Source of the DNA: Methanobacteriota archaeon | GTDB taxonomy: Archaea; Thermoplasmatota; Poseidoniia; Poseidoniales; Poseidoniaceae | Length of the DNA stretch: 64,000 bases | Reading direction: 5' to 3' | Assembly: GCA_002726495.1 (NCBI GenBank) | Contig: PBTH01000062.1 | Span: forward strand, 9,239-73,238 | Shown here: one piece after another, positions 1-64,000 of the stretch | How the letters are laid out: every line of letters starts with the position of its first letter | Position numbering within the stretch: the stretch's first letter is position 1 | Translations under genes and position numbers: made by a program | Notes under the pieces: generated by a model | Seen by the model: only the letters and a program-made list of their open reading frames with translations | The model's database searches: none | Told to the model about the DNA's origin: nothing

Positions 1-55
1 TCTTTCAGCGGCCAATGAAAAGGCAAAAGATTGGGCAAATAAACGCCTTGACAGC

Positions 56-2818
56 TTGTACTCAAATATACTCAAATCGCCTGGTACGATTTTAATTCTT
101 CTTGTCTTAATCACGGGAATCTTTGCCCAACAAGGAATGTCTTTTCAAGAACAGATTGACGATGATGTAGAAATTTTCCTACCCGACGGTGCTCCTTCTA
201 CCGATTTACTCCTTGAAGTGAGAACTGAATGGTCCACCGATTTGGCGGTCATATACATTCAAACACCAAACGCTTTCAATATCGCCGACTCAACCAATAT
301 TACCGAGCAATCTTTTCTTCAAGAAATAAGTTGGATTGAGGGTGATTCAACAAACATCAACAGCGATTCTCGTGGGAGAGGGATTGACTATGACAAAAAT
401 GACCATGGCAGAAAAGACGGTGTCCTCTGGATCATATCTCCTGCACAGGTGATCAAGGAAATAAATTCATCAGACGGCCGGTTCAACAGAGCGCTTTGCT
501 CCAATCTCATCGATGAACGTATACCGCTTGCTTTGGATTGTGATCAAGACCAAACTGGAGGCGAATACAGCATTCCAGACCAAGACCGAATTGACCAAAT
601 TATTGAAGAATCGGATGGCGGATTTGATGCATTGTTCAAGGACACCAACGACATGGACCCTACCGTTGATAGCGACGGTGATGGAAATTATACCAACGAT
701 ATGGATGGGGACGGAATTTGGGATACAACAGCCATTGTTGTTGGTATGCATCATGACCCAAGTGTGACCAAAGAATATGCTGACTTTTCTGAACTACTCA
801 ATCATTTCCAAGATGTCATTGACAATCGTCCGACTGAATATCAGAACACTGAAATGACTGTGACTGGCCTGACAAAGGTCCTCGAAGATATTTCAGATGC
901 AATCTATGAGGACCTCCTCATGATTCTCCCCTACTCAGTATTGTTCACTATACTCGTCATTACCTTCCTCCACAGGTCTGCGAAGGTTGTTGTCATCACC
1001 GGAACTCCAATCCTCATGGCTCTTGCAATCACCTTTGGTACATCTGTAATCCTTGACATCACCCTTACACCGATGATCGTTGCAACATTCCCAATTCTCA
1101 TTGGGCTAGGGGTGGACTATGCCCTGCATATGGTCAATCGAATTGAAGAGGTGCGGCGAAAGGAGATCGATAAGGCGCATGACGATAATGAACGAAGAAG
1201 AAAGCGTGGTGAGCGTGAATTAGAAGTTCCCGACATATGGAGTCTTGACTTCTACAAGTCATGTGTAATGGAAATGACACGTTCAACTGGTGTTGCTGTA
1301 TTCCTTTCTGCTTTGACGACGATTGTTGGATTTTCAGTACTCATTGCACCTGCAATTGTGCCGATTTCTCCAATTCGTTCTGTGGGAATTACTCTTGTGA
1401 TTGGGATCTTCTCCACACTTGTCCTCAGTATTATCCTCGTACCAACTCTTGCATGGTTGCTCAAATTTAACAAGAGAACAAATCCCTCAATGTGGAAAAA
1501 TATTGGGAAATTACCTGTGCGAGGCTTCCTTGTCTTGCTTCTCGTTACTGCCGCAATCACATCATATGGCATCGCGAACTTGGATGAAATGAATGAGCCG
1601 ATAACTGGGTCATCTGAGGCCCCGGATGGTATTGATTCCCTAAACTCACTTGCCCAGTACTCGCGCCAATTCAGCAGCGGACAAACTTCCCTTTTCATTT
1701 ATGATGCATCGGAACGAGAAAATGTCAACAGCTCAGTCAACATACGAGACCTCCCAGTTCTTGATTCCATGGATTCAATAGAAGGAGAAATTGACCTGGT
1801 TGATGAGACCTCTACGACCAGTATCATCACCTTCCTCAAAACCGTACCAGCTGCTATCACGCTTACCGAGGGTGTTACAATTGGCGACGGGTCACTCTGG
1901 GACTTGCTTCACGACCCGTGTTGGGAAAGTCAAGAGATTCTTGATCCAAACTGTCCCGTGTGGACCCTTATTCCAGTTTCTGAACGCGAGGCTCTTAGGA
2001 ATGATATGGTGGAAGTAGCCTTTGATACATTGTCAGAAGAGGTACGTTCAATGCTTCTCAATGAGGATGGGGATAAGGCAATTGTTTACGTCACCCAACC
2101 ATACATGAATTTGAATGTGGCAGGAGAACTTCGAGACGATATTGACGATATACTTGGTGAAGGCCCCACATTGCTCAATACAAGAACTTCCTTACTTACC
2201 GGTGGCCTGCCGGTATCTCTTGATATCAATGACGGGATTCACGACACCCAAGCCAAAACAACAATCATTACACTTATTGTCCTTACACTCCTTCTTTCAG
2301 TCGTATTCCGTTCACCGAGATTGGGAATATACACCATGATTCCTGTTGCTGTCGTCATTCTTTGGCAGCCCCTACTCATGCAAAGTGGGGACGTCAATGT
2401 CAACATCTTTACAGCGATGATTGGGACAATCGTATTTGGTATCGGGGTAGACGACGCCATTCACGTCATGCACCGAATACAGGAGGAAGGGGAATCTCCT
2501 CACGGAATGGCCTCTGCAATTGAGGAAACTGGCCAGACTATTTTTGAAACAACCATCACAACAGTTTCGGGAATCGGTGCGGGATTCCTAGCTGCATTCC
2601 CGGGATTGGAAAATTTCTTCATGCTGATGTGTCTCTTGATTTTCTTCGCTTTCATTACCAGTTCATTCCTGTTGCCAGCAATCATTACCGCAGAGCATGT
2701 GGCAAGAGCGAAAATAAATGGTCACCCACCATGGATTGATTTTGGTGATGGCATCGCTGTATCACAACCAGCGGCAATGAAATCGCTTGATGCTATCGTC
2801 ATTGATGACTCGATTTAG
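56..2818 (+). CDS. RND-superfamily/MMPL-type membrane exporter
   Basis: Two blocks of about 6 TM helices, each preceded by a large extracytoplasmic domain. Both TM blocks carry the RND/MMPL signature GxGVDYALH/GIGVDDAIH (GLGVDYALHMVNR and GIGVDDAIHVMHR). The ORF opens with a TTG (no in-frame ATG upstream; stop at 17-19), and an N-terminal TM helix is needed for RND topology. Confidence 0.75.
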   Translation: MYSNILKSPGTILILLVLITGIFAQQGMSFQEQIDDDVEIFLPDGAPSTDLLLEVRTEWSTDLAVIYIQTPNAFNIADSTNITEQSFLQEISWIEGDSTNINSDSRGRGIDYDKNDHGRKDGVLWIISPAQVIKEINSSDGRFNRALCSNLIDERIPLALDCDQDQTGGEYSIPDQDRIDQIIEESDGGFDALFKDTNDMDPTVDSDGDGNYTNDMDGDGIWDTTAIVVGMHHDPSVTKEYADFSELLNHFQDVIDNRPTEYQNTEMTVTGLTKVLEDISDAIYEDLLMILPYSVLFTILVITFLHRSAKVVVITGTPILMALAITFGTSVILDITLTPMIVATFPILIGLGVDYALHMVNRIEEVRRKEIDKAHDDNERRRKRGERELEVPDIWSLDFYKSCVMEMTRSTGVAVFLSALTTIVGFSVLIAPAIVPISPIRSVGITLVIGIFSTLVLSIILVPTLAWLLKFNKRTNPSMWKNIGKLPVRGFLVLLLVTAAITSYGIANLDEMNEPITGSSEAPDGIDSLNSLAQYSRQFSSGQTSLFIYDASERENVNSSVNIRDLPVLDSMDSIEGEIDLVDETSTTSIITFLKTVPAAITLTEGVTIGDGSLWDLLHDPCWESQEILDPNCPVWTLIPVSEREALRNDMVEVAFDTLSEEVRSMLLNEDGDKAIVYVTQPYMNLNVAGELRDDIDDILGEGPTLLNTRTSLLTGGLPVSLDINDGIHDTQAKTTIITLIVLTLLLSVVFRSPRLGIYTMIPVAVVILWQPLLMQSGDVNVNIFTAMIGTIVFGIGVDDAIHVMHRIQEEGESPHGMASAIEETGQTIFETTITTVSGIGAGFLAAFPGLENFFMLMCLLIFFAFITSSFLLPAIITAEHVARAKINGHPPWIDFGDGIAVSQPAAMKSLDAIVIDDSI

Positions 2819-2851
2819 AATGATTGGATCTCTTCACAGTCAAGACAACAT

Positions 2852-4150
2852 TCAACGGATTCTATTGGGGTTGACCCATTCATCCCAAGAAGATTCAAAA
2901 CCGACGTAATGAATGAGGTAATCTGAGTTTCTGCGTTCTCGGATAATCGCATCCCACCAGGAACCTTGCCACTCAACTTTGACCGCTTGACCAGGTTCAA
3001 AAATTTGTACATTAAATGGATGGTCCTCCGGTCGAACGGACCACCCAGTAGGACCAACAATGTAAACAGTATTTTGCGTTTCAACACGCGCTGTTGCACG
3101 TTCATCGTAGGTTACTGACACAATAGGGCTGCTTCGGAGGTTTTTGGCGTCACCAAGTTTCGGGTGAGCATAAGCGTGTCCGTAGAGCAGACCGTCTCGA
3201 ATTTCCGTATTTTGAATGAGAACTTCTGGCTTTCGTGGTTCTGCATTTGCTAACATTTCCGAACCAACAAGATATTTTGCTAATTCACGATAATTAATTT
3301 CTGAATCTTCTCCGATACCCAATTCTTGGAATTCTCTCATCACATCTTCGGGAGAAAGTGGTTCGTCACCTAATTCCGTCAATATTTTAAAATATTCACT
3401 TGCAGAAATCATGCCGCTGTTGTCGTCATCAAATACTTTAAACGCTTCAATTAATTCAAACTCAGCTTCTGAAATATGTTCGACATATTCTTGGATTTCA
3501 GGAGATTCAAGGGCCAATTTTTCAACTCGATTCCACTCAACTTCATCTTCAATATCTCCATCATCAAAATGAATCAAATAGGTATGATTCTCATGGTCCT
3601 TTGCGATTGTAGCAGGATAGTATGTACCATAATTTTTCCAATTCACGAGCACCTTATCGCCCACAACATACGGCGGTGATGCGGGGCGGATCGTTCCTGG
3701 CGTAGTTCCAATGATGACTGCTGGCTTGATTTGGACCGTATCGGTGTATGGGACTTCAATTTCATATGTGCCATCTGCATTGATGCCAATGACCTTGCAC
3801 CGATCCAACCAACGCTCATTCGTTGGACTGTAATATTCAACATGGTCACCAACCTGAAACGCAGCAGGCAATTCAACAGCTTCTGGAGGCAAGGTCGTTA
3901 CCGTTTCAGAAGGATTGGCTCCAATAACGCCAAGATGTTTCAATGCTTCAATAACCGCAGTTGTGACAACAGTTGCATCATTGTTAACCACAGTATTGTG
4001 TACAATATCACCACTCATCACGGAGTCGTTCATCGTGAAGGTGTTAGGAGCAGATTGCTTGGGGGCATCAGTGACATTTGGGGGGGCAGGAATCCATTCG
4101 GTACCTGTCCACATAAAGTTCCCATCAGGACTTAAAATAGGGTCTACCAT
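2852..4150 (-). CDS. EF-hand calcium-binding protein with three Tudor/chromo-barrel-like domains
   Basis: Three repeats of a Tudor-like pattern: VGDHVEYYSP..WLDRCKVIGI..DGTYEIEV; VGDKVLVNWKNYGTYYPATIA...YLIHFDDGDIEDEVEW; PGQAVKVEWQGSWWDAIIRE...YLIHYVGFESSWDEWV (chromo-barrel-like HYxGxxxxWDEWV). A canonical EF-hand loop DDDNSGMISASE is followed by a second degenerate EF loop. The start is placed at the internal ATG (4148-4150) because the upstream 35 codons of the long ORF overlap the RNase P RNA. Confidence 0.55.
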   Translation of the reverse strand: MVDPILSPDGNFMWTGTEWIPAPPNVTDAPKQSAPNTFTMNDSVMSGDIVHNTVVNNDATVVTTAVIEALKHLGVIGANPSETVTTLPPEAVELPAAFQVGDHVEYYSPTNERWLDRCKVIGINADGTYEIEVPYTDTVQIKPAVIIGTTPGTIRPASPPYVVGDKVLVNWKNYGTYYPATIAKDHENHTYLIHFDDGDIEDEVEWNRVEKLALESPEIQEYVEHISEAEFELIEAFKVFDDDNSGMISASEYFKILTELGDEPLSPEDVMREFQELGIGEDSEINYRELAKYLVGSEMLANAEPRKPEVLIQNTEIRDGLLYGHAYAHPKLGDAKNLRSSPIVSVTYDERATARVETQNTVYIVGPTGWSVRPEDHPFNVQIFEPGQAVKVEWQGSWWDAIIRERRNSDYLIHYVGFESSWDEWVNPNRIR

Positions 4151-4202
4151 AAATCCCCATTTCCCACGTACTCTTTGATTGTTCGGTTGAATTCTTTGAA
4201 GT

Positions 4203-4505
4203 GGAGGGAGTAGGGAGTAAGCCCCTTTCTGTTTCCTTTCGGTGATCGCATTCAACTGTGCGTCCTACCTGTTCCTCGTCGTGCCGAGTTAACGGAACGG
4301 TTTGGACTTGCTCCAGCGGGGTTGCTCGTCTCATCGACAACAGGGCAATCTCGGTCTTTCAACGTCATTGTACACACCCTGTATCGTTCGTTTCTGCTGC
4401 ATTGACCCAACCATTTCTGTTTGCTTCCTTATGTCAGCCGCTTGCACTACGGAGAGGGGACTTTCCTCAGAGTCGAACTCTGTCAGCGATCCTCCTACTC
4501 CCTCC
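4203..4505 (-). ncRNA. rnpB: RNase P RNA (archaeal type A-like)
   Basis: On the minus strand: P1 5'-GGAGGGAGUAGGAGG pairs with 3'-CCUCCCUACUCCCUC (13/15 bp). P2 GAUCGC pairs with GCGAUC. P3 is a hairpin, CAGAGU-UCGA-ACUCUG. The P4 5' strand GAGGAAAGUCCCC pairs with the P4 3' strand ACAGAAAGGGGCUUA; the bacterial/archaeal consensus is AGGAAAGUCCGGGC...ACAGAACCCGGCUUA, and the CGG->CCC / CCG->GGG swaps are compensatory. Conserved GGAGCAAGUCCAAAC, ACAGGUAGG and UGAAUG elements are also present. Confidence 0.85.
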
Positions 4506-4557
4506 AAGGTGGACTGCTCGCCTCTAACATTTCAATCCGCCGTTTTGATAAAAACCG

Positions 4558-7500
4558 TCACTGATACGGATTTTCACCGGGTGATAGTGCTTCATTAGGA
4601 GCACCATAAGGTCCGGTGGGAGGTTTTGCCTCTGCCCTTTTCACAGCAGGAGGTTGATTGGATTGTCCCAATTGAGGTTGTTGTATCTCCTCCCGGCGCA
4701 AACCGTAAACAAGCAAACCTACCAAGCCCATTGTTAGCAGACCAACAACAACGAGGAGTGATGAATTAACACTGGAAATACTACCAAGAACACCCTCACT
4801 ACGTGGCTCATCAACACGGACCGTAGAGGATTGAATACTTGGGCCATTGACGATGTTTATTTCCAGCCACATGGTACCGTCACGAGTGGGTTTCCAAGAA
4901 TAATCATACAGAATTGTCTCCCCTGATTGAATTGCAAGTGTACGTGCATCAAGTTGAGTTCGGGCCCCTGTTGATTCAACAAGGTTGACGATGATTTGGG
5001 CCTCACCATCAGCTAAACCAGTATTCGAAATCATTGTGGCTACTTCAACATAATCTCCTTGGTGAATATCTGATGTTGGGTCCATTTGTACCTTCGTAAA
5101 TGAGTAAATCGGAACGCGCTGTTCAAGAGACCAAACTCGGAGAGGTGAATCGATATCATTGAACACTTCATCGACTTGAAGGCCAGCTGCATCCATTCCA
5201 GTCACCCAAATTCGTAGTTCAACAGCGCTCGTCCGGTAAACAGGAAGCATTAACTCGTCAAGATCCAGAACGCAACGCACAGGAATTGATTCGCCAGCAA
5301 GACGTTCTCCTAAGATTTCAAGCGGTAAACTTCCATTTTCGTAAACATATGAATTGATACCCAAACCTGCTTCATTAAGAGACCAATGCAGACGAAGTGA
5401 GGATTCGTCAAGTCGTGCATTTTCATTAAGACGTAATTCAAACTGTAGGTTTTTCCAATCTTCTTCTTTCAACTCTGAATTTTCTGAAGGACGGTCGATA
5501 GCCGTGACTTTGGGTGCTTGATTGTCAACGATGAACCATATGAATGCGGAATTGTCCCCGCGGTAAATCGCTCCATTTGGTGCATCATAAAGGCCTCCTT
5601 TCAAGCCATAAGTGTCTTCAATAAGTGGCGCCATTATGGTCCCGGAAAATGTACCATTGATGGTCTCAAGTACGGCTGAATTTTCACCAAGGTCTATCGC
5701 AACATCAAGATCCTGAAGAATCGGTTGTTCAGTTCGATACCAAATAAGCGACCCTGATAGGTCAAAGGTCGTCCTTGGCTTGACCCAATACCCCATTGAA
5801 TCCGTTGCTTCATTACCGAGAGTTACAGAAAGTGATTCTTCGTCAAATACAATCTCACTGGAATACTTCCAGCCGAGTGGTTCGAGTGTAAAACGGTTGG
5901 ATTGTCCTGTTTGGTCAAGCATTGTAATGTGAGGTATACGAACCAAGGAAGTATCAGCATCATATCCCCAATCAATCGAGAAATTGGCCACAAATTCACC
6001 GTTTCTTGAGAACAAGTCATCTTCTTCCGTAGGAATCAGCGTGCATGATTCAATGTTGATGTAATTGTGGGATGAAGTACAGATTCCAGAAGATTGATTC
6101 CATGAAATTGTGGCAGGGAATGGTGTGTTTGAAGCGAGGGAGAGATTGATTTCTGCGATGTCAAAAATTCCATTCTTTTCCCAAATAGGAACTTGAATCA
6201 TGGTTGATTCACCGGGGTGAATCCATGGATTCACTCCTTGACTCCATCCGATTGAGGCAGCACCAAGAGATGGTGCACCATTGTCATTGATTTGGACATG
6301 GAAAAGAGGTGAATTGTACGTCCCTGATCCGGCCATAAGATGCCCTGCGCTGTCAGCTACCTCCAACCAACCAACAAAATAATCTCCAATAGTAGCATCA
6401 GAGGTATCAAGAACGAGTGAATAATCATCCATAAGTGGAGTCAAGTTTTCGGGCTGGTTCAAATCTTTGATTTGAACTTCATCTTGGTCCATCATTCCAT
6501 CCTGGTCCGCATCATCAATCCATGACTTCCAAACATATGCTTTGGCGTGAGTTGGTAAGTTTGGTCGGTCACTGATTGTAAAGTGAAGAGGTGTAATTGG
6601 ACTTGAATCACGATGATCAAACATTTCAACATCGGATTTAATCAGCGTTGGTGCGATGTTGTCAAAGAGGAAAGTGTATGATGTATTGACCTGGTGCACG
6701 GCTTCTTGCCCCCGCAGTGGAATAACTTCAACGCCAAGTTCCATTGAAGAGCGACCGGTTGGAATACTGTATGGGAACAGTGCTACTCCATTGGTGTAAG
6801 ATGAGGATGTCGCATATTCAGTACCATCAACCAAAAATCGGACCAAAGCCTGACCGGAGCGTGGGGTTCCTTCTTCAGTTCCTTCAAATCCAAGCACCAC
6901 CTCAATATTGACCACCTCGCCAGCCCTTAGATAATTATGAGTTGGGGTTGAACGAATTCCATTGCTTGATAGGACTGACCATGATTCAAGAGAAATGTCA
7001 TTCTCTACACCTTGGTCATCGCCAAGTCCAAAACTCGCAGAGACAGGCAACATGGGACCAGAAGGCGCAAGAAGGTTCACAGCGATGACTGCAGAAGGTT
7101 CATCGTTCCAAGAATCAGGGAACTTGAAGCGATGATTAAGTTCCAAGAAACTTCCTGAACCGAGAGCATCGATTAAGCCGGATTCACCATCGTCAAACCA
7201 AACCAAAGGAATTCCATTTGATGTACAGGTTGAGATGGTAATTGGGGTGATTGGTAGAGCACTAACAGGGCAACGAATGCTAGCTTGAGAGTTTGGAGCA
7301 ATGAGGTTTAACTCAACTTCCCAAGAGGATTGTTCAGCGTGGGTCAACGCATCTGTGACACTGATTCCTGCAAAGTCAAAAGTAGCTGAAGTTTCAATCC
7401 AATCGTTGCTTGGGACAAGCGTATTGCTGACATTGTTGACATTGATTGAGACCGGTTCAACGGAGGCTTGAGTTTGGACATCGTTGACCGTAAGCAAAAC

Positions 7501-9612
7501 AGAACCGGTGCCGTCCATTCGTACAGGGAGTGTAATTTCCTTCTCTCCTTGAACGGCTACAATCCCTGACAATGCATCATTGAGCCCGATGACGAGAGGG
7601 TCAGCTGCATTCAAGTTCAGCGACAAACTGCTATTGTAAGGCGAGAATATGCCTCCAAGGAGAACATCGCTAGAAGAGAGTGATGAGCCAATTCGAATTT
7701 GAAGTGTTGCCATTTCTAAGGACGAAATACCAACGGTATTCGTTGATGTACTAAGAGCGGTGTTGAGGGAGGAAAGTTCGGTAGAAGTTAATGTTATGAT
7801 CTGAAGGTCTTGAAGATTGGACAGTCCACGATTGAGAATGTCTTGACCGTTTACTGACATGGCCATGAATGGATTAGCAAGTTCTGTTGAGGGTGAAGCA
7901 AGAGCAAATTGAAAGGCATCAACTCCTGAGGTCGGAAGAGCAACATCAAAGTTAGCAGTACCGGACGGAGAAGAGTAAAGAAGGTTCCACATATCTCCAT
8001 TTAGCAATTCATCTTGTAATCCAAGCGAACCGATGCCGTCCCTCTCGAGAGACCACTCTGGAATTCCATCCAATCCGATGTCAAATCTAAGGCCACTGAC
8101 AACCGATGTGCGGACGAGTTCAGCCTCAAATGCATCCCAAGAGTAAGTTCCTCCTGAACTTCTCATTCGGAATTGGACCATGAATTTCGGCTCATCGAGG
8201 TCGAGATTGCCTTGAGAATTGAGGGGCAACCACGTATCGCCCCCATCGGTGGTCACTTCCATGTAACCTGGACCTGTGACTGTATTTGCAGTTTTGATGG
8301 CTGAAAAACCACTTCGCACGTGATAAACTTCGGAAACAACATCTCCACTGCTACTGATCGCTCCACTTGATTGCCATGAACCGGATTGGATGTTCCATCC
8401 ATTGTTGGTGGGGTCGTCGTCAAAGGTTTTGGAAAGATGGCCGTCAAAAGAAATACTACGTATTTTAGACACCCCGCCCCCTGAACCTTGGAGCATGTGA
8501 ATCTTCAACCGAGCCGATGGATGTTCTCGCCAATCAACAATACCAAGATCAACTTGAGTTGCAGTCATGTGCTCAAAACCAGGAATTGGCATCATCGTTT
8601 GTGCGTCCAAGAGTTGCCATTCAAAGACCGAAGATGGATCAATTGTTGCATCCATGTGCATGAATCCGTAAGAGCGTTCTTCTCCACGACCCAAATCGGT
8701 TGGTGCAAAGGTACTTGAGGTCCAATTCCCTTCTCCAGTGGAGATTCCAGATGCTGCAGGAAGAATTTCTACATCGTCAATATTCCAACCTGTATATTGG
8801 ACAGAACCATCGGATGATCCCAATCCAAAACGAACTTGGAAATTCGGATTGTTTAGAACATAATTTGTGATGGACACTGTTTGCTGAACGTAACTTCCAT
8901 CGTTGGTCGTACTTTGAGGATTTGACCATACATTGACCCAGTTTCCATTTGAGCCTTTAACAGACACATATGCATGGTCATAATACGAACTCTCAACACC
9001 GAGTCGCTTCATGAATTTAAGATTCCAAGCTCCTGAACAACCTCCACAGTTCATCACAGGTGAAGTGGCCCAGTAGGGACCTCCCATATATGTGGGATAA
9101 TTTCCGTTATAGGTGTAGATTGCCTTAGTTCCACTGCTGGCGCCAATGCTGCCATCAGTGCCGTGAAACCAAACGTTGGTGCCGCCAAGGGTGAAGGGGT
9201 TAACTCCCTCAAAATCATAACTCCATCCTTGGGGTAACAGTGCCAGTTCAGAACCGTTGACATCCATGCCATCGTATACCGAGCCCTGATCAAAATCACC
9301 TGCTTCACTCCAAGAGGAAGCCACGGAATCGCTGAGATCCGATGCTTCTATTCCAAGTTCAAGGGATTCAATCGCATGCCCATCTGGAACAGAAATACTC
9401 ACTCTCTGATTCGCACCATCCGGCCATGAGCCAACGGTAATGGCAGTTGCTTGACCCAATGTTGAGGCTTCAAATGGACTGGATATTTCGTCTTCAGGCA
9501 GGGGTTGAACTGTAGGTGTGTGAATCAATGGAATCAATGAGAATAAGAAAAGTGTGACCAGGCCGGCTGCAACGACACTACTACGGTGCGCTCCCCTCAT
9601 GGATTGAGACAT
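4558..9612 (-). CDS. giant extracellular surface protein, signal peptide plus C-terminal TM anchor, possible MAM-like domain
   Basis: 1684 aa. N-terminal hydrophobic signal (VVAAGLVTLFLFSLIPL), Ser/Thr/Asn/Gly-rich beta-type sequence throughout, one C-terminal TM (LLVVVGLLTMGLVGLLVYGL) followed by a short Pro/Lys-rich cytoplasmic tail. Residues about 150-280 resemble a MAM/jelly-roll domain (NCGGCSGAWNLKFM ... GWNIDDVEIL). Confidence 0.8.
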   Translation of the reverse strand: MSQSMRGAHRSSVVAAGLVTLFLFSLIPLIHTPTVQPLPEDEISSPFEASTLGQATAITVGSWPDGANQRVSISVPDGHAIESLELGIEASDLSDSVASSWSEAGDFDQGSVYDGMDVNGSELALLPQGWSYDFEGVNPFTLGGTNVWFHGTDGSIGASSGTKAIYTYNGNYPTYMGGPYWATSPVMNCGGCSGAWNLKFMKRLGVESSYYDHAYVSVKGSNGNWVNVWSNPQSTTNDGSYVQQTVSITNYVLNNPNFQVRFGLGSSDGSVQYTGWNIDDVEILPAASGISTGEGNWTSSTFAPTDLGRGEERSYGFMHMDATIDPSSVFEWQLLDAQTMMPIPGFEHMTATQVDLGIVDWREHPSARLKIHMLQGSGGGVSKIRSISFDGHLSKTFDDDPTNNGWNIQSGSWQSSGAISSSGDVVSEVYHVRSGFSAIKTANTVTGPGYMEVTTDGGDTWLPLNSQGNLDLDEPKFMVQFRMRSSGGTYSWDAFEAELVRTSVVSGLRFDIGLDGIPEWSLERDGIGSLGLQDELLNGDMWNLLYSSPSGTANFDVALPTSGVDAFQFALASPSTELANPFMAMSVNGQDILNRGLSNLQDLQIITLTSTELSSLNTALSTSTNTVGISSLEMATLQIRIGSSLSSSDVLLGGIFSPYNSSLSLNLNAADPLVIGLNDALSGIVAVQGEKEITLPVRMDGTGSVLLTVNDVQTQASVEPVSINVNNVSNTLVPSNDWIETSATFDFAGISVTDALTHAEQSSWEVELNLIAPNSQASIRCPVSALPITPITISTCTSNGIPLVWFDDGESGLIDALGSGSFLELNHRFKFPDSWNDEPSAVIAVNLLAPSGPMLPVSASFGLGDDQGVENDISLESWSVLSSNGIRSTPTHNYLRAGEVVNIEVVLGFEGTEEGTPRSGQALVRFLVDGTEYATSSSYTNGVALFPYSIPTGRSSMELGVEVIPLRGQEAVHQVNTSYTFLFDNIAPTLIKSDVEMFDHRDSSPITPLHFTISDRPNLPTHAKAYVWKSWIDDADQDGMMDQDEVQIKDLNQPENLTPLMDDYSLVLDTSDATIGDYFVGWLEVADSAGHLMAGSGTYNSPLFHVQINDNGAPSLGAASIGWSQGVNPWIHPGESTMIQVPIWEKNGIFDIAEINLSLASNTPFPATISWNQSSGICTSSHNYINIESCTLIPTEEDDLFSRNGEFVANFSIDWGYDADTSLVRIPHITMLDQTGQSNRFTLEPLGWKYSSEIVFDEESLSVTLGNEATDSMGYWVKPRTTFDLSGSLIWYRTEQPILQDLDVAIDLGENSAVLETINGTFSGTIMAPLIEDTYGLKGGLYDAPNGAIYRGDNSAFIWFIVDNQAPKVTAIDRPSENSELKEEDWKNLQFELRLNENARLDESSLRLHWSLNEAGLGINSYVYENGSLPLEILGERLAGESIPVRCVLDLDELMLPVYRTSAVELRIWVTGMDAAGLQVDEVFNDIDSPLRVWSLEQRVPIYSFTKVQMDPTSDIHQGDYVEVATMISNTGLADGEAQIIVNLVESTGARTQLDARTLAIQSGETILYDYSWKPTRDGTMWLEINIVNGPSIQSSTVRVDEPRSEGVLGSISSVNSSLLVVVGLLTMGLVGLLVYGLRREEIQQPQLGQSNQPPAVKRAEAKPPTGPYGAPNEALSPGENPYQ

Positions 9613-9661
9613 GAATTCAAAGGTCTAAAGGCTTCGTACACAGGTTCTTGGTAAAAAATGG

Positions 9662-10387
9662 ATGAAGAAATACAATAGGGCGGGTGCACAACCGCAAAAT
9701 ATGGACGTGGAAGCGCTCAAAAAAGAGGCAGGAATTTCTGCATGTTCTTATGTTTCAAGTGGAATGAAAGTTGGGCTTGGAACTGGTTCAACTGTTAAGT
9801 ATACAATCTTAGAACTTGGCCGTAGGGTTAGAGAGGAAGGGTTGGATATTGTGGGAGTCCCTACTTCCATCGCAACTGAAGTTCTAGCAAAGCAGCAAGG
9901 TATTACTCTGTGTGAATTGGACGATTTGGACGGCTTGGATGTTGTGATCGACGGCACCGATGAATTTGACCCAAACTTCCATCTCATCAAGGGAGGAGGT
10001 GCGGCTCTCTTACGAGAAAAAGTCGTCGCACAATCCTCTTCAAAGATGGTAGTGGTTGCTGATGATAGGAAGAGGGTTGATTGCCTGGGTGCCTTCCCAC
10101 TCCCCATCGAGGTCACTCCGTTTTCTCATGCGACGACCCTCAATGCAATTGAACGAGTGTTGGATTGTTCTGCAGCCGTCCGTCAAGGCGAGGAAGGACC
10201 CCTTGTAACTGATAACGGAAATTACATCGTCGATGCCAAAACCGGCCCAACCATCACTGAACCATCCGTGACAGAGGCGCAACTCCTCCATATTGCAGGA
10301 GTGGTTCAAGTTGGATTGTTTACCGAAATGTGCGATGTGGTGATTCTTGCTGGCCTTGATGGAGTCTCGGTTTTGGAGAAATCCTAA
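9662..10387 (+). CDS. rpiA: ribose-5-phosphate isomerase A
   Basis: GLGTGSTVKY, DGTDEFD, IKGGGAALLREK and VVVADDRK motifs are typical of RpiA. An alternative start at Met14 (9701) is possible. Confidence 0.85.
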   Translation: MKKYNRAGAQPQNMDVEALKKEAGISACSYVSSGMKVGLGTGSTVKYTILELGRRVREEGLDIVGVPTSIATEVLAKQQGITLCELDDLDGLDVVIDGTDEFDPNFHLIKGGGAALLREKVVAQSSSKMVVVADDRKRVDCLGAFPLPIEVTPFSHATTLNAIERVLDCSAAVRQGEEGPLVTDNGNYIVDAKTGPTITEPSVTEAQLLHIAGVVQVGLFTEMCDVVILAGLDGVSVLEKS

Positions 10388-10452
10388 CCATCATGGGACC
10401 ATGCTTTGAGAAGGGCATGAATCATTAAATATGCGAGTCGGAAGGCCGGAGT

Positions 10453-10529
10453 GGGCCTGTAGCTTAGTCAGGTAGAGCGATGGACTCTTAATCCATCGGC
10501 CGCGGGTTCGAACCCCGTCAGGCCCGCCA
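10453..10529 (+). tRNA. tRNA-Lys (anticodon CTT), CCA encoded
   Basis: Cloverleaf by eye. Acceptor GGGCCTG/CAGGCCC, anticodon stem ATGGA/TCCAT with loop CTCTTAA (anticodon CTT), T-arm GCGGGTTCGAACCCCGT, discriminator G, 3' CCA encoded in the genome. Confidence 0.9.
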
Positions 10530-10536
10530 CTAACAA

Positions 10537-10830
10537 CTACTCAACATGGCATGCCACAATGTTTGAACGGGAGACTGTTCCGAAGTTGTGAGAGTCTTCA
10601 GAAGCAAGAGGATCTGGCTGGTCACCAACAAGGAAGAAACGGCCCTTGGCGATGGAGTGAATACGCTTCACAACGAGAATATCTTTCTTTAGAGGATGGT
10701 GAGAAAGTACCACCTGACCAACTTTTAGTTCGCTGTTGTCATCGATTGGTTTGAATTCTAGAACCGTACCATCCTTGTATGTTGGCCACATGCTGTCGCC
10801 GTTAATACGAACCTGAATGGGTTCGGACAT
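10537..10830 (-). CDS. sodX: Ni-superoxide dismutase maturation protease (S26/S24-like signal peptidase fold)
   Basis: A 97 aa protein with a GDSMWPT signal-peptidase/LexA-type Ser motif. It lies immediately downstream of sodN on the same strand. Confidence 0.7.
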   Translation of the reverse strand: MSEPIQVRINGDSMWPTYKDGTVLEFKPIDDNSELKVGQVVLSHHPLKKDILVVKRIHSIAKGRFFLVGDQPDPLASEDSHNFGTVSRSNIVACHVE

Positions 10831-10839
10831 ATCATGCCC

Positions 10840-11286
10840 TCAAGAAGCGCGAATCCAAGGGACTTCTCGGCCTTTTACAGCCCAAAACATGTTGTGAATT
10901 GCCTCACATGCGTCCATGAGTTCTTGGGCGTGGTGTGCAGAAACCTCTACCTTGCATGCTGAGCATAGTTTTGCAGCATGCCAAAACGTGTCGTGCAAAT
11001 CTGGGTTTGCTTCAAGATGTTGTGGCTTAAAGAAGTCAGTCCAAAGAACAAGCAATTCATCTTTACATTTCTGGGCCTCTTCTTCCTTGATTGCTGCATA
11101 GCGAGACATGGTGTTGAGGTAGGATGCCATGGCTTGTCCATCGTTGGTCTCAGGGCATGTTAGGCCAAGCATTTTGTTGGTCATGGATTGAACTGCCTCC
11201 GCAGCAATTCGTGCGCTAGCGGGGTCGTATACACCGCATGGTCCGTCACAATGTGCTTCAGCTTCAATGAAAGGGGTTGTCTTCAT
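10840..11286 (-). CDS. sodN: nickel superoxide dismutase precursor
   Basis: The Ni-hook motif HCDGPCGVYDP follows an 11-residue propeptide (MKTTPFIEAEA). Length and helical composition are typical of NiSOD. Confidence 0.85.
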   Translation of the reverse strand: MKTTPFIEAEAHCDGPCGVYDPASARIAAEAVQSMTNKMLGLTCPETNDGQAMASYLNTMSRYAAIKEEEAQKCKDELLVLWTDFFKPQHLEANPDLHDTFWHAAKLCSACKVEVSAHHAQELMDACEAIHNMFWAVKGREVPWIRAS

Positions 11287-11350
11287 GCCCTACCCGAGCA
11301 ATCGGCATCATATGAATGTGATTCTTTCCCTTATTGAAGCGTTGAATCGC

Positions 11351-12256
11351 TCAAACCGTAAATGTGGTGCCTTCCTCGCCCCGTAATGCGTCGAGTACAG
11401 AACCTGGTGTGCAAAAAATACCTTGACCGGCTTCAACAATCGAGACATAGGAACATAATGCACGAACCTTAGGGCGCATGGATCCTGCTGGGAATTGTCC
11501 TTTTTCATCCATTGATTCCGCTTCTTCAACTGAAATGTTTCTAAGAGATTTAGCTTTTTTAGTTCCGAAATCAGTGTAAACGGCATCTGCATCTGTTGAG
11601 ATAATCAATGCATCAGCTTTGAGATCAATTGCTAAACGGGACGAGAGAAGGTCTTTGTCAATCACCGCAGGAACTCCAACAAGATGCCCGTCGCGGTCAA
11701 CAACAGGCACACCCCCTCCACCTCCGCATATGACCACTGCTTGCAGTTCAACCAACTTACGAATCACATCCAATTCCATGATTTGTAACGGCTCCGGACT
11801 TGCCACTACCCTACGAGGACCGTGTATTGTCTCAGCAATATCCCAATCAGCTGACATGACAGTCTTTGCATCGAGGATTGGACCCACTGGCTTTGTTGGA
11901 AGAGCAAAGGCGGGGTCGTCGCTATCAACTTCAACTCTCGTGAGGATTACGGCTGTACGTTCTGGCCGAAGGCGGCGTTGAAGTATTGCCTGTAAATTCA
12001 TCGAAAGGTCATGACCTATCATTCCTTGAGTTGCAGCAACCCACGACTCAAGGGAATGAATCCCATCAGCGTCCATTTCCATGAGGTGGCCAACTTGTGG
12101 TCCGTTTCCATGGGTAATGATAACGGTCCAATCCATCTCAAGTAAATCAATAACGTCGCTCATAACGCGAGCAAGAACCTCAGAACTGTTCGTTGAATCG
12201 CCTTTTGGAGGTTGCAACGCGTTGCCACCAAGTGCGTAAACCGCCAGTTTTTTCAT
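11351..12256 (-). CDS. arcC: carbamate kinase
   Basis: N-terminus MKKLAVYALGGNAL, ITHGNGPQVG and VVICGGGGGVPVV motifs of the carbamate kinase/amino-acid kinase family. 301 aa. Confidence 0.85.
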   Translation of the reverse strand: MKKLAVYALGGNALQPPKGDSTNSSEVLARVMSDVIDLLEMDWTVIITHGNGPQVGHLMEMDADGIHSLESWVAATQGMIGHDLSMNLQAILQRRLRPERTAVILTRVEVDSDDPAFALPTKPVGPILDAKTVMSADWDIAETIHGPRRVVASPEPLQIMELDVIRKLVELQAVVICGGGGGVPVVDRDGHLVGVPAVIDKDLLSSRLAIDLKADALIISTDADAVYTDFGTKKAKSLRNISVEEAESMDEKGQFPAGSMRPKVRALCSYVSIVEAGQGIFCTPGSVLDALRGEEGTTFTV

Positions 12257-12381
12257 ACTTGTTTGTACTCGCCAAGGGTTTTGACCCTTTGCACGATTTC
12301 ATGGTTCAAACACTGATTTTCATCAAGCGCATGAAGGGTGACATTGAATTACACGCCCCGAATGGAAGGACAGGTGGGAGT

Positions 12382-13731
12382 ATGGCCAAGACGGTATGGA
12401 TTGGAGATATCCAAGATGGATTGCACAATGGACAAACCATTGAATTGAAAGGATGGATAAAGCGCACCCGTGGCTCTAACAAACTCCGATTTGTCGTTTT
12501 GAGGGATTCAACAGGAGACATCCAATGTGTCGGCAAACTCACAGATCTTGGAGAAGAAGTCTTTGAAGCGATGAAGGGCGCACTTATTGAATCAAGTGTT
12601 ATCCTCAACGGCACAGTAGTAGAATCCGAAAAGGCACCGGGTGGCCACGAAATCGTCGCTCAATCGTTTCAGATTGTAGGGGCTGTTGACCCAGAGCGCC
12701 CATTTCCAATCAACAAAGAGGCATTGAATGTCGTTGATGAGGATGGTGAACCCATGCCAGGTGGTTCGGAATTCTTGCTCAATAATCGCCATCTTTACCT
12801 CCGCACTAGCAGGATGACAACGATGTTAAAACTGCGAAGTTCTGCATTCGGTGCAATTCACAACTACTTCAGAAATGAAGATTTCATTGAATACCAAGCG
12901 CCCAACTTTGTGGCTGGAGCAGTTGAAGGCGGTTCTACACTGTTTGAAGTTCCATATTTCGGAGAAACTGCATACCTCACGCAGTCATGGCAACTCTATG
13001 CTGAGGCTGCCATGCCGGCTCTTGAGCGGCTCTACACCATCGCACCATCATTCCGTGCAGAAGAATCCCGAACTCGCCGACATCTCACTGAGTTTTGGCA
13101 TGCTGAAATGGAAATGGCTTGGGCCTCCAATGATGAAATTATGGCTCATGGTGAAGGCGTTGTTCGACACATAGCAAGGACGCTGCTTGACGAGCGAGAA
13201 GCAGAACTATCCTCCATTGACCGTGACTTGGAATTGGTTGCTCGTTATGCGGACAACCCCTATCCAAGAATGCGCTATGATGAGGCTGTTGAGACCCTAC
13301 AAGGAATGGGAGTTGATGTCAAGTGGGGCGATGATTTGGATTATTCAAAGGAAAAAGTCCTTACTCAGGATTTTGATGTCCCTCACTTTCTTACGCACTA
13401 CCCTAAGATTGCCAAGCCGTTTTATCACCGCGTTGACACAGAAGATGAAAAATACGTTCTTTGTCACGACCTCTTGGCGCCAGAAGGATATGGAGAGATC
13501 ATTGGTGGTGGTGAAAGGACGTGGTCTGAAGAGGAAATTCTTCGTCGCCTTGATGAAGAAGGCACGCCTCGTGAACCGTATCAGTTCTACATTGACACAC
13601 GAGCGTACGGTGGCGTACCTCACGGTGGATTCGGACTCGGTGTGGACCGAGTCGTAAGTTGGCTAGCCGGTGCATCACATATTCGCGAAGTCATTCCGTT
13701 CCCCCGAACGTCTCGCCGAGTAAAACCATGA
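12382..13731 (+). CDS. aspS: aspartyl-tRNA synthetase, archaeal/eukaryotic type
   Basis: Class II motifs: FRAEESRTRRHLTEFWHAEMEMAW (motif 2) and GGFGLGVDRVVSWLAG (motif 3), plus an N-terminal OB anticodon-binding region (ELKGWIKRTRG). The start is set at the ATG at 12382, preceded by GGTGGGAG; the longer ORF from 12193 would overlap the convergent arcC. Confidence 0.85.
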   Translation: MAKTVWIGDIQDGLHNGQTIELKGWIKRTRGSNKLRFVVLRDSTGDIQCVGKLTDLGEEVFEAMKGALIESSVILNGTVVESEKAPGGHEIVAQSFQIVGAVDPERPFPINKEALNVVDEDGEPMPGGSEFLLNNRHLYLRTSRMTTMLKLRSSAFGAIHNYFRNEDFIEYQAPNFVAGAVEGGSTLFEVPYFGETAYLTQSWQLYAEAAMPALERLYTIAPSFRAEESRTRRHLTEFWHAEMEMAWASNDEIMAHGEGVVRHIARTLLDEREAELSSIDRDLELVARYADNPYPRMRYDEAVETLQGMGVDVKWGDDLDYSKEKVLTQDFDVPHFLTHYPKIAKPFYHRVDTEDEKYVLCHDLLAPEGYGEIIGGGERTWSEEEILRRLDEEGTPREPYQFYIDTRAYGGVPHGGFGLGVDRVVSWLAGASHIREVIPFPRTSRRVKP

Positions 13732-13867
13732 TCAAAGCAATGGCTTTCCACATTCCGGACAGGGTAAACCTGGTATGAACTCACCCAACAAAAATCCACA
13801 ATGTGGGCAGATGGATGTCAGAAAATCATCAACAAAAGACATGAAACTCACTTCAATCGTTCCATCT

Positions 13868-14629
13868 TCAAGGTTTGGGTATGGAAAGTGATTCACAAAT
13901 TTGATTCAGTACAAGGGCTAAATCTTTTTCTTCGATGATGAAATGAGCGTGATTTTTAGGTTTGTCATCCCAAGGGTTGAATAAAATCGCACAATTACTT
14001 TCTCGGAACATTCCAATATCACCGGATGAGTCACCGACTGATGCAGTGTACTCTTTGGAAACTCCCATGCGACGTTGGAGCATCTTGACAATTGAGCCCT
14101 TTCCATCCATTTGAACCTGGTATCTTCCAAAATCTCCGATCAAACTTTCTCCGGATTCAGACGGCGTTGTTGCCAACCAACCGTTGGTGAAAACATGCAA
14201 CAACGTATCCATCCCTCCGGATTGTTCACGCGCTGTGTGGCGGTCAATACCTCCCCATCTACGCCGCCATGGTTGGTTCGATGGAAAACAAGCAGCGATA
14301 TCTCGTGCTGTTTTCTGCAGCCCTCCACTCACAATGGCTACATTCACATTGTGTTTGAGTAGATGTTCAATCAGCAGTTTCCATCCCTTCATCATTGGCA
14401 TCCCATCCATCAACGACCGAAGGTGTCCATCGGTTATGGGTTCTTCGAATGAGGATTTAATCAAATCCAAATCCAGTTTTATCCAATCCCATTCGTCCAG
14501 TTTTCCCTGATTGTAGAGTTCAAAGGACTCATCGTTTGAAATTCCGAGTTGGTCGTATACAAACTGCCAAGTTGACAGATGGTCAACTAAAACACGGTCC
14601 ATATCCAAGCATACAAGTTTCTCAACCAT
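13868..14629 (-). CDS. HAD-superfamily hydrolase (phosphoserine-phosphatase-like)
   Basis: HAD motif I (LVCLDMDRVL), motif III region (VAIVSGG) and motif IV (VGDSSGDIGMF). Confidence 0.55.
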   Translation of the reverse strand: MVEKLVCLDMDRVLVDHLSTWQFVYDQLGISNDESFELYNQGKLDEWDWIKLDLDLIKSSFEEPITDGHLRSLMDGMPMMKGWKLLIEHLLKHNVNVAIVSGGLQKTARDIAACFPSNQPWRRRWGGIDRHTAREQSGGMDTLLHVFTNGWLATTPSESGESLIGDFGRYQVQMDGKGSIVKMLQRRMGVSKEYTASVGDSSGDIGMFRESNCAILFNPWDDKPKNHAHFIIEEKDLALVLNQICESLSIPKP

Positions 14630-14652
14630 AACTCAACACCCCTCTCACAAGT

Positions 14653-15483
14653 TCAATTTTGTTTCGGCCAATTGTACTGGTGCTGAATACGTTCAACTTG
14701 TTTGCCCATGATATAGAGAATAATCGCTACCATCATGGCGAAAAGTCCGACCAGCGTCATAGCGATTGTCACCAATGTAACTCCAATAGACGTACTGTTC
14801 AGCTCAGTGAACATGGACGCTAAATCACCCGACAAACGATAACCAAGCACGAAGATGACCACCCCCGGAATACCGAACAGCAAAAGAGGATGTTTTGATT
14901 CCAACATCCAATAAAACAACTGAGCAAAACGAGAAGCTGTTGCTAAGGATTCCCGTTGAGGTAGGTTGATGGGAGCCTCTGCTTCAACAAATCGGACTTG
15001 CAATTTGTCCGAAACGTCTTGTTGCGTCCCAAGAGGTGACATCGCCGCAAGAGCTTGACAGCCGGCTTCACTCAAAACCAAGTGGCGCATTTTTGTAGAT
15101 GAAAGCACAACATCGGCGTCATCTTCAACTCCCGAAGATTCATCCTTGTAGGTGTAATGAATATCCCAAGGCTCTCTCGCTCTGTTTACAGCAAGAGGAA
15201 GGTTCGAAAGTTTCCATCCTCTTGACACACGTAGTATCAGGGTATTTCCTTCCGTAAGGTCATGTTCTAAGAGATAGGAAGCGATGGATTGAGGAGAAAA
15301 CTCTCCATTGTAATGGCAGACTTTGCTGCCTACTTCTTGAGCCAATTCAACCGTTTCATCATTTGAACCGGTGTCAAGAAGTATGACTTCATTTGCAACT
15401 TCTCGGCAACGGATGATCAACGAAACAATTCGCAACTCAATGTCTCGGGCGAGCAAGACAATGCGCGTGAGTGAATCTGACAC
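14653..15483 (-). CDS. glycosyltransferase family 2-like membrane protein
   Basis: N-terminal GT2-like segment (IVLLARDIE...VILLDTGSNDETVELA) and C-terminal TM helices, resembling dolichyl-phosphate sugar synthases. Confidence 0.55.
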   Translation of the reverse strand: MSDSLTRIVLLARDIELRIVSLIIRCREVANEVILLDTGSNDETVELAQEVGSKVCHYNGEFSPQSIASYLLEHDLTEGNTLILRVSRGWKLSNLPLAVNRAREPWDIHYTYKDESSGVEDDADVVLSSTKMRHLVLSEAGCQALAAMSPLGTQQDVSDKLQVRFVEAEAPINLPQRESLATASRFAQLFYWMLESKHPLLLFGIPGVVIFVLGYRLSGDLASMFTELNSTSIGVTLVTIAMTLVGLFAMMVAIILYIMGKQVERIQHQYNWPKQN

Positions 15484-15585
15484 ACATTATCCTGATTCAT
15501 TTAACCTATGAATCCTGTTCTTCATTTCAACACTCCAATACGGTTTCAGGCGTACTTTCATGAGAAGCAGACCTTAGGGGGTGAC

Positions 15586-16503
15586 ATGCAACAGGGCTGG
15601 AAGGTGGGTGTTGTCATTCCAGCGCGCAATGAAGAGGCACATATTGCGACCGTCTTAGAAACACTACCAAAGTCAGTAGATCTTGCTGTTGTCGTCAACG
15701 ATGGGTCAACGGATAACACAGAGAGAATCGCTGAAACTACGAAAATCACGACTGAAATCGCTATCCTAAACACCGGAGGAATCGGTGTGGGTGGAGCAAT
15801 TGACGCCGGCCACAACTACCTAATTGACCGATTCAAAGTTCCGTTTGTTAGCGTCATTATGGCAGGCGATGGACAAATGAATCCTAACGACTTGAATTCA
15901 TTGGTTGACCCGGTAATTAACGGTCAATTCGACCATGTAAAGGGTGACCGCTCCAAGCATAACAAAGGGTACAATCAAATGCCCCTTATCAGAAAATTAG
16001 CTTCCGTGATTCTTTCCTTTTTTACAACACTTGCCGCAGGTCAGCGAATACGAGACCCACAATGTGGATTTACTGCAACATCACACCTAGTGCTTAAGGA
16101 ATGGAATTGGAATCGTTCTTGGAACGGCTATGGTTACCCAAACTTTTGGCTGATCAACTTGGCTCAACAGGGATGGAGGATTGGACATGTTCCTGTTGAA
16201 TCAATCTATAGAAAAGAAAACTCCGGGATAAAACCTCTTGGCTTTTTCATTCGTGTCGGAACGATGATGGCCATTGAGCATCACCGACGTAACATCTCTT
16301 GGTTGTTGGGGCGAAACACCTCAGTATACACATTTTGCGCATTCATCAGTTACATTCTTGGGTGGGTTGGAATGGTTGGCGGATTTTCAATATCAAAGCA
16401 AGTATTCTGGAGCATCGAGCCAACTACATTTCTAGTCACCGGTTTGCTCTGGACAATAGCGCACATTTTTGATAGAATGGCAACAGTGGCTCAACACAGG
16501 TGA
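15586..16503 (+). CDS. glycosyltransferase family 2 (Dpm1/DPG-synthase-like) with C-terminal TM helices
   Basis: VVIPARNEE...VVVNDGSTDNT GT2 signature, a DGQ motif, and two or three C-terminal TM helices. The start is set at the ATG at 15586, preceded by AGGGGGTGAC. Confidence 0.7.
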   Translation: MQQGWKVGVVIPARNEEAHIATVLETLPKSVDLAVVVNDGSTDNTERIAETTKITTEIAILNTGGIGVGGAIDAGHNYLIDRFKVPFVSVIMAGDGQMNPNDLNSLVDPVINGQFDHVKGDRSKHNKGYNQMPLIRKLASVILSFFTTLAAGQRIRDPQCGFTATSHLVLKEWNWNRSWNGYGYPNFWLINLAQQGWRIGHVPVESIYRKENSGIKPLGFFIRVGTMMAIEHHRRNISWLLGRNTSVYTFCAFISYILGWVGMVGGFSISKQVFWSIEPTTFLVTGLLWTIAHIFDRMATVAQHR

Positions 16504-16509
16504 CATAAG

Positions 16510-16845
16510 ATGCGGCGTCATGACAGGAGAAAAATACCGCGTAAAGCTCATGCTCGTCACATTTTAGTCACAAATAAACCCGATGCACGAGAGATCCTAG
16601 AATTGATTCAAAACGCCAAGAAGCCCTTCAAAGTGTTCAAAAAACTAGCAAAGAAGTATTCCAATTGCCCAAGTGCAAGTAAGGGGGGAGACTTGGGAGA
16701 ATTTATTGAAGGACAAATGGCGCAGGACTTTGAAGAAGCTGTTTGGTCAGCTGAACTTGAAACTGCCCCTGACTCGTATGTGAAGACTCAATTCGGATTC
16801 CACATCATATGGGTTCATTCTGTTGGCGAATACCAACGCTCATGA
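16510..16845 (+). CDS. parvulin-type peptidyl-prolyl cis-trans isomerase
   Basis: ARHILV...FKKLAKKYSNCPSASKGGDLGEF..GQM...FEEAVW...GFHII fits the Par10/PpiC consensus. Confidence 0.8.
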   Translation: MRRHDRRKIPRKAHARHILVTNKPDAREILELIQNAKKPFKVFKKLAKKYSNCPSASKGGDLGEFIEGQMAQDFEEAVWSAELETAPDSYVKTQFGFHIIWVHSVGEYQRS

Positions 16846-16850
16846 AGTAA

Positions 16851-16928
16851 TGGTGGGCGTACCAAGATTTGAACTTGGGTCCAAGCGTCCCAAACGCCCG
16901 AGTATAGGCCAAACTAACCCATACGCCC
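16851..16928 (-). tRNA. tRNA-Pro (anticodon TGG), CCA encoded
   Basis: Minus-strand acceptor GGGCGTA/TACGCCC, T-arm CCAAG-TTCAAAT-CTTGG, anticodon stem GGGCG/CGCTT with loop TTTGGGA (U33, anticodon UGG, G37), discriminator A, encoded CCA. The D-arm is atypical (weak 3 bp stem) and the body is 75 nt. Confidence 0.7.
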
Positions 16929-16962
16929 GTTATCCTTTCCCACGAGGTCTTACCTATGAACT

Positions 16963-17403
16963 TCACTCAAGGAACTGCCAGCGTCCATCAGCGATACGGA
17001 GGACCAATCCTTCCTGTTCAGCACGCTCCATAAGCCCATCAGCCTCCATTTCTGCATGATAGTCAGCGAGTACTGAATTGACTGTGATTCTACCTACAGA
17101 ATGTGTCTCGTCACTACGACGGCGGATCATTTCAATCAAAACGTTCGGTGAGGGAGTATCTTGTTCATCAAACAACAATTCATTTTTAGATAACTTTTCT
17201 CTCAAAGCGCCCCTTAGGTCTTCAGGAGTGTTTGCTAAGGCTACCTCAATACGCAGTTGGGACGATGATTTCGCAATACCGAGTACTTCAGCGGAATCTG
17301 TAACTCGTTGTCCACAGTGAGGACAGCGCCCGGACAGGGAGCGATTCCCGAAACACATGTTACAAGCTGGGCAACGGATGATGAGCCATTTTTTTTCAGT
17401 CAT
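16963..17403 (-). CDS. zinc-ribbon domain protein, hypothetical
   Basis: N-terminal C4 zinc ribbon, RCPACNMCFGNRSLSGRCPHCGQRV. The start is set at the internal Met (MTEKKW) to avoid overlap with the upstream gene. No further family call. Confidence 0.45.
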   Translation of the reverse strand: MTEKKWLIIRCPACNMCFGNRSLSGRCPHCGQRVTDSAEVLGIAKSSSQLRIEVALANTPEDLRGALREKLSKNELLFDEQDTPSPNVLIEMIRRRSDETHSVGRITVNSVLADYHAEMEADGLMERAEQEGLVLRIADGRWQFLE

Positions 17404-17434
17404 AGCACAACAACTCTCCGACAACAAATAAACT

Positions 17435-18037
17435 TCACAGAGTGAAATCGTGCTTGTTTTGAGGTTGTCCAGGACGCCGTGCAGGTGCTGCAGGTGCCTT
17501 TGTGTCGACTCGCTTCTTGGGCTCCTCTGCTCTGCGAGTGAGTGCTCCACGTATTGGCCCAGTTCTTGTCTTTGCACCAAGAGAAAGGGAATCCGGCAAG
17601 ATGAGAGCAGCTATTGCCACACCATGATGGTCTTGCCCAGCGGTTACTTCATCCACAGCAACATCAAATTCTACGACTTCTAAATCCCTACTGGCAAGTC
17701 TACGCTGTAGGTTTCTTCGAAGAAGAATCGTGGTTTCCTCATAATCAAGAGCGGTGGTGATGGTAGCAACAATGGTACATTCATCACCTTCTGGAGTCAC
17801 ACAAGATGCCCAGGCAACACCTGCAGATGCGGAGGAACCGTTCCAAGCATATGCTGTTGCAAGGTGGCATTCAACCAATGACCCCATTGGCAACGACCGA
17901 GGAGGTGTTGCGCCAAAACCAAGGGGAAGCATCGCACCTTGAGCTTGGATAATTCGGCTATCTCCCAATCCAAGTTCAACAAGACCTTGGTCAAAAGCAT
18001 CCTCAGCATTTTCTCCCCAAGGGGCGACTGCCGTCAT
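17435..18037 (-). CDS. pyruvoyl-dependent arginine decarboxylase (PdaD)-like protein
   Basis: WGENAEDAFDQGLVELGLGD...AMLP...SLPMGSLVECHLATAYAW resembles the PdaD consensus (SGxGxxxLNAFDxALLxAGIGNxNLxxxSSIxPP...LPMGALVxTAYGY). The conserved Ser-Ser cleavage dipeptide appears replaced by QG. The C-terminal tail is basic and low-complexity. Confidence 0.5.
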   Translation of the reverse strand: MTAVAPWGENAEDAFDQGLVELGLGDSRIIQAQGAMLPLGFGATPPRSLPMGSLVECHLATAYAWNGSSASAGVAWASCVTPEGDECTIVATITTALDYEETTILLRRNLQRRLASRDLEVVEFDVAVDEVTAGQDHHGVAIAALILPDSLSLGAKTRTGPIRGALTRRAEEPKKRVDTKAPAAPARRPGQPQNKHDFTL

Positions 18038-18127
18038 TAACCAACCGGGGCAAGATGGCCCAGAACTACGCTGCATGCCGTGACACTGTCGCAACGGGTT
18101 CATGAACAACATGGTCGTGCAGTTACC

Positions 18128-18418
18128 ATGGGCTCACGTACGAGACGCATCATGTTGATGGCGGCTATCATCAATATAGGCATGTGGATTGGGGCCATAT
18201 TCTTAGAAAGTAAGCATTCGCTTGCTCTTGTCACTACGACGCTAATTATTACCATTATAGGAGCTGTTTTGACGATTTGGAAGAGCGGCGATAAACCCCC
18301 TTTTCATTTACCGTCAAGTGGTGGCAATCCGGCAAACAATGGTTTGATCGAATCACCATTGGTTAACGAACCGTTACCGGACCCAATGGACTACGACATA
18401 GAAATGCCTTTTTCGTAA
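18128..18418 (+). CDS. small membrane protein, hypothetical
   Basis: Two predicted TM helices (IMLMAAIINIGMWIGAIFL; ALVTTTLIITIIGAVLTIW). The ORF sits between two minus-strand genes. This call is weak. Confidence 0.3.
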   Translation: MGSRTRRIMLMAAIINIGMWIGAIFLESKHSLALVTTTLIITIIGAVLTIWKSGDKPPFHLPSSGGNPANNGLIESPLVNEPLPDPMDYDIEMPFS

Positions 18419-20323
18419 TCAAAGGAGACGAACTGTCTCAAGATTCTTTGGCGCATAAGTTCTGCAACGATACCGCTCCCTTAGAGTGTGACCAAGTTCG
18501 TTGCATTTTTGATAATCGCCGTGATGGCAAATGATGTTTCGTGGTTTGGGGTTCAATTGGTCAACAAATTCAAGAAGTTGCCTTCGGTCTGAATGACCAG
18601 AGAAACCGTCAATTGTAACCATCTCACAACCAATCTTGACAATTTCCGTTTTTCCATTAATCATCATAGGTACTTCACCAAACCCTTTCTGAAGCCTGCG
18701 TCCAAGTGTACCCTCGGCTTGGTAGCCGACAAAGCAAAGCGAGTTACGTTCTTCATGAGCCCAATTCTTGAAATATTCCATAACAGGACCGCCATTGAGC
18801 ATTCCAGAAGTCGCTAAAACGATGCATGGTGACGGGTCCATAACAATACTTTCACGAAGTTCCCGTCCTTTGACTGGGCGGAACCATTCACTTGTAAACG
18901 GATTCTCCCCATCATCCTTAAGCAAAGATTTGCTCAATGAATTGGTCAAGTACTTTGGATGAGCTGCGTGAATAGCAGTTGCTTCTTGGATCATTCCATC
19001 AAGCCAAACTGGAACGGGTTTAACCGTCCCAGATCTAAACAATTCATCGATAGCGATCATGACCTCTTGACTGCGGCCAACAGCGAACACGGGGCAGATC
19101 ATCTTTCCACCACGAAGCAATGTCCTTGAAACAATATCCTGAAGTTCTTGATTCGCCTCTTGACGTGATGGTTGATAATCACCGGATGCTCCGTAAGTTG
19201 ATTCAATCACGAGGGTTTCAACCCTTGGGAAACGAGTGTTTGCAGCATCAAAGAGCCATGATTTCTCATACTTTTGATCTCCACTGAAGACGATGTTATG
19301 CTTACCATCTGCAATGTTGAGGTGTACTGCAGAAGAGCCAAGAATATGTCCTGCATTTGAGAATGTCAATTTGACATCTGGGGCAATATCGGTTGTTTCA
19401 CCCCAGTCAACATCCACAACATGCTTCATACACATTCGTATGTCTTCCATGTCATAGGGTGAACGCTTGCCCTCAGCACCCCCGACTTTGAGATAATCTG
19501 TTTGTAACAAGAGCATCAAATCTCGGGTGGGTGGAGTGCAAAAAACCGGACCTCTGTATCCATATTTGAACAAAACAGGCAGCATTCCTGCATGGTCAAG
19601 GTGAGAGTGCGTCAAAACCACAGCATCCAGTTTTTCCAGTGGGAGCGCCTCTGGAGCCGTAAAATACGGCATCGGGTCGGTGTCGGAGGCAATGTTAACC
19701 CCAACATCGATCATAATTCTTGATTCATTGGTCGTTACAAAATGACATGCCCGGCCAACTTCACGGTAGGATCCAAGAGCAGTTACACGCGCCCAAGTGG
19801 CTCCTGGGCGAGTAGGGCGGTGAATGTTAAGGCCAAAATCCTTCAACAATTTCCTACGTTCATCAGCTTTTTCTTGGCGGTAACCGCGGATGTCGTGAAC
19901 CGTCTTTGAGAAGAGAGGCGGGGTACGTTCAACCTTGACGGACCAACCGGTTTCGTCACGAATCTTTCGAGTATTTTCTCCACGACGTCCCACAGCAGTA
20001 CCTGGATTTTTACATTGAATCGTCACTTCACGATAGCAGCCATCAAAGTACATCTCTGTGATTTCTGAATCTTCTGGGATGAGGTTTTCAATCACTTCTT
20101 TTGCAGCATCAAGATCCATCATAGCATCAAGAGGTGAGCGCAAAACAATCTTTCTCTTGATTCGCTTTGCAATCTTTCCAATGAGCCCGTCACGACCGCC
20201 AAACTGGTCCATTTGGGTCGTAATGATAGCAATGTTACCCGCTTCTAAATCAACGCTGTAATCGACCGTCTTTGGTACAATTTTCGCGATTTCGTCTTTC
20301 AATTCTTTGTAGGTCATTTGCAT
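18419..20323 (-). CDS. archaeal CPSF1-type beta-CASP ribonuclease (aCPSF1/FttA transcription termination factor)
   Basis: Two N-terminal KH domains, a metallo-beta-lactamase motif (VVLTHSHLDHAGMLP), beta-CASP motifs, and the typical aCPSF1 length of 634 aa. Confidence 0.9.
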   Translation of the reverse strand: MQMTYKELKDEIAKIVPKTVDYSVDLEAGNIAIITTQMDQFGGRDGLIGKIAKRIKRKIVLRSPLDAMMDLDAAKEVIENLIPEDSEITEMYFDGCYREVTIQCKNPGTAVGRRGENTRKIRDETGWSVKVERTPPLFSKTVHDIRGYRQEKADERRKLLKDFGLNIHRPTRPGATWARVTALGSYREVGRACHFVTTNESRIMIDVGVNIASDTDPMPYFTAPEALPLEKLDAVVLTHSHLDHAGMLPVLFKYGYRGPVFCTPPTRDLMLLLQTDYLKVGGAEGKRSPYDMEDIRMCMKHVVDVDWGETTDIAPDVKLTFSNAGHILGSSAVHLNIADGKHNIVFSGDQKYEKSWLFDAANTRFPRVETLVIESTYGASGDYQPSRQEANQELQDIVSRTLLRGGKMICPVFAVGRSQEVMIAIDELFRSGTVKPVPVWLDGMIQEATAIHAAHPKYLTNSLSKSLLKDDGENPFTSEWFRPVKGRELRESIVMDPSPCIVLATSGMLNGGPVMEYFKNWAHEERNSLCFVGYQAEGTLGRRLQKGFGEVPMMINGKTEIVKIGCEMVTIDGFSGHSDRRQLLEFVDQLNPKPRNIICHHGDYQKCNELGHTLRERYRCRTYAPKNLETVRLL

Positions 20324-20409
20324 AGTATCTACCTCGTTCCTGCGCCATCACACTGCCTGTGACATGCCATAAGGCGAATGCGGCTCATGCCGCAGGAATT
20401 GGAAAATGC

Positions 20410-21051
20410 TCACTTGAGGAGCTTTGCAATGTCTTCTTGAGAGACTTGTTGGTAACCAGATGCCGGTGTGATGACAGCCAAATCCATACCGTTTCCGGAG
20501 GCTGCATCTCGTTGGCCTGATGCATAGAGGGCGCGGGCCGCCAGTTTTAATGCATCCGCTTGTGACATCCCTTCACTAAAGCCGTCTTCTAGGACACCGT
20601 ACATGTATGGAGAGCCCGACCCTGTGGCGCAGTAAACATCTGGTATGGACCCGCCAGCTGAATCAATGGAGTAGACATGGCCTCCATCGTCATCGACTCC
20701 AACGATGAGGAGTTGAACCCAGTGGGGTCGGCCGGCGAGAATATTTGCCGTAAGAGTTGCAGCACCTTTGACCGTCATAGGTTGTTGACGACGAAGTTCA
20801 AACAATGCAACCTCTGCTGTTAGAGTTCTGGACAACGACTGGGCGTGACCGACCAGTCCGGCTGTTGTGAGAGCAAGATTGCCTCCAATTTTGAAGAGTT
20901 TTTGGACACTCTTGTTCGCAATGAAATGACCCATTGTTGCTCGGTGGTCGGCTCCAACAACGACACCTCCTTTGAACGTAATTCCCACAGTACTAGTTCC
21001 GGTTTTGAGGACGCCTTGTTGCTCGGTCATGATTTTCCCTTCCGTTGACAC
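20410..21051 (-). CDS. psmB: proteasome subunit beta
   Basis: Propeptide followed by the catalytic Thr motif LKTGTSTVGITFKGGVVVGADHR and the Ntn-hydrolase fold pattern. Confidence 0.9.
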   Translation of the reverse strand: MSTEGKIMTEQQGVLKTGTSTVGITFKGGVVVGADHRATMGHFIANKSVQKLFKIGGNLALTTAGLVGHAQSLSRTLTAEVALFELRRQQPMTVKGAATLTANILAGRPHWVQLLIVGVDDDGGHVYSIDSAGGSIPDVYCATGSGSPYMYGVLEDGFSEGMSQADALKLAARALYASGQRDAASGNGMDLAVITPASGYQQVSQEDIAKLLK

Positions 21052-21200
21052 TCTTTGAACCTTGAGGCTCTAAGATACGGTCGTTGTTGTCCTTTATCAA
21101 GTTCACGAAAATTCGGGGGACAGGAGAAAACGCTGATAACAGTCTGTTTAACCGTAATTGAAGGGGAGTGTTGATGAAGCACCTGTAACAAGCCAATCAT

Positions 21201-21821
21201 GTGCGAAGGAAGAAACAAAAGGTTCCGGACGAAGCACAATCTTCGCTTGACCGGTTCTCAGGAGCCCCGAGTGAACCCGTATCACCTCATCAAGACGAAA
21301 CACCGGTTGTTCCATCAATGCCTAATTTGGATTTGTTGGAACAGGCCGAGGCAAAATTATCTCAACCTCAAGAGGATCAAATCGCGGAGAGTACAGATCA
21401 ATTGCGACGATTCCGAATGCCCAGTTCTGAACATGAAGACGCCAGTCGTCCACCAACCTCTACGATGACCTATCATGACCTTAACACCCTGTACCCCAGT
21501 GCACCCGTCCCTCTAGAAGAAGGAGGCATGGTCTTGCATAACGCTACATTGCACGACTTGACAGGATGCCACCAACTCATGGATTGGGTTGCTGATGGGC
21601 ATGCTTGTATCGTTGAAATGAAACGCCTCATCAAGAGGAAAACTGAATTCTCACAAGCGCTGAATTGGCTTCACACATTCATCGAGGGTGACCTCCAAGG
21701 CCAAATTATCCAGATGACTGAGACTCGTTTGATGCTGCTACCAGAAGGTTGCCGCGGCCTGAAAGGAACCGAGATGGAAGGCTTTGCAGTCGAACGAAAT
21801 GAGTTTACGGGCGTGAATTGA
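21201..21821 (+). CDS. SepF-like (DUF552) cell-division protein
   Basis: The C-terminal about 90 aa (MVLHNATLHDLTGCHQLMDWVADGHACIVEMKRL...QMTETRLMLLPEG) fit the SepF/DUF552 pattern. The N-terminal half is Pro/Ser-rich and disordered-like. Confidence 0.5.
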   Translation: MRRKKQKVPDEAQSSLDRFSGAPSEPVSPHQDETPVVPSMPNLDLLEQAEAKLSQPQEDQIAESTDQLRRFRMPSSEHEDASRPPTSTMTYHDLNTLYPSAPVPLEEGGMVLHNATLHDLTGCHQLMDWVADGHACIVEMKRLIKRKTEFSQALNWLHTFIEGDLQGQIIQMTETRLMLLPEGCRGLKGTEMEGFAVERNEFTGVN

Positions 21822-22459
21822 TGGACGAGCAATCCATTGACATACCATGCCCCATATGCAATGCAAGCGGGAATGTGAAAATGATCGCTCATGTTGATGA
21901 GATCCCATACTTTGGAGAGCATACACAAGTCACAGTTCAATGTCATGATTGTGGTTGGAGACAAACTGATTTTATCCCTGCAGAAGGAAAAAAACCGGGT
22001 GGTTGCTCACTTGTTATTGACAACCCAGACCTCTTGAGTGCTCGAGTTGTTAGGTCTTCTTCGTGCACTGTTCGCCTACCTGAGCTTGACCTTCAGGTCA
22101 ATCCAGGAAGCAACTCAACAGGCTATGTTTCAAACGTGGAGGGAGTATTGAATCGATTTGTAGACATCATCAATTTGGTAAAAAGAGGCCATGAAGCTGA
22201 ACTCATTGAAGCAGATTCCTCGGAAAGCAGAGAAGAACTCATGGGCGAACTTTCAACACTCAACGAGATGCTCGCCAGAATTGAATCTCTAAAAGGGCCA
22301 AAAACAATTGATGCTGTTACCATTGAATTGCTTGACCCACATGGCCATTCGTTGATACTTCATGAAAACACTGTAGAGAGAGAATTAACCGAAGCAGAAT
22401 TGCGTGAACTGCCGGTTGGCCCAGACCCAGCCGTATTTTCTCAAGATGACATGAATTAA
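21818..22459 (+). CDS. ZPR1-type zinc-finger protein
   Basis: CPICNASGNVKM...IPYFGEHTQVTVQCHDCGWRQTDF is the ZPR1 C4 zinc-finger consensus. The start overlaps the SepF-like gene stop (ATGA). Confidence 0.75.
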   Translation: MMDEQSIDIPCPICNASGNVKMIAHVDEIPYFGEHTQVTVQCHDCGWRQTDFIPAEGKKPGGCSLVIDNPDLLSARVVRSSSCTVRLPELDLQVNPGSNSTGYVSNVEGVLNRFVDIINLVKRGHEAELIEADSSESREELMGELSTLNEMLARIESLKGPKTIDAVTIELLDPHGHSLILHENTVERELTEAELRELPVGPDPAVFSQDDMN

Positions 22460-23841
22460 CGGGAATCCTCAGCGAGGAAATCAGAGACGACATGGGCCGT
22501 TTGGTCCCGCATTTCATGGAGCGATGACATCCATTCAGTCGCTCTGTCAATACAAAGTTGCTTCATTTCACCTGCAAGGATTTTTCCTGCTCTATAATCG
22601 GAATTTATCTCAGCCAAATAAGCATCATCATCCTCAAAGAAATACATCATGTATTGATAGGCTACATCGATGTCTGGATTTCCACCCAAGCGACGATGTT
22701 CTTCAACGGTTGCTTGACTGCCCGAAAAGGCACGCTTGATTTTCTTTTCAACAGCCTTGAGGTCATCGCTCAAAAATAAAGTAGTTTTTGGCTTACTGCT
22801 GCTCATTTTATCACCAGTCATTCCAACTGCAAAGTGATGATATGTGGATGATGGCGCAAGCAGACCTGGACCTCCCAACTCCCTCTCAAGTGACAACAGT
22901 GCCATTCGTATTCCGTGACGGTCCCTGGTTGTGGCGGAAGGAACATGAACAGCACCCTGTTTTGGATTTGACATGATATCTGAAAATCCGAGATCCGTTA
23001 AGGCATCAACAATCCGAGAAAAGACGCTTTCTACCTTGGCTCGGTCAACCCTTCCATTTGCCATTTGTCCAAATGCTCCTGCATTTTCATCATGGATTGA
23101 AAGGCTGATGCTCAGCCCTCGTGAAGATGCATCTTTGAGATTAAACCAGTTTGTTTTGTTCGCCAATCCTCGGGTCAACCTTAGATGTGGGTCTTGGTCA
23201 ACTCCCACAGGTACAACGATGGGACGTAGACCTCCGAATTCATCTGTTTGTGGATGTAAGATATCTCCGACTTGAACAAGAGGTGCTTGTACATGAGCGA
23301 GATTTGTCTCTCCATTGAAACCATAAATCGCTTCAAATTCGTTGAGATTTGTACGCTTACCGAGTTGAAATCCTAACCTCTGAACAATCGGTCTTCTGGA
23401 CTGGAAGTAAACATTCGTTTTTTCGGGGTCAAGACCCAATGCTGCATAGTTTGCGATGTATTCCTCAAGAGCGATTTTGCGACCTTTATCTAGACTCACG
23501 CCACGTGTGGCTTGACTCTCTAAATCTGCAACGGCGATGGTAACATCTCCACCGTGCTGTTGAAACCACTTTACCTGCTCAATAACCATTGAGTGTCCAA
23601 GGTGCATTTGGCCACTTGGCATTAGCCCTGTGAGTACTCCAAACGGATCTCCTTTTCGTTGAGCTTCTTGTACAACATCAAGGTCACGATGAGCAAAGAT
23701 GATTCCGCGGCGGTGAAGTTTGGAGGGGTTCGAGACGGTTGATGGTATGAGTGGAGTCAGCCCGAATTGGTCAATAATTCGCCCATAATCGGTTGATTGC
23801 GCACTTCCCCACGGGTCAATGGTGATGTCCTCGTCGCCCAT
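22456..23841 (-). CDS. trpS: tryptophanyl-tRNA synthetase (archaeal/eukaryotic type)
   Basis: Class I motifs HIGH (MHLGHSM) and KMSKS (GDKMSSSKP). The N-terminal DPWGS..DYGRIIDQFG is typical of TrpRS. Confidence 0.8.
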   Translation of the reverse strand: MGDEDITIDPWGSAQSTDYGRIIDQFGLTPLIPSTVSNPSKLHRRGIIFAHRDLDVVQEAQRKGDPFGVLTGLMPSGQMHLGHSMVIEQVKWFQQHGGDVTIAVADLESQATRGVSLDKGRKIALEEYIANYAALGLDPEKTNVYFQSRRPIVQRLGFQLGKRTNLNEFEAIYGFNGETNLAHVQAPLVQVGDILHPQTDEFGGLRPIVVPVGVDQDPHLRLTRGLANKTNWFNLKDASSRGLSISLSIHDENAGAFGQMANGRVDRAKVESVFSRIVDALTDLGFSDIMSNPKQGAVHVPSATTRDRHGIRMALLSLERELGGPGLLAPSSTYHHFAVGMTGDKMSSSKPKTTLFLSDDLKAVEKKIKRAFSGSQATVEEHRRLGGNPDIDVAYQYMMYFFEDDDAYLAEINSDYRAGKILAGEMKQLCIDRATEWMSSLHEMRDQTAHVVSDFLAEDSR

Positions 23842-23867
23842 ACAGGTTGCCTCGTGATGAATCTCGG

Positions 23868-25157
23868 TTACTCCTCGGCATCAAGGCTTCGCTTCATCTC
23901 GTGGGGATACGGTTGTTTTTCGTGGATTCGTCCCTTTCCGAAATAAGGAGCAAGTGGGCCGATATTTTCCCGCCCAAGAACTGCCATCATGGCAACGGTT
24001 GTAGTAAAGCCAATTCCAAGAACAGCATAAGGCATCCAGGCTGCCTCTCCATCTGCTGAACGAGGCGTTAGCAGCCATGTGAATCTCACATTATCCTCTT
24101 CAAGAAACCGTTTGGACCATTTGAACAAATCGCTGGTTGCGTGGCCCGCAACAGTAACCGCTGAGGAATGATTGTTCCAAAATTCCGTTAGCCCAAGGAC
24201 ATCATAATCGACCTGTGTATCATTGAAATGAATCTCGGTTGGTTCTCCGTCCTTAACAGAGATAAGAACTGTGCCATCGCTTTGTTGTCTCCAGCCCTGC
24301 ATTGCATTAACTTCACCCTCTATAGAAAGTGCATATGTGCCGTTTATTGAGACATTTACCACATCGGCAGAACCAACATTTAATCTCCAGGTGAGTGGGA
24401 GATTCCAACCAACATGGTCTCCCGAGGTACACGCCTCGGTTAGAAGTGATTCAAAATTCACAATTGACCCTTGTTCTGTCTCTATTTTGGAATGAGACAA
24501 TTCATAGCAACGGTGAGCTTCCCAGTAGGACCATGCTTCACCCCATGTGGTGAGCCATATGTCTTCTGACTCATGAAGATAATTAAGCACATCACGGTCA
24601 TGGCGAACCGTTGCATCATTGACTCTTCCGATCCAGTAAAGATTCACCAAACCTCCTGCTTCAATCTCTTCTTGGACCGATTCTAAAGAGGCCATCCCTT
24701 TCTCAAGACTCCCTCCTCTTCTGCCTAAATTGTACCAGTCCCATAGGTCGACTGGGGTATCGGAGGAATTGTGCCACGCCGTTGATTCTACTCCTGTATT
24801 ATCACCGTGAACTGCAAATCCTTGAGAAGCAATTTGTTCATGTTGAGATGAACTTAATGTTGAAGGGGTAAAGGTCGACAACGGATGTTCGCCCCATTTA
24901 CTTGCGTTGATTCTTTCTTCAATATAGGATTTGCACGATTGAGCGACTGCCCCGGGGTCATTAATCCAACTTAGACCTGGCATTCCGTAGCAACCAAATT
25001 CATCACCAAGGTCCAATCGGTCAGAACCATATGAGGTTTGGAGCCATCCATCTTCTTCCCAAGAACTCTGTGCAAGAGCCACCGGGTGAAGCATAACAAG
25101 AACAAGCGTACTGGTTAGCAAAATGGAGACCATATGTCGTGTTGTGGAGCCCCCCAT
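23868..25157 (-). CDS. exported hypothetical protein with signal peptide and C-terminal TM anchor
   Basis: Signal peptide MGGSTTRHMVSILLTSTLVLVMLHPVALA and a C-terminal TM (MPYAVLGIGFTTTVAMMAVLG). The start is chosen at the Met that gives a canonical signal peptide. No recognisable catalytic family. Confidence 0.5.
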   Translation of the reverse strand: MGGSTTRHMVSILLTSTLVLVMLHPVALAQSSWEEDGWLQTSYGSDRLDLGDEFGCYGMPGLSWINDPGAVAQSCKSYIEERINASKWGEHPLSTFTPSTLSSSQHEQIASQGFAVHGDNTGVESTAWHNSSDTPVDLWDWYNLGRRGGSLEKGMASLESVQEEIEAGGLVNLYWIGRVNDATVRHDRDVLNYLHESEDIWLTTWGEAWSYWEAHRCYELSHSKIETEQGSIVNFESLLTEACTSGDHVGWNLPLTWRLNVGSADVVNVSINGTYALSIEGEVNAMQGWRQQSDGTVLISVKDGEPTEIHFNDTQVDYDVLGLTEFWNNHSSAVTVAGHATSDLFKWSKRFLEEDNVRFTWLLTPRSADGEAAWMPYAVLGIGFTTTVAMMAVLGRENIGPLAPYFGKGRIHEKQPYPHEMKRSLDAEE

Positions 25158-25382
25158 AAACTTGGCTTGAACCCTTTCCCTTTGACGGTTGTTGTTTGAC
25201 CGTGTGCTGTTCTCAAAACCGTACATTGGTCGGGAATAAGAGAACAAGAGTGAAAACCAAATCGCTTTCATCACGATTACATGGAGAAAGGTGACGAGGT
25301 GAGAGAAGGCTGGTCACTGCTTGTGAATCACTGGCAAATTCCTCCCGCCTCTGCATCTGTCCCCTCAACGCCTACTTACAGC

Positions 25383-26066
25383 ATGCTGCGAATGTTTCTC
25401 TCTCCACTGCTACGACCTCTTCTGCGATGGAGAATAAGGGGGGCGGGCAACATCCCGAGAACGGGTGCAACGATACTTGCAGCCAACCATCTCTCTCACG
25501 TCGACCCCATCGCCGTCATAGCTGCTGCGAGAAGGACGACCTATTATCTCGCTAAAGATGGGCATTTCAGCAAACCTATGATGCGCTTTTTGATGCAGGC
25601 TACTGGCCAAATTGAAACACAACGAGAAAAGGGTGGCAATGAAGCACTTGCAAGTGCTGCAACCGTTCTCTCCAGCGGAAAGGCATTGGGAATCTTTCCC
25701 GAAGGAACTCGCTCCAAACGCACAGAAGCACCGTTTCTCTTGCCCGGTAAAACTGGAGTTGCTCGACTTGCGGCAGCATATCCGGATGCTTGTGTTGTTC
25801 CAATCGCCATTCGTGGCGCTAGAGATTTTATGATGCCAAAAGAGCATAAATTTCCGAGGATTTGGAAGCCGTTGAGTGTCAATGCTGGGGTTTCAATCTC
25901 TTGGCACACATGGTTAGGCCACCAATCTGGAGGGAACCATACCCTTGCTAGCCTCACTGAATTAGCACAACGGGACGAGCATGAGATTCGGGTAGAATTG
26001 GCGCATTTGTACCGTAAGTTCACTGACCAGTTGATGGGTTCAGTATCGGCACTTGGCGCCCCATGA
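25383..26066 (+). CDS. 1-acyl-sn-glycerol-3-phosphate acyltransferase family (PlsC/LPLAT)
   Basis: HxxxxD motif (AANHLSHVDP), FPEGTRS motif and a downstream PIAIRG block. The start is chosen at MLRMF; the ORF extends to 25281. Confidence 0.75.
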   Translation: MLRMFLSPLLRPLLRWRIRGAGNIPRTGATILAANHLSHVDPIAVIAAARRTTYYLAKDGHFSKPMMRFLMQATGQIETQREKGGNEALASAATVLSSGKALGIFPEGTRSKRTEAPFLLPGKTGVARLAAAYPDACVVPIAIRGARDFMMPKEHKFPRIWKPLSVNAGVSISWHTWLGHQSGGNHTLASLTELAQRDEHEIRVELAHLYRKFTDQLMGSVSALGAP

Positions 26067-26096
26067 GACTTTATTTAATGTCGACAATGCGTTCTT

Positions 26097-26807
26097 GTGA
26101 TGTTCGAAGTAGCGACAGCTCTAGGTCTCGTAAGTTTCCCAATGCATACAAAGGAAGAGAATGTCAAAGCAGAGAACAGAGCATTGAAATTACTTGCTGA
26201 CATCATTGAGCAATCGGATGAATGGCAAGTTCGGCTTAACGAAAAGGAACAAGTGGTTCTCCACACGGTTGATGACAACCCACGACTCATGATTGACCCA
26301 TGCGCAACCATAGAGCGATTTTACAAGGACGGAAATGAGCACATCGTCACGTACATGTTCATCGGACCAAATACGATATCTGCATGCGTTATTGTCGACC
26401 AAAATGCCCCACAATGTGTGATTACCGATACCATCATCTCACTTGTATTGCTTGCAGAAGCAGGTTGGCCAAAGGAACATACGCCGTTGACATTGAATCT
26501 TATGCGGGAAAATCTGAAAGACACGATTAAAAACGTCCCCAAGCGTTCCATGATTACAGAAGATGATCTTGAGCGATTGGAAGTGATCGAGGACCATATT
26601 TTGAGCGAAAAATGGGCGGATGCGCTCTTGAATTTGGGTGGACACGCTCGTTTTTGCTACACCTGTAAAGGTTGGACAGAACAAGAGGTCAAGACTCACA
26701 TCAATGCGTTTCTTGATCGCATCCCCATGGATCAAATCATCAGATATATCTCCGCTCCCTTTGATGCATCAGAAACCATTTTCATCACAGTACCAACCTT
26801 GCAGTAG
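26097..26807 (+). CDS. hypothetical protein
   Basis: 236 aa ORF with good coding texture and no recognisable motif. Confidence 0.45.
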   Translation: MMFEVATALGLVSFPMHTKEENVKAENRALKLLADIIEQSDEWQVRLNEKEQVVLHTVDDNPRLMIDPCATIERFYKDGNEHIVTYMFIGPNTISACVIVDQNAPQCVITDTIISLVLLAEAGWPKEHTPLTLNLMRENLKDTIKNVPKRSMITEDDLERLEVIEDHILSEKWADALLNLGGHARFCYTCKGWTEQEVKTHINAFLDRIPMDQIIRYISAPFDASETIFITVPTLQ

Positions 26808-26857
26808 CGTGAGAAGCCTCAAGTGCTTTCGGCGTTGAACCACGACTAGGTGACACA

Positions 26858-27652
26858 GTGAAGGCATACTTGGACCTCATGCGGCACATTTTGGAACACG
26901 GTGCTGACAAAGGAGACCGTACTGGCACGGGAACCAAATCCGTATTTGGATATCAAATGCGATTTGATTTGAGTGATGGCTTTCCAATGGTGACCACCAA
27001 AAAACTCCACCTCCCATCGATTGTTCACGAATTGTTATGGTTCATCAAAGGCGATACGAATGTCAAATATCTTCAGGAGAACGGTGTCCGTATCTGGAAC
27101 GAATGGGCCGATGAAAACGGTGATCTCGGTCCCGTTTATGGCAAGCAATGGCGTAAATGGGAAGGCAAAGATGGGAGGGTGATCGACCAACTTCAACAAG
27201 CGATTGAGACCATCAAATCAAATCCAAACAGCCGCAGAATCATCGTTTCAGCCTGGAATGTTGGCGAATTGGAAGACATGGCCCTCATGCCTTGCCATGC
27301 ATTTTTCCAGTTTCATGTATCAGAGGGGAGACTGAACTGTCAACTCTATCAAAGAAGTGCTGATGTTTTTCTTGGAGTGCCTTTTAACATCGCTTCGTAC
27401 GCCTTGCTGACTCACATGATGGCCCAAGTTTGTGGGCTGAAAGCAGGAACATTTGTTCATACCCTTGGTGATGCTCACCTCTACAGCAATCACCTTGAAC
27501 AAGCCACTTTGCAAATAACAAGAGAGCCAATGGAGCTGCCGTCACTAAAACTCAATCCAGACATTACCTCAATTGATGATTTCACATATGCGGATGTTGA
27601 GATTGTTAACTATCATCACCACCCACATATCAAAGCCCCAATCTCAATTTAG
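26858..27652 (+). CDS. thyA: thymidylate synthase
   Basis: Near-canonical ThyA throughout: [31 protein letters not shown] (catalytic Cys), [21 protein letters not shown]. Confidence 0.95.
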
Positions 27653-27662
27653 GTGATCAAGC

Positions 27663-28130
27663 ATGATTTCAATGATTTTTGCTTGTGATGAACAAGGTGC
27701 AATTGGCAAAAATGGAGATTTGCCGTGGAGGCAATCAACCGACCTTCAGCATTTCAAACGTGTAACACTGAACAAGACCATCGTAATGGGAAGAAAAACG
27801 TGGGATAGCCTTGGTAAAGCATTGCCCTCCAGAAGAAACATCGTGATGTCCAGGAAAGGTGTTGAAGGAATTGAATCTATGACCTTCGAGCAGGTTTTGG
27901 AACTTGCAGAGAATGAAGAAGTTGTGATTATTGGAGGGGGAGAAATCTATGCGCTTTTTTTGGAGCATGCCAAGGAGATACACCGGACAATCATCCATAC
28001 ATGCGTTGAACATGCAGATACCTTCGCCCCAGAGATAGATGATGTAATCTTTTACTTACTTAGTGAAAAGCAACTGGAACCCAGCGATAGGGATGATCAT
28101 GCGATGACATTCCAACATTGGATTTCATAA
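27663..28130 (+). CDS. folA: dihydrofolate reductase
   Basis: MISMIFACDEQGAIGKNGDLPW, VIMGRKTWDS and GGGEIY motifs. Immediately downstream of thyA. Confidence 0.9.
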   Translation: MISMIFACDEQGAIGKNGDLPWRQSTDLQHFKRVTLNKTIVMGRKTWDSLGKALPSRRNIVMSRKGVEGIESMTFEQVLELAENEEVVIIGGGEIYALFLEHAKEIHRTIIHTCVEHADTFAPEIDDVIFYLLSEKQLEPSDRDDHAMTFQHWIS

Positions 28131-28505
28131 TCACTCTGGCCGGTATTCAGTTACCCGGATACCCAACCTTCCTTGAAGAGCCTCTCGCTTCATGATACGC
28201 AAGTATTTCTTCTCAAAGGCTGCTTTGAGGTCAATCCCCATTGCAAGACTATGACCCATGAGCAAGATGAGAACATCGGCCATTTCTTCTGCACATTCTT
28301 CCAGAGGCTTTCCTTTGGTAATCGCTGCAGCCAGTTCGCCCAGTTCCTCAATAGTAAGAGCCATCCGATAACCCATATCATGTCCGTTTTGACCTGCAAA
28401 GTCGTGTTTGTGATGGAACGCAGCGACTCGCTTCATCATCGATTCCCATTCATCTTGAGGTTCATGATTCATCCATTGGTCTACATTTCGTCCTTCCATG
28501 ACCAA
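28131..28505 (-). CDS. MazG-like nucleoside triphosphate pyrophosphohydrolase
   Basis: EELGELAAAI...EEMADVLILLMGHSLAMGIDL is the MazG/all-alpha NTP-PPase EExGE...E..D signature. Confidence 0.7.
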   Translation of the reverse strand: MVMEGRNVDQWMNHEPQDEWESMMKRVAAFHHKHDFAGQNGHDMGYRMALTIEELGELAAAITKGKPLEECAEEMADVLILLMGHSLAMGIDLKAAFEKKYLRIMKREALQGRLGIRVTEYRPE

Positions 28506-28535
28506 TGCTCATAGCGACAAACCATGATGTTTGTG

Positions 28536-29321
28536 TCATGAAAGAAGGGATACAAGGCACGCCCATATGGGTTCCAAACGGTCGTTTGCTTGGGCGGAGA
28601 CTTCCTCATGATCGAGGGCCTTCGTTTCATCACCAGGCTCTCTGCCGGCAGCCCAATTGGACGAGATGCATACCGCACTGTATGGCAAATCCAGTTCTCT
28701 CGCTAATTTAGCTTCACGAGGCATGGTCATACCAACCATGTGGCCACCCAGCAAACCAATAGCATCAACTTCCGCTCTGGTTTCAAATTGCGGACCTTGA
28801 CTAAGCCAGTAGGTGTATCCCATTTTTTCTCCAGCATCAAAGCCCTGGCTCTCGCGCAGTGCAGTATCCAATTGTTCATTCATTGACAAATCAAAAGGTT
28901 CAGTTACCGAAGTAAATACCGATTCATCGTCATGAAACGTTGATTCAACACCGGTAAAATCAATGTATTGTTCTGCCAATGCAACCTTACCTGGAGGAAA
29001 TGAAACATCCAATGAACCAACGGAACATACAGCCATGATGCCATCGATTTGTGCATCGTTCATAGCCATCATGTTCGCACGATGATTGATTTGATGAGGA
29101 GGACACCCATGGCCACTTTCATTGTGATGACGTTGGAGAAATATGAGTTCTTTTTCAACCCCCTGGTCATCAAGAGAAATACAGGTTAGAGGAACCGAAC
29201 CATATGGCGTGCTGACCGATATGGAATCCTTTCGGACCACACGAATTCCGACTTCACCGAATCGCTCATCAAGATTCATGCTAACGAGGCCGGTTCCTCC
29301 GATAATTCCCAAGCGCATCAT
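28536..29321 (-). CDS. mtnP: S-methyl-5'-thioadenosine phosphorylase (PNP family II)
   Basis: LGIIGGTGL, RHHNESGHGCPPHQINHRANM and MVGMTMPREAKLARELDLPY motifs of MTAP. The start is set at MMRLGIIGG. Confidence 0.85.
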   Translation of the reverse strand: MMRLGIIGGTGLVSMNLDERFGEVGIRVVRKDSISVSTPYGSVPLTCISLDDQGVEKELIFLQRHHNESGHGCPPHQINHRANMMAMNDAQIDGIMAVCSVGSLDVSFPPGKVALAEQYIDFTGVESTFHDDESVFTSVTEPFDLSMNEQLDTALRESQGFDAGEKMGYTYWLSQGPQFETRAEVDAIGLLGGHMVGMTMPREAKLARELDLPYSAVCISSNWAAGREPGDETKALDHEEVSAQANDRLEPIWACLVSLLS

Positions 29322-29373
29322 AACGCGCTCACGCGGCCCCATCATGTGAACCCTACGGAAGAGTGCAAAACAT

Positions 29374-30345
29374 TCAATCCCATTCATTCATTTGATTGAT
29401 GGCTTGAACTGCTGCAATTACGTCACCATCTTCCCACCAATCAACAGCAACAAATGTAGGACGTTTTCCATGTTGCTCCCAACAGTCCTTCGCTCGACTG
29501 ATCAAAAAATCTGGATTGTTCGCTTCATCTCCTCGGCTCGGGTCCGACAATCCGAGTGGACCACTCAGCCAGTTGTTCATGTGATAGACCGATTGTTCCG
29601 AATCACCTCTTAATACATCACAATTCATGTCCTCAGTATTTTCTTCAGCGTAATTTGTGGTCCAACTGTGGGTCAAAAAATCATGCACCCAAGGGTGGCC
29701 TGTATCCGCACTCTGTTCCCAAAAAACGACGAGTCGGGTCTCGGATTGGATCATCTCATCAAGGGTTGGCCATGCAGTGTTGATTTCGTGAACAAACACA
29801 TGGCCCATGAGTCCAGATTCAGTAAACACATCTTCCAAATGCTCTGGCTGGACATAATTTTCCACAAGTAAAGTAACGATATCGTTTTCATGCTGTACTA
29901 TAAGTTCAGCTAGATTTGTTAGCCAAGCTAAAGCATTAACACTCCCGTATACGCATGGACTGGTACCTCTGTCGTCGTCTCCATGGCACAAACGAACGGT
30001 TCCTTGACTCTCATCGTTAAGGTTCTCGTAATGAGTATCGATCATGAACGCTCTAATTCCAGCATTCCATTGGGCATAAAGCCCGGTCTGATGATTGCTA
30101 GCAGGATAGATAATACCGTCTTCGTGAGTAGCAAAAGCATTGTGTGTCTCCGGGAAGGTCACATCATCGTATGTCCTTGAACAAAGTTCAGATAAGCCGT
30201 TACAAACTTGTTCGGGATTTGATGAATCTTCTGTTGGTGATGATGAGGAGGAAAACGATCCGGTTGTACACCCTGGCAAAATGAAAACGAACATCACGAA
30301 GACCGAAATCAGCGTGTTGTTCATGGACTGCCCAAGACACATCAA
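29374..30345 (-). CDS. PLC-like phosphodiesterase (PI-PLC X-domain-like), probable lipoprotein
   Basis: N-terminal signal with a lipobox-like LPGC. THNAFATHEDG..., GIRAFMIDTHYEN... and RLCHGDDD are reminiscent of the PI-PLC X-box catalytic His region. Confidence 0.5.
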   Translation of the reverse strand: MMCLGQSMNNTLISVFVMFVFILPGCTTGSFSSSSSPTEDSSNPEQVCNGLSELCSRTYDDVTFPETHNAFATHEDGIIYPASNHQTGLYAQWNAGIRAFMIDTHYENLNDESQGTVRLCHGDDDRGTSPCVYGSVNALAWLTNLAELIVQHENDIVTLLVENYVQPEHLEDVFTESGLMGHVFVHEINTAWPTLDEMIQSETRLVVFWEQSADTGHPWVHDFLTHSWTTNYAEENTEDMNCDVLRGDSEQSVYHMNNWLSGPLGLSDPSRGDEANNPDFLISRAKDCWEQHGKRPTFVAVDWWEDGDVIAAVQAINQMNEWD

Positions 30346-30383
30346 GCAAAAAACCCGTTGGTAACCTCTTTTGAGGTACGGCT

Positions 30384-31358
30384 TTATTCGGAAAGGCGAG
30401 TGATCAAGTCTGCCTTCTTTCCAGAGACTGGTTTTCCGGCTGCTTTGAGCAGTTCCTTCAATTCAGCAACGGTCATTTTGCTGTAGTCTGGGGCCTCGGA
30501 GTCATCATCTTCTTCGACGTCAACAACTTCGACTTCTGGAGTTGCTTCGACTTCTGGAGTTGCTTCGACTTCCTTCTCGTTTCCGTCTTCTTCAACCGTG
30601 ACTTCAATTTCATCATCTTCACCGTCGGGTTCTTCGGCCATAGCTGCTGCCAAAGCTGCTGCTTTCTTGGCTTTGAATTCGGCATCGTCTCTTGCTTCCT
30701 TTGCGTGAATCTCGTCCAATGTTGGACCTGATGATGCAACAACACCATCTTGTAGAAGTTGACTCTTGCGAATGGCAACAGAGCGTACGGGGTAGATTGG
30801 CTTGACGCCCTTACGAATTTCCTCTTCAAGAGCACCCTCAAGAATTGCTGTTTGTACTGCTGCATAGGTGTTCTTAGCAGCAAAGGCGATGATGACTTCT
30901 CGCGTTTTGGTGCGCATGTCTTGCTTTACAGACGTCTGAACACGTTGTTGTGTAATGATAAGAGGCTTCATACGAACCAGATAACCATCGGTAGTGACGA
31001 CATCAACGACATCGTCAACCTTACCACGGTATCGGCGGATTTGACGGCGAATGTGGTCGGTTTGGTGATGGTGACCGATAAAGGTCGTAAGAGCGTCTTG
31101 GCCGACACATTCCGTTACTCGGAATCGTAGGATTACGTGCATCTTGGAGAAATCTCCTCCAAATTCTTGTTGAGTCATTTCGTAGACACGACCGATGATA
31201 TGTTCATCGGATTCACCGATTGTTTCCCCAATACGCTTGAAATCCCATGGATGGCGAGGTGCTCGAATCGTGTACCATCGCTTTGTCTTCCACTTGTCAC
31301 GTTGCTTACGTGCTGCTGCACGTGCTTTTGCACTGATTTTCTTTGCCATATTGTTCAA
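30384..31358 (-). CDS. rps3ae: 30S ribosomal protein S3Ae (eS1) with C-terminal acidic linker and SAP domain
   Basis: The N-terminal 200 aa match S3Ae (KWKTKRWYTIRAP..F..IGETIGE..IGRVYE...LRFRV). They are followed by an acidic repeat region (ATPEVEATPEVEV...EEDDDSE) and the SAP motif YSKMTVAELKELLKAAGKPVSGKKADLITRLSE. Confidence 0.85.
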   Translation of the reverse strand: MNNMAKKISAKARAAARKQRDKWKTKRWYTIRAPRHPWDFKRIGETIGESDEHIIGRVYEMTQQEFGGDFSKMHVILRFRVTECVGQDALTTFIGHHHQTDHIRRQIRRYRGKVDDVVDVVTTDGYLVRMKPLIITQQRVQTSVKQDMRTKTREVIIAFAAKNTYAAVQTAILEGALEEEIRKGVKPIYPVRSVAIRKSQLLQDGVVASSGPTLDEIHAKEARDDAEFKAKKAAALAAAMAEEPDGEDDEIEVTVEEDGNEKEVEATPEVEATPEVEVVDVEEDDDSEAPDYSKMTVAELKELLKAAGKPVSGKKADLITRLSE

Positions 31359-31517
31359 CTCGGTTCGTGTCTTGCGGGGGCTACCCCACTTGCAGTCCGC
31401 CCACTAACCTCCCCTATTTGAAAGCGCCTCATCACCTCAGCCGCACCATCGGGAGGGAAACGGATGAACCTAACGCCAATTCGGTAACCTCTTGACCTTG
31501 AAAGGAACCCGCTACAT

Positions 31518-31982
31518 GTGGGCCTGCATCATATCACCTGGCGAGGAGCGGCGAGCGCTCTTGATGATGTTGACGCCGTTGCGGATTCATTTGCTTGGCT
31601 GATTGGTGATGAGCAATGGGTTGATGTTGAACGAACACAATCTCACCATGGATCGGAAATGTTTCTCATCAGTGCTCACTGCAAAAAGAAAAGCGCTGCA
31701 CTTGAATCATTTGCAAAGTTGGGAGCAGACAACCTCCAACACCTCTCAACTGAATACGAGAAGCGAATGGATGAACACAATACCTTCCACTTCCGACTGG
31801 ACCTCAACTCGCTTATTGGAGGTAAAATCATCCTATCGGACGCATCCAAGCCCAACACCGTGAAAGGGCAAATAAAAATCGAAGTGTATCCTGGCCAAAC
31901 GATTGAAAATGAATTCATGAGCCTAATCAACGATGCTAAAAACCGGTCAACATCACTCTCCGACTCGCTGGAACATAGCTAA
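31518..31982 (+). CDS. hypothetical protein (conserved archaeal-looking, possibly RNA-binding)
   Basis: 154 aa ORF divergent from rps3ae. No firm motif. Confidence 0.4.
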   Translation: MGLHHITWRGAASALDDVDAVADSFAWLIGDEQWVDVERTQSHHGSEMFLISAHCKKKSAALESFAKLGADNLQHLSTEYEKRMDEHNTFHFRLDLNSLIGGKIILSDASKPNTVKGQIKIEVYPGQTIENEFMSLINDAKNRSTSLSDSLEHS

Positions 31983-31993
31983 GGTGGGGCCTC

Positions 31994-34288
31994 ATGGAAA
32001 GAAGAAGTAGGGGCGTGCTTTTTCTTGTACTCCTACTAACTTGCAGCCTCGTTTCACTTCCAGGTGAAGCGGAAAACAATTCATTGGAAGAAATCAATCA
32101 GACTCCGGGTTGCAACGCACACCGTGAAAACTGGACCGTCGGTTTGGTCTTTTGCACCAATGAATCTCAAGCCGGTTATACTCTAGTTTCGCCGTTTCGT
32201 ACTTCAATGGCCTACTTAATTGACCAAGAAGGACGGGAAATAAACACCTGGCAGTCACCAGGAGGCTACACGCCGGGTGCAGCAGCGTACTTGCTAGAAG
32301 ACGGAAGTCTTCTTCGGACCGGTAACATCGGTAATTCATCTGTTGGTAATTTTACAGGTGGAGGAATCGGAGGCAAGTTGGAACGTATCGGATGGGATGG
32401 AACGCTCGAATGGTCGTGGGAATATTCCTCCTACGATGCAATTCTACATCACGATATAGAACCGATGCCAAACGGGAATATTCTCGCTATTGCTTGGGAG
32501 GAAAAAAGTGAACAAGAGGCGATTGAAGCAGGTCGCAATCCTGCAATTGCAAGTGACGGCCCCGGTGGACAGAACAATGTTTGGCCAGACCACATTATTG
32601 AAATCCAACCCGTTGGAACTGACCAAGCAAACATCGTGTGGGAATGGCATGCTTGGGACCACTTGATTCAGGATTATGACGCCACCAAGAATAATTTTGG
32701 AATCGTTGAGGACCATCCCGAATTGCTAAACATCAACTATGTAACTCAAACAGGAAACCAAGCTGGGAGAGCAGACTGGATGCACTGCAATGGAATTGAC
32801 TACAACGAACAATTGGACCAAATTCTTCTGTCGTGCAAGGGAATGGATGAAATTTACATCATCGATCACAGCACGACCACTGGAGAAGCTGCTGGGCACT
32901 CTGGAGGAACGTACGGAAAAGGTGGGGATTTCCTCTACAGATGGGGCAATCCACAAGTCTACAAAAAAGGACTTTCAAGCAATCAACAACTGTTCGGCCA
33001 GCATGATGCTCAATGGATCGTGGACGGCCACCCCGATGCCGGTAAATTGATTGTATTCAACAACGGCGCTGGTAGACAAACACCCCACTCCAGCGTTGAG
33101 ATTCTCGATACGGGTGTTGAGGACGGCACCTATCCAATCCTTGCAAACGGAACGTTTAGTCCTGGCCATCCAACATGGTCTTGGAGTGAGGAAGGGATGT
33201 ATGCATCCATTGTTTCAGGAGCGCAGAGCTTGTCTAATGGAAACATTGTGGTCTCTATTGGCACCGTTGGCACTTTACACGAAATCACATCAACAGGTGA
33301 ATTGGTTTGGACGTACATCAACCCCATTGCAAACAATGCCACCCACCCTCAATCCGAGCCATTGTTACCGGGAAATATTGCAGGTACAACCAACAACATG
33401 TTGTTCAAAAGCCAGCGTTACGAAGCAAATTTTGCAGGTTTTGTTGGAAAGGACCTCACGCCCGGTGCATATCTTGAGCAATGGACGGATTTATGCCCGC
33501 AAGAATCTGCTTGGAAGTGGGATTCGGACGGTGATGGTTGTATTGATGACAGCGATGGAGACGGAGTTAACGACCCATACGACCGATGTGTAGTTGGTGA
33601 TGATAGTGTTGATGTTGATCAGGATTCAACTCCTGATGCTTGCGATTCATTTGTAGATTCAGACGCAGATGGCATAGAAGACCTTGCTGACCTCTGCCAG
33701 GGCCACTCGGACTCAATTGACATTGACAATGACAGAATTCCAGATGGCTGCGATGAACTCATTGATTCTGATTTAGATGGAGTTGCTGATAGCCTTGACC
33801 AGTGCCCTGGACATGACGATGAAATGGATGCAGATGGTGATGGTATTGCGAACGGTTGTGATGAGACTCCTTTCGCAACAAGCCTCGAGACTGAACATGA
33901 ATCCCAAAACATAACCACTGGACACACCGAGAAGGACAATGATGATACTGTATTGAATACAGAATCCTCTGAAGGCGACCGTGGAGGGGTTTCAATGTTG
34001 ACATTGCTCGGTTATGTGCTGATGCTACTTGGTTTGTGGCTGTTTATCTATCTTGCAATGGTCGCAGTTGGTAAGGGAAATTCATCTCAGCCAAACTTGA
34101 CATTCCAGGATGAGTTTGCACCAAATCAAGAGATTGTGAAACATGTTCCGGCTGTTGACCAGTCGCCGAGTTACGACAGCCCTCTCCCACCGCCCCTGCC
34201 CGCTACAGGCCTGCCAGATGGCTGGACTATGGAACAATGGAATTATTACGGAAATCAATGGCTTGAGCAAAATGAACGACGAGGATAA
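31994..34288 (+). CDS. surface protein: signal peptide, arylsulfotransferase(ASST)-like beta-propeller, thrombospondin type-3-like Ca-binding repeats, TM anchor, short cytoplasmic tail
   Basis: Signal MERRSRGVLFLVLLLTCSLVSLPGEA. ASST-like motifs HHDIEPMPNGNILAI, WEWHAWDHL, HCNGIDYN. Multiple DxDxDGxxD/CxxxxD repeats (DSDGDGCIDDSDGDGVND...). TM segment VSMLTLLGYVLMLLGLWLFIYLAMVAV. Tail ending LPDGWTMEQWNYYGNQWLEQ. Confidence 0.8.
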   Translation: MERRSRGVLFLVLLLTCSLVSLPGEAENNSLEEINQTPGCNAHRENWTVGLVFCTNESQAGYTLVSPFRTSMAYLIDQEGREINTWQSPGGYTPGAAAYLLEDGSLLRTGNIGNSSVGNFTGGGIGGKLERIGWDGTLEWSWEYSSYDAILHHDIEPMPNGNILAIAWEEKSEQEAIEAGRNPAIASDGPGGQNNVWPDHIIEIQPVGTDQANIVWEWHAWDHLIQDYDATKNNFGIVEDHPELLNINYVTQTGNQAGRADWMHCNGIDYNEQLDQILLSCKGMDEIYIIDHSTTTGEAAGHSGGTYGKGGDFLYRWGNPQVYKKGLSSNQQLFGQHDAQWIVDGHPDAGKLIVFNNGAGRQTPHSSVEILDTGVEDGTYPILANGTFSPGHPTWSWSEEGMYASIVSGAQSLSNGNIVVSIGTVGTLHEITSTGELVWTYINPIANNATHPQSEPLLPGNIAGTTNNMLFKSQRYEANFAGFVGKDLTPGAYLEQWTDLCPQESAWKWDSDGDGCIDDSDGDGVNDPYDRCVVGDDSVDVDQDSTPDACDSFVDSDADGIEDLADLCQGHSDSIDIDNDRIPDGCDELIDSDLDGVADSLDQCPGHDDEMDADGDGIANGCDETPFATSLETEHESQNITTGHTEKDNDDTVLNTESSEGDRGGVSMLTLLGYVLMLLGLWLFIYLAMVAVGKGNSSQPNLTFQDEFAPNQEIVKHVPAVDQSPSYDSPLPPPLPATGLPDGWTMEQWNYYGNQWLEQNERRG

Positions 34289-34371
34289 TTAATTTCGCAT
34301 CTCCTAAAAAAATCAATTGTTGGTACAAGAAATTAAGTATAGAACACCTTAGCGAGATGTGAGGATTACCC

Positions 34372-34647
34372 ATGCCACATATCGTAACAACAGCCTGCGT
34401 TGACCACAAATATCAGGAATGCGTTGCCGTTTGCCCCGTAGAAGCGTTCAGAGAAGCCGACACATACCTCGTCATAGATCCTGACGAATGCATTGATTGT
34501 GGCGCATGCATTCCAGAATGTCCTGTCGATGCGATATTTGCTGATACTGATATCCCAGAAGAGGAAGAGCACTGGATTGACCGTAATGCAGACGAATCAG
34601 AGGATGCTGAGGTCGCAGAAGGTGATTCGCCAGTTCTTGCTGATTGA
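34372..34647 (+). CDS. 7Fe ferredoxin ([3Fe-4S][4Fe-4S], Azotobacter FdI-like)
   Basis: [18 protein letters not shown]...[21 protein letters not shown] matches the 7Fe ferredoxin cysteine pattern. The C-terminal tail is acidic. Confidence 0.85.
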
Positions 34648-34715
34648 ACCAACAACCGTTGCGGACAAGAACCAAGCGTCATAAAGGTCATCGTTTTCCA
34701 CGGTCTGTGAGCCAG

Positions 34716-35705
34716 ATGAAAACGGATTTCTCAACCCTAAGAAAAGGCAGTGAATTACTCAAGCGAGGATTCGCTCGAATGCAGCAGGGCGGGGTCATCA
34801 TGGATGTCGTCAACGCTGAACAAGCTGCAGTAGCAGAAGACTCTGGAGCGGTTGCTGTGATGGCTTTGGAACGAGTTCCTGCCGATATTAGAAAAGCCGG
34901 TGGGGTCGCAAGAATGAGCCACCCCGATATGATTCAAGGCATTCTTGATTGCACATCCATTCCCGTTATGGCCAAATCACGAATCGGACACGAAGGCGAA
35001 GCAAGAATTCTTGAAGCAATGGGAGTCGACATGGTTGATGAAAGCGAAGTTCTTACTCCCGCAGACCCTTACTTTCACATCAACAAGCACACTTACGACA
35101 TTCCATTTGTCTGTGGAGCCACCGGTCTTGGAGAAGCAACTCGCAGAATCTGGGAAGGCGCTGCAATGATTCGTACCAAAGGAGAAGCAGGAACTGGGAA
35201 TGTGGTTGCAGCAGTAACGCATGCTCGCCTAATCGACCAAGAAATACGACAAATTCAATCACTTGACAGCAAAGGTCTTGACGCTGCCACTGAAGCCATC
35301 ATTCAACGTTACAAAGTTCTCTCGGACCACTCCGATTTGCCAGGGATACATGCGCAAACGCCATTCGGACCAATCGATTCGGAAATGCACGATGGGATTC
35401 GTAGTGTCTTGGATGATGTTCAACGATTGGGCCGTCTTCCTGTAGTGACATTTTCTGCAGGTGGAATCGCTACGCCAGCTGATGCATCACTCATGATGCG
35501 GATGGGTATGGACGGTATCTTTGTGGGATCGGGAATTTTCAAATCAACTGATCCAAAAACCATGGCTGATGCGATTGTTATGGCAACGGCTCACTATGAT
35601 GATGCTACAAAAGTCGCCGAAGCCATGGCCATGATGGCCGGTGAACCAATGAAAGGAGACGAACTTGAAACATTGGAAGTTCGCCTGGACCAGCGCGGTT
35701 GGTAA
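34716..35705 (+). CDS. pdxS: pyridoxal 5'-phosphate synthase subunit PdxS
   Basis: [49 protein letters not shown] and GTGN motifs, with near-identity of pattern to bacterial PdxS. The start is set at the ATG at 34716. Confidence 0.9.
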
Positions 35706-35706
35706 T

Positions 35707-35967
35707 TCAACTCAGTGGATCGGAAACGCCTTGTTCACCAAGCGTCCACTTAAGGGTCTTAACAACACCTTGCAATGCCTTGTGATTTCGAGCGGCTTCC
35801 TTCATCCCATCTTTGTCCTGATTGGACTTGCATTCTTCATACCACTCCTTCCATTGAATCATTTTGACGGTGGCTTTGTCAAGCATGACCTCAATCTCTT
35901 CCCAAGTTCGGTCATAACTTCTCACGGGTTCAGCGTCTTTAGCCATAGGAAACAGAACCTTCGGCAC
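35707..35967 (-). CDS. small hypothetical protein
   Basis: 86 aa ORF, 33 nt downstream of the sugar nucleotidyltransferase on the same strand. No motif. Confidence 0.35.
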   Translation of the reverse strand: MPKVLFPMAKDAEPVRSYDRTWEEIEVMLDKATVKMIQWKEWYEECKSNQDKDGMKEAARNHKALQGVVKTLKWTLGEQGVSDPLS

Positions 35968-36000
35968 TTGGGTCCTATTTAGGCCCTATGCCGTCAAAAG

Positions 36001-37068
36001 TCACTCGGGACGAGGGATGAGTTCAGATTCCAAAACCGAACCTGATTCAATCACTTGATGGTCGCCAATGACGCAATCCGTGAGCACAGCGCCAGCCAGA
36101 ATGTTGACATCACGACCAAGTATTGAACCGCTTATTCTTGCATCTGCTGCAACTCGACATCCATCCATCAACAACGAACCTGATATTGTTGCTGAAGATT
36201 CAACAATGCAGCCTTTGGAAACAACCGATGAAGATGTATCTCCGTTCACCATTGCATCATCTAAAATGAATCCATCATTACCAACCCATGACCCTTTCGG
36301 CAGCGAAAATGGAAGTTCCTTTACCTGCTCAAGCAGCGTTTTTTGAGCACGAAGCAGTTCCCTGGGATGCCCAACATCAAACCAAACACCATTGATTGTT
36401 TCCGCATACATTGGCCAACCCCGTTCAAGAACCAAAGGGAACAACTGTTTGCTAAAATCAAACTTTTCATGTTCCGGTATCAAATCAATGACCTCGGGTT
36501 CAATAATGTAGAGTCCAGCATTAATCACGTTGCTAAAGGCTTCATCTGGAGTTGGCTTTTCCTTAAATTTCCGAATATATCCAGATCGAAGCGAACCGTC
36601 AACTTCACCGTCTTGGGTTGATGACAATCCTACAATACCAAATTCGGAGGGATTTTCTACTTCCCAGAGGGCCATGGTTACTTTTGCATTGTTTGAACGA
36701 TGTTGTTGCAAAAGGCGATTGATGTCAAACGATGCTACTGAATCACCCGAACCAACCACACATGTTGTTTTAATTTGTTCTCGAAGCAAGCCGACACTAC
36801 CCGCCGTCCCCATTGGAGTTGCTTCCTGATTTACGGAAGCTTGTATACCTCCAACAGTTGATTGATTCCATGTAGAAACATGGTCTTTCAATTGCTCACC
36901 ACGATATCCGGTGGTCACAATAATTTCATTGATTCCAGCATTTTCCATCGCTTCTTTGACAAAGTCAATGACGGGTCTTCCAAGAACTTCCACCATAGGC
37001 TTGGGGCGGGTCAATGTTAGAGGCCGTAGACGCGAACCCTGGCCACCTGCCATGATGATTCCAAGCAT
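36001..37068 (-). CDS. sugar-1-phosphate nucleotidyltransferase with C-terminal left-handed beta-helix (GlmU/RmlA-like)
   Basis: MLGIIMAGGQGSRLRPLT...KPMV signature of NDP-sugar pyrophosphorylases, plus C-terminal hexapeptide repeats. Confidence 0.8.
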   Translation of the reverse strand: MLGIIMAGGQGSRLRPLTLTRPKPMVEVLGRPVIDFVKEAMENAGINEIIVTTGYRGEQLKDHVSTWNQSTVGGIQASVNQEATPMGTAGSVGLLREQIKTTCVVGSGDSVASFDINRLLQQHRSNNAKVTMALWEVENPSEFGIVGLSSTQDGEVDGSLRSGYIRKFKEKPTPDEAFSNVINAGLYIIEPEVIDLIPEHEKFDFSKQLFPLVLERGWPMYAETINGVWFDVGHPRELLRAQKTLLEQVKELPFSLPKGSWVGNDGFILDDAMVNGDTSSSVVSKGCIVESSATISGSLLMDGCRVAADARISGSILGRDVNILAGAVLTDCVIGDHQVIESGSVLESELIPRPE

Positions 37069-37080
37069 AGTAATGCCACC

Positions 37081-38079
37081 TCATCGGCGACGGATGGGTC
37101 CAAGTCGTTGCATGTTCTTCTTTTTTGATGAACTGTTGTTACGAGATGAGGAGGCTGTATCGCTCTTACCAAGCCCACCGAACATAAGTTCACCATCTTT
37201 GAGCAAAGATTGAACCAAACTTTCGGCAACTTCATCCGATTCAGCACCTGTCTTCATCTCAGCCTTAACCGCATTGTTGTGGTCAGACATCCATGATTTA
37301 CGCTCTTCAACAGCCAAATTGAGTTGTTCCCTTGCTTTGTTAACATCCACCATAAGTTCCTCAATCTTAGCGTGAATGTTGTTCGCCTTTTCGTGAGATT
37401 CTACAGATTCGAGGTGATGACGGTCTCCTTCAGCTTTGAGAAAATTGCGATGATCAAGACCTTCTTTATACTCAGCCCACTTTTCATCAGCACGCTTGAG
37501 AGCTTCTACAAACATCTTGTGTGCATCATCAGCTTCGGATTTGAGTGTACTGATTGCCTCATCAAGGTTTGAGAGGTCAACACTGACCATTTCAAACTTG
37601 ACGACTTCAGGCTCAAGCTCTCCTACACGACGCTTCATTCTCTTGATTCTCTCCATCGTTTCCTTCTCTTTTTTAGTGCTTGAGGAGGTCGTTTGGAATT
37701 TATCTTCAAGAGTCTTAATTTCATTCATCAGATGGGAAAATTCTGCTGTTGCAGATTTCTTTTCTCCTTTTTCATTCCGACGACCTTTGGCTTGACCGAT
37801 GAGTTCACGAAGTTGGGCTTGAATGGTGTCACGCTTTGCTTTGTGAAGATTGCGCTCCCCATGTATGGCGTCAAGCTCAGCCTTCATGAGGTCAAGTTTT
37901 TTCTTATGTTCACGATATTGTTCCTGAACTGCATTTCGCTTTTGAGCGATCGCTTTTCCCTGTTCGCGATAAGAATTTCTATTCTCACGCATCTTTCGAA
38001 CCTTACTCTCCATTGATTGGAGTTGTTCACGAAGTTCCGAATCAGGGTTGTTCTTAGCCTCATCTCTCTGGCCGCGCAT
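37081..38079 (-). CDS. coiled-coil protein (COG1340-like archaeal coiled-coil family)
   Basis: 332 aa, highly charged (K/E/R), heptad-like throughout. Paralogous in style to 46490..47365. Confidence 0.55.
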   Translation of the reverse strand: MRGQRDEAKNNPDSELREQLQSMESKVRKMRENRNSYREQGKAIAQKRNAVQEQYREHKKKLDLMKAELDAIHGERNLHKAKRDTIQAQLRELIGQAKGRRNEKGEKKSATAEFSHLMNEIKTLEDKFQTTSSSTKKEKETMERIKRMKRRVGELEPEVVKFEMVSVDLSNLDEAISTLKSEADDAHKMFVEALKRADEKWAEYKEGLDHRNFLKAEGDRHHLESVESHEKANNIHAKIEELMVDVNKAREQLNLAVEERKSWMSDHNNAVKAEMKTGAESDEVAESLVQSLLKDGELMFGGLGKSDTASSSRNNSSSKKKNMQRLGPIRRR

Positions 38080-38138
38080 GACCTGTCCACTTGGTCGTGC
38101 ATTTCAAGTCTATGGATTGACCGAAGTATGAGCAATCT

Positions 38139-39674
38139 CTACAATGAGCCGCCGAAGATGTTGTAAATCATCAGCAAAAATGAAGCAGACAAGCCAATTC
38201 CACCAAAAATATATGCAACAAAAGACCCTGTTGTTCGTAGCCATTGGCGGAATTCAGAACGAACTCGGACATTGATTTGACGGCCAAGCAATAATTCCCC
38301 ATTTGTTTCCTCAAGACGAACTGAGACCGTTGCATCGCCATGGGTGATTGGAATCAGTGTCTGCCAGGAAACAGTGCTGTCTTTTAGGAGGCCAGACATC
38401 TTCCCTAGAACATCCTCGTTTCCCTTGGCTGCAAGCGGAAGTGCTTCGTTTGACCACCAGTATTTCTGGCCAGGTTCAAGCCGATATGTGAGTGCGAGGT
38501 CCTTTGGTTGGAAATTCGGTGTTTGAATCCGGAATACCACCGTTCGCGTCTCCTTAGAAAGATTGTGAAACAATGTAAACAAGTTCGCTTTATCAGTCAC
38601 TACATTTTCCATATCAACTTCAAAGATTAAATCATCCATGGCGGGAGAACGACCGGATTCAAGATCTTGCTTCAAACGGTCAACCATTCTAAAGAAGGCG
38701 GGGCATGTTTGAGAAATGATTCCAATGAGTACAAGCCACACCTCAAGCGTGAACACCTCATGTGAAAATACAAAATCCATGCCATTCTTGTTTAGAATTT
38801 CGGCTAATTCCGATTCCAACGTCTTCCGGTCAAGACCGGTTGCATGGCGATAAATGGTCATAAGGAATTTTTCATGAGCAAAATGTGAGTCGATTGTTTT
38901 CTTAAATCCGGATTCTAATTCCTTAAGATAATCATCGTACTGAGACCTTAGGAGAGGGTCCATATGGGTTTTAAGAAGGTCATTGAAGACCATGTTCAAC
39001 GTCGATGGATGCACCGGTGGTGAATAGGCAGACAAAAGCCCCGTTCTGTCAACCATATTAAACGGAGTAGAGCGAGTAGGCAGATGCTGCCCTACAGAGA
39101 GAATCAAGAAAGAAGAAGATGCCAACAAGAATAATTTACCAAGAACAGAATCGGTTTCCAAATAAAGTACTATGAGCAACATGAAAGCCGACGATACTGC
39201 AAAGATCAACGACCTCGTATGGTGTGTCATCGAACTTTCAAGTTGGAACAGAAGCCCATCATAGCCATGAAGCGATTGAACCGAACGATGCTCATTGTTC
39301 GATGCTTCGACTTGTTTATGGAATTCAATAAGAGAGATCCCTACTCTGTATCGGTGAAAGCCGACTGCAAGAATGAAACCAAGTACTACCACGAATGACA
39401 AACTCGCCATAGCTGTGGAGAAACTCAAGCCCACATTGGGTTCAATATTTTTGGCCCACCACGAAGGGGAATCTTGAGAAAAGGCCCACGTAGCGAAATA
39501 TGTGAAGGCAGCAAATGCTGGAAGGAACATAATCAGTCGGAGTCCGGAACTGACGATTTGCCGGTCAATAGCATGGATAATTGATTCAGAAGGACGGAAC
39601 CCAAATCGGCTCTTTGATTCACTAGAGTCTTCTGGCTCCGAGGAGGAATCCAAGACTTCATCTACCTCTGCCAT
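38139..39674 (-). CDS. hypothetical membrane protein
   Basis: Acidic N-terminus, about 4-5 TM helices in the first 210 aa, a soluble middle domain and a C-terminal TM. No motif. Confidence 0.55.
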   Translation of the reverse strand: MAEVDEVLDSSSEPEDSSESKSRFGFRPSESIIHAIDRQIVSSGLRLIMFLPAFAAFTYFATWAFSQDSPSWWAKNIEPNVGLSFSTAMASLSFVVVLGFILAVGFHRYRVGISLIEFHKQVEASNNEHRSVQSLHGYDGLLFQLESSMTHHTRSLIFAVSSAFMLLIVLYLETDSVLGKLFLLASSSFLILSVGQHLPTRSTPFNMVDRTGLLSAYSPPVHPSTLNMVFNDLLKTHMDPLLRSQYDDYLKELESGFKKTIDSHFAHEKFLMTIYRHATGLDRKTLESELAEILNKNGMDFVFSHEVFTLEVWLVLIGIISQTCPAFFRMVDRLKQDLESGRSPAMDDLIFEVDMENVVTDKANLFTLFHNLSKETRTVVFRIQTPNFQPKDLALTYRLEPGQKYWWSNEALPLAAKGNEDVLGKMSGLLKDSTVSWQTLIPITHGDATVSVRLEETNGELLLGRQINVRVRSEFRQWLRTTGSFVAYIFGGIGLSASFLLMIYNIFGGSL

Positions 39675-39713
39675 GACAACTGATGGTCAAGCCCTGTTCT
39701 AAAGTGTTCACAC

Positions 39714-40376
39714 CTATTCGGTTGATAATTGAACGAAAATTGCCGATGCCCATTCCTCCGAAACCAAAAGTTCTCGGTCATCAATGAAGAATCGCCCGCT
39801 GTAATCACGCCGTACTTCTGAACCGATGGAAAGGCCGTTCGCTTCAAATCCATCAACGATCTTCTGTGGCAGAAGGATGGTCATGACTGAACCCCTCTTA
39901 TTATCCCCCATACCTTGAAGTGAAACTGCCCCTAAATTCCCCGAAATACGCTGTTCTATATCTTCAGTAGGAGCGGGAATTGGCCTCCCACTTGGGTCCT
40001 CAGTCACCCCGCCCATCAATAGGGATAGAGCTACTTCCAAATCATCATCTATTGCATGTTCGAGCCTGCATGCTGTTTCATGAGCATTACCGTTGTATGG
40101 TAGGACCTCAAGAAGAAGTTCAGCAAGACGATGGCGTCGCTTCATTTTCTGACCATGAGTCAATCCATCCTCGGTCAAAATTGCCCCTTTGTATGGAATG
40201 TATTCAATAAAACCCCTTGCAGCGAGACGTTGAATCATTTCCGTTGCGGAAGCTGGTGCAACACCAAGTCGCGATGCGAGATCACCAGTGCGAACCCTTT
40301 GATTCGGATCCTGCTCATAGAATTCATACATCGTTTCAAGGTATTCATCCTCAAACTCCTGGAAATGGCCAACCAT
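39714..40376 (-). CDS. DtxR/MntR-family metal-dependent transcriptional repressor
   Basis: Winged-helix segment (DLASRLGVAPASATEMIQRLAARGFIEY), a dimerisation/metal-site region (HRLAELLL...ETACRLEH) and a C-terminal SH3/FeoA-like extension. Confidence 0.85.
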   Translation of the reverse strand: MVGHFQEFEDEYLETMYEFYEQDPNQRVRTGDLASRLGVAPASATEMIQRLAARGFIEYIPYKGAILTEDGLTHGQKMKRRHRLAELLLEVLPYNGNAHETACRLEHAIDDDLEVALSLLMGGVTEDPSGRPIPAPTEDIEQRISGNLGAVSLQGMGDNKRGSVMTILLPQKIVDGFEANGLSIGSEVRRDYSGRFFIDDRELLVSEEWASAIFVQLSTE

Positions 40377-40396
40377 ATGAATACGCCTCGGGTTTA

Positions 40397-42913
40397 CTAC
40401 CCATCCTCTGCCTTGAAAACTTTACTACAAGCGGGACATCTCACCGAACCGCCATAAGACTCTGGAATTCGAAGTGTTTGAGAGCAATCTGGACAGGATA
40501 TCTCAATTTTTCCATCCTTAGATTTCTTTGACTCTGATGAAGTTTGAGCTTCGGTTGTTGAAGTTGAATCCGGTTCTTCTTGCTCGGGGACTTGAGCCTC
40601 AACCTCAAATTTAGTTGAGCAATCTGGACAGCCAACTGAACCCGAATAATCGGATGGAACTCGAAGCCTTCGGTCACACTCAGGACATTGTACCTCAATC
40701 TTCTCTTGACTGGGGGAGGAAGAGGCTTTCTTACGTGGCGAAGATGGTTTTTGGACGCTTGACGAACCTTCAACACGATTCATGCGAATACGCAACACAA
40801 GTGATACGACTAAACCTCCAACCAGACCCCATATGATGGCACCTACTGGCATTGATTCGGATTCGCCCTCCAAAGGCTCGCCTGAAACATAGGATTCTTG
40901 GTCTGAAACCATGGTCCCATCGATCGACCAAACCGCTTGAATCACAACATTGGAACCTTTAGGCCATACCAAATCCATTTCTACGCTAAGGGACTGAGAT
41001 GAGCCCCAACTTGGCGATGCAGTCGATGAAAGAATCTCATCGTATTCATTCTTCAGGATGAGGTTGCCAACACTCGTTGAAATCGGACCGGACTGATGAA
41101 GTGTCAATTTGATGGTAGCTGTATCACCTTGTGCAGGTAAAATAGGCTGGGGAATGTCCTCCATTTCGACCCAATATACCGTTCTCTCTTCAGGAACATT
41201 GACAGATACTGATAGCGCACCTGGCCCAATTGACCAATCTTCCGCTGATATCTTCAAAACTATTTTTTCAGCATTAACTTGTCCAAATGACATTTGTTCA
41301 GTATGGATGCCCTGCTCAAGAAATTTGACATATTCAAAGAGGTACACCGTTGTATCGGATGTTTCATACCCTAATTGAACCAAAACATCTCGAGGTTTGC
41401 CTTCGTCCAATTCATAAACGACCTCAAAAGATAATCCTGAATCTTGGGACCATACGACTTCATTGATAGTCAATCCAATTGATTGTTGTTCCATAACGGG
41501 CAAGGTGAAATTCCCCGCATTGACACCATCAATACTACCATCATCACTCTCGAGGGCCCATTCAAGCACATGTTCACCAGAATCAATGAAAAGGAAACTC
41601 GATGAAACTTCTCCGGCCTCACCGGATTTTAAGATGAGCCAATCACCCACTGACGGTTGGCTTGTGAGGTCTGATTGGTCAACAAGAACCATTCGTACCC
41701 TGCCTTCAAGGTCGCCAACATTACGAATCAGCATGTTTGCCCTCAATGAATCTCCCAGATGCCATGGACCTCCAGTTAAGGAGGGCGTTACTGAACCTGC
41801 GGAGGCAAAGGAGGCTGATTCCATATTGGCTGTGATGAGGATCGGAAGTGTCGATTGGGCCCCGATTCGGCCCTCTGAAAGACTGCAGTTAACGGTCACA
41901 GGTTTCGCAGTCATTGAAAATTCCCATGTGAAATTAGAACCAGCTGGTATGGCTTCAGTAGTTGTCAGTAAAACTTCATTTTGAGTGTTGCATTCGATGA
42001 TTCCGTTAAAATCAACAGTTCCATTGTTTGACACATTGAGGTGGAATACCAATAACTCACCAGCTACAATTGATTCTGAATTTGAAATTAAAGAAGTCAT
42101 AAGTTCAGGCAAAGGTGGGGCAAGGACAGACAATGTTCCGTTTCTCGAGTGCTGTCCGTTATTCTCTCCAAGCGTTCCATTAAGTTCATACGACCAGTTC
42201 ATCAAACCTTCCACGGCAGAAAAAGAGGTGGTGATGCTGGCATAAACGGACGACATGGCCTCTACAGAAAAATCCTCAAGAACAATTGATTCATTGTAAG
42301 GGCCGTTTTCAATCTCTACATTGATTGAGCCCGTCCAGTTGACATCCCCTTGATTTGAAACAGGCAGTTGAAGTTGGACATAATCTCCATCGTGAATCGA
42401 AAGATTACCCGTGATGGCCCCCAATGAATCAACACCCTGGGAGAGGATGCTACCTGCGGCCCCGAGTTCCAAAGAAAGGGGTCTTAATCTCTGGATGGTT
42501 CTAGAAAGGGAAAGTAAATGAGTTCCTGATTCAATTCCAACTTCACCTAAAAGTTCAACGTGTATTTCGCTAAATCCATAATCCAGTGAAGTCAAATTGA
42601 CCGTCACATTCCTTTGTTCGAGCGAACTCAGATTAAACATCTGAGATGGGAGTTGTTGAAGAACAACACCTTCAAGTGATTTGACGGACACATTCAGTTC
42701 AACATTAGCGTAACTTCCATCGGTTTCATGAAGTTCCAAAGTGAACGAATAATTTTCAGTTGAAAAGGTATCGTAATCGTAAATTCCAAAACTAACTTCG
42801 TCGATGACTCCTGAGCCATTCGTGGCATGAACAGAGGGCACTAATGACAGAAGAAGGAGCGTGACGAGGACGGCGGGAATCCGACTCCGAAATGCGCCGT
42901 TACCTCCGCCCAT
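40397..42913 (-). CDS. large surface protein with signal peptide, C-terminal TM anchor and cytoplasmic tail carrying two MJ0042-type zinc ribbons
   Basis: N-terminal signal (AVLVTLLLLSLVPSVHA), long beta-rich ectodomain, TM (AIIWGLVGGLVVSLVL), then the tail modules VQCPECDRRLRVPSDYSGSVGCPDCSTKFEV and ISCPDCSQTLRIPESYGGSVRCPACSKVFKA (CPxC...15...CPxC each). Confidence 0.8.
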   Translation of the reverse strand: MGGGNGAFRSRIPAVLVTLLLLSLVPSVHATNGSGVIDEVSFGIYDYDTFSTENYSFTLELHETDGSYANVELNVSVKSLEGVVLQQLPSQMFNLSSLEQRNVTVNLTSLDYGFSEIHVELLGEVGIESGTHLLSLSRTIQRLRPLSLELGAAGSILSQGVDSLGAITGNLSIHDGDYVQLQLPVSNQGDVNWTGSINVEIENGPYNESIVLEDFSVEAMSSVYASITTSFSAVEGLMNWSYELNGTLGENNGQHSRNGTLSVLAPPLPELMTSLISNSESIVAGELLVFHLNVSNNGTVDFNGIIECNTQNEVLLTTTEAIPAGSNFTWEFSMTAKPVTVNCSLSEGRIGAQSTLPILITANMESASFASAGSVTPSLTGGPWHLGDSLRANMLIRNVGDLEGRVRMVLVDQSDLTSQPSVGDWLILKSGEAGEVSSSFLFIDSGEHVLEWALESDDGSIDGVNAGNFTLPVMEQQSIGLTINEVVWSQDSGLSFEVVYELDEGKPRDVLVQLGYETSDTTVYLFEYVKFLEQGIHTEQMSFGQVNAEKIVLKISAEDWSIGPGALSVSVNVPEERTVYWVEMEDIPQPILPAQGDTATIKLTLHQSGPISTSVGNLILKNEYDEILSSTASPSWGSSQSLSVEMDLVWPKGSNVVIQAVWSIDGTMVSDQESYVSGEPLEGESESMPVGAIIWGLVGGLVVSLVLRIRMNRVEGSSSVQKPSSPRKKASSSPSQEKIEVQCPECDRRLRVPSDYSGSVGCPDCSTKFEVEAQVPEQEEPDSTSTTEAQTSSESKKSKDGKIEISCPDCSQTLRIPESYGGSVRCPACSKVFKAEDG

Positions 42914-43004
42914 GGTGCTTGTTGTTTGAAGGGGTTCTTCACCTTCACGCTGAAAGAAGTTGTGAGGGCATGTTTATTCAACATTGAACTGCCCCCCGTA
43001 ATCA

Positions 43005-43520
43005 ATGCAGGACGAACGTTTGTTGGAAGTGAGTCCCGAATTCTTGGTTCGGGCCATTCTTCATCGCCGTCAACGGCTTGCAGAAATGATTCCAAAACAG
43101 CTTGAATCTCGCAAAGATGAGAAGGAAATTGCAGAGGCATTGGCAAGAGATGCTAAACAACGTAGAGACGAGATCAAAACAAACCTGGACGAATTCTCTA
43201 AACAACTGAAAAAACTCGACGAGGGCAGCCCCCAACACGAAAAAATGCTTGTTGAGCGGGATACATTCATTCAGGAGGCTCAAAAATCCGAGCATGAGTA
43301 TCTAGAAAATGAACTCTTCAGAAGAAGGAGCGATTCCAGAACCAAGCGACTCACACATGCACTGAACGATTGTGAACGTTCGATTGAATACTGGGAAGGA
43401 GTGCTTGATAATGGATTTGAAGAGCTCCTTGTCGATGCTACACGGGTCAAACAAGGAGGACCCTCAAGTTATGCTCTATCAAAAGGAGCAAAACCTGAAA
43501 GGAGGTTGAAAAATGAGTGA
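43005..43520 (+). CDS. hypothetical coiled-coil protein
   Basis: 171 aa, charged and helical. Its stop overlaps the next gene's start by 8 nt (operon). Confidence 0.5.
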   Translation: MQDERLLEVSPEFLVRAILHRRQRLAEMIPKQLESRKDEKEIAEALARDAKQRRDEIKTNLDEFSKQLKKLDEGSPQHEKMLVERDTFIQEAQKSEHEYLENELFRRRSDSRTKRLTHALNDCERSIEYWEGVLDNGFEELLVDATRVKQGGPSSYALSKGAKPERRLKNE

Positions 43521-45534
43521 GAAACCATGCCCTCACACAGGCTTTTCATCATCCCAACAAAAGCAGTGGCCACTTCTTCATTCCCAATTGCTGGGAACTC
43601 TTGAACTTGAAGGAATAGAATCCATTTCAGAATCATATCTGAAACAACTCTCCGAAGAGATTTCCTCTACGATTCAGAATTCCGCAATGAGCAGGGAAGA
43701 AACAAAGGCCCGTGAGCGAATCTATCAACATCTCAAACACAATATTGAACACAAACTTGCAGGCAGTAAACTCCACGCCTTTGGCTCAACTCAGTCTCAA
43801 ACCTCATTGGGTGTCGGAGATCTTGACCTTTGTCTTGTTGTTAATGGCCCATCTCCAAGAAAAATCCTCAACAAAATACGAAACATTTTGACCGAACTTG
43901 AAATGAATGAAATTGAGGTTATTGGCCGTGCGAAAGTACCCATTATCAAATTCAAAGAACCCGAAACCGGACTGCCTATCGACATCTCTGTCAACAATGA
44001 GCTTGCACTTTACAATACTGAACTTATTCGGTCATATGCAGATACTCATCCGATGGTCCGCAATGCTGTTCTAACCGTGAAATTCTGGGCATCTTCTCGC
44101 GGTATCAATCAGGCCTTTATGGGGACCTTGTCTTCATATGCATGGACGCTGATGGCATTGGCTGCCATGCAATTGGATCCAAAGGTCCAACTGCCAAACC
44201 TGCAAAAAAACGCTGACAAAAACATCATCCGTTTGGACGAAGAATACGATGTAGGATACAATTCAGAATCCAATTTTGAATGGAATCCTGAACTGGACCT
44301 GGCCACATCTTTTGTCGCTTTTATTCACCGATTTGTATTTGATTGGCCATTTGAAGAAGATGTTATCTCAATACGCAACGGCGGAACGCTCTCTCGCAAA
44401 GATAAGAATTGGAATCAAGGTGAGCCAGAAGCATTTGATCTGCTTCCAGACTCTCTTGACCGAAGACTTGGCCTGCATTCCATGCCGATTGAAGACCCAT
44501 TTTCACTCAACCATGATTTAGGCCGTGTATTGAGGCCGTCAGGCTATCTCACAATTAGAGAAGAATTCCTCAAGGCATGGCTCGGTTTGCTAAAATCCGA
44601 ACCGTGGTCAGAACTTTCCAAAAAGGAGAATGTAAGTGTAATCGAAGAATTTGATTTGTTTGAAGACTTACGACCACGAGCAATGGATGAAGTCCATGCG
44701 CTGCATCAAGAAGTACTTGACAATCTTTCCCGAGTTGAGGAAGAAGGGAGAACCTTTAGCGCACAACGTAAATCCATCAGTCAAGCCATTCAGTTTGCCT
44801 TGGGCAAGAGGGATACTCCACCTCAAGGTTCAATCGGCCCAGAAGATGACCGCTCTGAAGAAATCAATGATTCTAAATCACAACTGGACGATTTGACCTC
44901 CCAAAGGGATGAATTGGTAGGCAACATTGTCATCTCATCTCCAAAGATATCCGAAACACTTCGACAAACATTTGATCGGATTACGGAACAATTGGATGTG
45001 ATGAACATCCCTTCATTGGAACGTGAACAAGAGCTTGCATCCCTCTTTTTAGAACTTCAAAGCATGCATCCAATCGGTAAAGAAGTTGACCGATTGAATC
45101 GAGAAATCCATCTCATAAAGAAGCCACTTCATGGCAACATCAAACACCTCAACAAAGCCGAAAAGAAAATGAAACGTTCACTGCGAACCAATAAGAAAGA
45201 AGCCAAAAAATTACGTCGTGAAAAAGGCCGCCTTGAATCGTGGATTCGTATCAAAAATGGACCGAAAAAACCACGAAAAAACGACAGGCAGCGTGGAAGA
45301 AAACATCGGGGACCAAAACCAAGTGATGTCAAAAAGAAAATGGATTCTGGTGAATCGCTTTCTATGGAAGATCTCAGTGCGTTATTACAGCATGGAGGTG
45401 TCCTCAATATGGACGCAAAGAACGGTAACTCTCGCCAGGGTAAGCGGAAAAATAAGGGCAAAAACAACTCTTCTAATCACCAAGTCAAGCGTGGTAAGCG
45501 AGGAAAAGGCAAGCACAATCAACGAAGGGATTGA
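43513..45534 (+). CDS. Cid1/GLD-2/Trf4-family nucleotidyltransferase (non-canonical poly(A) polymerase / terminal uridylyltransferase-like) with PAP-associated domain and basic C-terminal tail
   Basis: Pol-beta NTase catalytic motif LHAFGSTQSQTSLGVGDLDLCLVV (GS...DxD) with the third Asp in IDISV. PAP-associated-domain hallmarks: AKVPIIKF...GLPIDISVNNELALYNTELIRSYADTHPMVRNAVLTVKFWASSRGIN...GTLSSYAWTLMALAAMQ and IEDPFSLNHDLGRVL. The C-terminal roughly 150 aa are Lys/Arg-rich (KKPRKNDRQRGRKHRGPKP...KRGKRGKGKHNQRRD). Confidence 0.75.
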   Translation: MSEKPCPHTGFSSSQQKQWPLLHSQLLGTLELEGIESISESYLKQLSEEISSTIQNSAMSREETKARERIYQHLKHNIEHKLAGSKLHAFGSTQSQTSLGVGDLDLCLVVNGPSPRKILNKIRNILTELEMNEIEVIGRAKVPIIKFKEPETGLPIDISVNNELALYNTELIRSYADTHPMVRNAVLTVKFWASSRGINQAFMGTLSSYAWTLMALAAMQLDPKVQLPNLQKNADKNIIRLDEEYDVGYNSESNFEWNPELDLATSFVAFIHRFVFDWPFEEDVISIRNGGTLSRKDKNWNQGEPEAFDLLPDSLDRRLGLHSMPIEDPFSLNHDLGRVLRPSGYLTIREEFLKAWLGLLKSEPWSELSKKENVSVIEEFDLFEDLRPRAMDEVHALHQEVLDNLSRVEEEGRTFSAQRKSISQAIQFALGKRDTPPQGSIGPEDDRSEEINDSKSQLDDLTSQRDELVGNIVISSPKISETLRQTFDRITEQLDVMNIPSLEREQELASLFLELQSMHPIGKEVDRLNREIHLIKKPLHGNIKHLNKAEKKMKRSLRTNKKEAKKLRREKGRLESWIRIKNGPKKPRKNDRQRGRKHRGPKPSDVKKKMDSGESLSMEDLSALLQHGGVLNMDAKNGNSRQGKRKNKGKNNSSNHQVKRGKRGKGKHNQRRD

Positions 45535-46028
45535 GGTATTTGAAATCGGTCATCTGGCAGCAAGGTATTGAACCAAAAAACATGACATATGCTGCTTGTA
45601 ATCAAGTGCTTACATTGTTTTTTGACGAGACCGGTGAACGTTATACTGAGACCTCAGTTCGCCACCTACCTATTCCCAATTGGAGTGGAAACTTAATTCT
45701 CACAAATCCTTCAGGTGACGACCCCACAAAAATCCTCGGCGTACTGTGGGCAACACCCTTCAAGGATGACATCGTACGCGTGGCTGCTTTCGTTATTCAC
45801 TCCGAGTTCCAAGGCGTTGGCCTGGGAAGTTTGGCTTGGAACCGGTTTGTTGAGGCTGCATTGGATGCGGGTTATCGCCGTGTACAATTGGAAGTAATGG
45901 CTAGCAATATTGACGCTCAACGATTCTATCAGCGTAGGGGCATGGCGGTTGAAAAGCATCTTGAAGGCTACTACAAGTCTGGATTGGGCTACATGATGCG
46001 TGGACCACTACAATCTGTTAATGAATAA
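45531..46028 (+). CDS. GNAT-family N-acetyltransferase
   Basis: Acetyl-CoA binding motif A (VIHSEFQGVGLGSLA) and motif B (RRVQLEVMASNIDAQRFYQRRG). Start overlaps the stop of the preceding gene (ATGA). Confidence 0.7.
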   Translation: MRYLKSVIWQQGIEPKNMTYAACNQVLTLFFDETGERYTETSVRHLPIPNWSGNLILTNPSGDDPTKILGVLWATPFKDDIVRVAAFVIHSEFQGVGLGSLAWNRFVEAALDAGYRRVQLEVMASNIDAQRFYQRRGMAVEKHLEGYYKSGLGYMMRGPLQSVNE

Positions 46029-46065
46029 CTGAAAGTATTATTTTCCCGCCGCCTAAAGACGCTCC

Positions 46066-46383
46066 ATGCTCGAACGAACGATGGCTCCTCTGGTCAAGAT
46101 CCCCGGAGTCCGAAGTGTCGCATTGTTTGAAGGAGATGGATTTGTCATCTACCGCTCCCATGAGGATGCAACAAATCACGACAACCAAATGGGCCATTGG
46201 ACCACTTCATTGGAGGCATCGGCTCACTCAGAGCAACTTACCTTTATTCTTGAAGACGGAACGGTGATGTTGCGAAGAGGGAAACGGCTCAATATGACCG
46301 TTCACTGTGCGCCCAACACAAATCTTGGCGAGGTCCGTAAAACACTGGAATCCTGTCATAATCTTCTTCACAATTTGAACTAG
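46066..46383 (+). CDS. Roadblock/LC7 (MglB-like) domain protein
   Basis: 105 aa with the pattern KIPGVRSVALFEGDGFVI...LTFILEDGTVMLRR..RLNMTVHC, consistent with the Roadblock/LC7 alpha-beta-alpha sandwich. The call is made on length and pattern only. Confidence 0.45.
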   Translation: MLERTMAPLVKIPGVRSVALFEGDGFVIYRSHEDATNHDNQMGHWTTSLEASAHSEQLTFILEDGTVMLRRGKRLNMTVHCAPNTNLGEVRKTLESCHNLLHNLN

Positions 46384-46489
46384 TCCGCACATCATCTGCG
46401 TGTACGAGCCCATGAAGGGTTAAATGGGGGAGCAAGGTCCCCGTGGATGCGGGAAGATGGGAATCTTCTCCGACCAGGTGAGATGAACA

Positions 46490-47365
46490 ATGGCAGAACT
46501 CAAAGATCTTCTGAATGAGCGAAGGAAAATGGTTGACGAAAAAGCCACGCATCACCGCGAAATTCGAGACGATTGGAATGAGAAAACCAAGGATTTCACC
46601 TCAACCCGTAATGAGCTCAACAACGAAGTTCGTGAATTGATTGTACAAGTTCGTGAACAACGTGAATTGCGCGATAACATGAACGAAATGGTTCGTGAAA
46701 AGAAAAAAGAGCGTGAAGAAGCAAACCAAATGGTTCGTGAGGCAAAGGAAACCATCCGTGGAAAGCAGCCAGACACGCCACCTCAACTTGACAAGCGCGG
46801 ACGACCGATCCGTCCGGACACCGTTCAATCATTGACACGAACCATGGAACGACTCGAGCGAGAGTTTGAGCAAGGAAAACACCAAGGAAAGAATGAGGTC
46901 AAGTACTTCAAAAAGATGAAGGAACTCAGTGCCAAGCGAAGAAAACTAAAGGACGCACAAACTGCTAGCGGGGAAACTGAAGGCAACGAATCCTTGCGAG
47001 AGGCTATGGCAAAGCAAGACGCTGCTCACAATTCAGTCAAGGAGGCTGCTGAGGCTGCTCAAAGCGCCCACGATTTGATGATTGAATGGAATTCAGAAGT
47101 TGACCGTCAACGAGAAAAGGCTGAAGCTGCTCACCGACGACTGCGAACTTCCAAAAAGGAAGCCGACAAGGAACACAGCCTCTACATTGTATCCCTACGA
47201 TGCTTGCACTCCATCCAAGACATCTTGCGTGCCATGCGTGGAGCAAGCGCCGGCCAAGGCCAACGCCCAACTGCAAACAATGAAACTCAGGATTTGATGG
47301 CGAAACTACTCTCTGGTGAAACGCTTTCGACAGAAGAATTGATGCAACTTCAGCGCTTTGATTGA
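46490..47365 (+). CDS. coiled-coil protein (COG1340-like), paralog of 37081..38079
   Basis: 291 aa, K/E/R-rich heptad repeats, with a C-terminal Gln/Ala tail. Confidence 0.55.
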   Translation: MAELKDLLNERRKMVDEKATHHREIRDDWNEKTKDFTSTRNELNNEVRELIVQVREQRELRDNMNEMVREKKKEREEANQMVREAKETIRGKQPDTPPQLDKRGRPIRPDTVQSLTRTMERLEREFEQGKHQGKNEVKYFKKMKELSAKRRKLKDAQTASGETEGNESLREAMAKQDAAHNSVKEAAEAAQSAHDLMIEWNSEVDRQREKAEAAHRRLRTSKKEADKEHSLYIVSLRCLHSIQDILRAMRGASAGQGQRPTANNETQDLMAKLLSGETLSTEELMQLQRFD

Positions 47366-47430
47366 AGAATGAAACGGGGAACACCTCAAAGACCCCCGTT
47401 CACAGCAATCAAACTAGCAAGGTGAGCCTG

Positions 47431-48588
47431 ATGATTCAGAACGACGAAATTGCTAGCATCGTAGAGGAGTATGACCGACTCAAGTTGAGAATCGGAATGA
47501 CTGCATCGCACTCTGCATTGGATATTTGCGATGGAGCCATTGAAGAGGGGTTTCCTACCGTTGCATATTGTAAAGAAGGGCGCCATAAAACCTATGCGAA
47601 CTACTTCAAGACTCACAGGAGTTCTTCGGGAAGAGTTGTTCGTGGGATGGTTGACAAGGCCATTGTTCTTGATGACTTCAACGACGTCATGAAGCCAGAG
47701 ATGCAGGCTGAGATGCGTAAGAGAAACGTGATATACATCCCAAATCGCTCGTTTACATCCTACTCGAAAATATCAGATATTGAAGAAGACTTCAGAGTCC
47801 CTATGTTCGGTTCAAGAAACATGCTTCGGATGGAAGAGCGTACTGAAGAGCAGGATTACTATTGGATCTTGGAAAAGGCGGGACTTCCCTATCCTGAAGC
47901 CATCGCATCACCCGAGGACATTGATTGCTTGGTGATTGTCAAACTCCACCATGCTCAAAAGAAATTAGAGCGTGGATTTTTCACGTGCGCATCTCATCAA
48001 GAATATCAAGAGAAATCTGCGGCCCTGCTTGCAGAAGGAGTCATTGACCAAGAGTCTCTTGATGGCGCTCGCATTGAACGCTATGTCATTGGGCCTGTAT
48101 TCAATCTCAATTTCTTTTACAGCCCACTTGCTGAAGAGGGTGAGCGATTGGAACTGCTTGGAGTTGATTGGCGGTTTGAATCATCATTGGACGGCCATGT
48201 CCGGCTTCCTGCTCCTCAACAAATGACCATGCCATTGCATCAACAAATACCGGAGATGACCGTTGTAGGACACAATACTGCTACAATTCGTGAATCGTTA
48301 TTGGAGAAAGCATTCGAACTTGGCGAGAAATTCATTGAAGCCAGTAAGGAACATTACCATCCTGGAATTATCGGCCCATTCTGTCTCCAAACTTGCATTG
48401 ACAAGGATATGAATTACTACATTTATGATGTAGCCCCACGTTTAGGTGGAGGTACCAATGTCCATGTAAGCGTCGGCCATCCCTATGGGAATGCAACATG
48501 GAGGAAACCAATGTCAAGCGGACGACGTATTGCCATGGAATTACGAATGGCCGCGGAACAAGACCGTTTGTTGGAAGTCCTCACGTGA
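47431..48588 (+). CDS. purP: 5-formaminoimidazole-4-carboxamide ribonucleotide (FAICAR) synthetase, archaeal ATP-grasp PurP
   Basis: IGMTASHSALDICDGAIEEGFPTVAYC...IVLDDFNDV...VIYIPNRSF..Y...PMFGSRNMLRMEER matches the PurP N-terminal and ATP-grasp pattern. The start at 47431 is preceded by GGTGAG. Confidence 0.8.
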   Translation: MIQNDEIASIVEEYDRLKLRIGMTASHSALDICDGAIEEGFPTVAYCKEGRHKTYANYFKTHRSSSGRVVRGMVDKAIVLDDFNDVMKPEMQAEMRKRNVIYIPNRSFTSYSKISDIEEDFRVPMFGSRNMLRMEERTEEQDYYWILEKAGLPYPEAIASPEDIDCLVIVKLHHAQKKLERGFFTCASHQEYQEKSAALLAEGVIDQESLDGARIERYVIGPVFNLNFFYSPLAEEGERLELLGVDWRFESSLDGHVRLPAPQQMTMPLHQQIPEMTVVGHNTATIRESLLEKAFELGEKFIEASKEHYHPGIIGPFCLQTCIDKDMNYYIYDVAPRLGGGTNVHVSVGHPYGNATWRKPMSSGRRIAMELRMAAEQDRLLEVLT

Positions 48589-48594
48589 TGAGGC

Positions 48595-50421
48595 TTACTC
48601 CACATCGTAGAATACTTCGTTACGTAGGTCATACCAAGGTATGATCCCAATATCTGAGGACCCATCATAGTGTCCCGTAGTCTCAACAAAATAGAACATG
48701 GTATTGGATTTCGCACCATCTCCCATGTAACCGTCTCCTGAAAAGTTCTCTAGAGCTATAACGACCCAAGCGTGGCCGCCCCACTCTTCGTTTTCATCGG
48801 ATTTACTATCGCCAAGCATCAACGCTGCATCGTATCCCAAGTTCTCAACTAAACTGATGTAAAGGGCACTGGCATCTTCACAATCGCCACCTTCTTCCCA
48901 CAACATCTCTACAGGATATTTTGGATACTCTGTTTGATTTTGAGTGCTATCGAGGTCGTACAAGTAAGGGATATCTCCGACAAATGCATGAATGAAACGA
49001 GCAATGTCATGGCTTGAATTGTATCCATTTGCTTGAGCCATTGATTGCAATTCAATCGCTAACTGAGAAATGACTGGTTCGTTTGGAGTGGAGAAGGCAG
49101 CATATTGTGGAATAATATCGGAATAGGAATTTGCATTTGACCAATCTATTGCGTGATTCATTGTTCTATAGGATGCATATGTGCTATAATTAAGCGCCCA
49201 TGAAAGGCTGTAATACTGACCTTCAAAATCCCAGTAGTACTCTCGTATGTTCGTAAGGAGGTAGTCAAAAGGTTGGATGGAAAATTGTAGAATACCATCA
49301 TCCTTTTCTCCATCAGCCGAACCATCAGCTGTCATGGTAATGTTCTCCATCATCGTCATGCTATCGAATGTAAATTCAAAGGCTTCAATTCCTTCTGACG
49401 GATTGAGGTCGATATCATCGTCAGAAAACGGATCCGAATCATGAGCTGTGATTTGAATGAAATGGTAGCGAAGATTTTCTTCCAGATCGATGTGGTAATT
49501 TTGATTGAGAGTTACTTCGCCTCCAGTTTCAACTTCAACATACGAGGACATGTGGGATGGCATGCAACCGATTGAAATATTATTTACAGTCGTACAAAAG
49601 TAAATTTCACCTACGCTATCAAAGAAATCAACATCATCCAAAAGTGTGAATGATTCCAAACGAATGTAAATTGCTGAATCTCGGAAATCATTCAAATCTT
49701 GCATATCTGGAATACCATCATTATCATCATCATCATCACTGTTGTCGCCAATTCCATCGTTGTCAAAATCTTCCCATTCCAATGAGTTGCTTGGGAATAC
49801 ATCTGAATTGTCACCGTATCCATCTCCATCGCTATCAACCCACTCTGAAGCGTCATTTGGAAAGGGGTCTGCATTGTCTCCGGTTCCATCACCGTCTGAA
49901 TCTGCCCATTCCGTAGGGTCAAGTGGGTAAAGGTCCAGAAAGTCAACAACTCCATCATTGTCATCATCCAGGTCCTCACCTGAATCTTGACAGCCGTCAA
50001 CATCACGATCGGTGTCAAACGTACGCATCCAGTCAAGTTCGCCTCGCGAACAATCATCACTCACATCCGGTAAACCATCGTTATCATCGTCTTCATCCTC
50101 AGATGCATCTCGGCATCCATCACCATCATAATCGGTTTGCAATGATGATGTCCAGCCCTGTTCACCGTCGTAACATGAATCAATGAGATTGGAAACTCCA
50201 TCTCCATCAACATCGTTTTGGTCGGTGGATGTTTGTCTAAGAATGGCATACAAACCACCCATGACAATTGAAACAAACAGGATTCCAACAACCAAAATAA
50301 CCGGGAAGATGTTGCTCTTTGCAACCGTTTCCCGAATTTCTGAAACCTCATCAGAGATGTCTTCTGGCGCTGGATTTGGCCATATCATGCCCTCAAATTC
50401 AGCAAATTCATCATCCGACAT
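48595..50421 (-). CDS. membrane-anchored protein with thrombospondin type-3-like Ca-binding repeats and C-terminal transglutaminase-like cysteine-protease domain
   Basis: N-terminal TM (IFPVILVVGILFVSIVMGGLYAIL). DxDGDGxxD repeats (DVDGDGVSN, DYDGDGCRD, DSDGDGTGDN, DSDGDGYGDN, DNDGIGDN...). Transglutaminase-like core near the C-terminus with Cys in GGDCEDASALYISL and His in GGHAWVVI. Confidence 0.75.
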   Translation of the reverse strand: MSDDEFAEFEGMIWPNPAPEDISDEVSEIRETVAKSNIFPVILVVGILFVSIVMGGLYAILRQTSTDQNDVDGDGVSNLIDSCYDGEQGWTSSLQTDYDGDGCRDASEDEDDDNDGLPDVSDDCSRGELDWMRTFDTDRDVDGCQDSGEDLDDDNDGVVDFLDLYPLDPTEWADSDGDGTGDNADPFPNDASEWVDSDGDGYGDNSDVFPSNSLEWEDFDNDGIGDNSDDDDDNDGIPDMQDLNDFRDSAIYIRLESFTLLDDVDFFDSVGEIYFCTTVNNISIGCMPSHMSSYVEVETGGEVTLNQNYHIDLEENLRYHFIQITAHDSDPFSDDDIDLNPSEGIEAFEFTFDSMTMMENITMTADGSADGEKDDGILQFSIQPFDYLLTNIREYYWDFEGQYYSLSWALNYSTYASYRTMNHAIDWSNANSYSDIIPQYAAFSTPNEPVISQLAIELQSMAQANGYNSSHDIARFIHAFVGDIPYLYDLDSTQNQTEYPKYPVEMLWEEGGDCEDASALYISLVENLGYDAALMLGDSKSDENEEWGGHAWVVIALENFSGDGYMGDGAKSNTMFYFVETTGHYDGSSDIGIIPWYDLRNEVFYDVE

Positions 50422-50490
50422 ATTTACCAGTAATCCGAGGTAATGCGATCATGATTTAGAGTTGTTCCCTGCCCGCCAATCGCGATGATT

Positions 50491-51111
50491 TTACCAAAAG
50501 GTATTATTTTCATTTGATCCCTCGTCCTTAGGTATTGATTGAACACCCTCTGAGTCCAATGAATCCAGCGGAACCAATTGATTTTGAACATCCAAATTAA
50601 GAATCCTTTCAACATCATGGCCACGGTTATTGAACAGGAAACGATTGATTTTTGAAGCAATAACCTCAAGTCGTCGGCGTCCAAAGATTGAAACGAATTC
50701 GAATGGTTCTCCCGTCTTGAACACAAGTTTGAGTTCCTCAACGGTATGAACTTGTCCACTTTCGCTGTCAACATACTCCCTGGTTATGAATTTCGCAGCT
50801 CGCATCTCAGACACACGTCCCGCTTCTACCCAAGACAAGGACAACAGCAAAAACGTCTGATGATACCTAAAGAGGTCCGTTTTCGCGTTAAAGTGATATG
50901 TCTTACCAGTGCTTAGGATTGTTATGAGAAAAAATAGAACTCCAATAAGTTGTGTTTGAAAGGCTTCAAAGGGGTGCGAAAAGGCAAACATTACAAACAA
51001 AAAACTGAATGCGAAACCGGATAATGTTTTTCGCGTGGTATCCCAAACAAAACCAAGATACAATTCATCTGAACCCGCAGCATCCACCACATCTTCGACG
51101 GGAACGGTCAT
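50491..51111 (-). CDS. hypothetical membrane protein with possible bacterial-PH (DUF304-like) domain
   Basis: Two TM helices (LSGFAFSFLFVMFAF; LIGVLFFLITIL) followed by an approximately 110 aa soluble domain. This topology is typical of membrane-flanked PH-like proteins. Confidence 0.45.
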   Translation of the reverse strand: MTVPVEDVVDAAGSDELYLGFVWDTTRKTLSGFAFSFLFVMFAFSHPFEAFQTQLIGVLFFLITILSTGKTYHFNAKTDLFRYHQTFLLLSLSWVEAGRVSEMRAAKFITREYVDSESGQVHTVEELKLVFKTGEPFEFVSIFGRRRLEVIASKINRFLFNNRGHDVERILNLDVQNQLVPLDSLDSEGVQSIPKDEGSNENNTFW

Positions 51112-51120
51112 GAAATTCCC

Positions 51121-54100
51121 TCACGATTGGAAGGGAAGCCATTCTTGAGAAGCAGCATCAAAGTACGAAAGATTGCCTTCGGCATCACGGGACCAATGTA
51201 CACCGTTCTCTTCCCATTGTTCTACATTTGATTCAATGGAAGGGAGGGCTTTGTCTTCGCTTGCTGCATATTGCTCGGATGCAGCATCGGTCGTCACGTT
51301 GGAATCGAACATTGTGCTTGTATCGTCCGGTTTACGCATGAACATGAAGCCAGCGCCACCTGCAAGAGCGAGTACCAAGAGTGTGATGATTCCATAGAGC
51401 ATTCCGTTGCCGGAATCTGCGACCTCGGTAACCGAGCGAGTTGCATCTTCAGGGTAAGCATCCAGACGGTCTGCAACACCGTCTCCATCGGTATCCAGAG
51501 ATTCGTTAGCATTGAATTTGAAATCGTCCTCTGCGTCACTTACTCCATCACCATCAGAATCCAACTGCAGTAATGCACAGCCATTGGCATCAATGAGTTC
51601 GCCTGCGGGGGTGTTCGGGCAATTGTCAAGATGGTTTTTGATACCGTCTTCATCATCGTCTTTTTGTTGCTCAGCACACCCGTCAAGGTCCACTGGTTGC
51701 GTGATTGGTGTGTCGGGGCATTGGTCCACATTGTTCATGATATCATCCAAATCTTCGTCCTTTTGAGAGTCAGAACAACCATCGCTATCCGGTTGTTCAC
51801 CCGCAGGGGTAACCGGACATACATCACTGGCATCAGAAATTCCGTCATTATCAGCGTCCAACTGGTTGGTTGCGCAACCAAGGAGGTTGACACTCAATCC
51901 ATTTCCAGTACCCGGGCAATTATCAACATCATCAGCAACTGTATCTCCATCCGTATCCTTCTGAGATGGGGCGCAGCCTTGAGCATCTGCAACCTCATTG
52001 GTTGGAGTTGAATCACAAATATCGCTTGCGTCAACAACGTTGTCTCCATCGGTATCTCTCTCATTTGCAGCACAGCCAACGCCGTTAACCGGCAAACCTG
52101 CGGTGGTGGTTGGGCAAAGATCTCTGTCGTCGGTAATGTCGTCGTCATCGGTATCGAGTTGACTGAGGGCGCATCCTGCTGCATCAACGGTTAGCCCAAG
52201 AGGCGTATTTGGACATGCATCAAATGCATTCATGACCATGTCGCTATCGCTGTCCTCTTGACTTGAGGAGCAACCTACATTGTCAACTTGTTCTCCAGCT
52301 GGCGTTCCTGGGCAAGCATCACTTGCGTCGTTAACTCCATCCATATCGCCATCGAGTTGAGATGCAGCACAGCCGTTTGAATCAACAGATTGGCCGGCTG
52401 GTGTACCGAGACATTGGTCCCCGTTGACACCACTGGCATTGTCGCCGTATCCGTCATTATCTTGGTCGGCCCACTGAGTCGGGTCATTCGGGAACGCATC
52501 GCCATTCAAACCGGCTGCATTATCACCGTAACTATCGCCATCCGAATCACTCCATTGGGTTGAGTCCAATGGGAAGGCGTCGGGGTTGTTACCTGCTTGA
52601 TTGTCACCAAATCCATCTCCATCTTCATCAAACCATTGCGTGTTATCACTTGGGAATTGATCTCCATTGTTTCCATTTGGATTGTCACCGTAGCCATCAC
52701 CATCTGCGTCTTCCCACTGAGTTGAGTCGCTTGGGAAAGCGTCGGGTGTTGTTCCTGATGGATTATCACCATAACCATCACCATCTGCATCGGACCATTG
52801 TGTAGAATCACTTGGGAAAGCGTCGCCGTTAGTCCCCGAGGGGTTGTCGCCATACCCGTCTCCATCGGAGTCTTCCCATTGGGTTGAATCCGCTGGCCAT
52901 GCATCGGGGTAGTTACCTGTGGCATTGTCCCCATAACCATCACCGTCTGAGTCTGACCATTGGGTTGAATCGGTAGGGAATGCATCAGGATAGTTGCCCG
53001 TTGCGTTATCTCCATATCCATCACCGTCTACATCGGACCATTGAGTTGAGTCGTTAGGGAAAGCATCAGGGGAGTTTCCACTTGCATTGTCCCCATACCC
53101 GTCTCCATCCATGTCTGAATACTGAGTGGAATCATAGGGGAATGCGTCGATGTTGTCGTTGTATCCATCGTTATCACTGTCTTTTTGATCCAATGCACAG
53201 CCGGACAAGTCAACCGTTGCTCCGGGGGTTGTATTGGGACACAGGTCCAATTCATTCGCAACACCATCGCCGTCATCGTCGATGGAAAGAACGAAACAAT
53301 CTGAATCTCCGATGAGTTGAACATTCACGGCCGAGTAGAGGTCAGCAAAGACACAGTAGGTACCTGATGAGGATGGTGTGGTGTAATTGAAGTAGGGCAA
53401 GGACATGTTTTGTGCAGTAGCAGTTACAGAAGTTAACGTTGAAAGCGCTATGTTCGCGCCCGATGAATCCTCAACCCGATATTGATATTTGTAACTGTCA
53501 CCTGTTACCAAATCTAAGCCTTCAGCCCTAACGTTATTGGTTGAAGCAGTGGAACTTGCAGAATAGGAATTGATCACCAATGCTGGCAGCTGAGGGATGA
53601 ATTCAACAAAATGGTCACCGGTGATATTGTCACTGGTGTCAATGTTAACTACAGAATTATTGAGAGAGAGTTCAACATAGAACATGTGGTCATTCATGGT
53701 CGTTGGTCCAGCCCAAGTGATTTGATGGCTTATCGATGAATTAACTGGAGTAAAGGTCCAAGTGTCTGAATCGATCATTGAAGCGTTGATGGCTGTGTTT
53801 GTATCGTTTGAGACAGTGAAATTATTAAACAACTCTTGATAATCCAAGGTAATCCAACGCAATGAATAATCTGTTCCTATGGAAAGATTGGTCAAGAAAA
53901 TATCACCAGTTGTTGAGGATGTCGCTGATGCTTCAACCATCTCAAGGTACACTTCACCCATGCCGCTATTCAAGGCCATTCCTGAAGCATCGCTTAGGGT
54001 TGATGAAACCATGAGGTCGGATTCGGCCAATGTCGTTTGAATTGAAATGTTCACCGAATGTGTGGTATTGGTTGCGTTGAATGTACCGTTTGAGGAGGCA

Positions 54101-55185
54101 GCCCAAACTTCACCATCGTCAAGATACATTTGACCGTAGGATGAATTGTAAGAATAATTTGTTCCAACGGTAAGACCTGAGAATGTAAGCATTGCAGAGG
54201 TTCTATTGGTGATGCTAACCTCCACTAGTTCCATACTTTGACCGCCACCAGGATTGTCGGTTGTGATTTCAATATCATAGATGTTCGTCGCAGAAGACCA
54301 TCCGTAAACATCAAGATACGTAGTTTGATTAGAAGAAGCAGTTACCTGCATCGATTCAACATTCGAAGTCCCACCAGAACTCGATAGATAACTTCCAGAA
54401 GCCGAATCCCATCCAGTGTCAATGTCACCACCGACATGGTTGAAGGTGATGTTGGCGTAGTAAGTGACGCCGCTGATCATGTCAATTTGGAAGTAATCAA
54501 CATCGGTTGATGAGTCAATGGAAAGTCCAGTACATGTCAAGGGTAGAAGTGAAGCTTGCGAGGCAGTTGCCGTCGTATCATTCGGTTCAAGAATATCAGA
54601 AGCGAGCGTGTTGTTTCCAGAGCAGTTTGTCACTGATGAGCCGTTACCACCGCCACCAGTACCACTACTAACGGTGAATTTGTTTAACGTTAGATTCCAA
54701 CTGCCCACTCCAGCATAACGTGAGATCTCGATGTAAACCATTCCTCCATGGGCGCTGGTCGTATTTGTGGTCAATGTTTCGGGATTGTTTGCGTAGGAGT
54801 CATCGAGGTAGGTGAGATTGGCATCATAAAACAAGAGGTCAAAGTCGTTGAGAACCGTAGTCCCGTTTGCAAAAGTCGTGGACGATGGGAAGGAAAGCGA
54901 AGCATACAGGCCTTGATTGGCGGTTAACGCTACTCTGAGATAATCGGAATCATCACCGTAATCGAGTTCTCCGTTGCCATTGTAGGTCCCTGAAAAGATG
55001 TAATTGGTGATATTAACCGTCGTGTTATCGGGTAGATCTCCGCCAGAACCGAGGTCATTTTGGTTAACACCCACGGCAGAAACACCGGGAGTCGTTAGAG
55101 ATAGGAGTGAAGTAATCATCAACATTAGGGCTACCGAAATAGACCTTGCGGGCTGATTGCTCTTCGGATTAGGACGTTGCGCCAT
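51121..55185 (-). CDS. giant surface protein with massive thrombospondin type-3/OmpA-like Ca-binding repeat arrays, signal peptide, C-terminal TM anchor and W-rich cytoplasmic tail
   Basis: 1354 aa. Signal (ISVALMLMITSLLSLTTPGVSA), about 650 aa of Ser/Thr/Asn-rich beta domains, nine near-identical 23-aa repeats (DAFPxDSTQWSDxDGDGYGDNxxGxxP), then about ten DxCPxTPxGxxVDxxGCAxSQxDxDxDG repeats. TM (MLYGIITLLVLALAGGAGFMFM). Tail ...VEQWEENGVHWSRDAEGNLSYFDAASQEWLPFQS. Confidence 0.85.
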   Translation of the reverse strand: MAQRPNPKSNQPARSISVALMLMITSLLSLTTPGVSAVGVNQNDLGSGGDLPDNTTVNITNYIFSGTYNGNGELDYGDDSDYLRVALTANQGLYASLSFPSSTTFANGTTVLNDFDLLFYDANLTYLDDSYANNPETLTTNTTSAHGGMVYIEISRYAGVGSWNLTLNKFTVSSGTGGGGNGSSVTNCSGNNTLASDILEPNDTTATASQASLLPLTCTGLSIDSSTDVDYFQIDMISGVTYYANITFNHVGGDIDTGWDSASGSYLSSSGGTSNVESMQVTASSNQTTYLDVYGWSSATNIYDIEITTDNPGGGQSMELVEVSITNRTSAMLTFSGLTVGTNYSYNSSYGQMYLDDGEVWAASSNGTFNATNTTHSVNISIQTTLAESDLMVSSTLSDASGMALNSGMGEVYLEMVEASATSSTTGDIFLTNLSIGTDYSLRWITLDYQELFNNFTVSNDTNTAINASMIDSDTWTFTPVNSSISHQITWAGPTTMNDHMFYVELSLNNSVVNIDTSDNITGDHFVEFIPQLPALVINSYSASSTASTNNVRAEGLDLVTGDSYKYQYRVEDSSGANIALSTLTSVTATAQNMSLPYFNYTTPSSSGTYCVFADLYSAVNVQLIGDSDCFVLSIDDDGDGVANELDLCPNTTPGATVDLSGCALDQKDSDNDGYNDNIDAFPYDSTQYSDMDGDGYGDNASGNSPDAFPNDSTQWSDVDGDGYGDNATGNYPDAFPTDSTQWSDSDGDGYGDNATGNYPDAWPADSTQWEDSDGDGYGDNPSGTNGDAFPSDSTQWSDADGDGYGDNPSGTTPDAFPSDSTQWEDADGDGYGDNPNGNNGDQFPSDNTQWFDEDGDGFGDNQAGNNPDAFPLDSTQWSDSDGDSYGDNAAGLNGDAFPNDPTQWADQDNDGYGDNASGVNGDQCLGTPAGQSVDSNGCAASQLDGDMDGVNDASDACPGTPAGEQVDNVGCSSSQEDSDSDMVMNAFDACPNTPLGLTVDAAGCALSQLDTDDDDITDDRDLCPTTTAGLPVNGVGCAANERDTDGDNVVDASDICDSTPTNEVADAQGCAPSQKDTDGDTVADDVDNCPGTGNGLSVNLLGCATNQLDADNDGISDASDVCPVTPAGEQPDSDGCSDSQKDEDLDDIMNNVDQCPDTPITQPVDLDGCAEQQKDDDEDGIKNHLDNCPNTPAGELIDANGCALLQLDSDGDGVSDAEDDFKFNANESLDTDGDGVADRLDAYPEDATRSVTEVADSGNGMLYGIITLLVLALAGGAGFMFMRKPDDTSTMFDSNVTTDAASEQYAASEDKALPSIESNVEQWEENGVHWSRDAEGNLSYFDAASQEWLPFQS
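52440..53150 (-). repeat. about nine tandem 69-bp in-frame coding repeats (TSP3-like Ca-binding units) inside the giant protein gene
   Basis: Repeated DNA blocks, e.g. ...ccattgggttgaatc...ccatcaccgtc...gcatcagg..., encode the reiterated DAFPxDSTQWSDxDGDGYGDN unit. The boundaries are approximate. Confidence 0.7.
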
Positions 55186-55233
55186 GACCTACCTACATGT
55201 GCAGGGTTTATCAGCCTCACCACTGCATTGCGA

Positions 55234-55500
55234 TTAAATTGCAGTTGGAGCAACATGACCGTCTTTCTTGTCATCGGGCTTACGTACTCGGGACCAGACG
55301 CCTCCCATGAGTTTTTCATGGCAGCCGGCACAATAATGGAAACGGCGATAGGCCTCTCGGAACGAGTAGGCTTTCTTACCAGTAGCAACCAAGTAACCTT
55401 CTGGAGACAAGCGTGAGACTACTGTACCACCCTCTCCACACCCAGGCAAGTCGCAAACCGGTTCATTCGTCATGTTAGAGACTCCACTTTTATGATTCAT
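55234..55500 (-). CDS. small Cys/His zinc-finger-like protein, hypothetical
   Basis: CDLPGCGEGG...(about 35 aa)...HYCAGCHEKL. Last gene of the carboxylase operon. Start uncertain: candidates at 55542, 55500 and 55473, the last preceded by GGAG. Confidence 0.4.
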   Translation of the reverse strand: MNHKSGVSNMTNEPVCDLPGCGEGGTVVSRLSPEGYLVATGKKAYSFREAYRRFHYCAGCHEKLMGGVWSRVRKPDDKKDGHVAPTAI

Positions 55501-55528
55501 TAACTCTTGCCTTGGACCAACAAAATTT

Positions 55529-55939
55529 TCAATCTTCTTCATCCGGTTCTTGAACCGGTTCGATGACGACCAAGGGGACGTTTGCTTCAATGGCCTCACC
55601 TTCATCGCAATGAACAGAAATCACAGTCCCGGAAACAGGTGCTTGTATCTCATTTTGCATCTTCATGGCTTCAAGTATCAAAATGACTTGACCTTCTGAA
55701 ACCTCGTCTCCTTCCGAAACTTCTACCGTGACAACCTTGCCTGGTATATTGGCTGAAACTGTTCCAGATTTTTTCTTCTTTCCGCCACCTGAGCGACGTT
55801 GTTTTGGAGCAGGGGGGGCATCAGGCATTTCAATTTCGAAGGTCTTCCCTTCAACGGTAGCCTTCCAAGATGTACCCTCTCCTTCAAGTTCAACTTCATA
55901 TTCCGTACCATTGACGATAATTTTTCGTGTTTCAGACAT
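55529..55939 (-). CDS. biotin carboxyl carrier protein (biotinyl domain)
   Basis: Biotinylation motif EAMKMQNEI within a hammerhead lipoyl/biotinyl fold pattern (GKVVTVEVSEGDEVSEGQVILILEAMKM...VSGTV). Pro/Ala/Lys-rich linker. Confidence 0.85.
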   Translation of the reverse strand: MSETRKIIVNGTEYEVELEGEGTSWKATVEGKTFEIEMPDAPPAPKQRRSGGGKKKKSGTVSANIPGKVVTVEVSEGDEVSEGQVILILEAMKMQNEIQAPVSGTVISVHCDEGEAIEANVPLVVIEPVQEPDEED

Positions 55940-55943
55940 ACAA

Positions 55944-56135
55944 TTACCTCCATGGTGAACGTTGACTTCGGGCGTGCATCAATGAAGAGCGGCCTGTAAC
56001 CATTCGCCGATGGTCCTGGGACCATGCTTTTCCAAGGTGACGAGCGACCTCCGCAGGATCTTCACCCTGCTGTTGAGTGACGGCCAAGACCGCAGCAATG
56101 GCTGCCATTCGTAATTCATCTTCCTTTGTCATCAA
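55944..56135 (-). CDS. acyl-CoA carboxylase epsilon-subunit-like small protein
   Basis: 63 aa, EDELRMAAIAAVLAV...W pattern typical of AccE/PccE. Sits between the CT-beta and BCCP genes. Confidence 0.45.
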   Translation of the reverse strand: MMTKEDELRMAAIAAVLAVTQQQGEDPAEVARHLGKAWSQDHRRMVTGRSSLMHARSQRSPWR

Positions 56136-56141
56136 AAAACC

Positions 56142-57695
56142 TCACAATGGTATGTTCCCATGCTTCCGAGCAGGCCGGAGTTCTTCCTTATCCTTGAGCA
56201 TCGCAAGTGCCTTGCACAATTTTTGACGGGTTTGATTTGGCTCAATCACATCATCTAGATACCCCAAGGCTGCTGCTTTGTATGGATTCGCAAAGGTTTC
56301 TTTGAAATCTTCAGTTAAGCGTTCACGCTCTTGTTCTTGATTTCTTGAATGAGCAATTCTACGACGATGTATAATCTCAACAGCTCCATCGGCCCCCATA
56401 ACGGCCAACTCAGCACTCGGCCATGCCACGTTGTAATCTCCACGGATGTGTTTACTCGACATGACATCGTAAGCACCGCCGTATGCTTTACGGAGAATTA
56501 CAGTCAACTTAGGTACGGTCGCCTCAGCAAAAGCATAGAGAAGTTTTGCACCGTGTCGGATGATTCCACCCCATTCTTGATTGGTTCCTGGAAGGAAGCC
56601 TGGAACATCTTCAAACGTGATCAAAGGGATGTTGAATGCATCACAGAATCGAACAAAGCGTGCGGCTTTATCGCTTGCATCAATATCCAAACAACCTGCA
56701 AGGACTTTTGGTTGATTCGCCACAATTCCAACGGTATTGCCATCAAGATGGCCAAAACCAATGACGATATTTTGGGCCCATTCAGATTGAACTTCCATGA
56801 AACCGCCGTCATCAAGAACCTCGGTGATAACATCAACAACATCGTAAGGTTTTGATGAATCTTCTGGGATAATTGTATCAAGGGATTCACAAAGACGGTC
56901 CCTTGAATCACTAGTTTTCTTGATTGGTGGCCGTTCAAGATTGTTTTGTGGTAGCATGTCACACAAATCACGAGCCATTGCAATGGCGTCTTCATCATCT
57001 GATGCTGTAAAGTGTGAAACTCCAGATTTAGAACCGTGGGTAGAAGCACCGCCAAGGTCCTCAAATGAAACCACTTCGTTGGTGACGGTTTTGATCACTT
57101 CAGGACCGGTGATGAACATGTGAGCGGTTTGGTCAACCATGATTACAAAATCTGTAATTGCTGGCGAGTAAACTGCACCACCGGCACATGGACCCATAAT
57201 AACAGAAATTTGAGGTACGACCCCCGAGGCCCTGACATTTCGGAAGAAAATCTCGGCATAGGATCCGAGAGAAGCAACGCCTTCCTGTATTCTCGCGCCC
57301 CCCGAATCGTTCATCCCAATAACGGGACGTCCGGTTTTGAGCGCCATATCCAGAACCTTGCAGATTTTCAAACCGTGCATCTCACCAAGTGAACCACCGT
57401 AAACGGTGAAGTCTTGGGCGAACGCAAACACTTCTCTTCCATTGATGGTCCCATGGCCGGTGACGACGCCATCACCAGGAATTACATTCTTGTCCATGTT
57501 GAAATCACGGCATCGGTGTTCAACAAGGGCATCAATTTCCTGGAAACTTCCATCGTCGAGCAACATCTCGAGACGTTCTCTTGCTGTCATTTTACCGCGG
57601 TTATGCTGAGCATCAACCCGTGCTTGACCGCCTCCAGCCTCGCTTCGAGACTTACGATTTCTGAGGTCTTTAAGACGCTCTTCTGTACTTGACAT
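56142..57695 (-). CDS. pccB: acyl-CoA carboxylase carboxyltransferase subunit (propionyl-CoA carboxylase beta / methylmalonyl-CoA decarboxylase alpha family)
   Basis: [62 protein letters not shown] and the second CT domain. The start at 57695 (MSSTEERL) is preceded by GGAAGGGGGAAGTCC; the longer ORF to 57965 adds a non-homologous extension. Confidence 0.9.
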
Positions 57696-57830
57696 GGACT
57701 TCCCCCTTCCTATGGATGAAAACGCCGCCCTTATGCGTTGCTCTTGTAATTCGCTGAAAATGGGCGTTGAAGAGGGTTTTAGATTCCCCCCAAGGGGCGC
57801 GTTGATAGGGAGGCGCCTCTTCCTAAGTCC
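57696..57830. promoter_or_regulatory. divergent intergenic promoter region between pccB operon and mcm/meaB, flanked by inverted GGACTT...AAGTCC elements abutting both start codons
   Basis: Both divergent start codons are immediately preceded (in their own orientation) by AAGTCC-ATG. AT-richer tracts (TTTTAGATT, TTGTAATTCGCTGAAAATG) lie centrally. No experimental support. Confidence 0.3.
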
Positions 57831-58277
57831 ATGGCCCAACCGCTGCGTATTGTCGTTGCCAAGCCCGGACTTGATGGTCATGACCGAGGTGCAAAGGTAG
57901 TGGCGCGTACACTTCGTGATGCAGGGCACGAAGTGATTTACACTGGACTTCGGAGGACTGCCCAACAGATTGTTGAAACCGTTCGCGATGAAGATGCTCG
58001 TTTCCTGGGCCTCTCTTCGCTTTCAGGCGCTCACAGTCACCTCTTCCCCAAAGTGTGTGAACTGCTCAAGCAAGAAGGACTTGAGGATGTCATCGTATTC
58101 GGAGGTGGAATCATACCTCATGAAGACCGTGCTGATTTGTTTGCGGCCGGTATCAAAGCAATATTCGGACCGGGAACACCGACTGCTGAAATTCTAGATT
58201 TTATCCAACATGCGAATGCTATGGATGATGCTGGCGTAGGCCAAGAAAACGACTGGCATTGGGAATCTAAAGCATAG
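57831..58277 (+). CDS. methylmalonyl-CoA mutase, C-terminal B12-binding subunit
   Basis: [34 protein letters not shown] (DxHxxG cobalamin motif) and GGGIIP. Confidence 0.85.
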
Positions 58278-58287
58278 GTGTCTCATC

Positions 58288-59190
58288 ATGAACGATGAAA
58301 TTTCCCGAGCACTCAACGGTGAACGGCGAGCTCTTGCAAGGGTGCTTTCCGCCATTGAAAATAGGACAGTTTCAATTGAGGAAATGAGCGGCAGTGACAG
58401 TTCGAGTACCGAGGATATCATGTGGAGTACCATGGCAATTACAGGCGCCCCAGGAGTCGGAAAGTCTGTTCTCGTTGACGCTTTGATGACTCTGTGGGCA
58501 AAACAAGGCCATCGTATAGCATTGCTCGCCGTCGATCCAAGTTCACCAAGAACTGGTGGGGCGTTATTGGGAGACCGGGTACGAATGACATCTGTTGACA
58601 ATCCGGCTATCAAGGACCAGGTATATGTCCGCTCAATTGCAACACGAACGGCATCTGGAAGTGTCCCTCTCATTGTTGAAGACATGGCTTCTTTCCTTCA
58701 TTCATGTGGATGGAACCGGGTGCTCATAGAGACCGTTGGCTCGGGACAGTCGGAACTGCGCTGCGCTGCTGTTGCAGACCGAATTGTTGTTGTTGAAGGG
58801 CCAGCCCGCGGAGATGGAATCCAAGCGGAGAAGGCTGGATTGCTCGAACTTGCTGATGCTGTTCTTGTCAACAAAGCCGACCTTGACGGAGCGAAAAAAC
58901 ACGCTTCCGAACTTCAAGAATCGTTCGCGCTTGGACAAAACGAAGCACCTCCAGTTCTGCTCACTTCTGGCCTCCAAGGAATCGGAATTGAGCAGGCTGC
59001 CGAGATGTTGTTTGAACTGAAAGCCTCCGACAGAGCAACCAAGGCAAGGATGAGGGAGCGACTTCTTGCCCGTCATGAGCGCCGGCTGGTCAACCACCCC
59101 TCCTATAATGAGTGTTTGAAGCGGCTTACGGAGGGGACAATTGATATTGAGAATGCACTTTCAATCCTCCAAGGGGAGCATGATGAGTGA
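58288..59190 (+). CDS. meaB: methylmalonyl-CoA mutase-associated GTPase MeaB/ArgK
   Basis: P-loop ITGAPGVGKS, DPSSPRTGGALLGDRVRM and NKADL motifs. Confidence 0.85.
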   Translation: MNDEISRALNGERRALARVLSAIENRTVSIEEMSGSDSSSTEDIMWSTMAITGAPGVGKSVLVDALMTLWAKQGHRIALLAVDPSSPRTGGALLGDRVRMTSVDNPAIKDQVYVRSIATRTASGSVPLIVEDMASFLHSCGWNRVLIETVGSGQSELRCAAVADRIVVVEGPARGDGIQAEKAGLLELADAVLVNKADLDGAKKHASELQESFALGQNEAPPVLLTSGLQGIGIEQAAEMLFELKASDRATKARMRERLLARHERRLVNHPSYNECLKRLTEGTIDIENALSILQGEHDE

Positions 59191-59809
59191 CCAAGTTGAG
59201 CTGACCAACCCAGTAGATACCTCGGTTGGAGGCATGAAAGGCCACATCCTGCGTAGAACAATACACATTGGCATGTGTGCCATCCCTTTCGTTTACTTTT
59301 CTTGGGGCGAAAACGTGTCGTCCAAACTCGACATGGAACTGCAACAAATTGTTGCTTCTGTGATATTGATTGCGCTTGTTGCGGAAAGCATACGATTGAA
59401 ATTTGGGATTACGATCTTTGGACAGCGTGATTACGAAGCAACGCAGATCTCTGCACTTGCATGGGGGGCCTTCGGAATAGGAATGGTCCTTCTATTGGCC
59501 CCTCACGAGGCATATGCATACCCATTAATTCTGTCACTTGCACTGGGCGACCCATTGATGGGTGAACTGCGAAGAAAGGGTATCGAATCCCGTAAGGTCA
59601 TGATTTATTCAACGATATTGATACTCGCCATATGGCTTGCCTGCTCCGTTCAATTTGACACGCCCGTAGTGATCTCATTGATTCTAGCCCCCGTTTGTAT
59701 GATTTCTGAATGGCCCCGGCTGCGATACATTGATGACAACGCCACCATGCTTCTAATTCCTCTTTCTTTGATTTTAATTCTTGAACCGTTTTTCAAGGTC
59801 ATGGTTTGA
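59180..59809 (+). CDS. hypothetical polytopic membrane protein
   Basis: About 6 TM helices. The start at ATGATGAGTGAC overlaps the meaB stop (translational coupling). No family motif recognised. Confidence 0.5.
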   Translation: MMSDQVELTNPVDTSVGGMKGHILRRTIHIGMCAIPFVYFSWGENVSSKLDMELQQIVASVILIALVAESIRLKFGITIFGQRDYEATQISALAWGAFGIGMVLLLAPHEAYAYPLILSLALGDPLMGELRRKGIESRKVMIYSTILILAIWLACSVQFDTPVVISLILAPVCMISEWPRLRYIDDNATMLLIPLSLILILEPFFKVMV

Positions 59810-59884
59810 GTAGGGCACTCACGCATCAATTTCTCTCAACATATTCAAATGGGGGCTAGCCTTGGTTTCATTTGAGGAGAGCCC

Positions 59885-59995
59885 ATGTCCGATGAGCAAA
59901 CATCAAACGATCCACCCCAAAGTGCGTACTTCCTTGGCTTTGCCCTTGCAATAGTTCTTCTTGGAATTACCATGTTCCAATACCCACTTTGGTGA
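59885..59995 (+). CDS. candidate 36-aa hydrophobic micro-protein
   Basis: ATG at 59885 preceded by GAGGAGAG at an 8 nt spacing. Encodes MSDEQTSNDPPQSAYFLGFALAIVLLGITMFQYPLW, a single TM helix. Below the 60-aa ORF track cut-off. Confidence 0.3.
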   Translation: MSDEQTSNDPPQSAYFLGFALAIVLLGITMFQYPLW

Positions 59996-60051
59996 TTTTT
60001 TCATACAAGGATTGAACATTCCTTCAAAAAGGAAGCCACCAACCAAAGCAT

Positions 60052-61836
60052 ATGTGCGGCATTGGCGGTATGCTTGGCCATCCAGATATCGCCGTGGCGC
60101 AGCGAATGAACAAGTTGCAAATTCACCGCGGCCCTGACGGCCAAGATACTTGGTCTGATGAATTCATAGCGCTTGGACATACACGCCTTGCCATTGTTGA
60201 CCTGAACGGGAGTCAACAACCGATTCATGGTCCAAATCAGCAGACACTAATTGTCAACGGTGAAATCTACAACCATTTGGAATTGCGAAGCAGGCATCCA
60301 AACTACCCGTTTACGACCTCAGGTGATAGCGAGGCAATACTCGCCCTCCACAACCATTGTGTGACGCAATACCAACGAATTCCAACCGCTGAAGACCATG
60401 CATCGTGGCTATCACAACTTGACGGAATGTATGCTATCGCACTATGGGATGGCAACAACCGTCAACTGGTTCTTGCTCGAGATACACTTGGAATCAAACC
60501 CTTGGTCAAATGCGAAGTTGAAGGTACACTTCTTTTTGCGAGCGAAGTCAAAGCATTACGCAGTGATGAGCGCCATGTTCCAGAACTTGATGACTTGGCG
60601 CTTGCGGCAAGAATGGTGTGGGAATATCCATTGGATGCAACGACCCTCCTCAAAGGAGTGACACAAGTTCGGCCTGGAACGGTTGAGACATGGGAACTCA
60701 ACGAACAAGGAGATGCTTTTCTTTCCGGTAAAGCAACCATTGAGCACCGAACCATTTCACCTAAACAATCATGGTCGCCGGTCACACAAGCACCGATACT
60801 GCTGGATTCGTTTATTTCGAGCGTACAACAACGACTCATGGCTGATGTCCCAGTTGGAATTGTGTTGTCAGGTGGGCTGGATTCCAGTCTTGTCGCGGCG
60901 GTTGCTCAAGAAGCATCCATGCGAGCGAAACAACCCGTTCCGGAATGTTGGACAGTCGCCGAAAGTGAAGACAATCCAGATTGGAAAGCAGCAGAGATTG
61001 TCGCTTCACACTTTGATCTCAAACATCATCAGCATATCCTTGACCCCGATGCGTTTGACCGCGCCCTTCCAAATCTCATCTGGCATGGAGAAGACTTGGA
61101 TGTGACGGTATTGTTTTTCCAGCCCCTCTTTGAAACGATGTCAAAACATGTCAAGGTTGGCCTTTGCGGCCAAGGAGCCGATGAATTGCATGCTGGATAT
61201 CCTCGCTACAGAAATCTTCCGAGCCATGCAAAACTTCTCAGAGAACGATTAAACGCACTTCCTTCTCAACTTCAACATGCATTAGAACACGGGTCTCTGG
61301 ATGAAACCGAAGGCTGGCTAAAGCCATACCACCGACCAGAAGAAACTGCAAACTCTCTATCTGAGACCCTACAGTTTGAATTGGATCATGGGCAACTCAG
61401 TAATTTCCAGCTTCGGCTGGTTGACCGACATTCAATGGCTCATTCACTTGAAGTGAGAGTGCCCTTCCTCGGAAGGCCTCATCTTGAATGCGTGAATTCA
61501 TTGCCAATGGCGTGGAGGTTGCCTCCAAGTTTTGAAGAAAAAGCGGCTCTACGTGAGGCCGCTGACCTCACCGGTTTGCCGAAGGAAATCGTACGTCGAC
61601 CGAAGATGCCAGCCGGAAGGGCGACATCTCCTACGATGTTGGAGATGTTTTTGAAGGAATATTCCACCCAAACTCAGCAACTCGTCAAAAAGTACGAAAC
61701 ATTGTCACCCTTATTCAAGGGACAATCTGAACTTGCCCTCGGACTCGGCCTATTTGAGGCGATGCACATCGTTAATGGTGGAAGGATTAAGAAAGACGGA
61801 GACATAATCACATTGCTTGATGAGGTGATAGCATGA
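60052..61836 (+). CDS. asnB: asparagine synthetase (glutamine-hydrolysing) family
   Basis: N-terminal MCGIGG (Ntn Cys nucleophile) and PP-loop SGGLDSS. 594 aa. Confidence 0.85.
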   Translation: MCGIGGMLGHPDIAVAQRMNKLQIHRGPDGQDTWSDEFIALGHTRLAIVDLNGSQQPIHGPNQQTLIVNGEIYNHLELRSRHPNYPFTTSGDSEAILALHNHCVTQYQRIPTAEDHASWLSQLDGMYAIALWDGNNRQLVLARDTLGIKPLVKCEVEGTLLFASEVKALRSDERHVPELDDLALAARMVWEYPLDATTLLKGVTQVRPGTVETWELNEQGDAFLSGKATIEHRTISPKQSWSPVTQAPILLDSFISSVQQRLMADVPVGIVLSGGLDSSLVAAVAQEASMRAKQPVPECWTVAESEDNPDWKAAEIVASHFDLKHHQHILDPDAFDRALPNLIWHGEDLDVTVLFFQPLFETMSKHVKVGLCGQGADELHAGYPRYRNLPSHAKLLRERLNALPSQLQHALEHGSLDETEGWLKPYHRPEETANSLSETLQFELDHGQLSNFQLRLVDRHSMAHSLEVRVPFLGRPHLECVNSLPMAWRLPPSFEEKAALREAADLTGLPKEIVRRPKMPAGRATSPTMLEMFLKEYSTQTQQLVKKYETLSPLFKGQSELALGLGLFEAMHIVNGGRIKKDGDIITLLDEVIA

Positions 61837-63035
61837 CCAATGTCCACGATTTGACCTCTGTCCTCGAGTCCATGCGGAAAGAAATTACGGCATGGATGGC
61901 AACAAAGCGGGAAGAGATCTCCATCCCAATTTATGGCAGCGTTGACATTCGCGATGCCGGTTGGAAAGTGGGAGTGGTTGATGCCAACCACTTTCCCGCT
62001 GGATTCAATAACATCGCAGAGGATGATTTCCCCCATCTTTCTGAATTGTTTAAGGCTCACATCTTGAGAACAAAACCAGAGTGTAAATCCGTCCACATCT
62101 ATCCCGAAAGCCACACGAGGAACCTTGGATATATTGAGAACATCGCAACGATTCAGCGCTTGATAAAAGGGGCTGGTTTTGTTTGCACAGTTGGGTCACC
62201 TGAGCTGTCTGAACTGGGCTTTCTCAAAGGAATATCTGGCCCACTGAAACTTGAGCCAGTTGATGTTGATTCCGAGGGAGAACTCATCGTTGGAGGTGTA
62301 AAGCCTGACCTCATTTTGTTAAACAACGACCTCACCAACGGAAAACTTCCAGGATTGACATCTCCAAGTGTGACACCCCCTACTGAGATGGGTTGGCATC
62401 AGCGGAAAAAATCTGAACATTACAGGTGTCTACAAGGATATGTTGATGAAATTTCAGAAATGATTGGAATTGACCCCTGGCACCTCATGCCAGAGTGGTT
62501 TGTTTCCAAAGACAAGTGCTTAACAGAAGAGGCATGCAAGACAAAACTCGCCAGTGAAATCAATGAATTCATTGCAAAAATACAAGCACGCTATGATGCA
62601 TATGGAATTGATAGAACTCCGGCTGTTGTCATGAAAAACGATAGAGGCACCTATGGTTTGGGGATTATGATACTCACTTCAGGAGACCAGATACTCAACC
62701 TGTCAAACAGAAAAATCAACAAATTAAGGTATGCAAAAGGCGGAGCAGATGTTGAAAGTTATTTGATTCAAGAAGGAATTCCTACTGGCATGCTAACGGA
62801 TGATGGTGAGCCTGTTGAACCGGTCGTTTACCTTGTTGATGGAGAAGCGGCAGCTTGGTTCTATCGCATCAACCCCAAAAAATCAGACATGGACAACCTT
62901 AATTCACCAAGTGCTCGCTTTGAGAATTACACACGCTCCGGTGACAAGTACGGAACCCATGCTCACGGGTGGCATGCTCTTCTCGCAGAGTTAAGCATGC
63001 TTGCCATGGGCGCTGAATTAAACATTAAACGGTGA
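61833..63035 (+). CDS. putative ATP-grasp/carboxylate-amine ligase (glutathionylspermidine-synthase YgiC/YjfC-like or GshA-like), tentative
   Basis: 400 aa. Segments LLNNDLTNGKLPGL (compare NNADTP of GspS-like pre-ATP-grasp), VVMKNDRGTYGLGIMIL (ATP-grasp-like) and YAKGGADVESYLIQEGIP. Start overlaps the asnB stop (ATGA). The family call rests on weak motif similarity only. Confidence 0.4.
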   Translation: MTNVHDLTSVLESMRKEITAWMATKREEISIPIYGSVDIRDAGWKVGVVDANHFPAGFNNIAEDDFPHLSELFKAHILRTKPECKSVHIYPESHTRNLGYIENIATIQRLIKGAGFVCTVGSPELSELGFLKGISGPLKLEPVDVDSEGELIVGGVKPDLILLNNDLTNGKLPGLTSPSVTPPTEMGWHQRKKSEHYRCLQGYVDEISEMIGIDPWHLMPEWFVSKDKCLTEEACKTKLASEINEFIAKIQARYDAYGIDRTPAVVMKNDRGTYGLGIMILTSGDQILNLSNRKINKLRYAKGGADVESYLIQEGIPTGMLTDDGEPVEPVVYLVDGEAAAWFYRINPKKSDMDNLNSPSARFENYTRSGDKYGTHAHGWHALLAELSMLAMGAELNIKR

Positions 63036-63039
63036 TTAT

Positions 63040-64000
63040 ATGGCGACGATTCATTGTCTAGGCAGCGGCTTAGTAGGGGCATTTGTTGTCCGGCACTTGG
63101 TTGAAGCTGACCACGATGTTCATGTCTACGATTTGAAAGCAAGTGATGTCGATGGCATCACAATGCACATTGGAGACATTACGGGGGAACTTGGCCGTAT
63201 TCCCGAGGGATTGATTGTCAACATGTTGCCTGGTGATATCGGGGGTGGCTGTACTGAAAGTCTTGTAGAACTCGGAAGAACCGTTGTGGACTTATCGTTT
63301 GCTGAAGAGACACCTGACCGGCTCCAACAAAAAGCATTGGATTCCAATGCGACTGTGGTCTGGGATGTTGGTATTGCCCCTGGTTTGTCGAACATGCTTC
63401 TTGCTGAGGCTCAAGAAAAATTAGGAGCGTTCAAAAATGCGGAAATAAGGGTAGGTGGGAATCCTGGCCAACCCGACGATGAGTGGTCATATATGGCCCC
63501 ATTTTCTCCAATTGATGTGATCGCAGAATACACCCGCCCTGCACGGGTCATAAGAGATTCAACGCTTGCAACCCTACCTGCTCTCGATGAGCGACACATC
63601 ATCAACGTAGGAGGTAAAGGAGAAATGGAGGCATTCCTTTCAGATGGCCTGCGCTCACTTTTGTTCACAATCAATGCACAAGATATGTCAGAATATACGG
63701 TCCGGTGGCCCGGACACATACAACGTTACATCGATGAGCGAGATGCTGGTACATTGGATGTTGAGAAATTATTGGATTCTTGGTCTCTTGACAAAGGTCG
63801 GAGTGAATTTACTTGGATGGAAGTCAAAGCAGAGGGAAAACATCACCGGCATATCTGGACGGTGATGGACAAAGGTAGTGGCAACGATTCTTCAATGGCT
63901 AGAACGACCGGCCTGGTCACCATAGCAACGGTATTGACCATGTGTGAGCATCCTCAAATCCTATCCCATGGAGTCCATTCACCAGAACAACTCCCGCCAG
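63040..64000 (+). CDS. saccharopine dehydrogenase-like NAD(P)-binding protein (carboxynorspermidine/saccharopine dehydrogenase family), 3' partial
   Basis: Rossmann motif MATIHCLGSGLVGAFVVRHLVEADHDVHVYD, then the saccharopine-DH-like pattern VVWDVGIAPGLSNML...IRVGGNPG. The ORF runs off the window end (no stop). Not in the supplied ORF track. Confidence 0.6.
   Translation, partial: MATIHCLGSGLVGAFVVRHLVEADHDVHVYDLKASDVDGITMHIGDITGELGRIPEGLIVNMLPGDIGGGCTESLVELGRTVVDLSFAEETPDRLQQKALDSNATVVWDVGIAPGLSNMLLAEAQEKLGAFKNAEIRVGGNPGQPDDEWSYMAPFSPIDVIAEYTRPARVIRDSTLATLPALDERHIINVGGKGEMEAFLSDGLRSLLFTINAQDMSEYTVRWPGHIQRYIDERDAGTLDVEKLLDSWSLDKGRSEFTWMEVKAEGKHHRHIWTVMDKGSGNDSSMARTTGLVTIATVLTMCEHPQILSHGVHSPEQLPP

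Follow-up and report, generated by a model that had tools for sequence, protein, structure and literature searches.

A cluster in the window, that is, the whole 64,000-nt stretch of archaeal DNA analysed, is interpreted here with moderate confidence as a module for RNA 3'-end tailing that is specific to the Poseidoniales lineage and vertically inherited, and in which a uridylating nucleotidyltransferase (NTase) would act on a coiled-coil scaffold. The host is a Poseidonia-like archaeon of Marine Group II (MGII). Such an RNA 3'-end tailing complex would probably be of a kind undescribed in prokaryotes. The cluster comprises gene 1, coding for a coiled-coil protein (43,005-43,520), the NTase gene (673 aa; 43,513-45,534), gene 3, coding for a GNAT acetyltransferase (45,531-46,028), gene 4, coding for a Roadblock/LC7-fold protein of 105 aa (46,066-46,383), and gene 5, DUF7121a (46,490-47,365). 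All five ORFs were present on the plus strand at the coordinates given in an earlier note, which had described them as one co-transcribed, possibly defence-like cluster of an undescribed type. The five family assignments, the conserved gene order, the Cid1-like NTase and the undescribed combination of that reading were borne out, the last being absent from any described system that could be searched, whereas the single five-gene transcript and the defence reading were not.

Residues 1-380 of the NTase (43,513-44,652, plus strand) were assigned by Pfam and PDB matches to a Cid1/URT1/TUT4-7-type catalytic and central (PAP-associated) module. The Cid1-like assignment was confirmed by MTPAP-like_central (1.5e-27) and PAP_assoc (2.1e-7), both above the curated Pfam cut-offs. 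In the PDB comparison, residues 60-355 aligned with URT1 (9.2e-40), TUT7 (7.2e-37) and Cid1 (3e-28). TUT4 and CutA were also among the matches, and the TUTases ranked above Gld2 (5e-22) and Trf4 (4e-17). Among 86 relatives, G91, S92, D103, D105 and D157 were invariant, and the catalytic module is complete, with an intact active site. Additionally, His334, which aligns with the His of the URT1 motif IEDPFETSHDLGR, was kept in 78 of the 86 sequences and substituted, mostly by Arg, in eight. This URT1 motif is the counterpart of Cid1 H336, a UTP-selectivity determinant (PMC4931116). Because the UTP-selecting His is kept, the enzyme most likely adds uridines. An SD-like box precedes the NTase gene in 59 of 78 loci, compared with 5% of random positions.

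An NTase that is active but not an RNA uridylyltransferase appears unlikely. It might synthesize poly(A) or mixed tails, nucleotidylate another acceptor such as a protein or small molecule, or produce a signalling oligonucleotide in the manner of cGAS, OAS and CD-NTases. Adenylyl- and C/U-adding enzymes also belong to the Cid1 family, in which specificity has switched repeatedly (PMC4931116); CutA among the PDB matches, the eight sequences missing the His and a weak NCBIfam match to a CBASS cyclase (E 0.0046) point in the same direction. However, the His is kept in most sequences, and genuine TUTases head the list of matches, above Gld2, Trf4 and MTPAP. The cyclase match reached only 16.6 bits against a cut-off of 200, PADLOC gave nothing beyond weak coiled-coil noise, and no effector-like partner is present.

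All-against-all HMMER comparison yielded 13 archaeal-type NTase clusters with scores from 643 to 201 bits, followed by scores of at most 154 bits. Ten of the latter matches were looked up, and all six with a name were eukaryotic. The nearest relatives beyond Poseidoniales, among those found and named, were all eukaryotic, and of the prokaryote species genomes scanned, only those of Poseidoniales had this NTase type. A search of viral contigs revealed no relatives. The earlier note had overlooked the eukaryotic TUTases as the closest relatives of this protein beyond Poseidoniales.

The remaining residues 381-673 of the NTase (44,653-45,534, plus strand) correspond, by hhalign and composition, to a DUF7121-like coiled-coil arm with an SG-x-LS-x-DL-x-LL motif and a Lys/Arg-rich tail. 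The best profile match of the arm was DUF7121b, a further paralogue (hhalign 92.7% over 277 columns; reversed controls 0.4%). The motif was found in 38 of 76 NTase C-terminal halves, in 66 of 71 DUF7121a sequences and in none of the controls, and the tail (residues 561-673) contains 34% K+R and has a pI of 11.5. Gene 1 (43,005-43,520, plus strand; 171 aa) encodes a shortened DUF7121-type paralogue, whose family matched DUF7121a (hhalign 94.9%) and DUF7121b (93.4%), with reversed-sequence controls at 1.7% or less. Its longer orthologues match Pfam DUF7121, and it has an internal deletion relative to forms of roughly 260-310 aa in other clades. Both the coiled coil within the NTase and the identity of gene 1 as a DUF7121 paralogue had escaped the earlier reader.

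Gene 5, DUF7121a (46,490-47,365, plus strand), was indeed a COG1340-like coiled coil (Pfam DUF7121, 3.9e-18), with a score of 66 bits (cut-off 29). It evolves slowly (53-87% identity across the order), and its C-terminal motif is SGETLSTEELMQLQRFD. In the AF2 model (pLDDT 83; helices 2-92 and 163-257), antiparallel helices form a hairpin that has an insert at its apex, and Foldseek retrieved only generic coiled coils with this model. DUF7121b (37,081-38,079, minus strand), previously pointed out as a paralogue in the other, divergent operon, was supported by a precomputed Pfam DUF7121 assignment and by hhalign (96.4% against DUF7121a); direct hmmscan listed nothing for it. In every locus that extends far enough, DUF7121b lies at the same position. 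According to these profile comparisons, the four coiled-coil modules (gene 1, the NTase C-terminal half, DUF7121a and DUF7121b) are homologous.

The GNAT assignment of gene 3 was upheld by Pfam (Acetyltransf_1, 4.8e-13), and the acetyl-CoA motif QGVGLG is visible in the sequence. Its matches to rimI TIGR01575 (1.4e-11, under the cut-off) and Thermoplasma Ard1 4pv6 (1.2e-6) place it as a relative of Ard1/RimI-type protein N-terminal acetyltransferases, and it could be the cell's general N-terminal acetyltransferase. For gene 4, the window protein was under the Robl_LC7 cut-off (E 0.018), yet 10 of 30 family members matched (best 2.8e-5), in agreement with the earlier Roadblock/LC7 assignment; MAPKK1_Int and LAMTOR5 also matched the family. 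The low-confidence AF2 model (pLDDT 62) gave top Foldseek matches that were nearly all Roadblock-fold, with E values of at least 0.08. Gene 4 evolves fast, with a median identity of 22% within the order, and a small plus-strand ORF follows the GNAT gene in 66 of the 71 loci with both flanking genes. An SD-like box precedes gene 4 in only 1 of 66 loci, and the GNAT gene likewise lacks one. Because of an A/T-rich box about 26 nt upstream of gene 4 in the window, transcription may also start internally at this gene.

The 91-nt divergent intergenic region contains a TTTATT box (42,973-42,978, plus strand) about 30 nt before the ATG of gene 1, and most Poseidoniales loci have GTTTATT or CTTTAT at this distance. 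It is a candidate archaeal TATA element of the coiled-coil-NTase-GNAT unit. A conserved BRE/TATA-like box, GAAGGGTTAAATGGG (46,414-46,428, plus strand), lies 62-76 nt before DUF7121a; it was seen as TTAAAT, TTATAT or TTCAAAT in nearly all loci and is a putative promoter element for this gene. The DUF7121a leader contains a small hairpin (46,451-46,470, plus strand; stem 46,454-46,458 with 46,463-46,467, loop GGGA), followed on its 3' side by an SD-like AGGTGA (46,477-46,482, plus strand). The paired columns of the stem covary (GC/AU, GC/UA, AU/CG/GC and UA/CG), with a score of 0.265 compared with at most 0.137 for slid partners, and none of 500 shuffles reached this score. RNAalifold on the raw leader alignment gave no structure, and no Rfam match to the leader was obtained. 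Moreover, a KaiC-like gene on the opposite strand lies between the upstream genes and DUF7121a in about 20 loci. DUF7121a is probably a separate transcription unit; since it has its own box, structured leader and SD, and an opposite-strand gene can intervene, the single transcript proposed for all five genes is unlikely.

The 8-nt overlap of gene 1 and the NTase gene (43,513/43,520) is real and has an AGGAGG box before it, and the gaps of 37 nt and 106 nt were correct. The second overlap, previously read as ATGA, proved to be TTGA, the longest ORF beginning with TTG; the GNAT start is uncertain (TTG 45,531 or TTG 45,540), and metagenome gene callers place it 6 nt past the NTase stop. A sixth gene on the same strand, PurP, lies 3' of DUF7121a. 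Its 4-nt overlap at 47,362 was rejected as a longest-ORF artefact, the conserved start being ATG 47,431, preceded by AAGGTGA. Because gaps of 10-60 nt are usual in this compact genome and overlaps occur occasionally, overlaps alone are weak evidence. The cluster overlaps are kept across the order Poseidoniales: of 77 loci, 61 have a gene 1/NTase junction of -4 nt, and in 76 the NTase and GNAT genes overlap or are at most 5 nt apart. Only coiled-coil, NTase and GNAT genes, in this order, are truly coupled.

The neighbourhood analysis suggested earlier retrieved 80 Poseidoniales loci (GTDB species loci; NTase identity about 31-33%), and the cluster order was identical in every one of them. The genes were neither reordered nor dispersed as unrelated housekeeping families, yet this order is uninformative here and weak evidence of functional linkage, because a wider 11-gene block, including PurP, a DtxR-type repressor and a sugar nucleotidyltransferase (NTP_transferase), is equally syntenic. 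Frozen synteny without common function is a doubtful but serious alternative, in which the NTase would work alone, the GNAT would be a general NAT, the Roadblock and DUF7121 proteins would have separate roles, and the adjacent DUF7121 paralogues would be a mere footprint of tandem duplication. The unrelated genes ordered alike in all loci, the short gaps usual in the window, the promoter-like box of DUF7121a and its separation by an inserted gene, and the generic Ard1/RimI NATs among the best GNAT matches are consistent with it. It is opposed by the 4-nt gene 1/NTase overlap and the NTase/GNAT junction, both kept despite about 30-40% protein identity, and by the coiled-coil module that the NTase has in common with its upstream neighbour, which is difficult to account for if the two neither interact nor have a function in common. 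The elevated evolutionary rate common to the four upstream genes (22-43% identity, against 59% for DUF7121a and 86% for PurP) also argues against it and fits a co-evolving accessory module.

Fast evolution of these four genes would also fit an anti-virus defence or conflict system, and NTase-fold enzymes and coiled-coil (SMC-like) proteins are known in defence systems. We nevertheless regard the defence-like function suggested earlier as very improbable. PADLOC gave no matches except weak coiled-coil noise (E values of at least 2.5e-4), viral contigs held no relatives, and the GC content is that of the surroundings. The locus is fixed, vertically inherited and single-copy, with the same core context (the 11-gene block) in all 80 species loci, and neither flanking mobile elements nor presence/absence variation was seen among the loci retrieved. 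The cluster resembles neither a mobile nor a defence system.

In the tailing module that we favour, the catalytic subunit would be a eukaryote-type Cid1/URT1/TUT4-7 terminal nucleotidyltransferase, most likely uridine-adding, joined to an antiparallel coiled-coil arm of the archaeal DUF7121/COG1340 type, with a highly basic tail at its end. The translationally coupled gene 1 product would pair with this arm, and the tail would provide the RNA binding missing from Cid1-type catalytic modules. The GNAT and Roadblock/LC7 proteins may be co-expressed accessory or regulatory subunits. DUF7121a, which evolves slowly, would be the parent of these paralogues, with its own promoter and structured leader, tied to the module through ancestry (tandem duplication) and possibly coiled-coil interaction, not through co-transcription. 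Here we infer that RNA is the substrate, that the enzyme is specific for U and that a complex forms, as well as whatever role the GNAT or Roadblock protein may have.

Compared with known systems, the archaeal NTase has the same two-lobed module as the eukaryotic TUTases (Arabidopsis URT1, human TUT4/TUT7 and S. pombe Cid1): a palm into which a PAP/OAS1-type central domain is inserted (residues 60-355, about 30-35% identity), the GS / DxD / D catalytic residues and the IEDPF..(H)DLGR motif with the UTP-selecting His. Unlike the TUTases, its host is an archaeal order and its activity is predicted from sequence; its catalytic module is at the extreme N-terminus, has neither zinc knuckles nor intrinsically disordered N-terminal regions, and is followed by the DUF7121/COG1340 coiled coil and basic tail. 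Its operon also codes for a coiled-coil paralogue, a GNAT and a Roadblock protein. DUF7121a clearly belongs to the archaeal COG1340/DUF7121 coiled-coil family, which has no known function, and profile comparison relates gene 1, DUF7121b and the C-terminal half of the NTase to it; no fusion of a DUF7121 module with an enzyme turned up in the searchable literature. Gene 4 resembles the Roadblock/LC7 platforms (MglB, LAMTOR and Asgard Roadblock) in size, alpha-beta-beta-alpha-beta-beta-beta-alpha order, top fold matches and signature GV.SVAL.D.DGF ... NLG..R. In contrast to these GTPase-regulatory platforms, it has no small GTPase partner among the flanking ORFs scanned against Pfam, and its window protein is under the Pfam cut-off. 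Gld2 (with GLD-3/RNP-8) and Trf4 (with Air2/Mtr4, in TRAMP) are non-canonical poly(A) polymerases that depend on cofactors: their catalytic modules are without their own RNA-binding domain, and partner proteins recruit the substrate. The similarity of the NTase to them is weaker than to the TUTases, the UTP-selecting His missing there is present in the NTase, and the partner proteins are unrelated in sequence and fold. By analogy with Gld2 and Trf4, the coiled-coil partner and basic tail of the NTase could act in substrate recruitment.

The second open reading frame of the cluster, here called NTase (43513-45534, + strand, 673 aa), matched the Pfam profiles MTPAP-like_central (1.5e-27; 96.8 bits against a cut-off of 27), PAP_assoc (2.1e-7; 31.5 bits against 22.6) and TUTase (2.5e-6). 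It carries two sequence hallmarks of the Cid1 family, namely, a Pol-beta-type palm with hG[GS] and three carboxylates (DxD ... D), and a PAP/OAS1 substrate-binding central domain after the palm. Specifically, FGS lies at residues 90-92, and G91, S92, D103, D105 and D157 were invariant among 86 Poseidoniales NTase sequences. Residues 60-355 aligned end to end with catalytic modules of solved structure. The best matches were Arabidopsis URT1 (9e-40), human TUT7 (7e-37), TUT4, S. pombe Cid1 (3e-28) and CutA, in that order, followed by Gld2 (5e-22), Trf4 (4e-17), trypanosome TUTases, Star-PAP and mitochondrial PAP; the alignments to the URT1 and Cid1 structures extended through residue 355. By its sequence, the protein thus passes as a Cid1/TUTase family member with putative activity.

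Within IEDPFSLNHDLGR (IEDPF..NHDLGR) sits His334, which is aligned to the histidine of IEDPFETSHDLGR in URT1 and is kept in 78 of the 86 Poseidoniales relatives. It corresponds to the UTP-over-ATP histidine of the Cid1 family, its equivalence to Cid1 H336 being one of motif and not of residue-level alignment to Cid1. H336 of Cid1 excludes ATP, and the same residue put into Gld2 switches Gld2 to UTP (PMC4931116). Considering His334, the intact active site and this precedent, we predict that NTase is an active uridylyltransferase. A nucleotidyltransferase with a different nucleotide or acceptor specificity is an unlikely alternative beside a histidine retained so widely.

Profile-profile comparison, with profiles built from 80 loci and reversed-sequence controls that keep composition and heptad periodicity, revealed the nature of the rest of the protein. 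NTase residues 381-673 (NTase-C) were homologous to DUF7121b (37081-38079, − strand), the paralogue of the fifth cluster gene (92.7% over 277 columns). Gene 1 (cc; 43005-43520, + strand, 171 aa) was homologous to both DUF7121a, the fifth gene itself (46490-47365, + strand, 291 aa; 94.9%), and DUF7121b (93.4%), and the latter two were homologous to each other (96.4%). Unrelated neighbours scored 0.1-0.7% and reversed sequences at most 1.7%. The homology was visible only by this controlled comparison; pairwise BLAST of the coiled-coil proteins against one another gave no significant match. The motif SG-x-x-L-S/T-x-x-E/D-L-x-x-L was found near the C-terminus of NTase-C (38 of 76 sequences) and DUF7121a (66 of 71) and in none of four control families. 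Lys and Arg together make up 34% of the final 113 NTase residues, a stretch with a pI of 11.5. Residues 381-673 are more than a mere 'tail'.

DUF7121a passed the gathering score of Pfam PF23435 (3.9e-18; 66.3 bits against a cut-off of 29), and gene 1, NTase-C and DUF7121b were tied to DUF7121 by profile comparison and by precomputed Pfam matches in orthologues. DUF7121b is assigned to DUF7121 in precomputed Pfam, and a fresh hmmscan at E<=0.01 gave it no family, which is probably an effect of the composition/bias filter on a coiled-coil sequence. The AF2 model of DUF7121a (pLDDT 83) shows two antiparallel helices of ~90 residues, with an insert at the apex and two short helices at the C-terminus. 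A fold search with this model returned generic coiled coils only (SMC arms and SH3BP5, E>=0.008), and a profile search returned Poseidoniales orthologues only, among the 120 matches listed. In the genus Poseidonia, gene 1 is internally shortened; other clades have forms of 260-310 aa. The copy in the window is without ~100 internal residues present in L004:7138-8004, L045:7153-7998 and other loci, and the deletions in L005 and L080 are different and shorter. Coiled-coil length is evolutionarily plastic, and such an internal deletion could be tolerable for a hairpin-shaped coiled coil. The published description of COG1340/DUF7121 goes no further than a coiled-coil family that is conserved in archaea and has no known function (PMC1322226), and literature searches found no functional work on it.

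The earlier note had treated the five genes as one co-transcribed cluster, and its description of the junctions was largely borne out. The 8-nt overlap of gene 1 and NTase is correct and is preceded by AGGAGG, and the following gaps of 37 and 106 nt are both right. The NTase/GNAT overlap was read as ATGA; the actual letters are TTGA, with TTG as the start codon, and gene callers on identical metagenome contigs place the GNAT start 6 nt past the NTase stop. A sixth gene on the same strand, purP (PurP, formate-dependent FAICAR synthase), follows DUF7121a. Its conserved start is ATG 47431 behind AAGGTGA (window 47362-47431). Its longest ORF begins at TTG 47362 and overlaps the stop of DUF7121a, but this codon is probably a false start; the 65-nt spacer before PurP contains a conserved CAAAGACCCC motif. 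The GC content of the cluster is uniform with its surroundings. The AT skew over 42001-48000 is strongly positive (0.12-0.20; ~0 elsewhere in the window), which is probably explained by Lys/Glu/Arg-rich coiled-coil coding sequence. TARA and other marine metagenomes contain contigs identical or near-identical to the window (ERZ976263 and TARA_SAMEA2623135 are identical), and the closest named homologues belong to Candidatus Poseidonia alphae (71% identity), which assigns the window to a Poseidonia-like archaeon of Marine Group II.

The gene order predicted to be conserved across Poseidoniales was found in every locus long enough to show it: NTP-transferase, DUF7121b, a 511-aa protein, a DtxR-like repressor and an 838-aa membrane protein on one strand, and divergent from them cc, NTase, GNAT, the small gene, DUF7121a and PurP. 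This order does not discriminate between readings, because unrelated neighbours are conserved equally well, and frozen synteny of independently acting genes is the main rival explanation, though we consider it rather unlikely. The junctions are more informative. The cc-NTase junction was −4 nt in 61 of 77 loci, and NTase and GNAT overlapped or lay within 5 nt in 76 of 77. The GNAT-small gap was 71 nt at most, the small-DUF7121a gap 51-899 nt (median 106) and the DUF7121a-PurP gap 28-108 nt. An SD-like box precedes NTase in 59 of 78 loci (5% at random positions), the pattern expected of an internal cistron, and precedes the small gene in 1 of 66; simple counts of SD and TATA boxes cannot be trusted for gene 1, GNAT and DUF7121a, whose start codons are not fixed by the alignments. 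Evolutionary rates also separate the parts of the cluster, with median identities to the window in distant loci of 22% (small), 33% (NTase), 39% (cc), 43% (GNAT), 59% (DUF7121a) and 86% (PurP).

On the divergent side, the 511-aa protein (38139-39674, − strand) adjoins DUF7121b, has no Pfam match and keeps its position across the order. A 206-aa protein (50491-51111, − strand) adjoining a transglutaminase-like gene likewise lacks a Pfam match and keeps its position. The 838-aa predicted surface/membrane protein (40397-42913, − strand) carries two C-terminal zinc-ribbon modules (Zn_ribbon_4/5, ~2e-8). In the divergent intergenic region (42914-43004) and its orthologues, GGGGTTCTTCACCTTCAC is conserved across the order upstream of a TTTATT box, and several clades have the perfect palindrome CACCCACCCT(N)AGGGTGGGT instead or in addition. 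Since the divergent operon includes, two genes away, the gene of a DtxR-family repressor, this motif or palindrome may be the operator of that protein.

For the fifth gene, the sequence argues against the claim of a single transcript. In the region 46414-46489 (same position in L003-L088), a promoter-like box, GAAGGGTTAAATGGG, precedes DUF7121a and is kept in nearly all lineages; TTAAAT stands at 46420-46425. Downstream of the box come a short 5'-leader hairpin, whose stem covaries and whose loop is GGGA (GNRA-type), and after it an SD-like AGGTG. The covariation score of the hairpin, obtained by pair counting on one structure named by the analyst, was 0.265, compared with at most 0.137 for slid partners, and was reached by none of 500 shuffles. 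RNAalifold on the raw MAFFT alignment of this leader returned no structure, so the hairpin is kept as a side observation; no known structured RNA was matched in the cluster (Rfam, E<=1). The hairpin could be a translational operator or a stabiliser of the highly conserved coiled-coil gene. In ~20 loci of one Poseidoniales clade, an opposite-strand gene for a KaiC-like ATPase (Pfam PF06745, 230-250 aa) lies between the small gene and DUF7121a (L008:10910-11620, − strand; likewise L023, L024, L027, L030, L032-L043, L048, L051, L075 and L077). Because of the promoter-like box, the structured leader and this insertion, DUF7121a is most likely its own transcription unit. The framing of a 'five-gene system' is too broad.

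The third gene, GNAT (45531-46028, + strand, 165 aa), matched Acetyltransf_1 (Pfam, 4.8e-13), and the Q/RxxGxG/A acetyl-CoA-binding motif of the GNAT fold reads QGVGLG in its translation. It missed the curated RimI threshold (TIGR01575, 44.7 bits against a cut-off of 86.4), and its match to Thermoplasma Ard1 (1.2e-6 over 85 residues) falls short of clear orthology. GNAT is thus related to the Ard1/RimI N-terminal acetyltransferases and is classed as neither RimI nor Ard1. The small protein (46066-46383, + strand, 105 aa) alone scored under the Robl_LC7 cut-off (15.2 bits against 23), and 10 of 30 orthologues matched this profile (best 2.8e-5), with others matching the MAPKK1_Int (MP1) and LAMTOR5 profiles of the same fold. 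Because the homologue search gave three close relatives only, its AF2 model is shallow and of low confidence (pLDDT 62), with the order of secondary structure right for Roadblock. The Foldseek list for this pLDDT-62 model consisted mostly of MP1/p14, LAMTOR, Asgard Roadblock and MglB/MglC, none significant (E>=0.08). A Pfam scan of most of the larger ORFs at ~34.6-51.1 kb, with 51121-55185 and the smaller ORFs outside it, found no small GTPase partner (MglA/Rag-like); such partners may be encoded elsewhere.

When a single genome was scanned for each GTDB species, 102 relatives were found, and the 80 loci that were retained all belong to Poseidoniales. Two of these carry a Thalassarchaeaceae label, and three sit on contigs assigned to bacterial MAGs. 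Those three (L037, L047 and L087) are unmistakably archaeal but were deposited under Rhodobiaceae, Salipiger bermudensis and Salinimicrobium sp., probably because public bacterial MAGs were contaminated during binning. An exhaustive search by HMMER, seeded with the catalytic module, returned 13 archaeal-type clusters (643 to 201 bits) with the domain N-terminal, after which the scores fall to at most 154 bits and the domain is mostly interior or C-terminal. Ten of these lower-scoring proteins were looked up, and the six with names were all eukaryotic (plant URT1-like, fungal and the holozoan protist Pigoraptor). The simplest reading would be a single ancient acquisition from eukaryotic TUTases or an ancestry in common with them, after which the enzyme was joined to a coiled-coil module already present; transfer may have run in either direction.

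A defence-like system had also been suggested. PADLOC gave no match for NTase, GNAT, the small protein or DUF7121a and nothing meaningful overall, and a CBASS cyclase match to NTase reached 16.6 bits against a cut-off of 200. The locus occupies a fixed core position in 80 species, not a variable, island-like one, and no relatives were found in viral contigs. A defence system was therefore rejected as highly improbable.

We propose an RNA 3'-tailing complex as the product of the coupled core, which comprises cc, NTase, GNAT and, probably, the Roadblock-like protein; we regard the chances of this reading as evenly balanced. The Cid1-type module would add U, and the DUF7121 arm of NTase would pair with the co-translated DUF7121 paralogue. 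Eukaryotic relatives need separate RNA-binding cofactors, as in Gld2/GLD-3, TRAMP and Lin28/TUT4; by analogy, the basic tail of NTase might bind RNA in their place. For GNAT and the Roadblock-fold protein, our guess is an accessory or regulatory role. DUF7121a and DUF7121b would be the slowly evolving parents of the coiled-coil modules and may still interact with the complex.

Poseidoniales belong to the most abundant archaea in surface seawater, and the uridylation of RNA 3' ends by Cid1-type TUTases is regarded as eukaryotic. In the literature that could be searched, no paper combined Poseidoniales or Marine Group II with terms for uridylation or TUTases, and none dealt with a Cid1-type enzyme in archaea. 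More tentatively, and less likely than not, these archaea might run uridylation-based RNA tailing or surveillance. Their TUTase, which eukaryotes would share or have supplied, would have been refitted to an archaeal COG1340 scaffold and would work in a complex that also contains a coiled-coil paralogue, an acetyltransferase and a Roadblock-fold protein. If true, prokaryotes would have their first Cid1-type RNA uridylation system, and the archaea-wide COG1340/DUF7121 family a first clue to its function. A catalytically intact, order-wide archaeal TUTase would raise the question of U-tailing in archaeal RNA decay, would clearly exemplify gene flow, or else common ancestry, between eukaryotes and a non-Asgard archaeal lineage, and would link this conserved, function-less coiled-coil family to RNA metabolism. 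The enzyme-plus-scaffold module is real and surprising. Compared with every characterised Cid1/TUTase member, NTase differs in its lineage, the N-terminal placement of its catalytic domain, its coiled-coil fusion and its operon partners.

Follow-up and report, generated by a model that had tools for sequence, protein, structure and literature searches.

A translationally coupled AsnB-like/GshA gene pair of Poseidoniales and other Thermoplasmatota as a possible source of an amidated gamma-glutamylcysteine

Introduction

A 64-kb stretch of DNA from a contig of a Poseidoniales (Marine Group II) archaeon, hereafter the window, ends in three closely packed genes for an AsnB-like amidotransferase, a predicted glutamate-cysteine ligase and a dehydrogenase-like protein. 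The question raised by this locus is whether the three enzymes act together, and on what product. A reading made from the letters alone (the sequence-only reading) had taken them as a candidate cluster for a modified polyamine, gamma-glutamyl or opine-type compound. The present analysis covered the window, its flanks and homologous loci in other archaea and in bacteria. Poseidoniales count among the commonest archaea in surface seawater.

Gene organization of the locus

The features of the locus, with the evidence for each, are as follows:

59885..59995, + strand: micro-ORF for a 36-aa single-pass membrane peptide (tblastn conservation)
60052..61836, + strand: probable AsnB-like glutamine amidotransferase/adenylating amide synthetase of 'CGQG' type, 594 aa (Pfam, residues)
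61833..63035, + strand: predicted PF08886 gshA_ferroox-type ATP-grasp glutamate-cysteine ligase, 400 aa (Pfam, PDB match)
63040..64000, + strand, cut by the window end: predicted L-lysine 6-dehydrogenase-like NAD(P) amine dehydrogenase, Sacchrp_dh_C family (Pfam, phmmer, Foldseek)

The TGA of the asnB-like gene and the ATG of gshA overlap as ATGA at 61833-61836, and four nucleotides (TTAT) lie between the gshA stop (63033-63035) and the start codon of the third ORF, an ATG at 63040, which confirms the tight packing described in the sequence-only reading. The extent given there, 61833-64000, takes in gshA and the third gene but omits the asnB-like gene (from 60052) on which its argument relies. 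The window holds 320 of the 345 codons of the third ORF, and the full 345-aa protein was taken from identical contigs (L001:9190-10227).

The micro-ORF encodes the peptide MSDEQTSNDPPQSAYFLGFALAIVLLGITMFQYPLW, followed by a stop; 56 nt separate its end from the asnB-like gene downstream. By tblastn, about 40 Poseidoniales loci have a full-length copy at the corresponding position, with 39-78% identity. A 'gaggag' resembling GGAGG precedes it by 5-10 nt, and the Poseidoniales operon may begin with this micro-ORF. It is uncalled in the contig annotations.

Conservation of the gene pair

In 48 of 50 Poseidoniales species loci, gshA is immediately preceded by the asnB-like gene; of the other two, one has no room upstream and one is an exception. 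The same order is found in all eight loci of other Thermoplasmatota. The pair occurs in three unrelated contexts (B12/MeaB/membrane protein; Dph6/Grx-like...UbiA; GST-like/HxlR...peptidase S15). Of the 65 loci with both genes, 31 have a 4-nt and 17 a 1-nt overlap (−4 and −1 nt), 16 have a gap of +1 to +14 nt and one a gap of +35 nt; stop and start codons overlap in 48 of these junctions, across Thermoplasmatota, and the pair stays overlapped at identities as low as ~40%. This adjacency is far beyond chance. The conserved functional unit is a translationally coupled operon of two genes across Thermoplasmatota with the third gene outside it; the three-gene cluster of the sequence-only reading is present here but is conserved only as the pair. 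All pair-bearing lineages come from a single phylum, so common descent from one ancestral operon could account for part of the conservation.

The pairing is exclusive in both directions within the samples examined, as none of the 27 bacterial PF08886 loci has an asnB-like gene, and among 80 diverse metagenome AsnB-like loci gshA stands alongside only in the four 'CGQG' ones. Small glutaredoxin/GST_N_3 ORFs abut the pair in four loci (L069, L077, L180, L182), in L055 gshA has a CPYC glutaredoxin next to it, and GST-like and HxlR genes are near the pair in L183 and L184; outside Poseidoniales, a glutaredoxin/GST-N-fold gene precedes the pair in other lineages. These glutaredoxin/GST-fold neighbours point to a thiol product.

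The GshA-type ligase

Profile searches, which had been suggested as a check, assigned the middle gene to Pfam GshA (PF08886; 7.7e-99, 331 bits against a cutoff of 25) and the third gene to Sacchrp_dh_C. The ligase also matches PDB 3k1t ('Glutamate-cysteine ligase GshA') with E 6e-62. Against TIGR02049, it scores 284 bits, narrowly under the cutoff of 293.9, while its orthologues in L180 and L184 exceed the cutoff with 302 and 353, respectively. The product of the middle gene belongs to the GshA-type ATP-grasp ligases, one of the types considered in the sequence-only reading, and the unrelated fold named there as a counter-case is not seen; activity on glutamate and cysteine is predicted.

The family alignment (A1) has 28 invariant columns, which are putative active-site positions. 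Sixty-one ligase positions are conserved jointly with bacterial, gshB-linked members, and only four are switched specifically in Poseidoniales. The ligases of non-Poseidoniales archaea carry the bacterial residue at 4/4 switch positions and nonetheless keep the AsnB-like partner. In bacteria, gshB is found immediately downstream of the PF08886 gene in 15 of 27 loci; in the archaeal flanks, gshB could not be detected at all. A review of archaeal thiols likewise reports no archaeal GshB, and leaves the PF08886-type GshA family untreated (PMC7278568).

The AsnB-like amidotransferase

The first gene displays the Pfam domains GATase_7 and Asn_synthase (2e-52). Its protein scores above the cutoff of the generic asparagine synthase equivalog of NCBIfam, TIGR01536 (346 bits, cutoff 267), and below that of the NAGGN AsnO model TIGR03104 (234.5 bits, cutoff 570). 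Residue equivalences were obtained by HMMER against 1ct9/6gq3 and a MAFFT alignment. The glutaminase site is intact, as the MCGI nucleophile and the HTRLAIVD, VNGEIYNH and GDSEAIL segments align with the Cys, R49, N74-G75-E76 and D98 of E. coli AsnB. The adenylation residues are also intact, with the LSGGLDSS PP-loop and GADELHAGY covering the D351/E352/Y357 equivalents. Of the features of a canonical asparagine synthetase B, these two are retained, whereas Glu348, Arg325 and Asp384/Arg387 are lost.

The aspartate site carries the replacements R325F, E348Q, D384Q and R387L, all invariant across the 46 gshA-linked homologues; the SGEGSDE motif of canonical enzymes, which includes the catalytic Glu348 (human Glu364), reads CGQGADE in the window protein as in every one of the 46. 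Boehlein reportedly found in 1997 that Arg325 is required to form beta-aspartyl-AMP. In canonical enzymes, Asp384 and Arg387 together bind the amino-acid moiety of the substrate. Human ASNS with E364Q, at the E. coli E348 position, is inactive, and D400 and R403 are conserved synthetase-site residues of the human enzyme (PMC6748925). An Asp-Arg dyad, which includes the R387 equivalent, and a Glu-Tyr dyad (E352/Y357 equivalents) have been described for AsnB-like enzymes (PMC13060819). As four aspartate-site residues are swapped and fixed, the protein probably does not activate aspartate. Instead of being a plain asparagine synthetase, it very probably makes another amide, in line with the sequence-only reading, and is proposed to amidate the product of the ligase.

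The third gene

The closest PDB match of the third protein by phmmer is 3abi (E 3.6e-40; next best 0.015), a confirmed L-lysine 6-dehydrogenase (PMC10413350). Its AF2 model (pLDDT 91) also retrieves 3abi as the top Foldseek hit (TM 0.89, E 5e-31, ~30% identity over the whole chain). The Pfam Sacchrp_dh_C match of the protein has a value of 4.7e-21. Identity to 3abi is visibly higher in the 280-residue phmmer core, which holds the EAF(L/I)SDGLRS and EYTRPARVIR motifs. The gene is a LysDH homologue and a lineage-specific neighbour of the pair, and its substrate is a prediction from sequence. A lysine-biosynthetic saccharopine dehydrogenase/reductase was rejected, with marginal matches to AASS (E 0.015) and saccharopine reductase (E 0.19) and no lys genes as neighbours; the counter-case of such an enzyme beside lys genes, raised in the sequence-only reading, did not materialize.

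The third gene has gshA, a 224-aa gene and a ferredoxin as neighbours, and it adjoins gshA in just 4 of ~45 informative Poseidoniales species loci. In MGIIb, its homologue is at a different, syntenic locus, a slot that is empty in the window, and in L018 the slot after gshA holds an arylsulfotransferase-like gene instead.

Proposed pathway and alternatives

The conserved pairing of the asnB-like gene with gshA suggests the joint synthesis of an undescribed amidated glutathione-like thiol. It is proposed, with a probability of roughly 0.4, that the pair synthesizes gamma-Glu-Cys and then amidates it, the third gene being unrelated. On the evidence of its family and its conservation, the PF08886 ligase would join the gamma-carboxyl of glutamate to cysteine. 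The AsnB-like enzyme would then hydrolyse glutamine at its N-terminal Cys site, adenylate one of the dipeptide's carboxylates, most plausibly the free one of Cys, which is glycine-capped in glutathione, and transfer ammonia to it, giving gamma-Glu-Cys-amide, a 'minimal glutathione amide'. The order in which amidotransferase and ligase act, and the carboxylate amidated, are purely what we infer. The amidotransferase would thereby hold the operon place that GshB has beside the same ligase family in bacteria, and the third gene would encode an unrelated amine dehydrogenase, probably of lysine catabolism, relocated into the operon in some Poseidoniaceae. A gamma-glutamyl product, one of those named in the sequence-only reading, is likely. 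It is a more tentative suggestion that Poseidoniales and other Thermoplasmatota use a gamma-glutamylcysteine amide thiol, in which the AsnB-like enzyme takes over the capping role of glutathione synthetase and dedicated glutaredoxin/GST-fold proteins serve as partners. Gamma-Glu-Cys-amide was not found as a known natural product in the literature searched. If true, the proposal would extend thiol-cofactor biosynthesis by a new branch and give the asparagine-synthetase superfamily a new class of substrate.

It is less likely that the genes encode two unrelated housekeeping enzymes in an inherited operon, namely a divergent asparagine synthetase and a GshA making gamma-Glu-Cys as the final thiol. 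The TIGR01536 score favours this explanation, but the model is broad and many non-Asn paralogues score above its cutoff. The AsnRS gene within the window means that the cell needs free asparagine, which keeps the plain asparagine-synthetase reading alive, and no further Asn synthetase turned up in the 64 kb plus flanks. Haloarchaea, moreover, use gamma-Glu-Cys without GshB (PMC7278568). Against it stand the replacement and fixation of all four residues with which true synthetases contact or activate aspartate, of which E to Q by itself inactivates human ASNS (PMC6748925), and the overlap of the pair in three contexts down to ~40% identity, which is unusual for unrelated functions.

Other explanations keep an amidation but change its substrate. 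A non-thiol gamma-glutamyl amide, such as an NAGGN-like osmolyte dipeptide amide made by a ligase whose acceptor is not cysteine, is improbable; the operon architecture and E348Q do mirror asnO-ngg, marine hosts need compatible solutes and the ligase has its four Poseidoniales-specific switches, but the 61 positions common to bacterial gshB-linked GCLs, the bacterial residues at the switch sites of other archaeal ligases that retain the AsnB-like partner, and the glutaredoxin/GST-fold neighbours all speak against it, and neither a GNAT domain nor, by tblastn with S. meliloti Ngg, an Ngg homologue occurs in the window or the archaeal loci. There is a similarly small chance that the AsnB-like enzyme amidates another carboxylate (cell-envelope glycan, peptide or cofactor) and is merely co-transcribed with the GCL of a separate pathway. 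AsnB-like paralogues amidate many substrates (PMC13060819), position E348 is non-E in 34 of the 61 background AsnB-like loci with a readable motif, and the nearest haloarchaeal plasmid homologue sits among glycosyltransferases; yet in all three contexts the pair is free of accompanying glycan, RiPP or cofactor genes, and the partnership with gshA is exclusive both ways in the samples examined. Very improbable is the joint synthesis of a modified polyamine amide or opine-type compound by all three genes, with the third as a carboxy(nor)spermidine or opine dehydrogenase. Its saccharopine-dehydrogenase fold is common to CASDH (Foldseek TM ~0.8, at 12-14% identity), and the 4-nt spacing suggests co-transcription in the window species. 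However, LysDH is the nearest relative, and CASDH/CANSDH chains give no sequence match even at E<=10 (phmmer, PDB). A His-Glu-Glu triad is reported as central to CASDH catalysis (PMC10413350), and HEE is nowhere in the 345-aa protein on direct reading. The downstream search for carboxynorspermidine decarboxylase, advised in the sequence-only reading, yielded none within 9 kb of the third gene, and most relatives lack the third gene in this slot. The polyamine/opine part of that reading, with its carboxynorspermidine dehydrogenase, and its inclusion of the third gene are not supported.

Comparison with known systems

The third protein resembles PH1688, the LysDH of Pyrococcus horikoshii (3abi), in length (345 versus 365 aa) and fold, but its N-terminal 55 residues align poorly and its gene position varies among Poseidoniales. 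TsrC, ScdTA and PesC, asparagine synthetase-like enzymes that amidate or nitrilate peptide C-termini, apply AsnB chemistry to a peptide C-terminal carboxylate, as predicted here, and keep the Glu-Tyr dyad, as does the window protein. They act, however, on ribosomal peptides in RiPP clusters, whereas neither precursor peptide nor RiPP genes occur here.

The asnO-ngg system of S. meliloti and P. aeruginosa, which makes N-acetylglutaminylglutamine amide, shares with the pair an AsnB-like amidotransferase nearly abutting a downstream ATP-grasp peptide ligase. S. meliloti AsnO lies 2 nt upstream of ngg and amidates the dipeptide NAGG; as in the proposal, a dipeptide formed by the ligase has its C-terminal carboxylate amidated by the AsnB-like partner. 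Like the window protein, this AsnO has Q at the E348 position, but it keeps the R387-equivalent Arg in the alignment, where the window protein has Leu. The window protein also stays far below the TIGR03104 cutoff (234 versus 570) and lacks an Ngg partner; the ligase here is a PF08886 GshA rather than a GNAT plus ATP-grasp Ngg, and its neighbours are thiol-related rather than osmoregulatory.

The glutathione amide of Chromatiaceae has a terminal amide like the predicted product, but retains glycine; to our knowledge, its amidating enzyme has not yet been identified. Along with haloarchaeal gamma-Glu-Cys, it resembles the predicted product as a low-molecular-weight thiol on a gamma-Glu-Cys base, and the haloarchaeal case indicates that the dipeptide can be the end product in archaea (PMC7278568), although haloarchaeal GshA belongs to a different family without an AsnB-like partner.

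Bacterial gshA(PF08886)-gshB of the A. ferrooxidans type shares the ligase family and the 61 joint positions, and there too the ligase is operon-coupled to an enzyme that modifies the Cys carboxylate of the dipeptide, as predicted here. The partner in bacteria is a downstream ATP-grasp glutathione synthetase and the product is glycine-ended, whereas the partner here is an upstream AsnB-like amidotransferase and the predicted product is amide-ended.

Arrangement of the locus

The archaeal RNase P RNA encoded at 4206-4502 (-) identifies the window as archaeal, and the homologues of the three genes in question stem from Poseidoniales, the Marine Group II (MGII) archaea. The genes are arranged as follows.

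60052-61836, +: asnB-like ORF, 594 aa; Pfam GATase_7 and Asn_synthase
61833-63035, +: gshA ORF, 400 aa; Pfam GshA (PF08886); ATGA overlap with the asnB-like ORF
63040 to the window end, +: third ORF; Pfam Sacchrp_dh_C; 4-nt gap after gshA

The tight packing of these ORFs, as described in the sequence-only reading, is borne out by the coordinates; the genes of its cluster are real, although the start assigned to the cluster leaves out the asnB-like gene. Identical contigs give the third gene a full length of 345 aa, followed in order by a 224-aa gene, a 2x[4Fe-4S] ferredoxin gene and a 94-aa gene. The syntenic 224-aa, 94-aa and 222-aa neighbours have no match in Pfam or NCBIfam. Promoter and terminator scanning of 59.5-64 kb used bacterial models and, the host being an archaeon, was uninformative. 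An unannotated conserved ORF of 36 aa (59885-59995, +) stops 56 nt before the asnB-like gene. Its peptide combines an acidic N-terminus with DPPQ, a single TM helix and, at the C-terminus, YP[LV]W; the ORF is full-length at the same position in ~40 Poseidoniales loci (39-78% identity) and weakly present in MGIIb (Thalassarchaeaceae).

Conservation of the asnB-like/gshA pair

One genome per GTDB species was scanned with a GshA alignment, and flanks were analysed by tblastn. Of 50 Poseidoniales loci, 48 have the asnB-like gene immediately 5' of gshA, their ligases ranging in identity from 70% down to 42%. The two loci without the pair are L033, which has no room upstream, and L055, a real exception (L numbers denote homologous loci on other contigs). 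L055 (1417-3823) is the only Poseidoniales locus with space upstream of gshA but no asnB-like gene, and has instead an HFX_2341_N/HTH regulator-like gene together with a CPYC glutaredoxin gene in divergent orientation. The pair also occurs in three other Thermoplasmatota, with ligases 36-38% identical, and was found every time by a protein search seeded with one of these three and by look-ups of five more distant non-Poseidoniales members and one Poseidoniales-like member (L185). Overall, it occupies three unrelated neighbourhoods.

Neighbourhood 1, Poseidoniales: B12-binding/MeaB/membrane protein
Neighbourhood 2: diphthamide synthase and a GST_N_3 gene upstream, UbiA downstream
Neighbourhood 3: GST-like/HxlR upstream, peptidase S15 downstream

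Of 65 junctions measured from stop to start, 31 have a distance of -4 nt and 17 of -1 nt, and a further 16 are spaced by +1 to +14 nt. Among 27 bacterial PF08886 loci, none has an asnB-like neighbour and 15 have gshB directly downstream. A metagenome scan with an AsnB-like alignment, which rested on generic glutaminase motifs, yielded mostly unrelated soil and freshwater AsnB paralogues rather than distant clade members, and these were reused as a background; gshA adjoins only 4 of its 80 diverse AsnB-like loci, all four belonging to this clade. The asnB-like/gshA association is specific in both directions.

The ligase

The middle gene had been read as a GspS/YgiC-like or GshA-like ATP-grasp ligase, and its match to PF08886 (7.7e-99) supports the GshA-like alternative, as does that to the 3k1t 'GshA' structure (6e-62). 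Conservation is shared at 61 positions by the Poseidoniales and bacterial, frequently gshB-linked, ligases; Poseidoniales differ specifically at just four, and at each of these the other Thermoplasmatota have the residue of the bacterial enzymes. The window ligase scores slightly below the NCBIfam equivalog cutoff (284 vs 293.9), which the L180 and L184 orthologues exceed. By these sequence features the enzyme looks like a bona fide glutamate-cysteine ligase. In a neighbour-joining GshA tree, too crude to tell one acquisition from two, the non-Poseidoniales archaeal ligases fall among the bacterial ones and not beside those of Poseidoniales.

The AsnB-like amidotransferase

The glutaminase nucleophile, the glutamine-binding residues, the SGGLDS PP-loop and the equivalents of E. 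coli AsnB D351/E352/Y357, needed by AS-like enzymes for carboxylate adenylation (PMC13060819), are all intact. HMMER alignments to E. coli AsnB (1ct9) and human ASNS (6gq3), together with MAFFT, revealed four replacements in the aspartate site (R325->F, E348->Q, D384->Q and R387->L), invariant in 46/46 gshA-linked sequences and across the wider clade. The E364Q variant of human ASNS, which corresponds to the E348 position, is inactive, and D400/R403 are conserved synthetase-site residues of the human enzyme (PMC6748925). The motif is readable in 61 of the 80 background loci: at the E348 position 27 carry E, 22 carry D, 8 have some other residue, and Q is confined to the 4 loci of this clade. 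Judged by its residues, the protein is probably not a standard asparagine synthetase. The Poseidoniales proteins also carry a glutaminase-domain insertion (window 60340-60400, aa ~100-118) of ~20 aa in the window and 40-50 aa in MGIIb (loci L053, L059 and L063 were compared), which is absent from other Thermoplasmatota members, E. coli AsnB and AsnO.

The third gene

The sole strong solved relative of the third gene is PH1688 (3abi; phmmer E 3.6e-40), the next match lying at E 0.015; its AF2 model (pLDDT 91) matches 3abi with a TM of 0.89 and 30% identity. 3abi is the L-lysine 6-dehydrogenase (LysDH) of Pyrococcus horikoshii (PMC10413350). Carboxynorspermidine dehydrogenase was rejected as its identity: carboxyspermidine dehydrogenases share the fold, yet show 12-14% identity and no sequence-search match even at E<=10, and the His-Glu-Glu triad, which is reported to be central in these enzymes (PMC10413350), is missing from the third gene's protein sequence. 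A lysine-biosynthetic saccharopine dehydrogenase was likewise rejected: matches to that family are marginal (AASS E 0.015, saccharopine reductase E 0.19), and the genes alongside are gshA, the 224-aa gene and the ferredoxin gene.

The gene adjoins the 3' side of gshA in only four of ~45 informative Poseidoniales species loci. The slot after gshA is empty in L011 and L012, where synteny is otherwise identical, and is filled in L018 by an arylsulfotransferase (ASST)-like gene. The L018 protein (8262-10658), which in this Poseidonia species sits where the window has the LysDH-like gene, is a paralogue of the window's own ASST-like protein (31994-34288, +), both being beta-propeller proteins of 764-798 aa. 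In L014 (9212-10206; long-read assembly), two ORFs of 67 and 255 aa make up the LysDH-like gene after gshA, whereas the near-identical L013 has it intact (331 aa); the split reflects a frameshift pseudogene or an error of assembly.

The MGIIb orthologue (51-54% identity) has a solitary position, flanked by a class-I tRNA synthetase gene (Pfam tRNA-synt_1b, Trp/Tyr type) on one side and a 364-aa gene on the other. The same block is found in the window at 18.4-28.1 kb, with genes for FttA, proteasome, ZPR1, tRNA-synt_1b, a 468-aa secreted/membrane protein, acyltransferase, ThyA and DHFR. Comparison of window 22456-25274 with L007:4696-8335 showed that the tRNA-synt_1b orthologue is 65% identical to the MGIIb gene and that the 468-aa gene matches the 364-aa gene (E 2e-40), while the slot between them is 26 nt (23842-23867) and holds no gene. 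As the MGIIb block is present in the window with its slot empty, the LysDH-like gene has shifted between loci; here it has been moved into the gshA operon, and it adjoins gshA in particular lineages only. It lies outside the conserved unit and outside the proposed pathway.

Other features of the window

A 673-aa protein (43513-45534, +) has a Cid1/TUTase-type non-canonical poly(A)/(U) polymerase architecture typical of eukaryotes (MTPAP-like_central, PAP_assoc and TUTase domains), and its gene is overlapped by a GNAT acetyltransferase gene (45531-46028, +). A 467-aa ORF (2852-4255, -) gives weak EF-hand pair and Tudor/Agenet-like matches, unusual in an archaeon; its true start is probably further downstream, since its annotated start codon, TTG, falls inside the RNase P RNA gene. 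Two very large ORFs, 4558-9612 (-; 1684 aa, no Pfam match) and 51121-55185 (-; 1354 aa, only a thrombospondin type-3 repeat), presumably encode surface proteins.

Thiol context and proposed function

Small glutaredoxin/GST_N_3-fold ORFs end within a few nt of the AsnB-like start in L069 (CPYC), L077 (CHEC), L180 and L182; a CPYC glutaredoxin adjoins gshA in the exceptional L055, and L183 and L184 have GST-like and HxlR-type genes in the vicinity. Such neighbours suggest thiol chemistry. None of the archaeal flanks yielded a gshB match; a review of thiols in archaea likewise gives no GshB for them, the PF08886 GshA family not being considered there (PMC7278568). A PALP gene near the pair in L183/L184, considered as a cysteine synthase, is a threonine synthase by NCBIfam and was dropped as thiol evidence.

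Alongside the gene order, residue substitutions, distribution and neighbours, which the present analyses establish, we infer, with a probability of about 0.42, that the pair synthesizes gamma-Glu-Cys and then amidates it. The ligase would make gamma-Glu-Cys, and the AsnB-like enzyme would amidate one of its carboxylates using glutamine-derived ammonia and ATP. The most plausible target would be the Cys carboxylate, blocked by glycine in glutathione, and the product would be gamma-Glu-Cys-amide.

The main rival, that the AsnB-like protein is the cell's asparagine synthetase, draws on an asparagine-tRNA ligase encoded in the window (12193-13731, +; NF003037 426.6 bits, above the 414 cutoff): tRNA-Asn is charged with free asparagine, which must then be supplied. 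The four replaced aspartate-site residues, one of them equivalent to the inactivating human E364Q (PMC6748925), argue against this housekeeping role, which we consider unlikely. A gamma-glutamyl amide rather than asparagine is a plausible product, in line with one of the options in the sequence-only reading. That the pair makes a non-thiol gamma-glutamyl amide is improbable beside the glutaredoxin/GST-fold genes around it; amidation of an unrelated substrate, set against the specific association with gshA, is of similarly low probability. The three-gene polyamine or opine pathway of that reading is very improbable: the third gene is closest to LysDH and seldom follows gshA, so that its involvement finds no support, and neither carboxynorspermidine decarboxylase nor any other decarboxylase was found downstream of it in the identical contigs.

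Low-molecular-weight thiols set cellular redox chemistry. Those of archaea are largely unknown, except in haloarchaea and for methanogen cofactors (PMC7278568), and for the Marine Group II archaea, which have not been cultured, genomes are the source from which physiology has to be deduced. The phylum-wide, translationally coupled pair offers a concrete and cheaply testable prediction (two genes, one mass) on the redox buffer of plankton that are abundant worldwide. If true, gamma-Glu-Cys amidation would give a role to a large clade that currently bears the label 'asparagine synthase', and the pair hints where the amidating step of glutathione amide might be sought. The polyamine/opine lead is at the same time corrected, its saccharopine-dehydrogenase-like gene being a relocated LysDH-type gene. 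The searched literature yielded no description of the pair or of a natural gamma-glutamylcysteine amide, and nothing on the PF08886 family in archaea or Asn auxotrophy in Poseidoniales.

Comparison with known systems

The sole characterised enzyme found with Q at the E348 position, like the window protein, is AsnO of S. meliloti, which amidates the dipeptide N-acetylglutaminylglutamine. NAGGN synthesis itself was rejected for the window protein, which scores 234.5 bits against the AsnO model TIGR03104 (cutoff 570); moreover, tblastn with S. meliloti Ngg gave no match in the window or the archaeal loci. The asnO gene lies 2 nt upstream of ngg, encoding an ATP-grasp ligase, the same gene order as in asnB-like/gshA. 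The pair is related to two known kinds of system, glutathione-type thiol synthesis and asnO-ngg-type dipeptide amidation.
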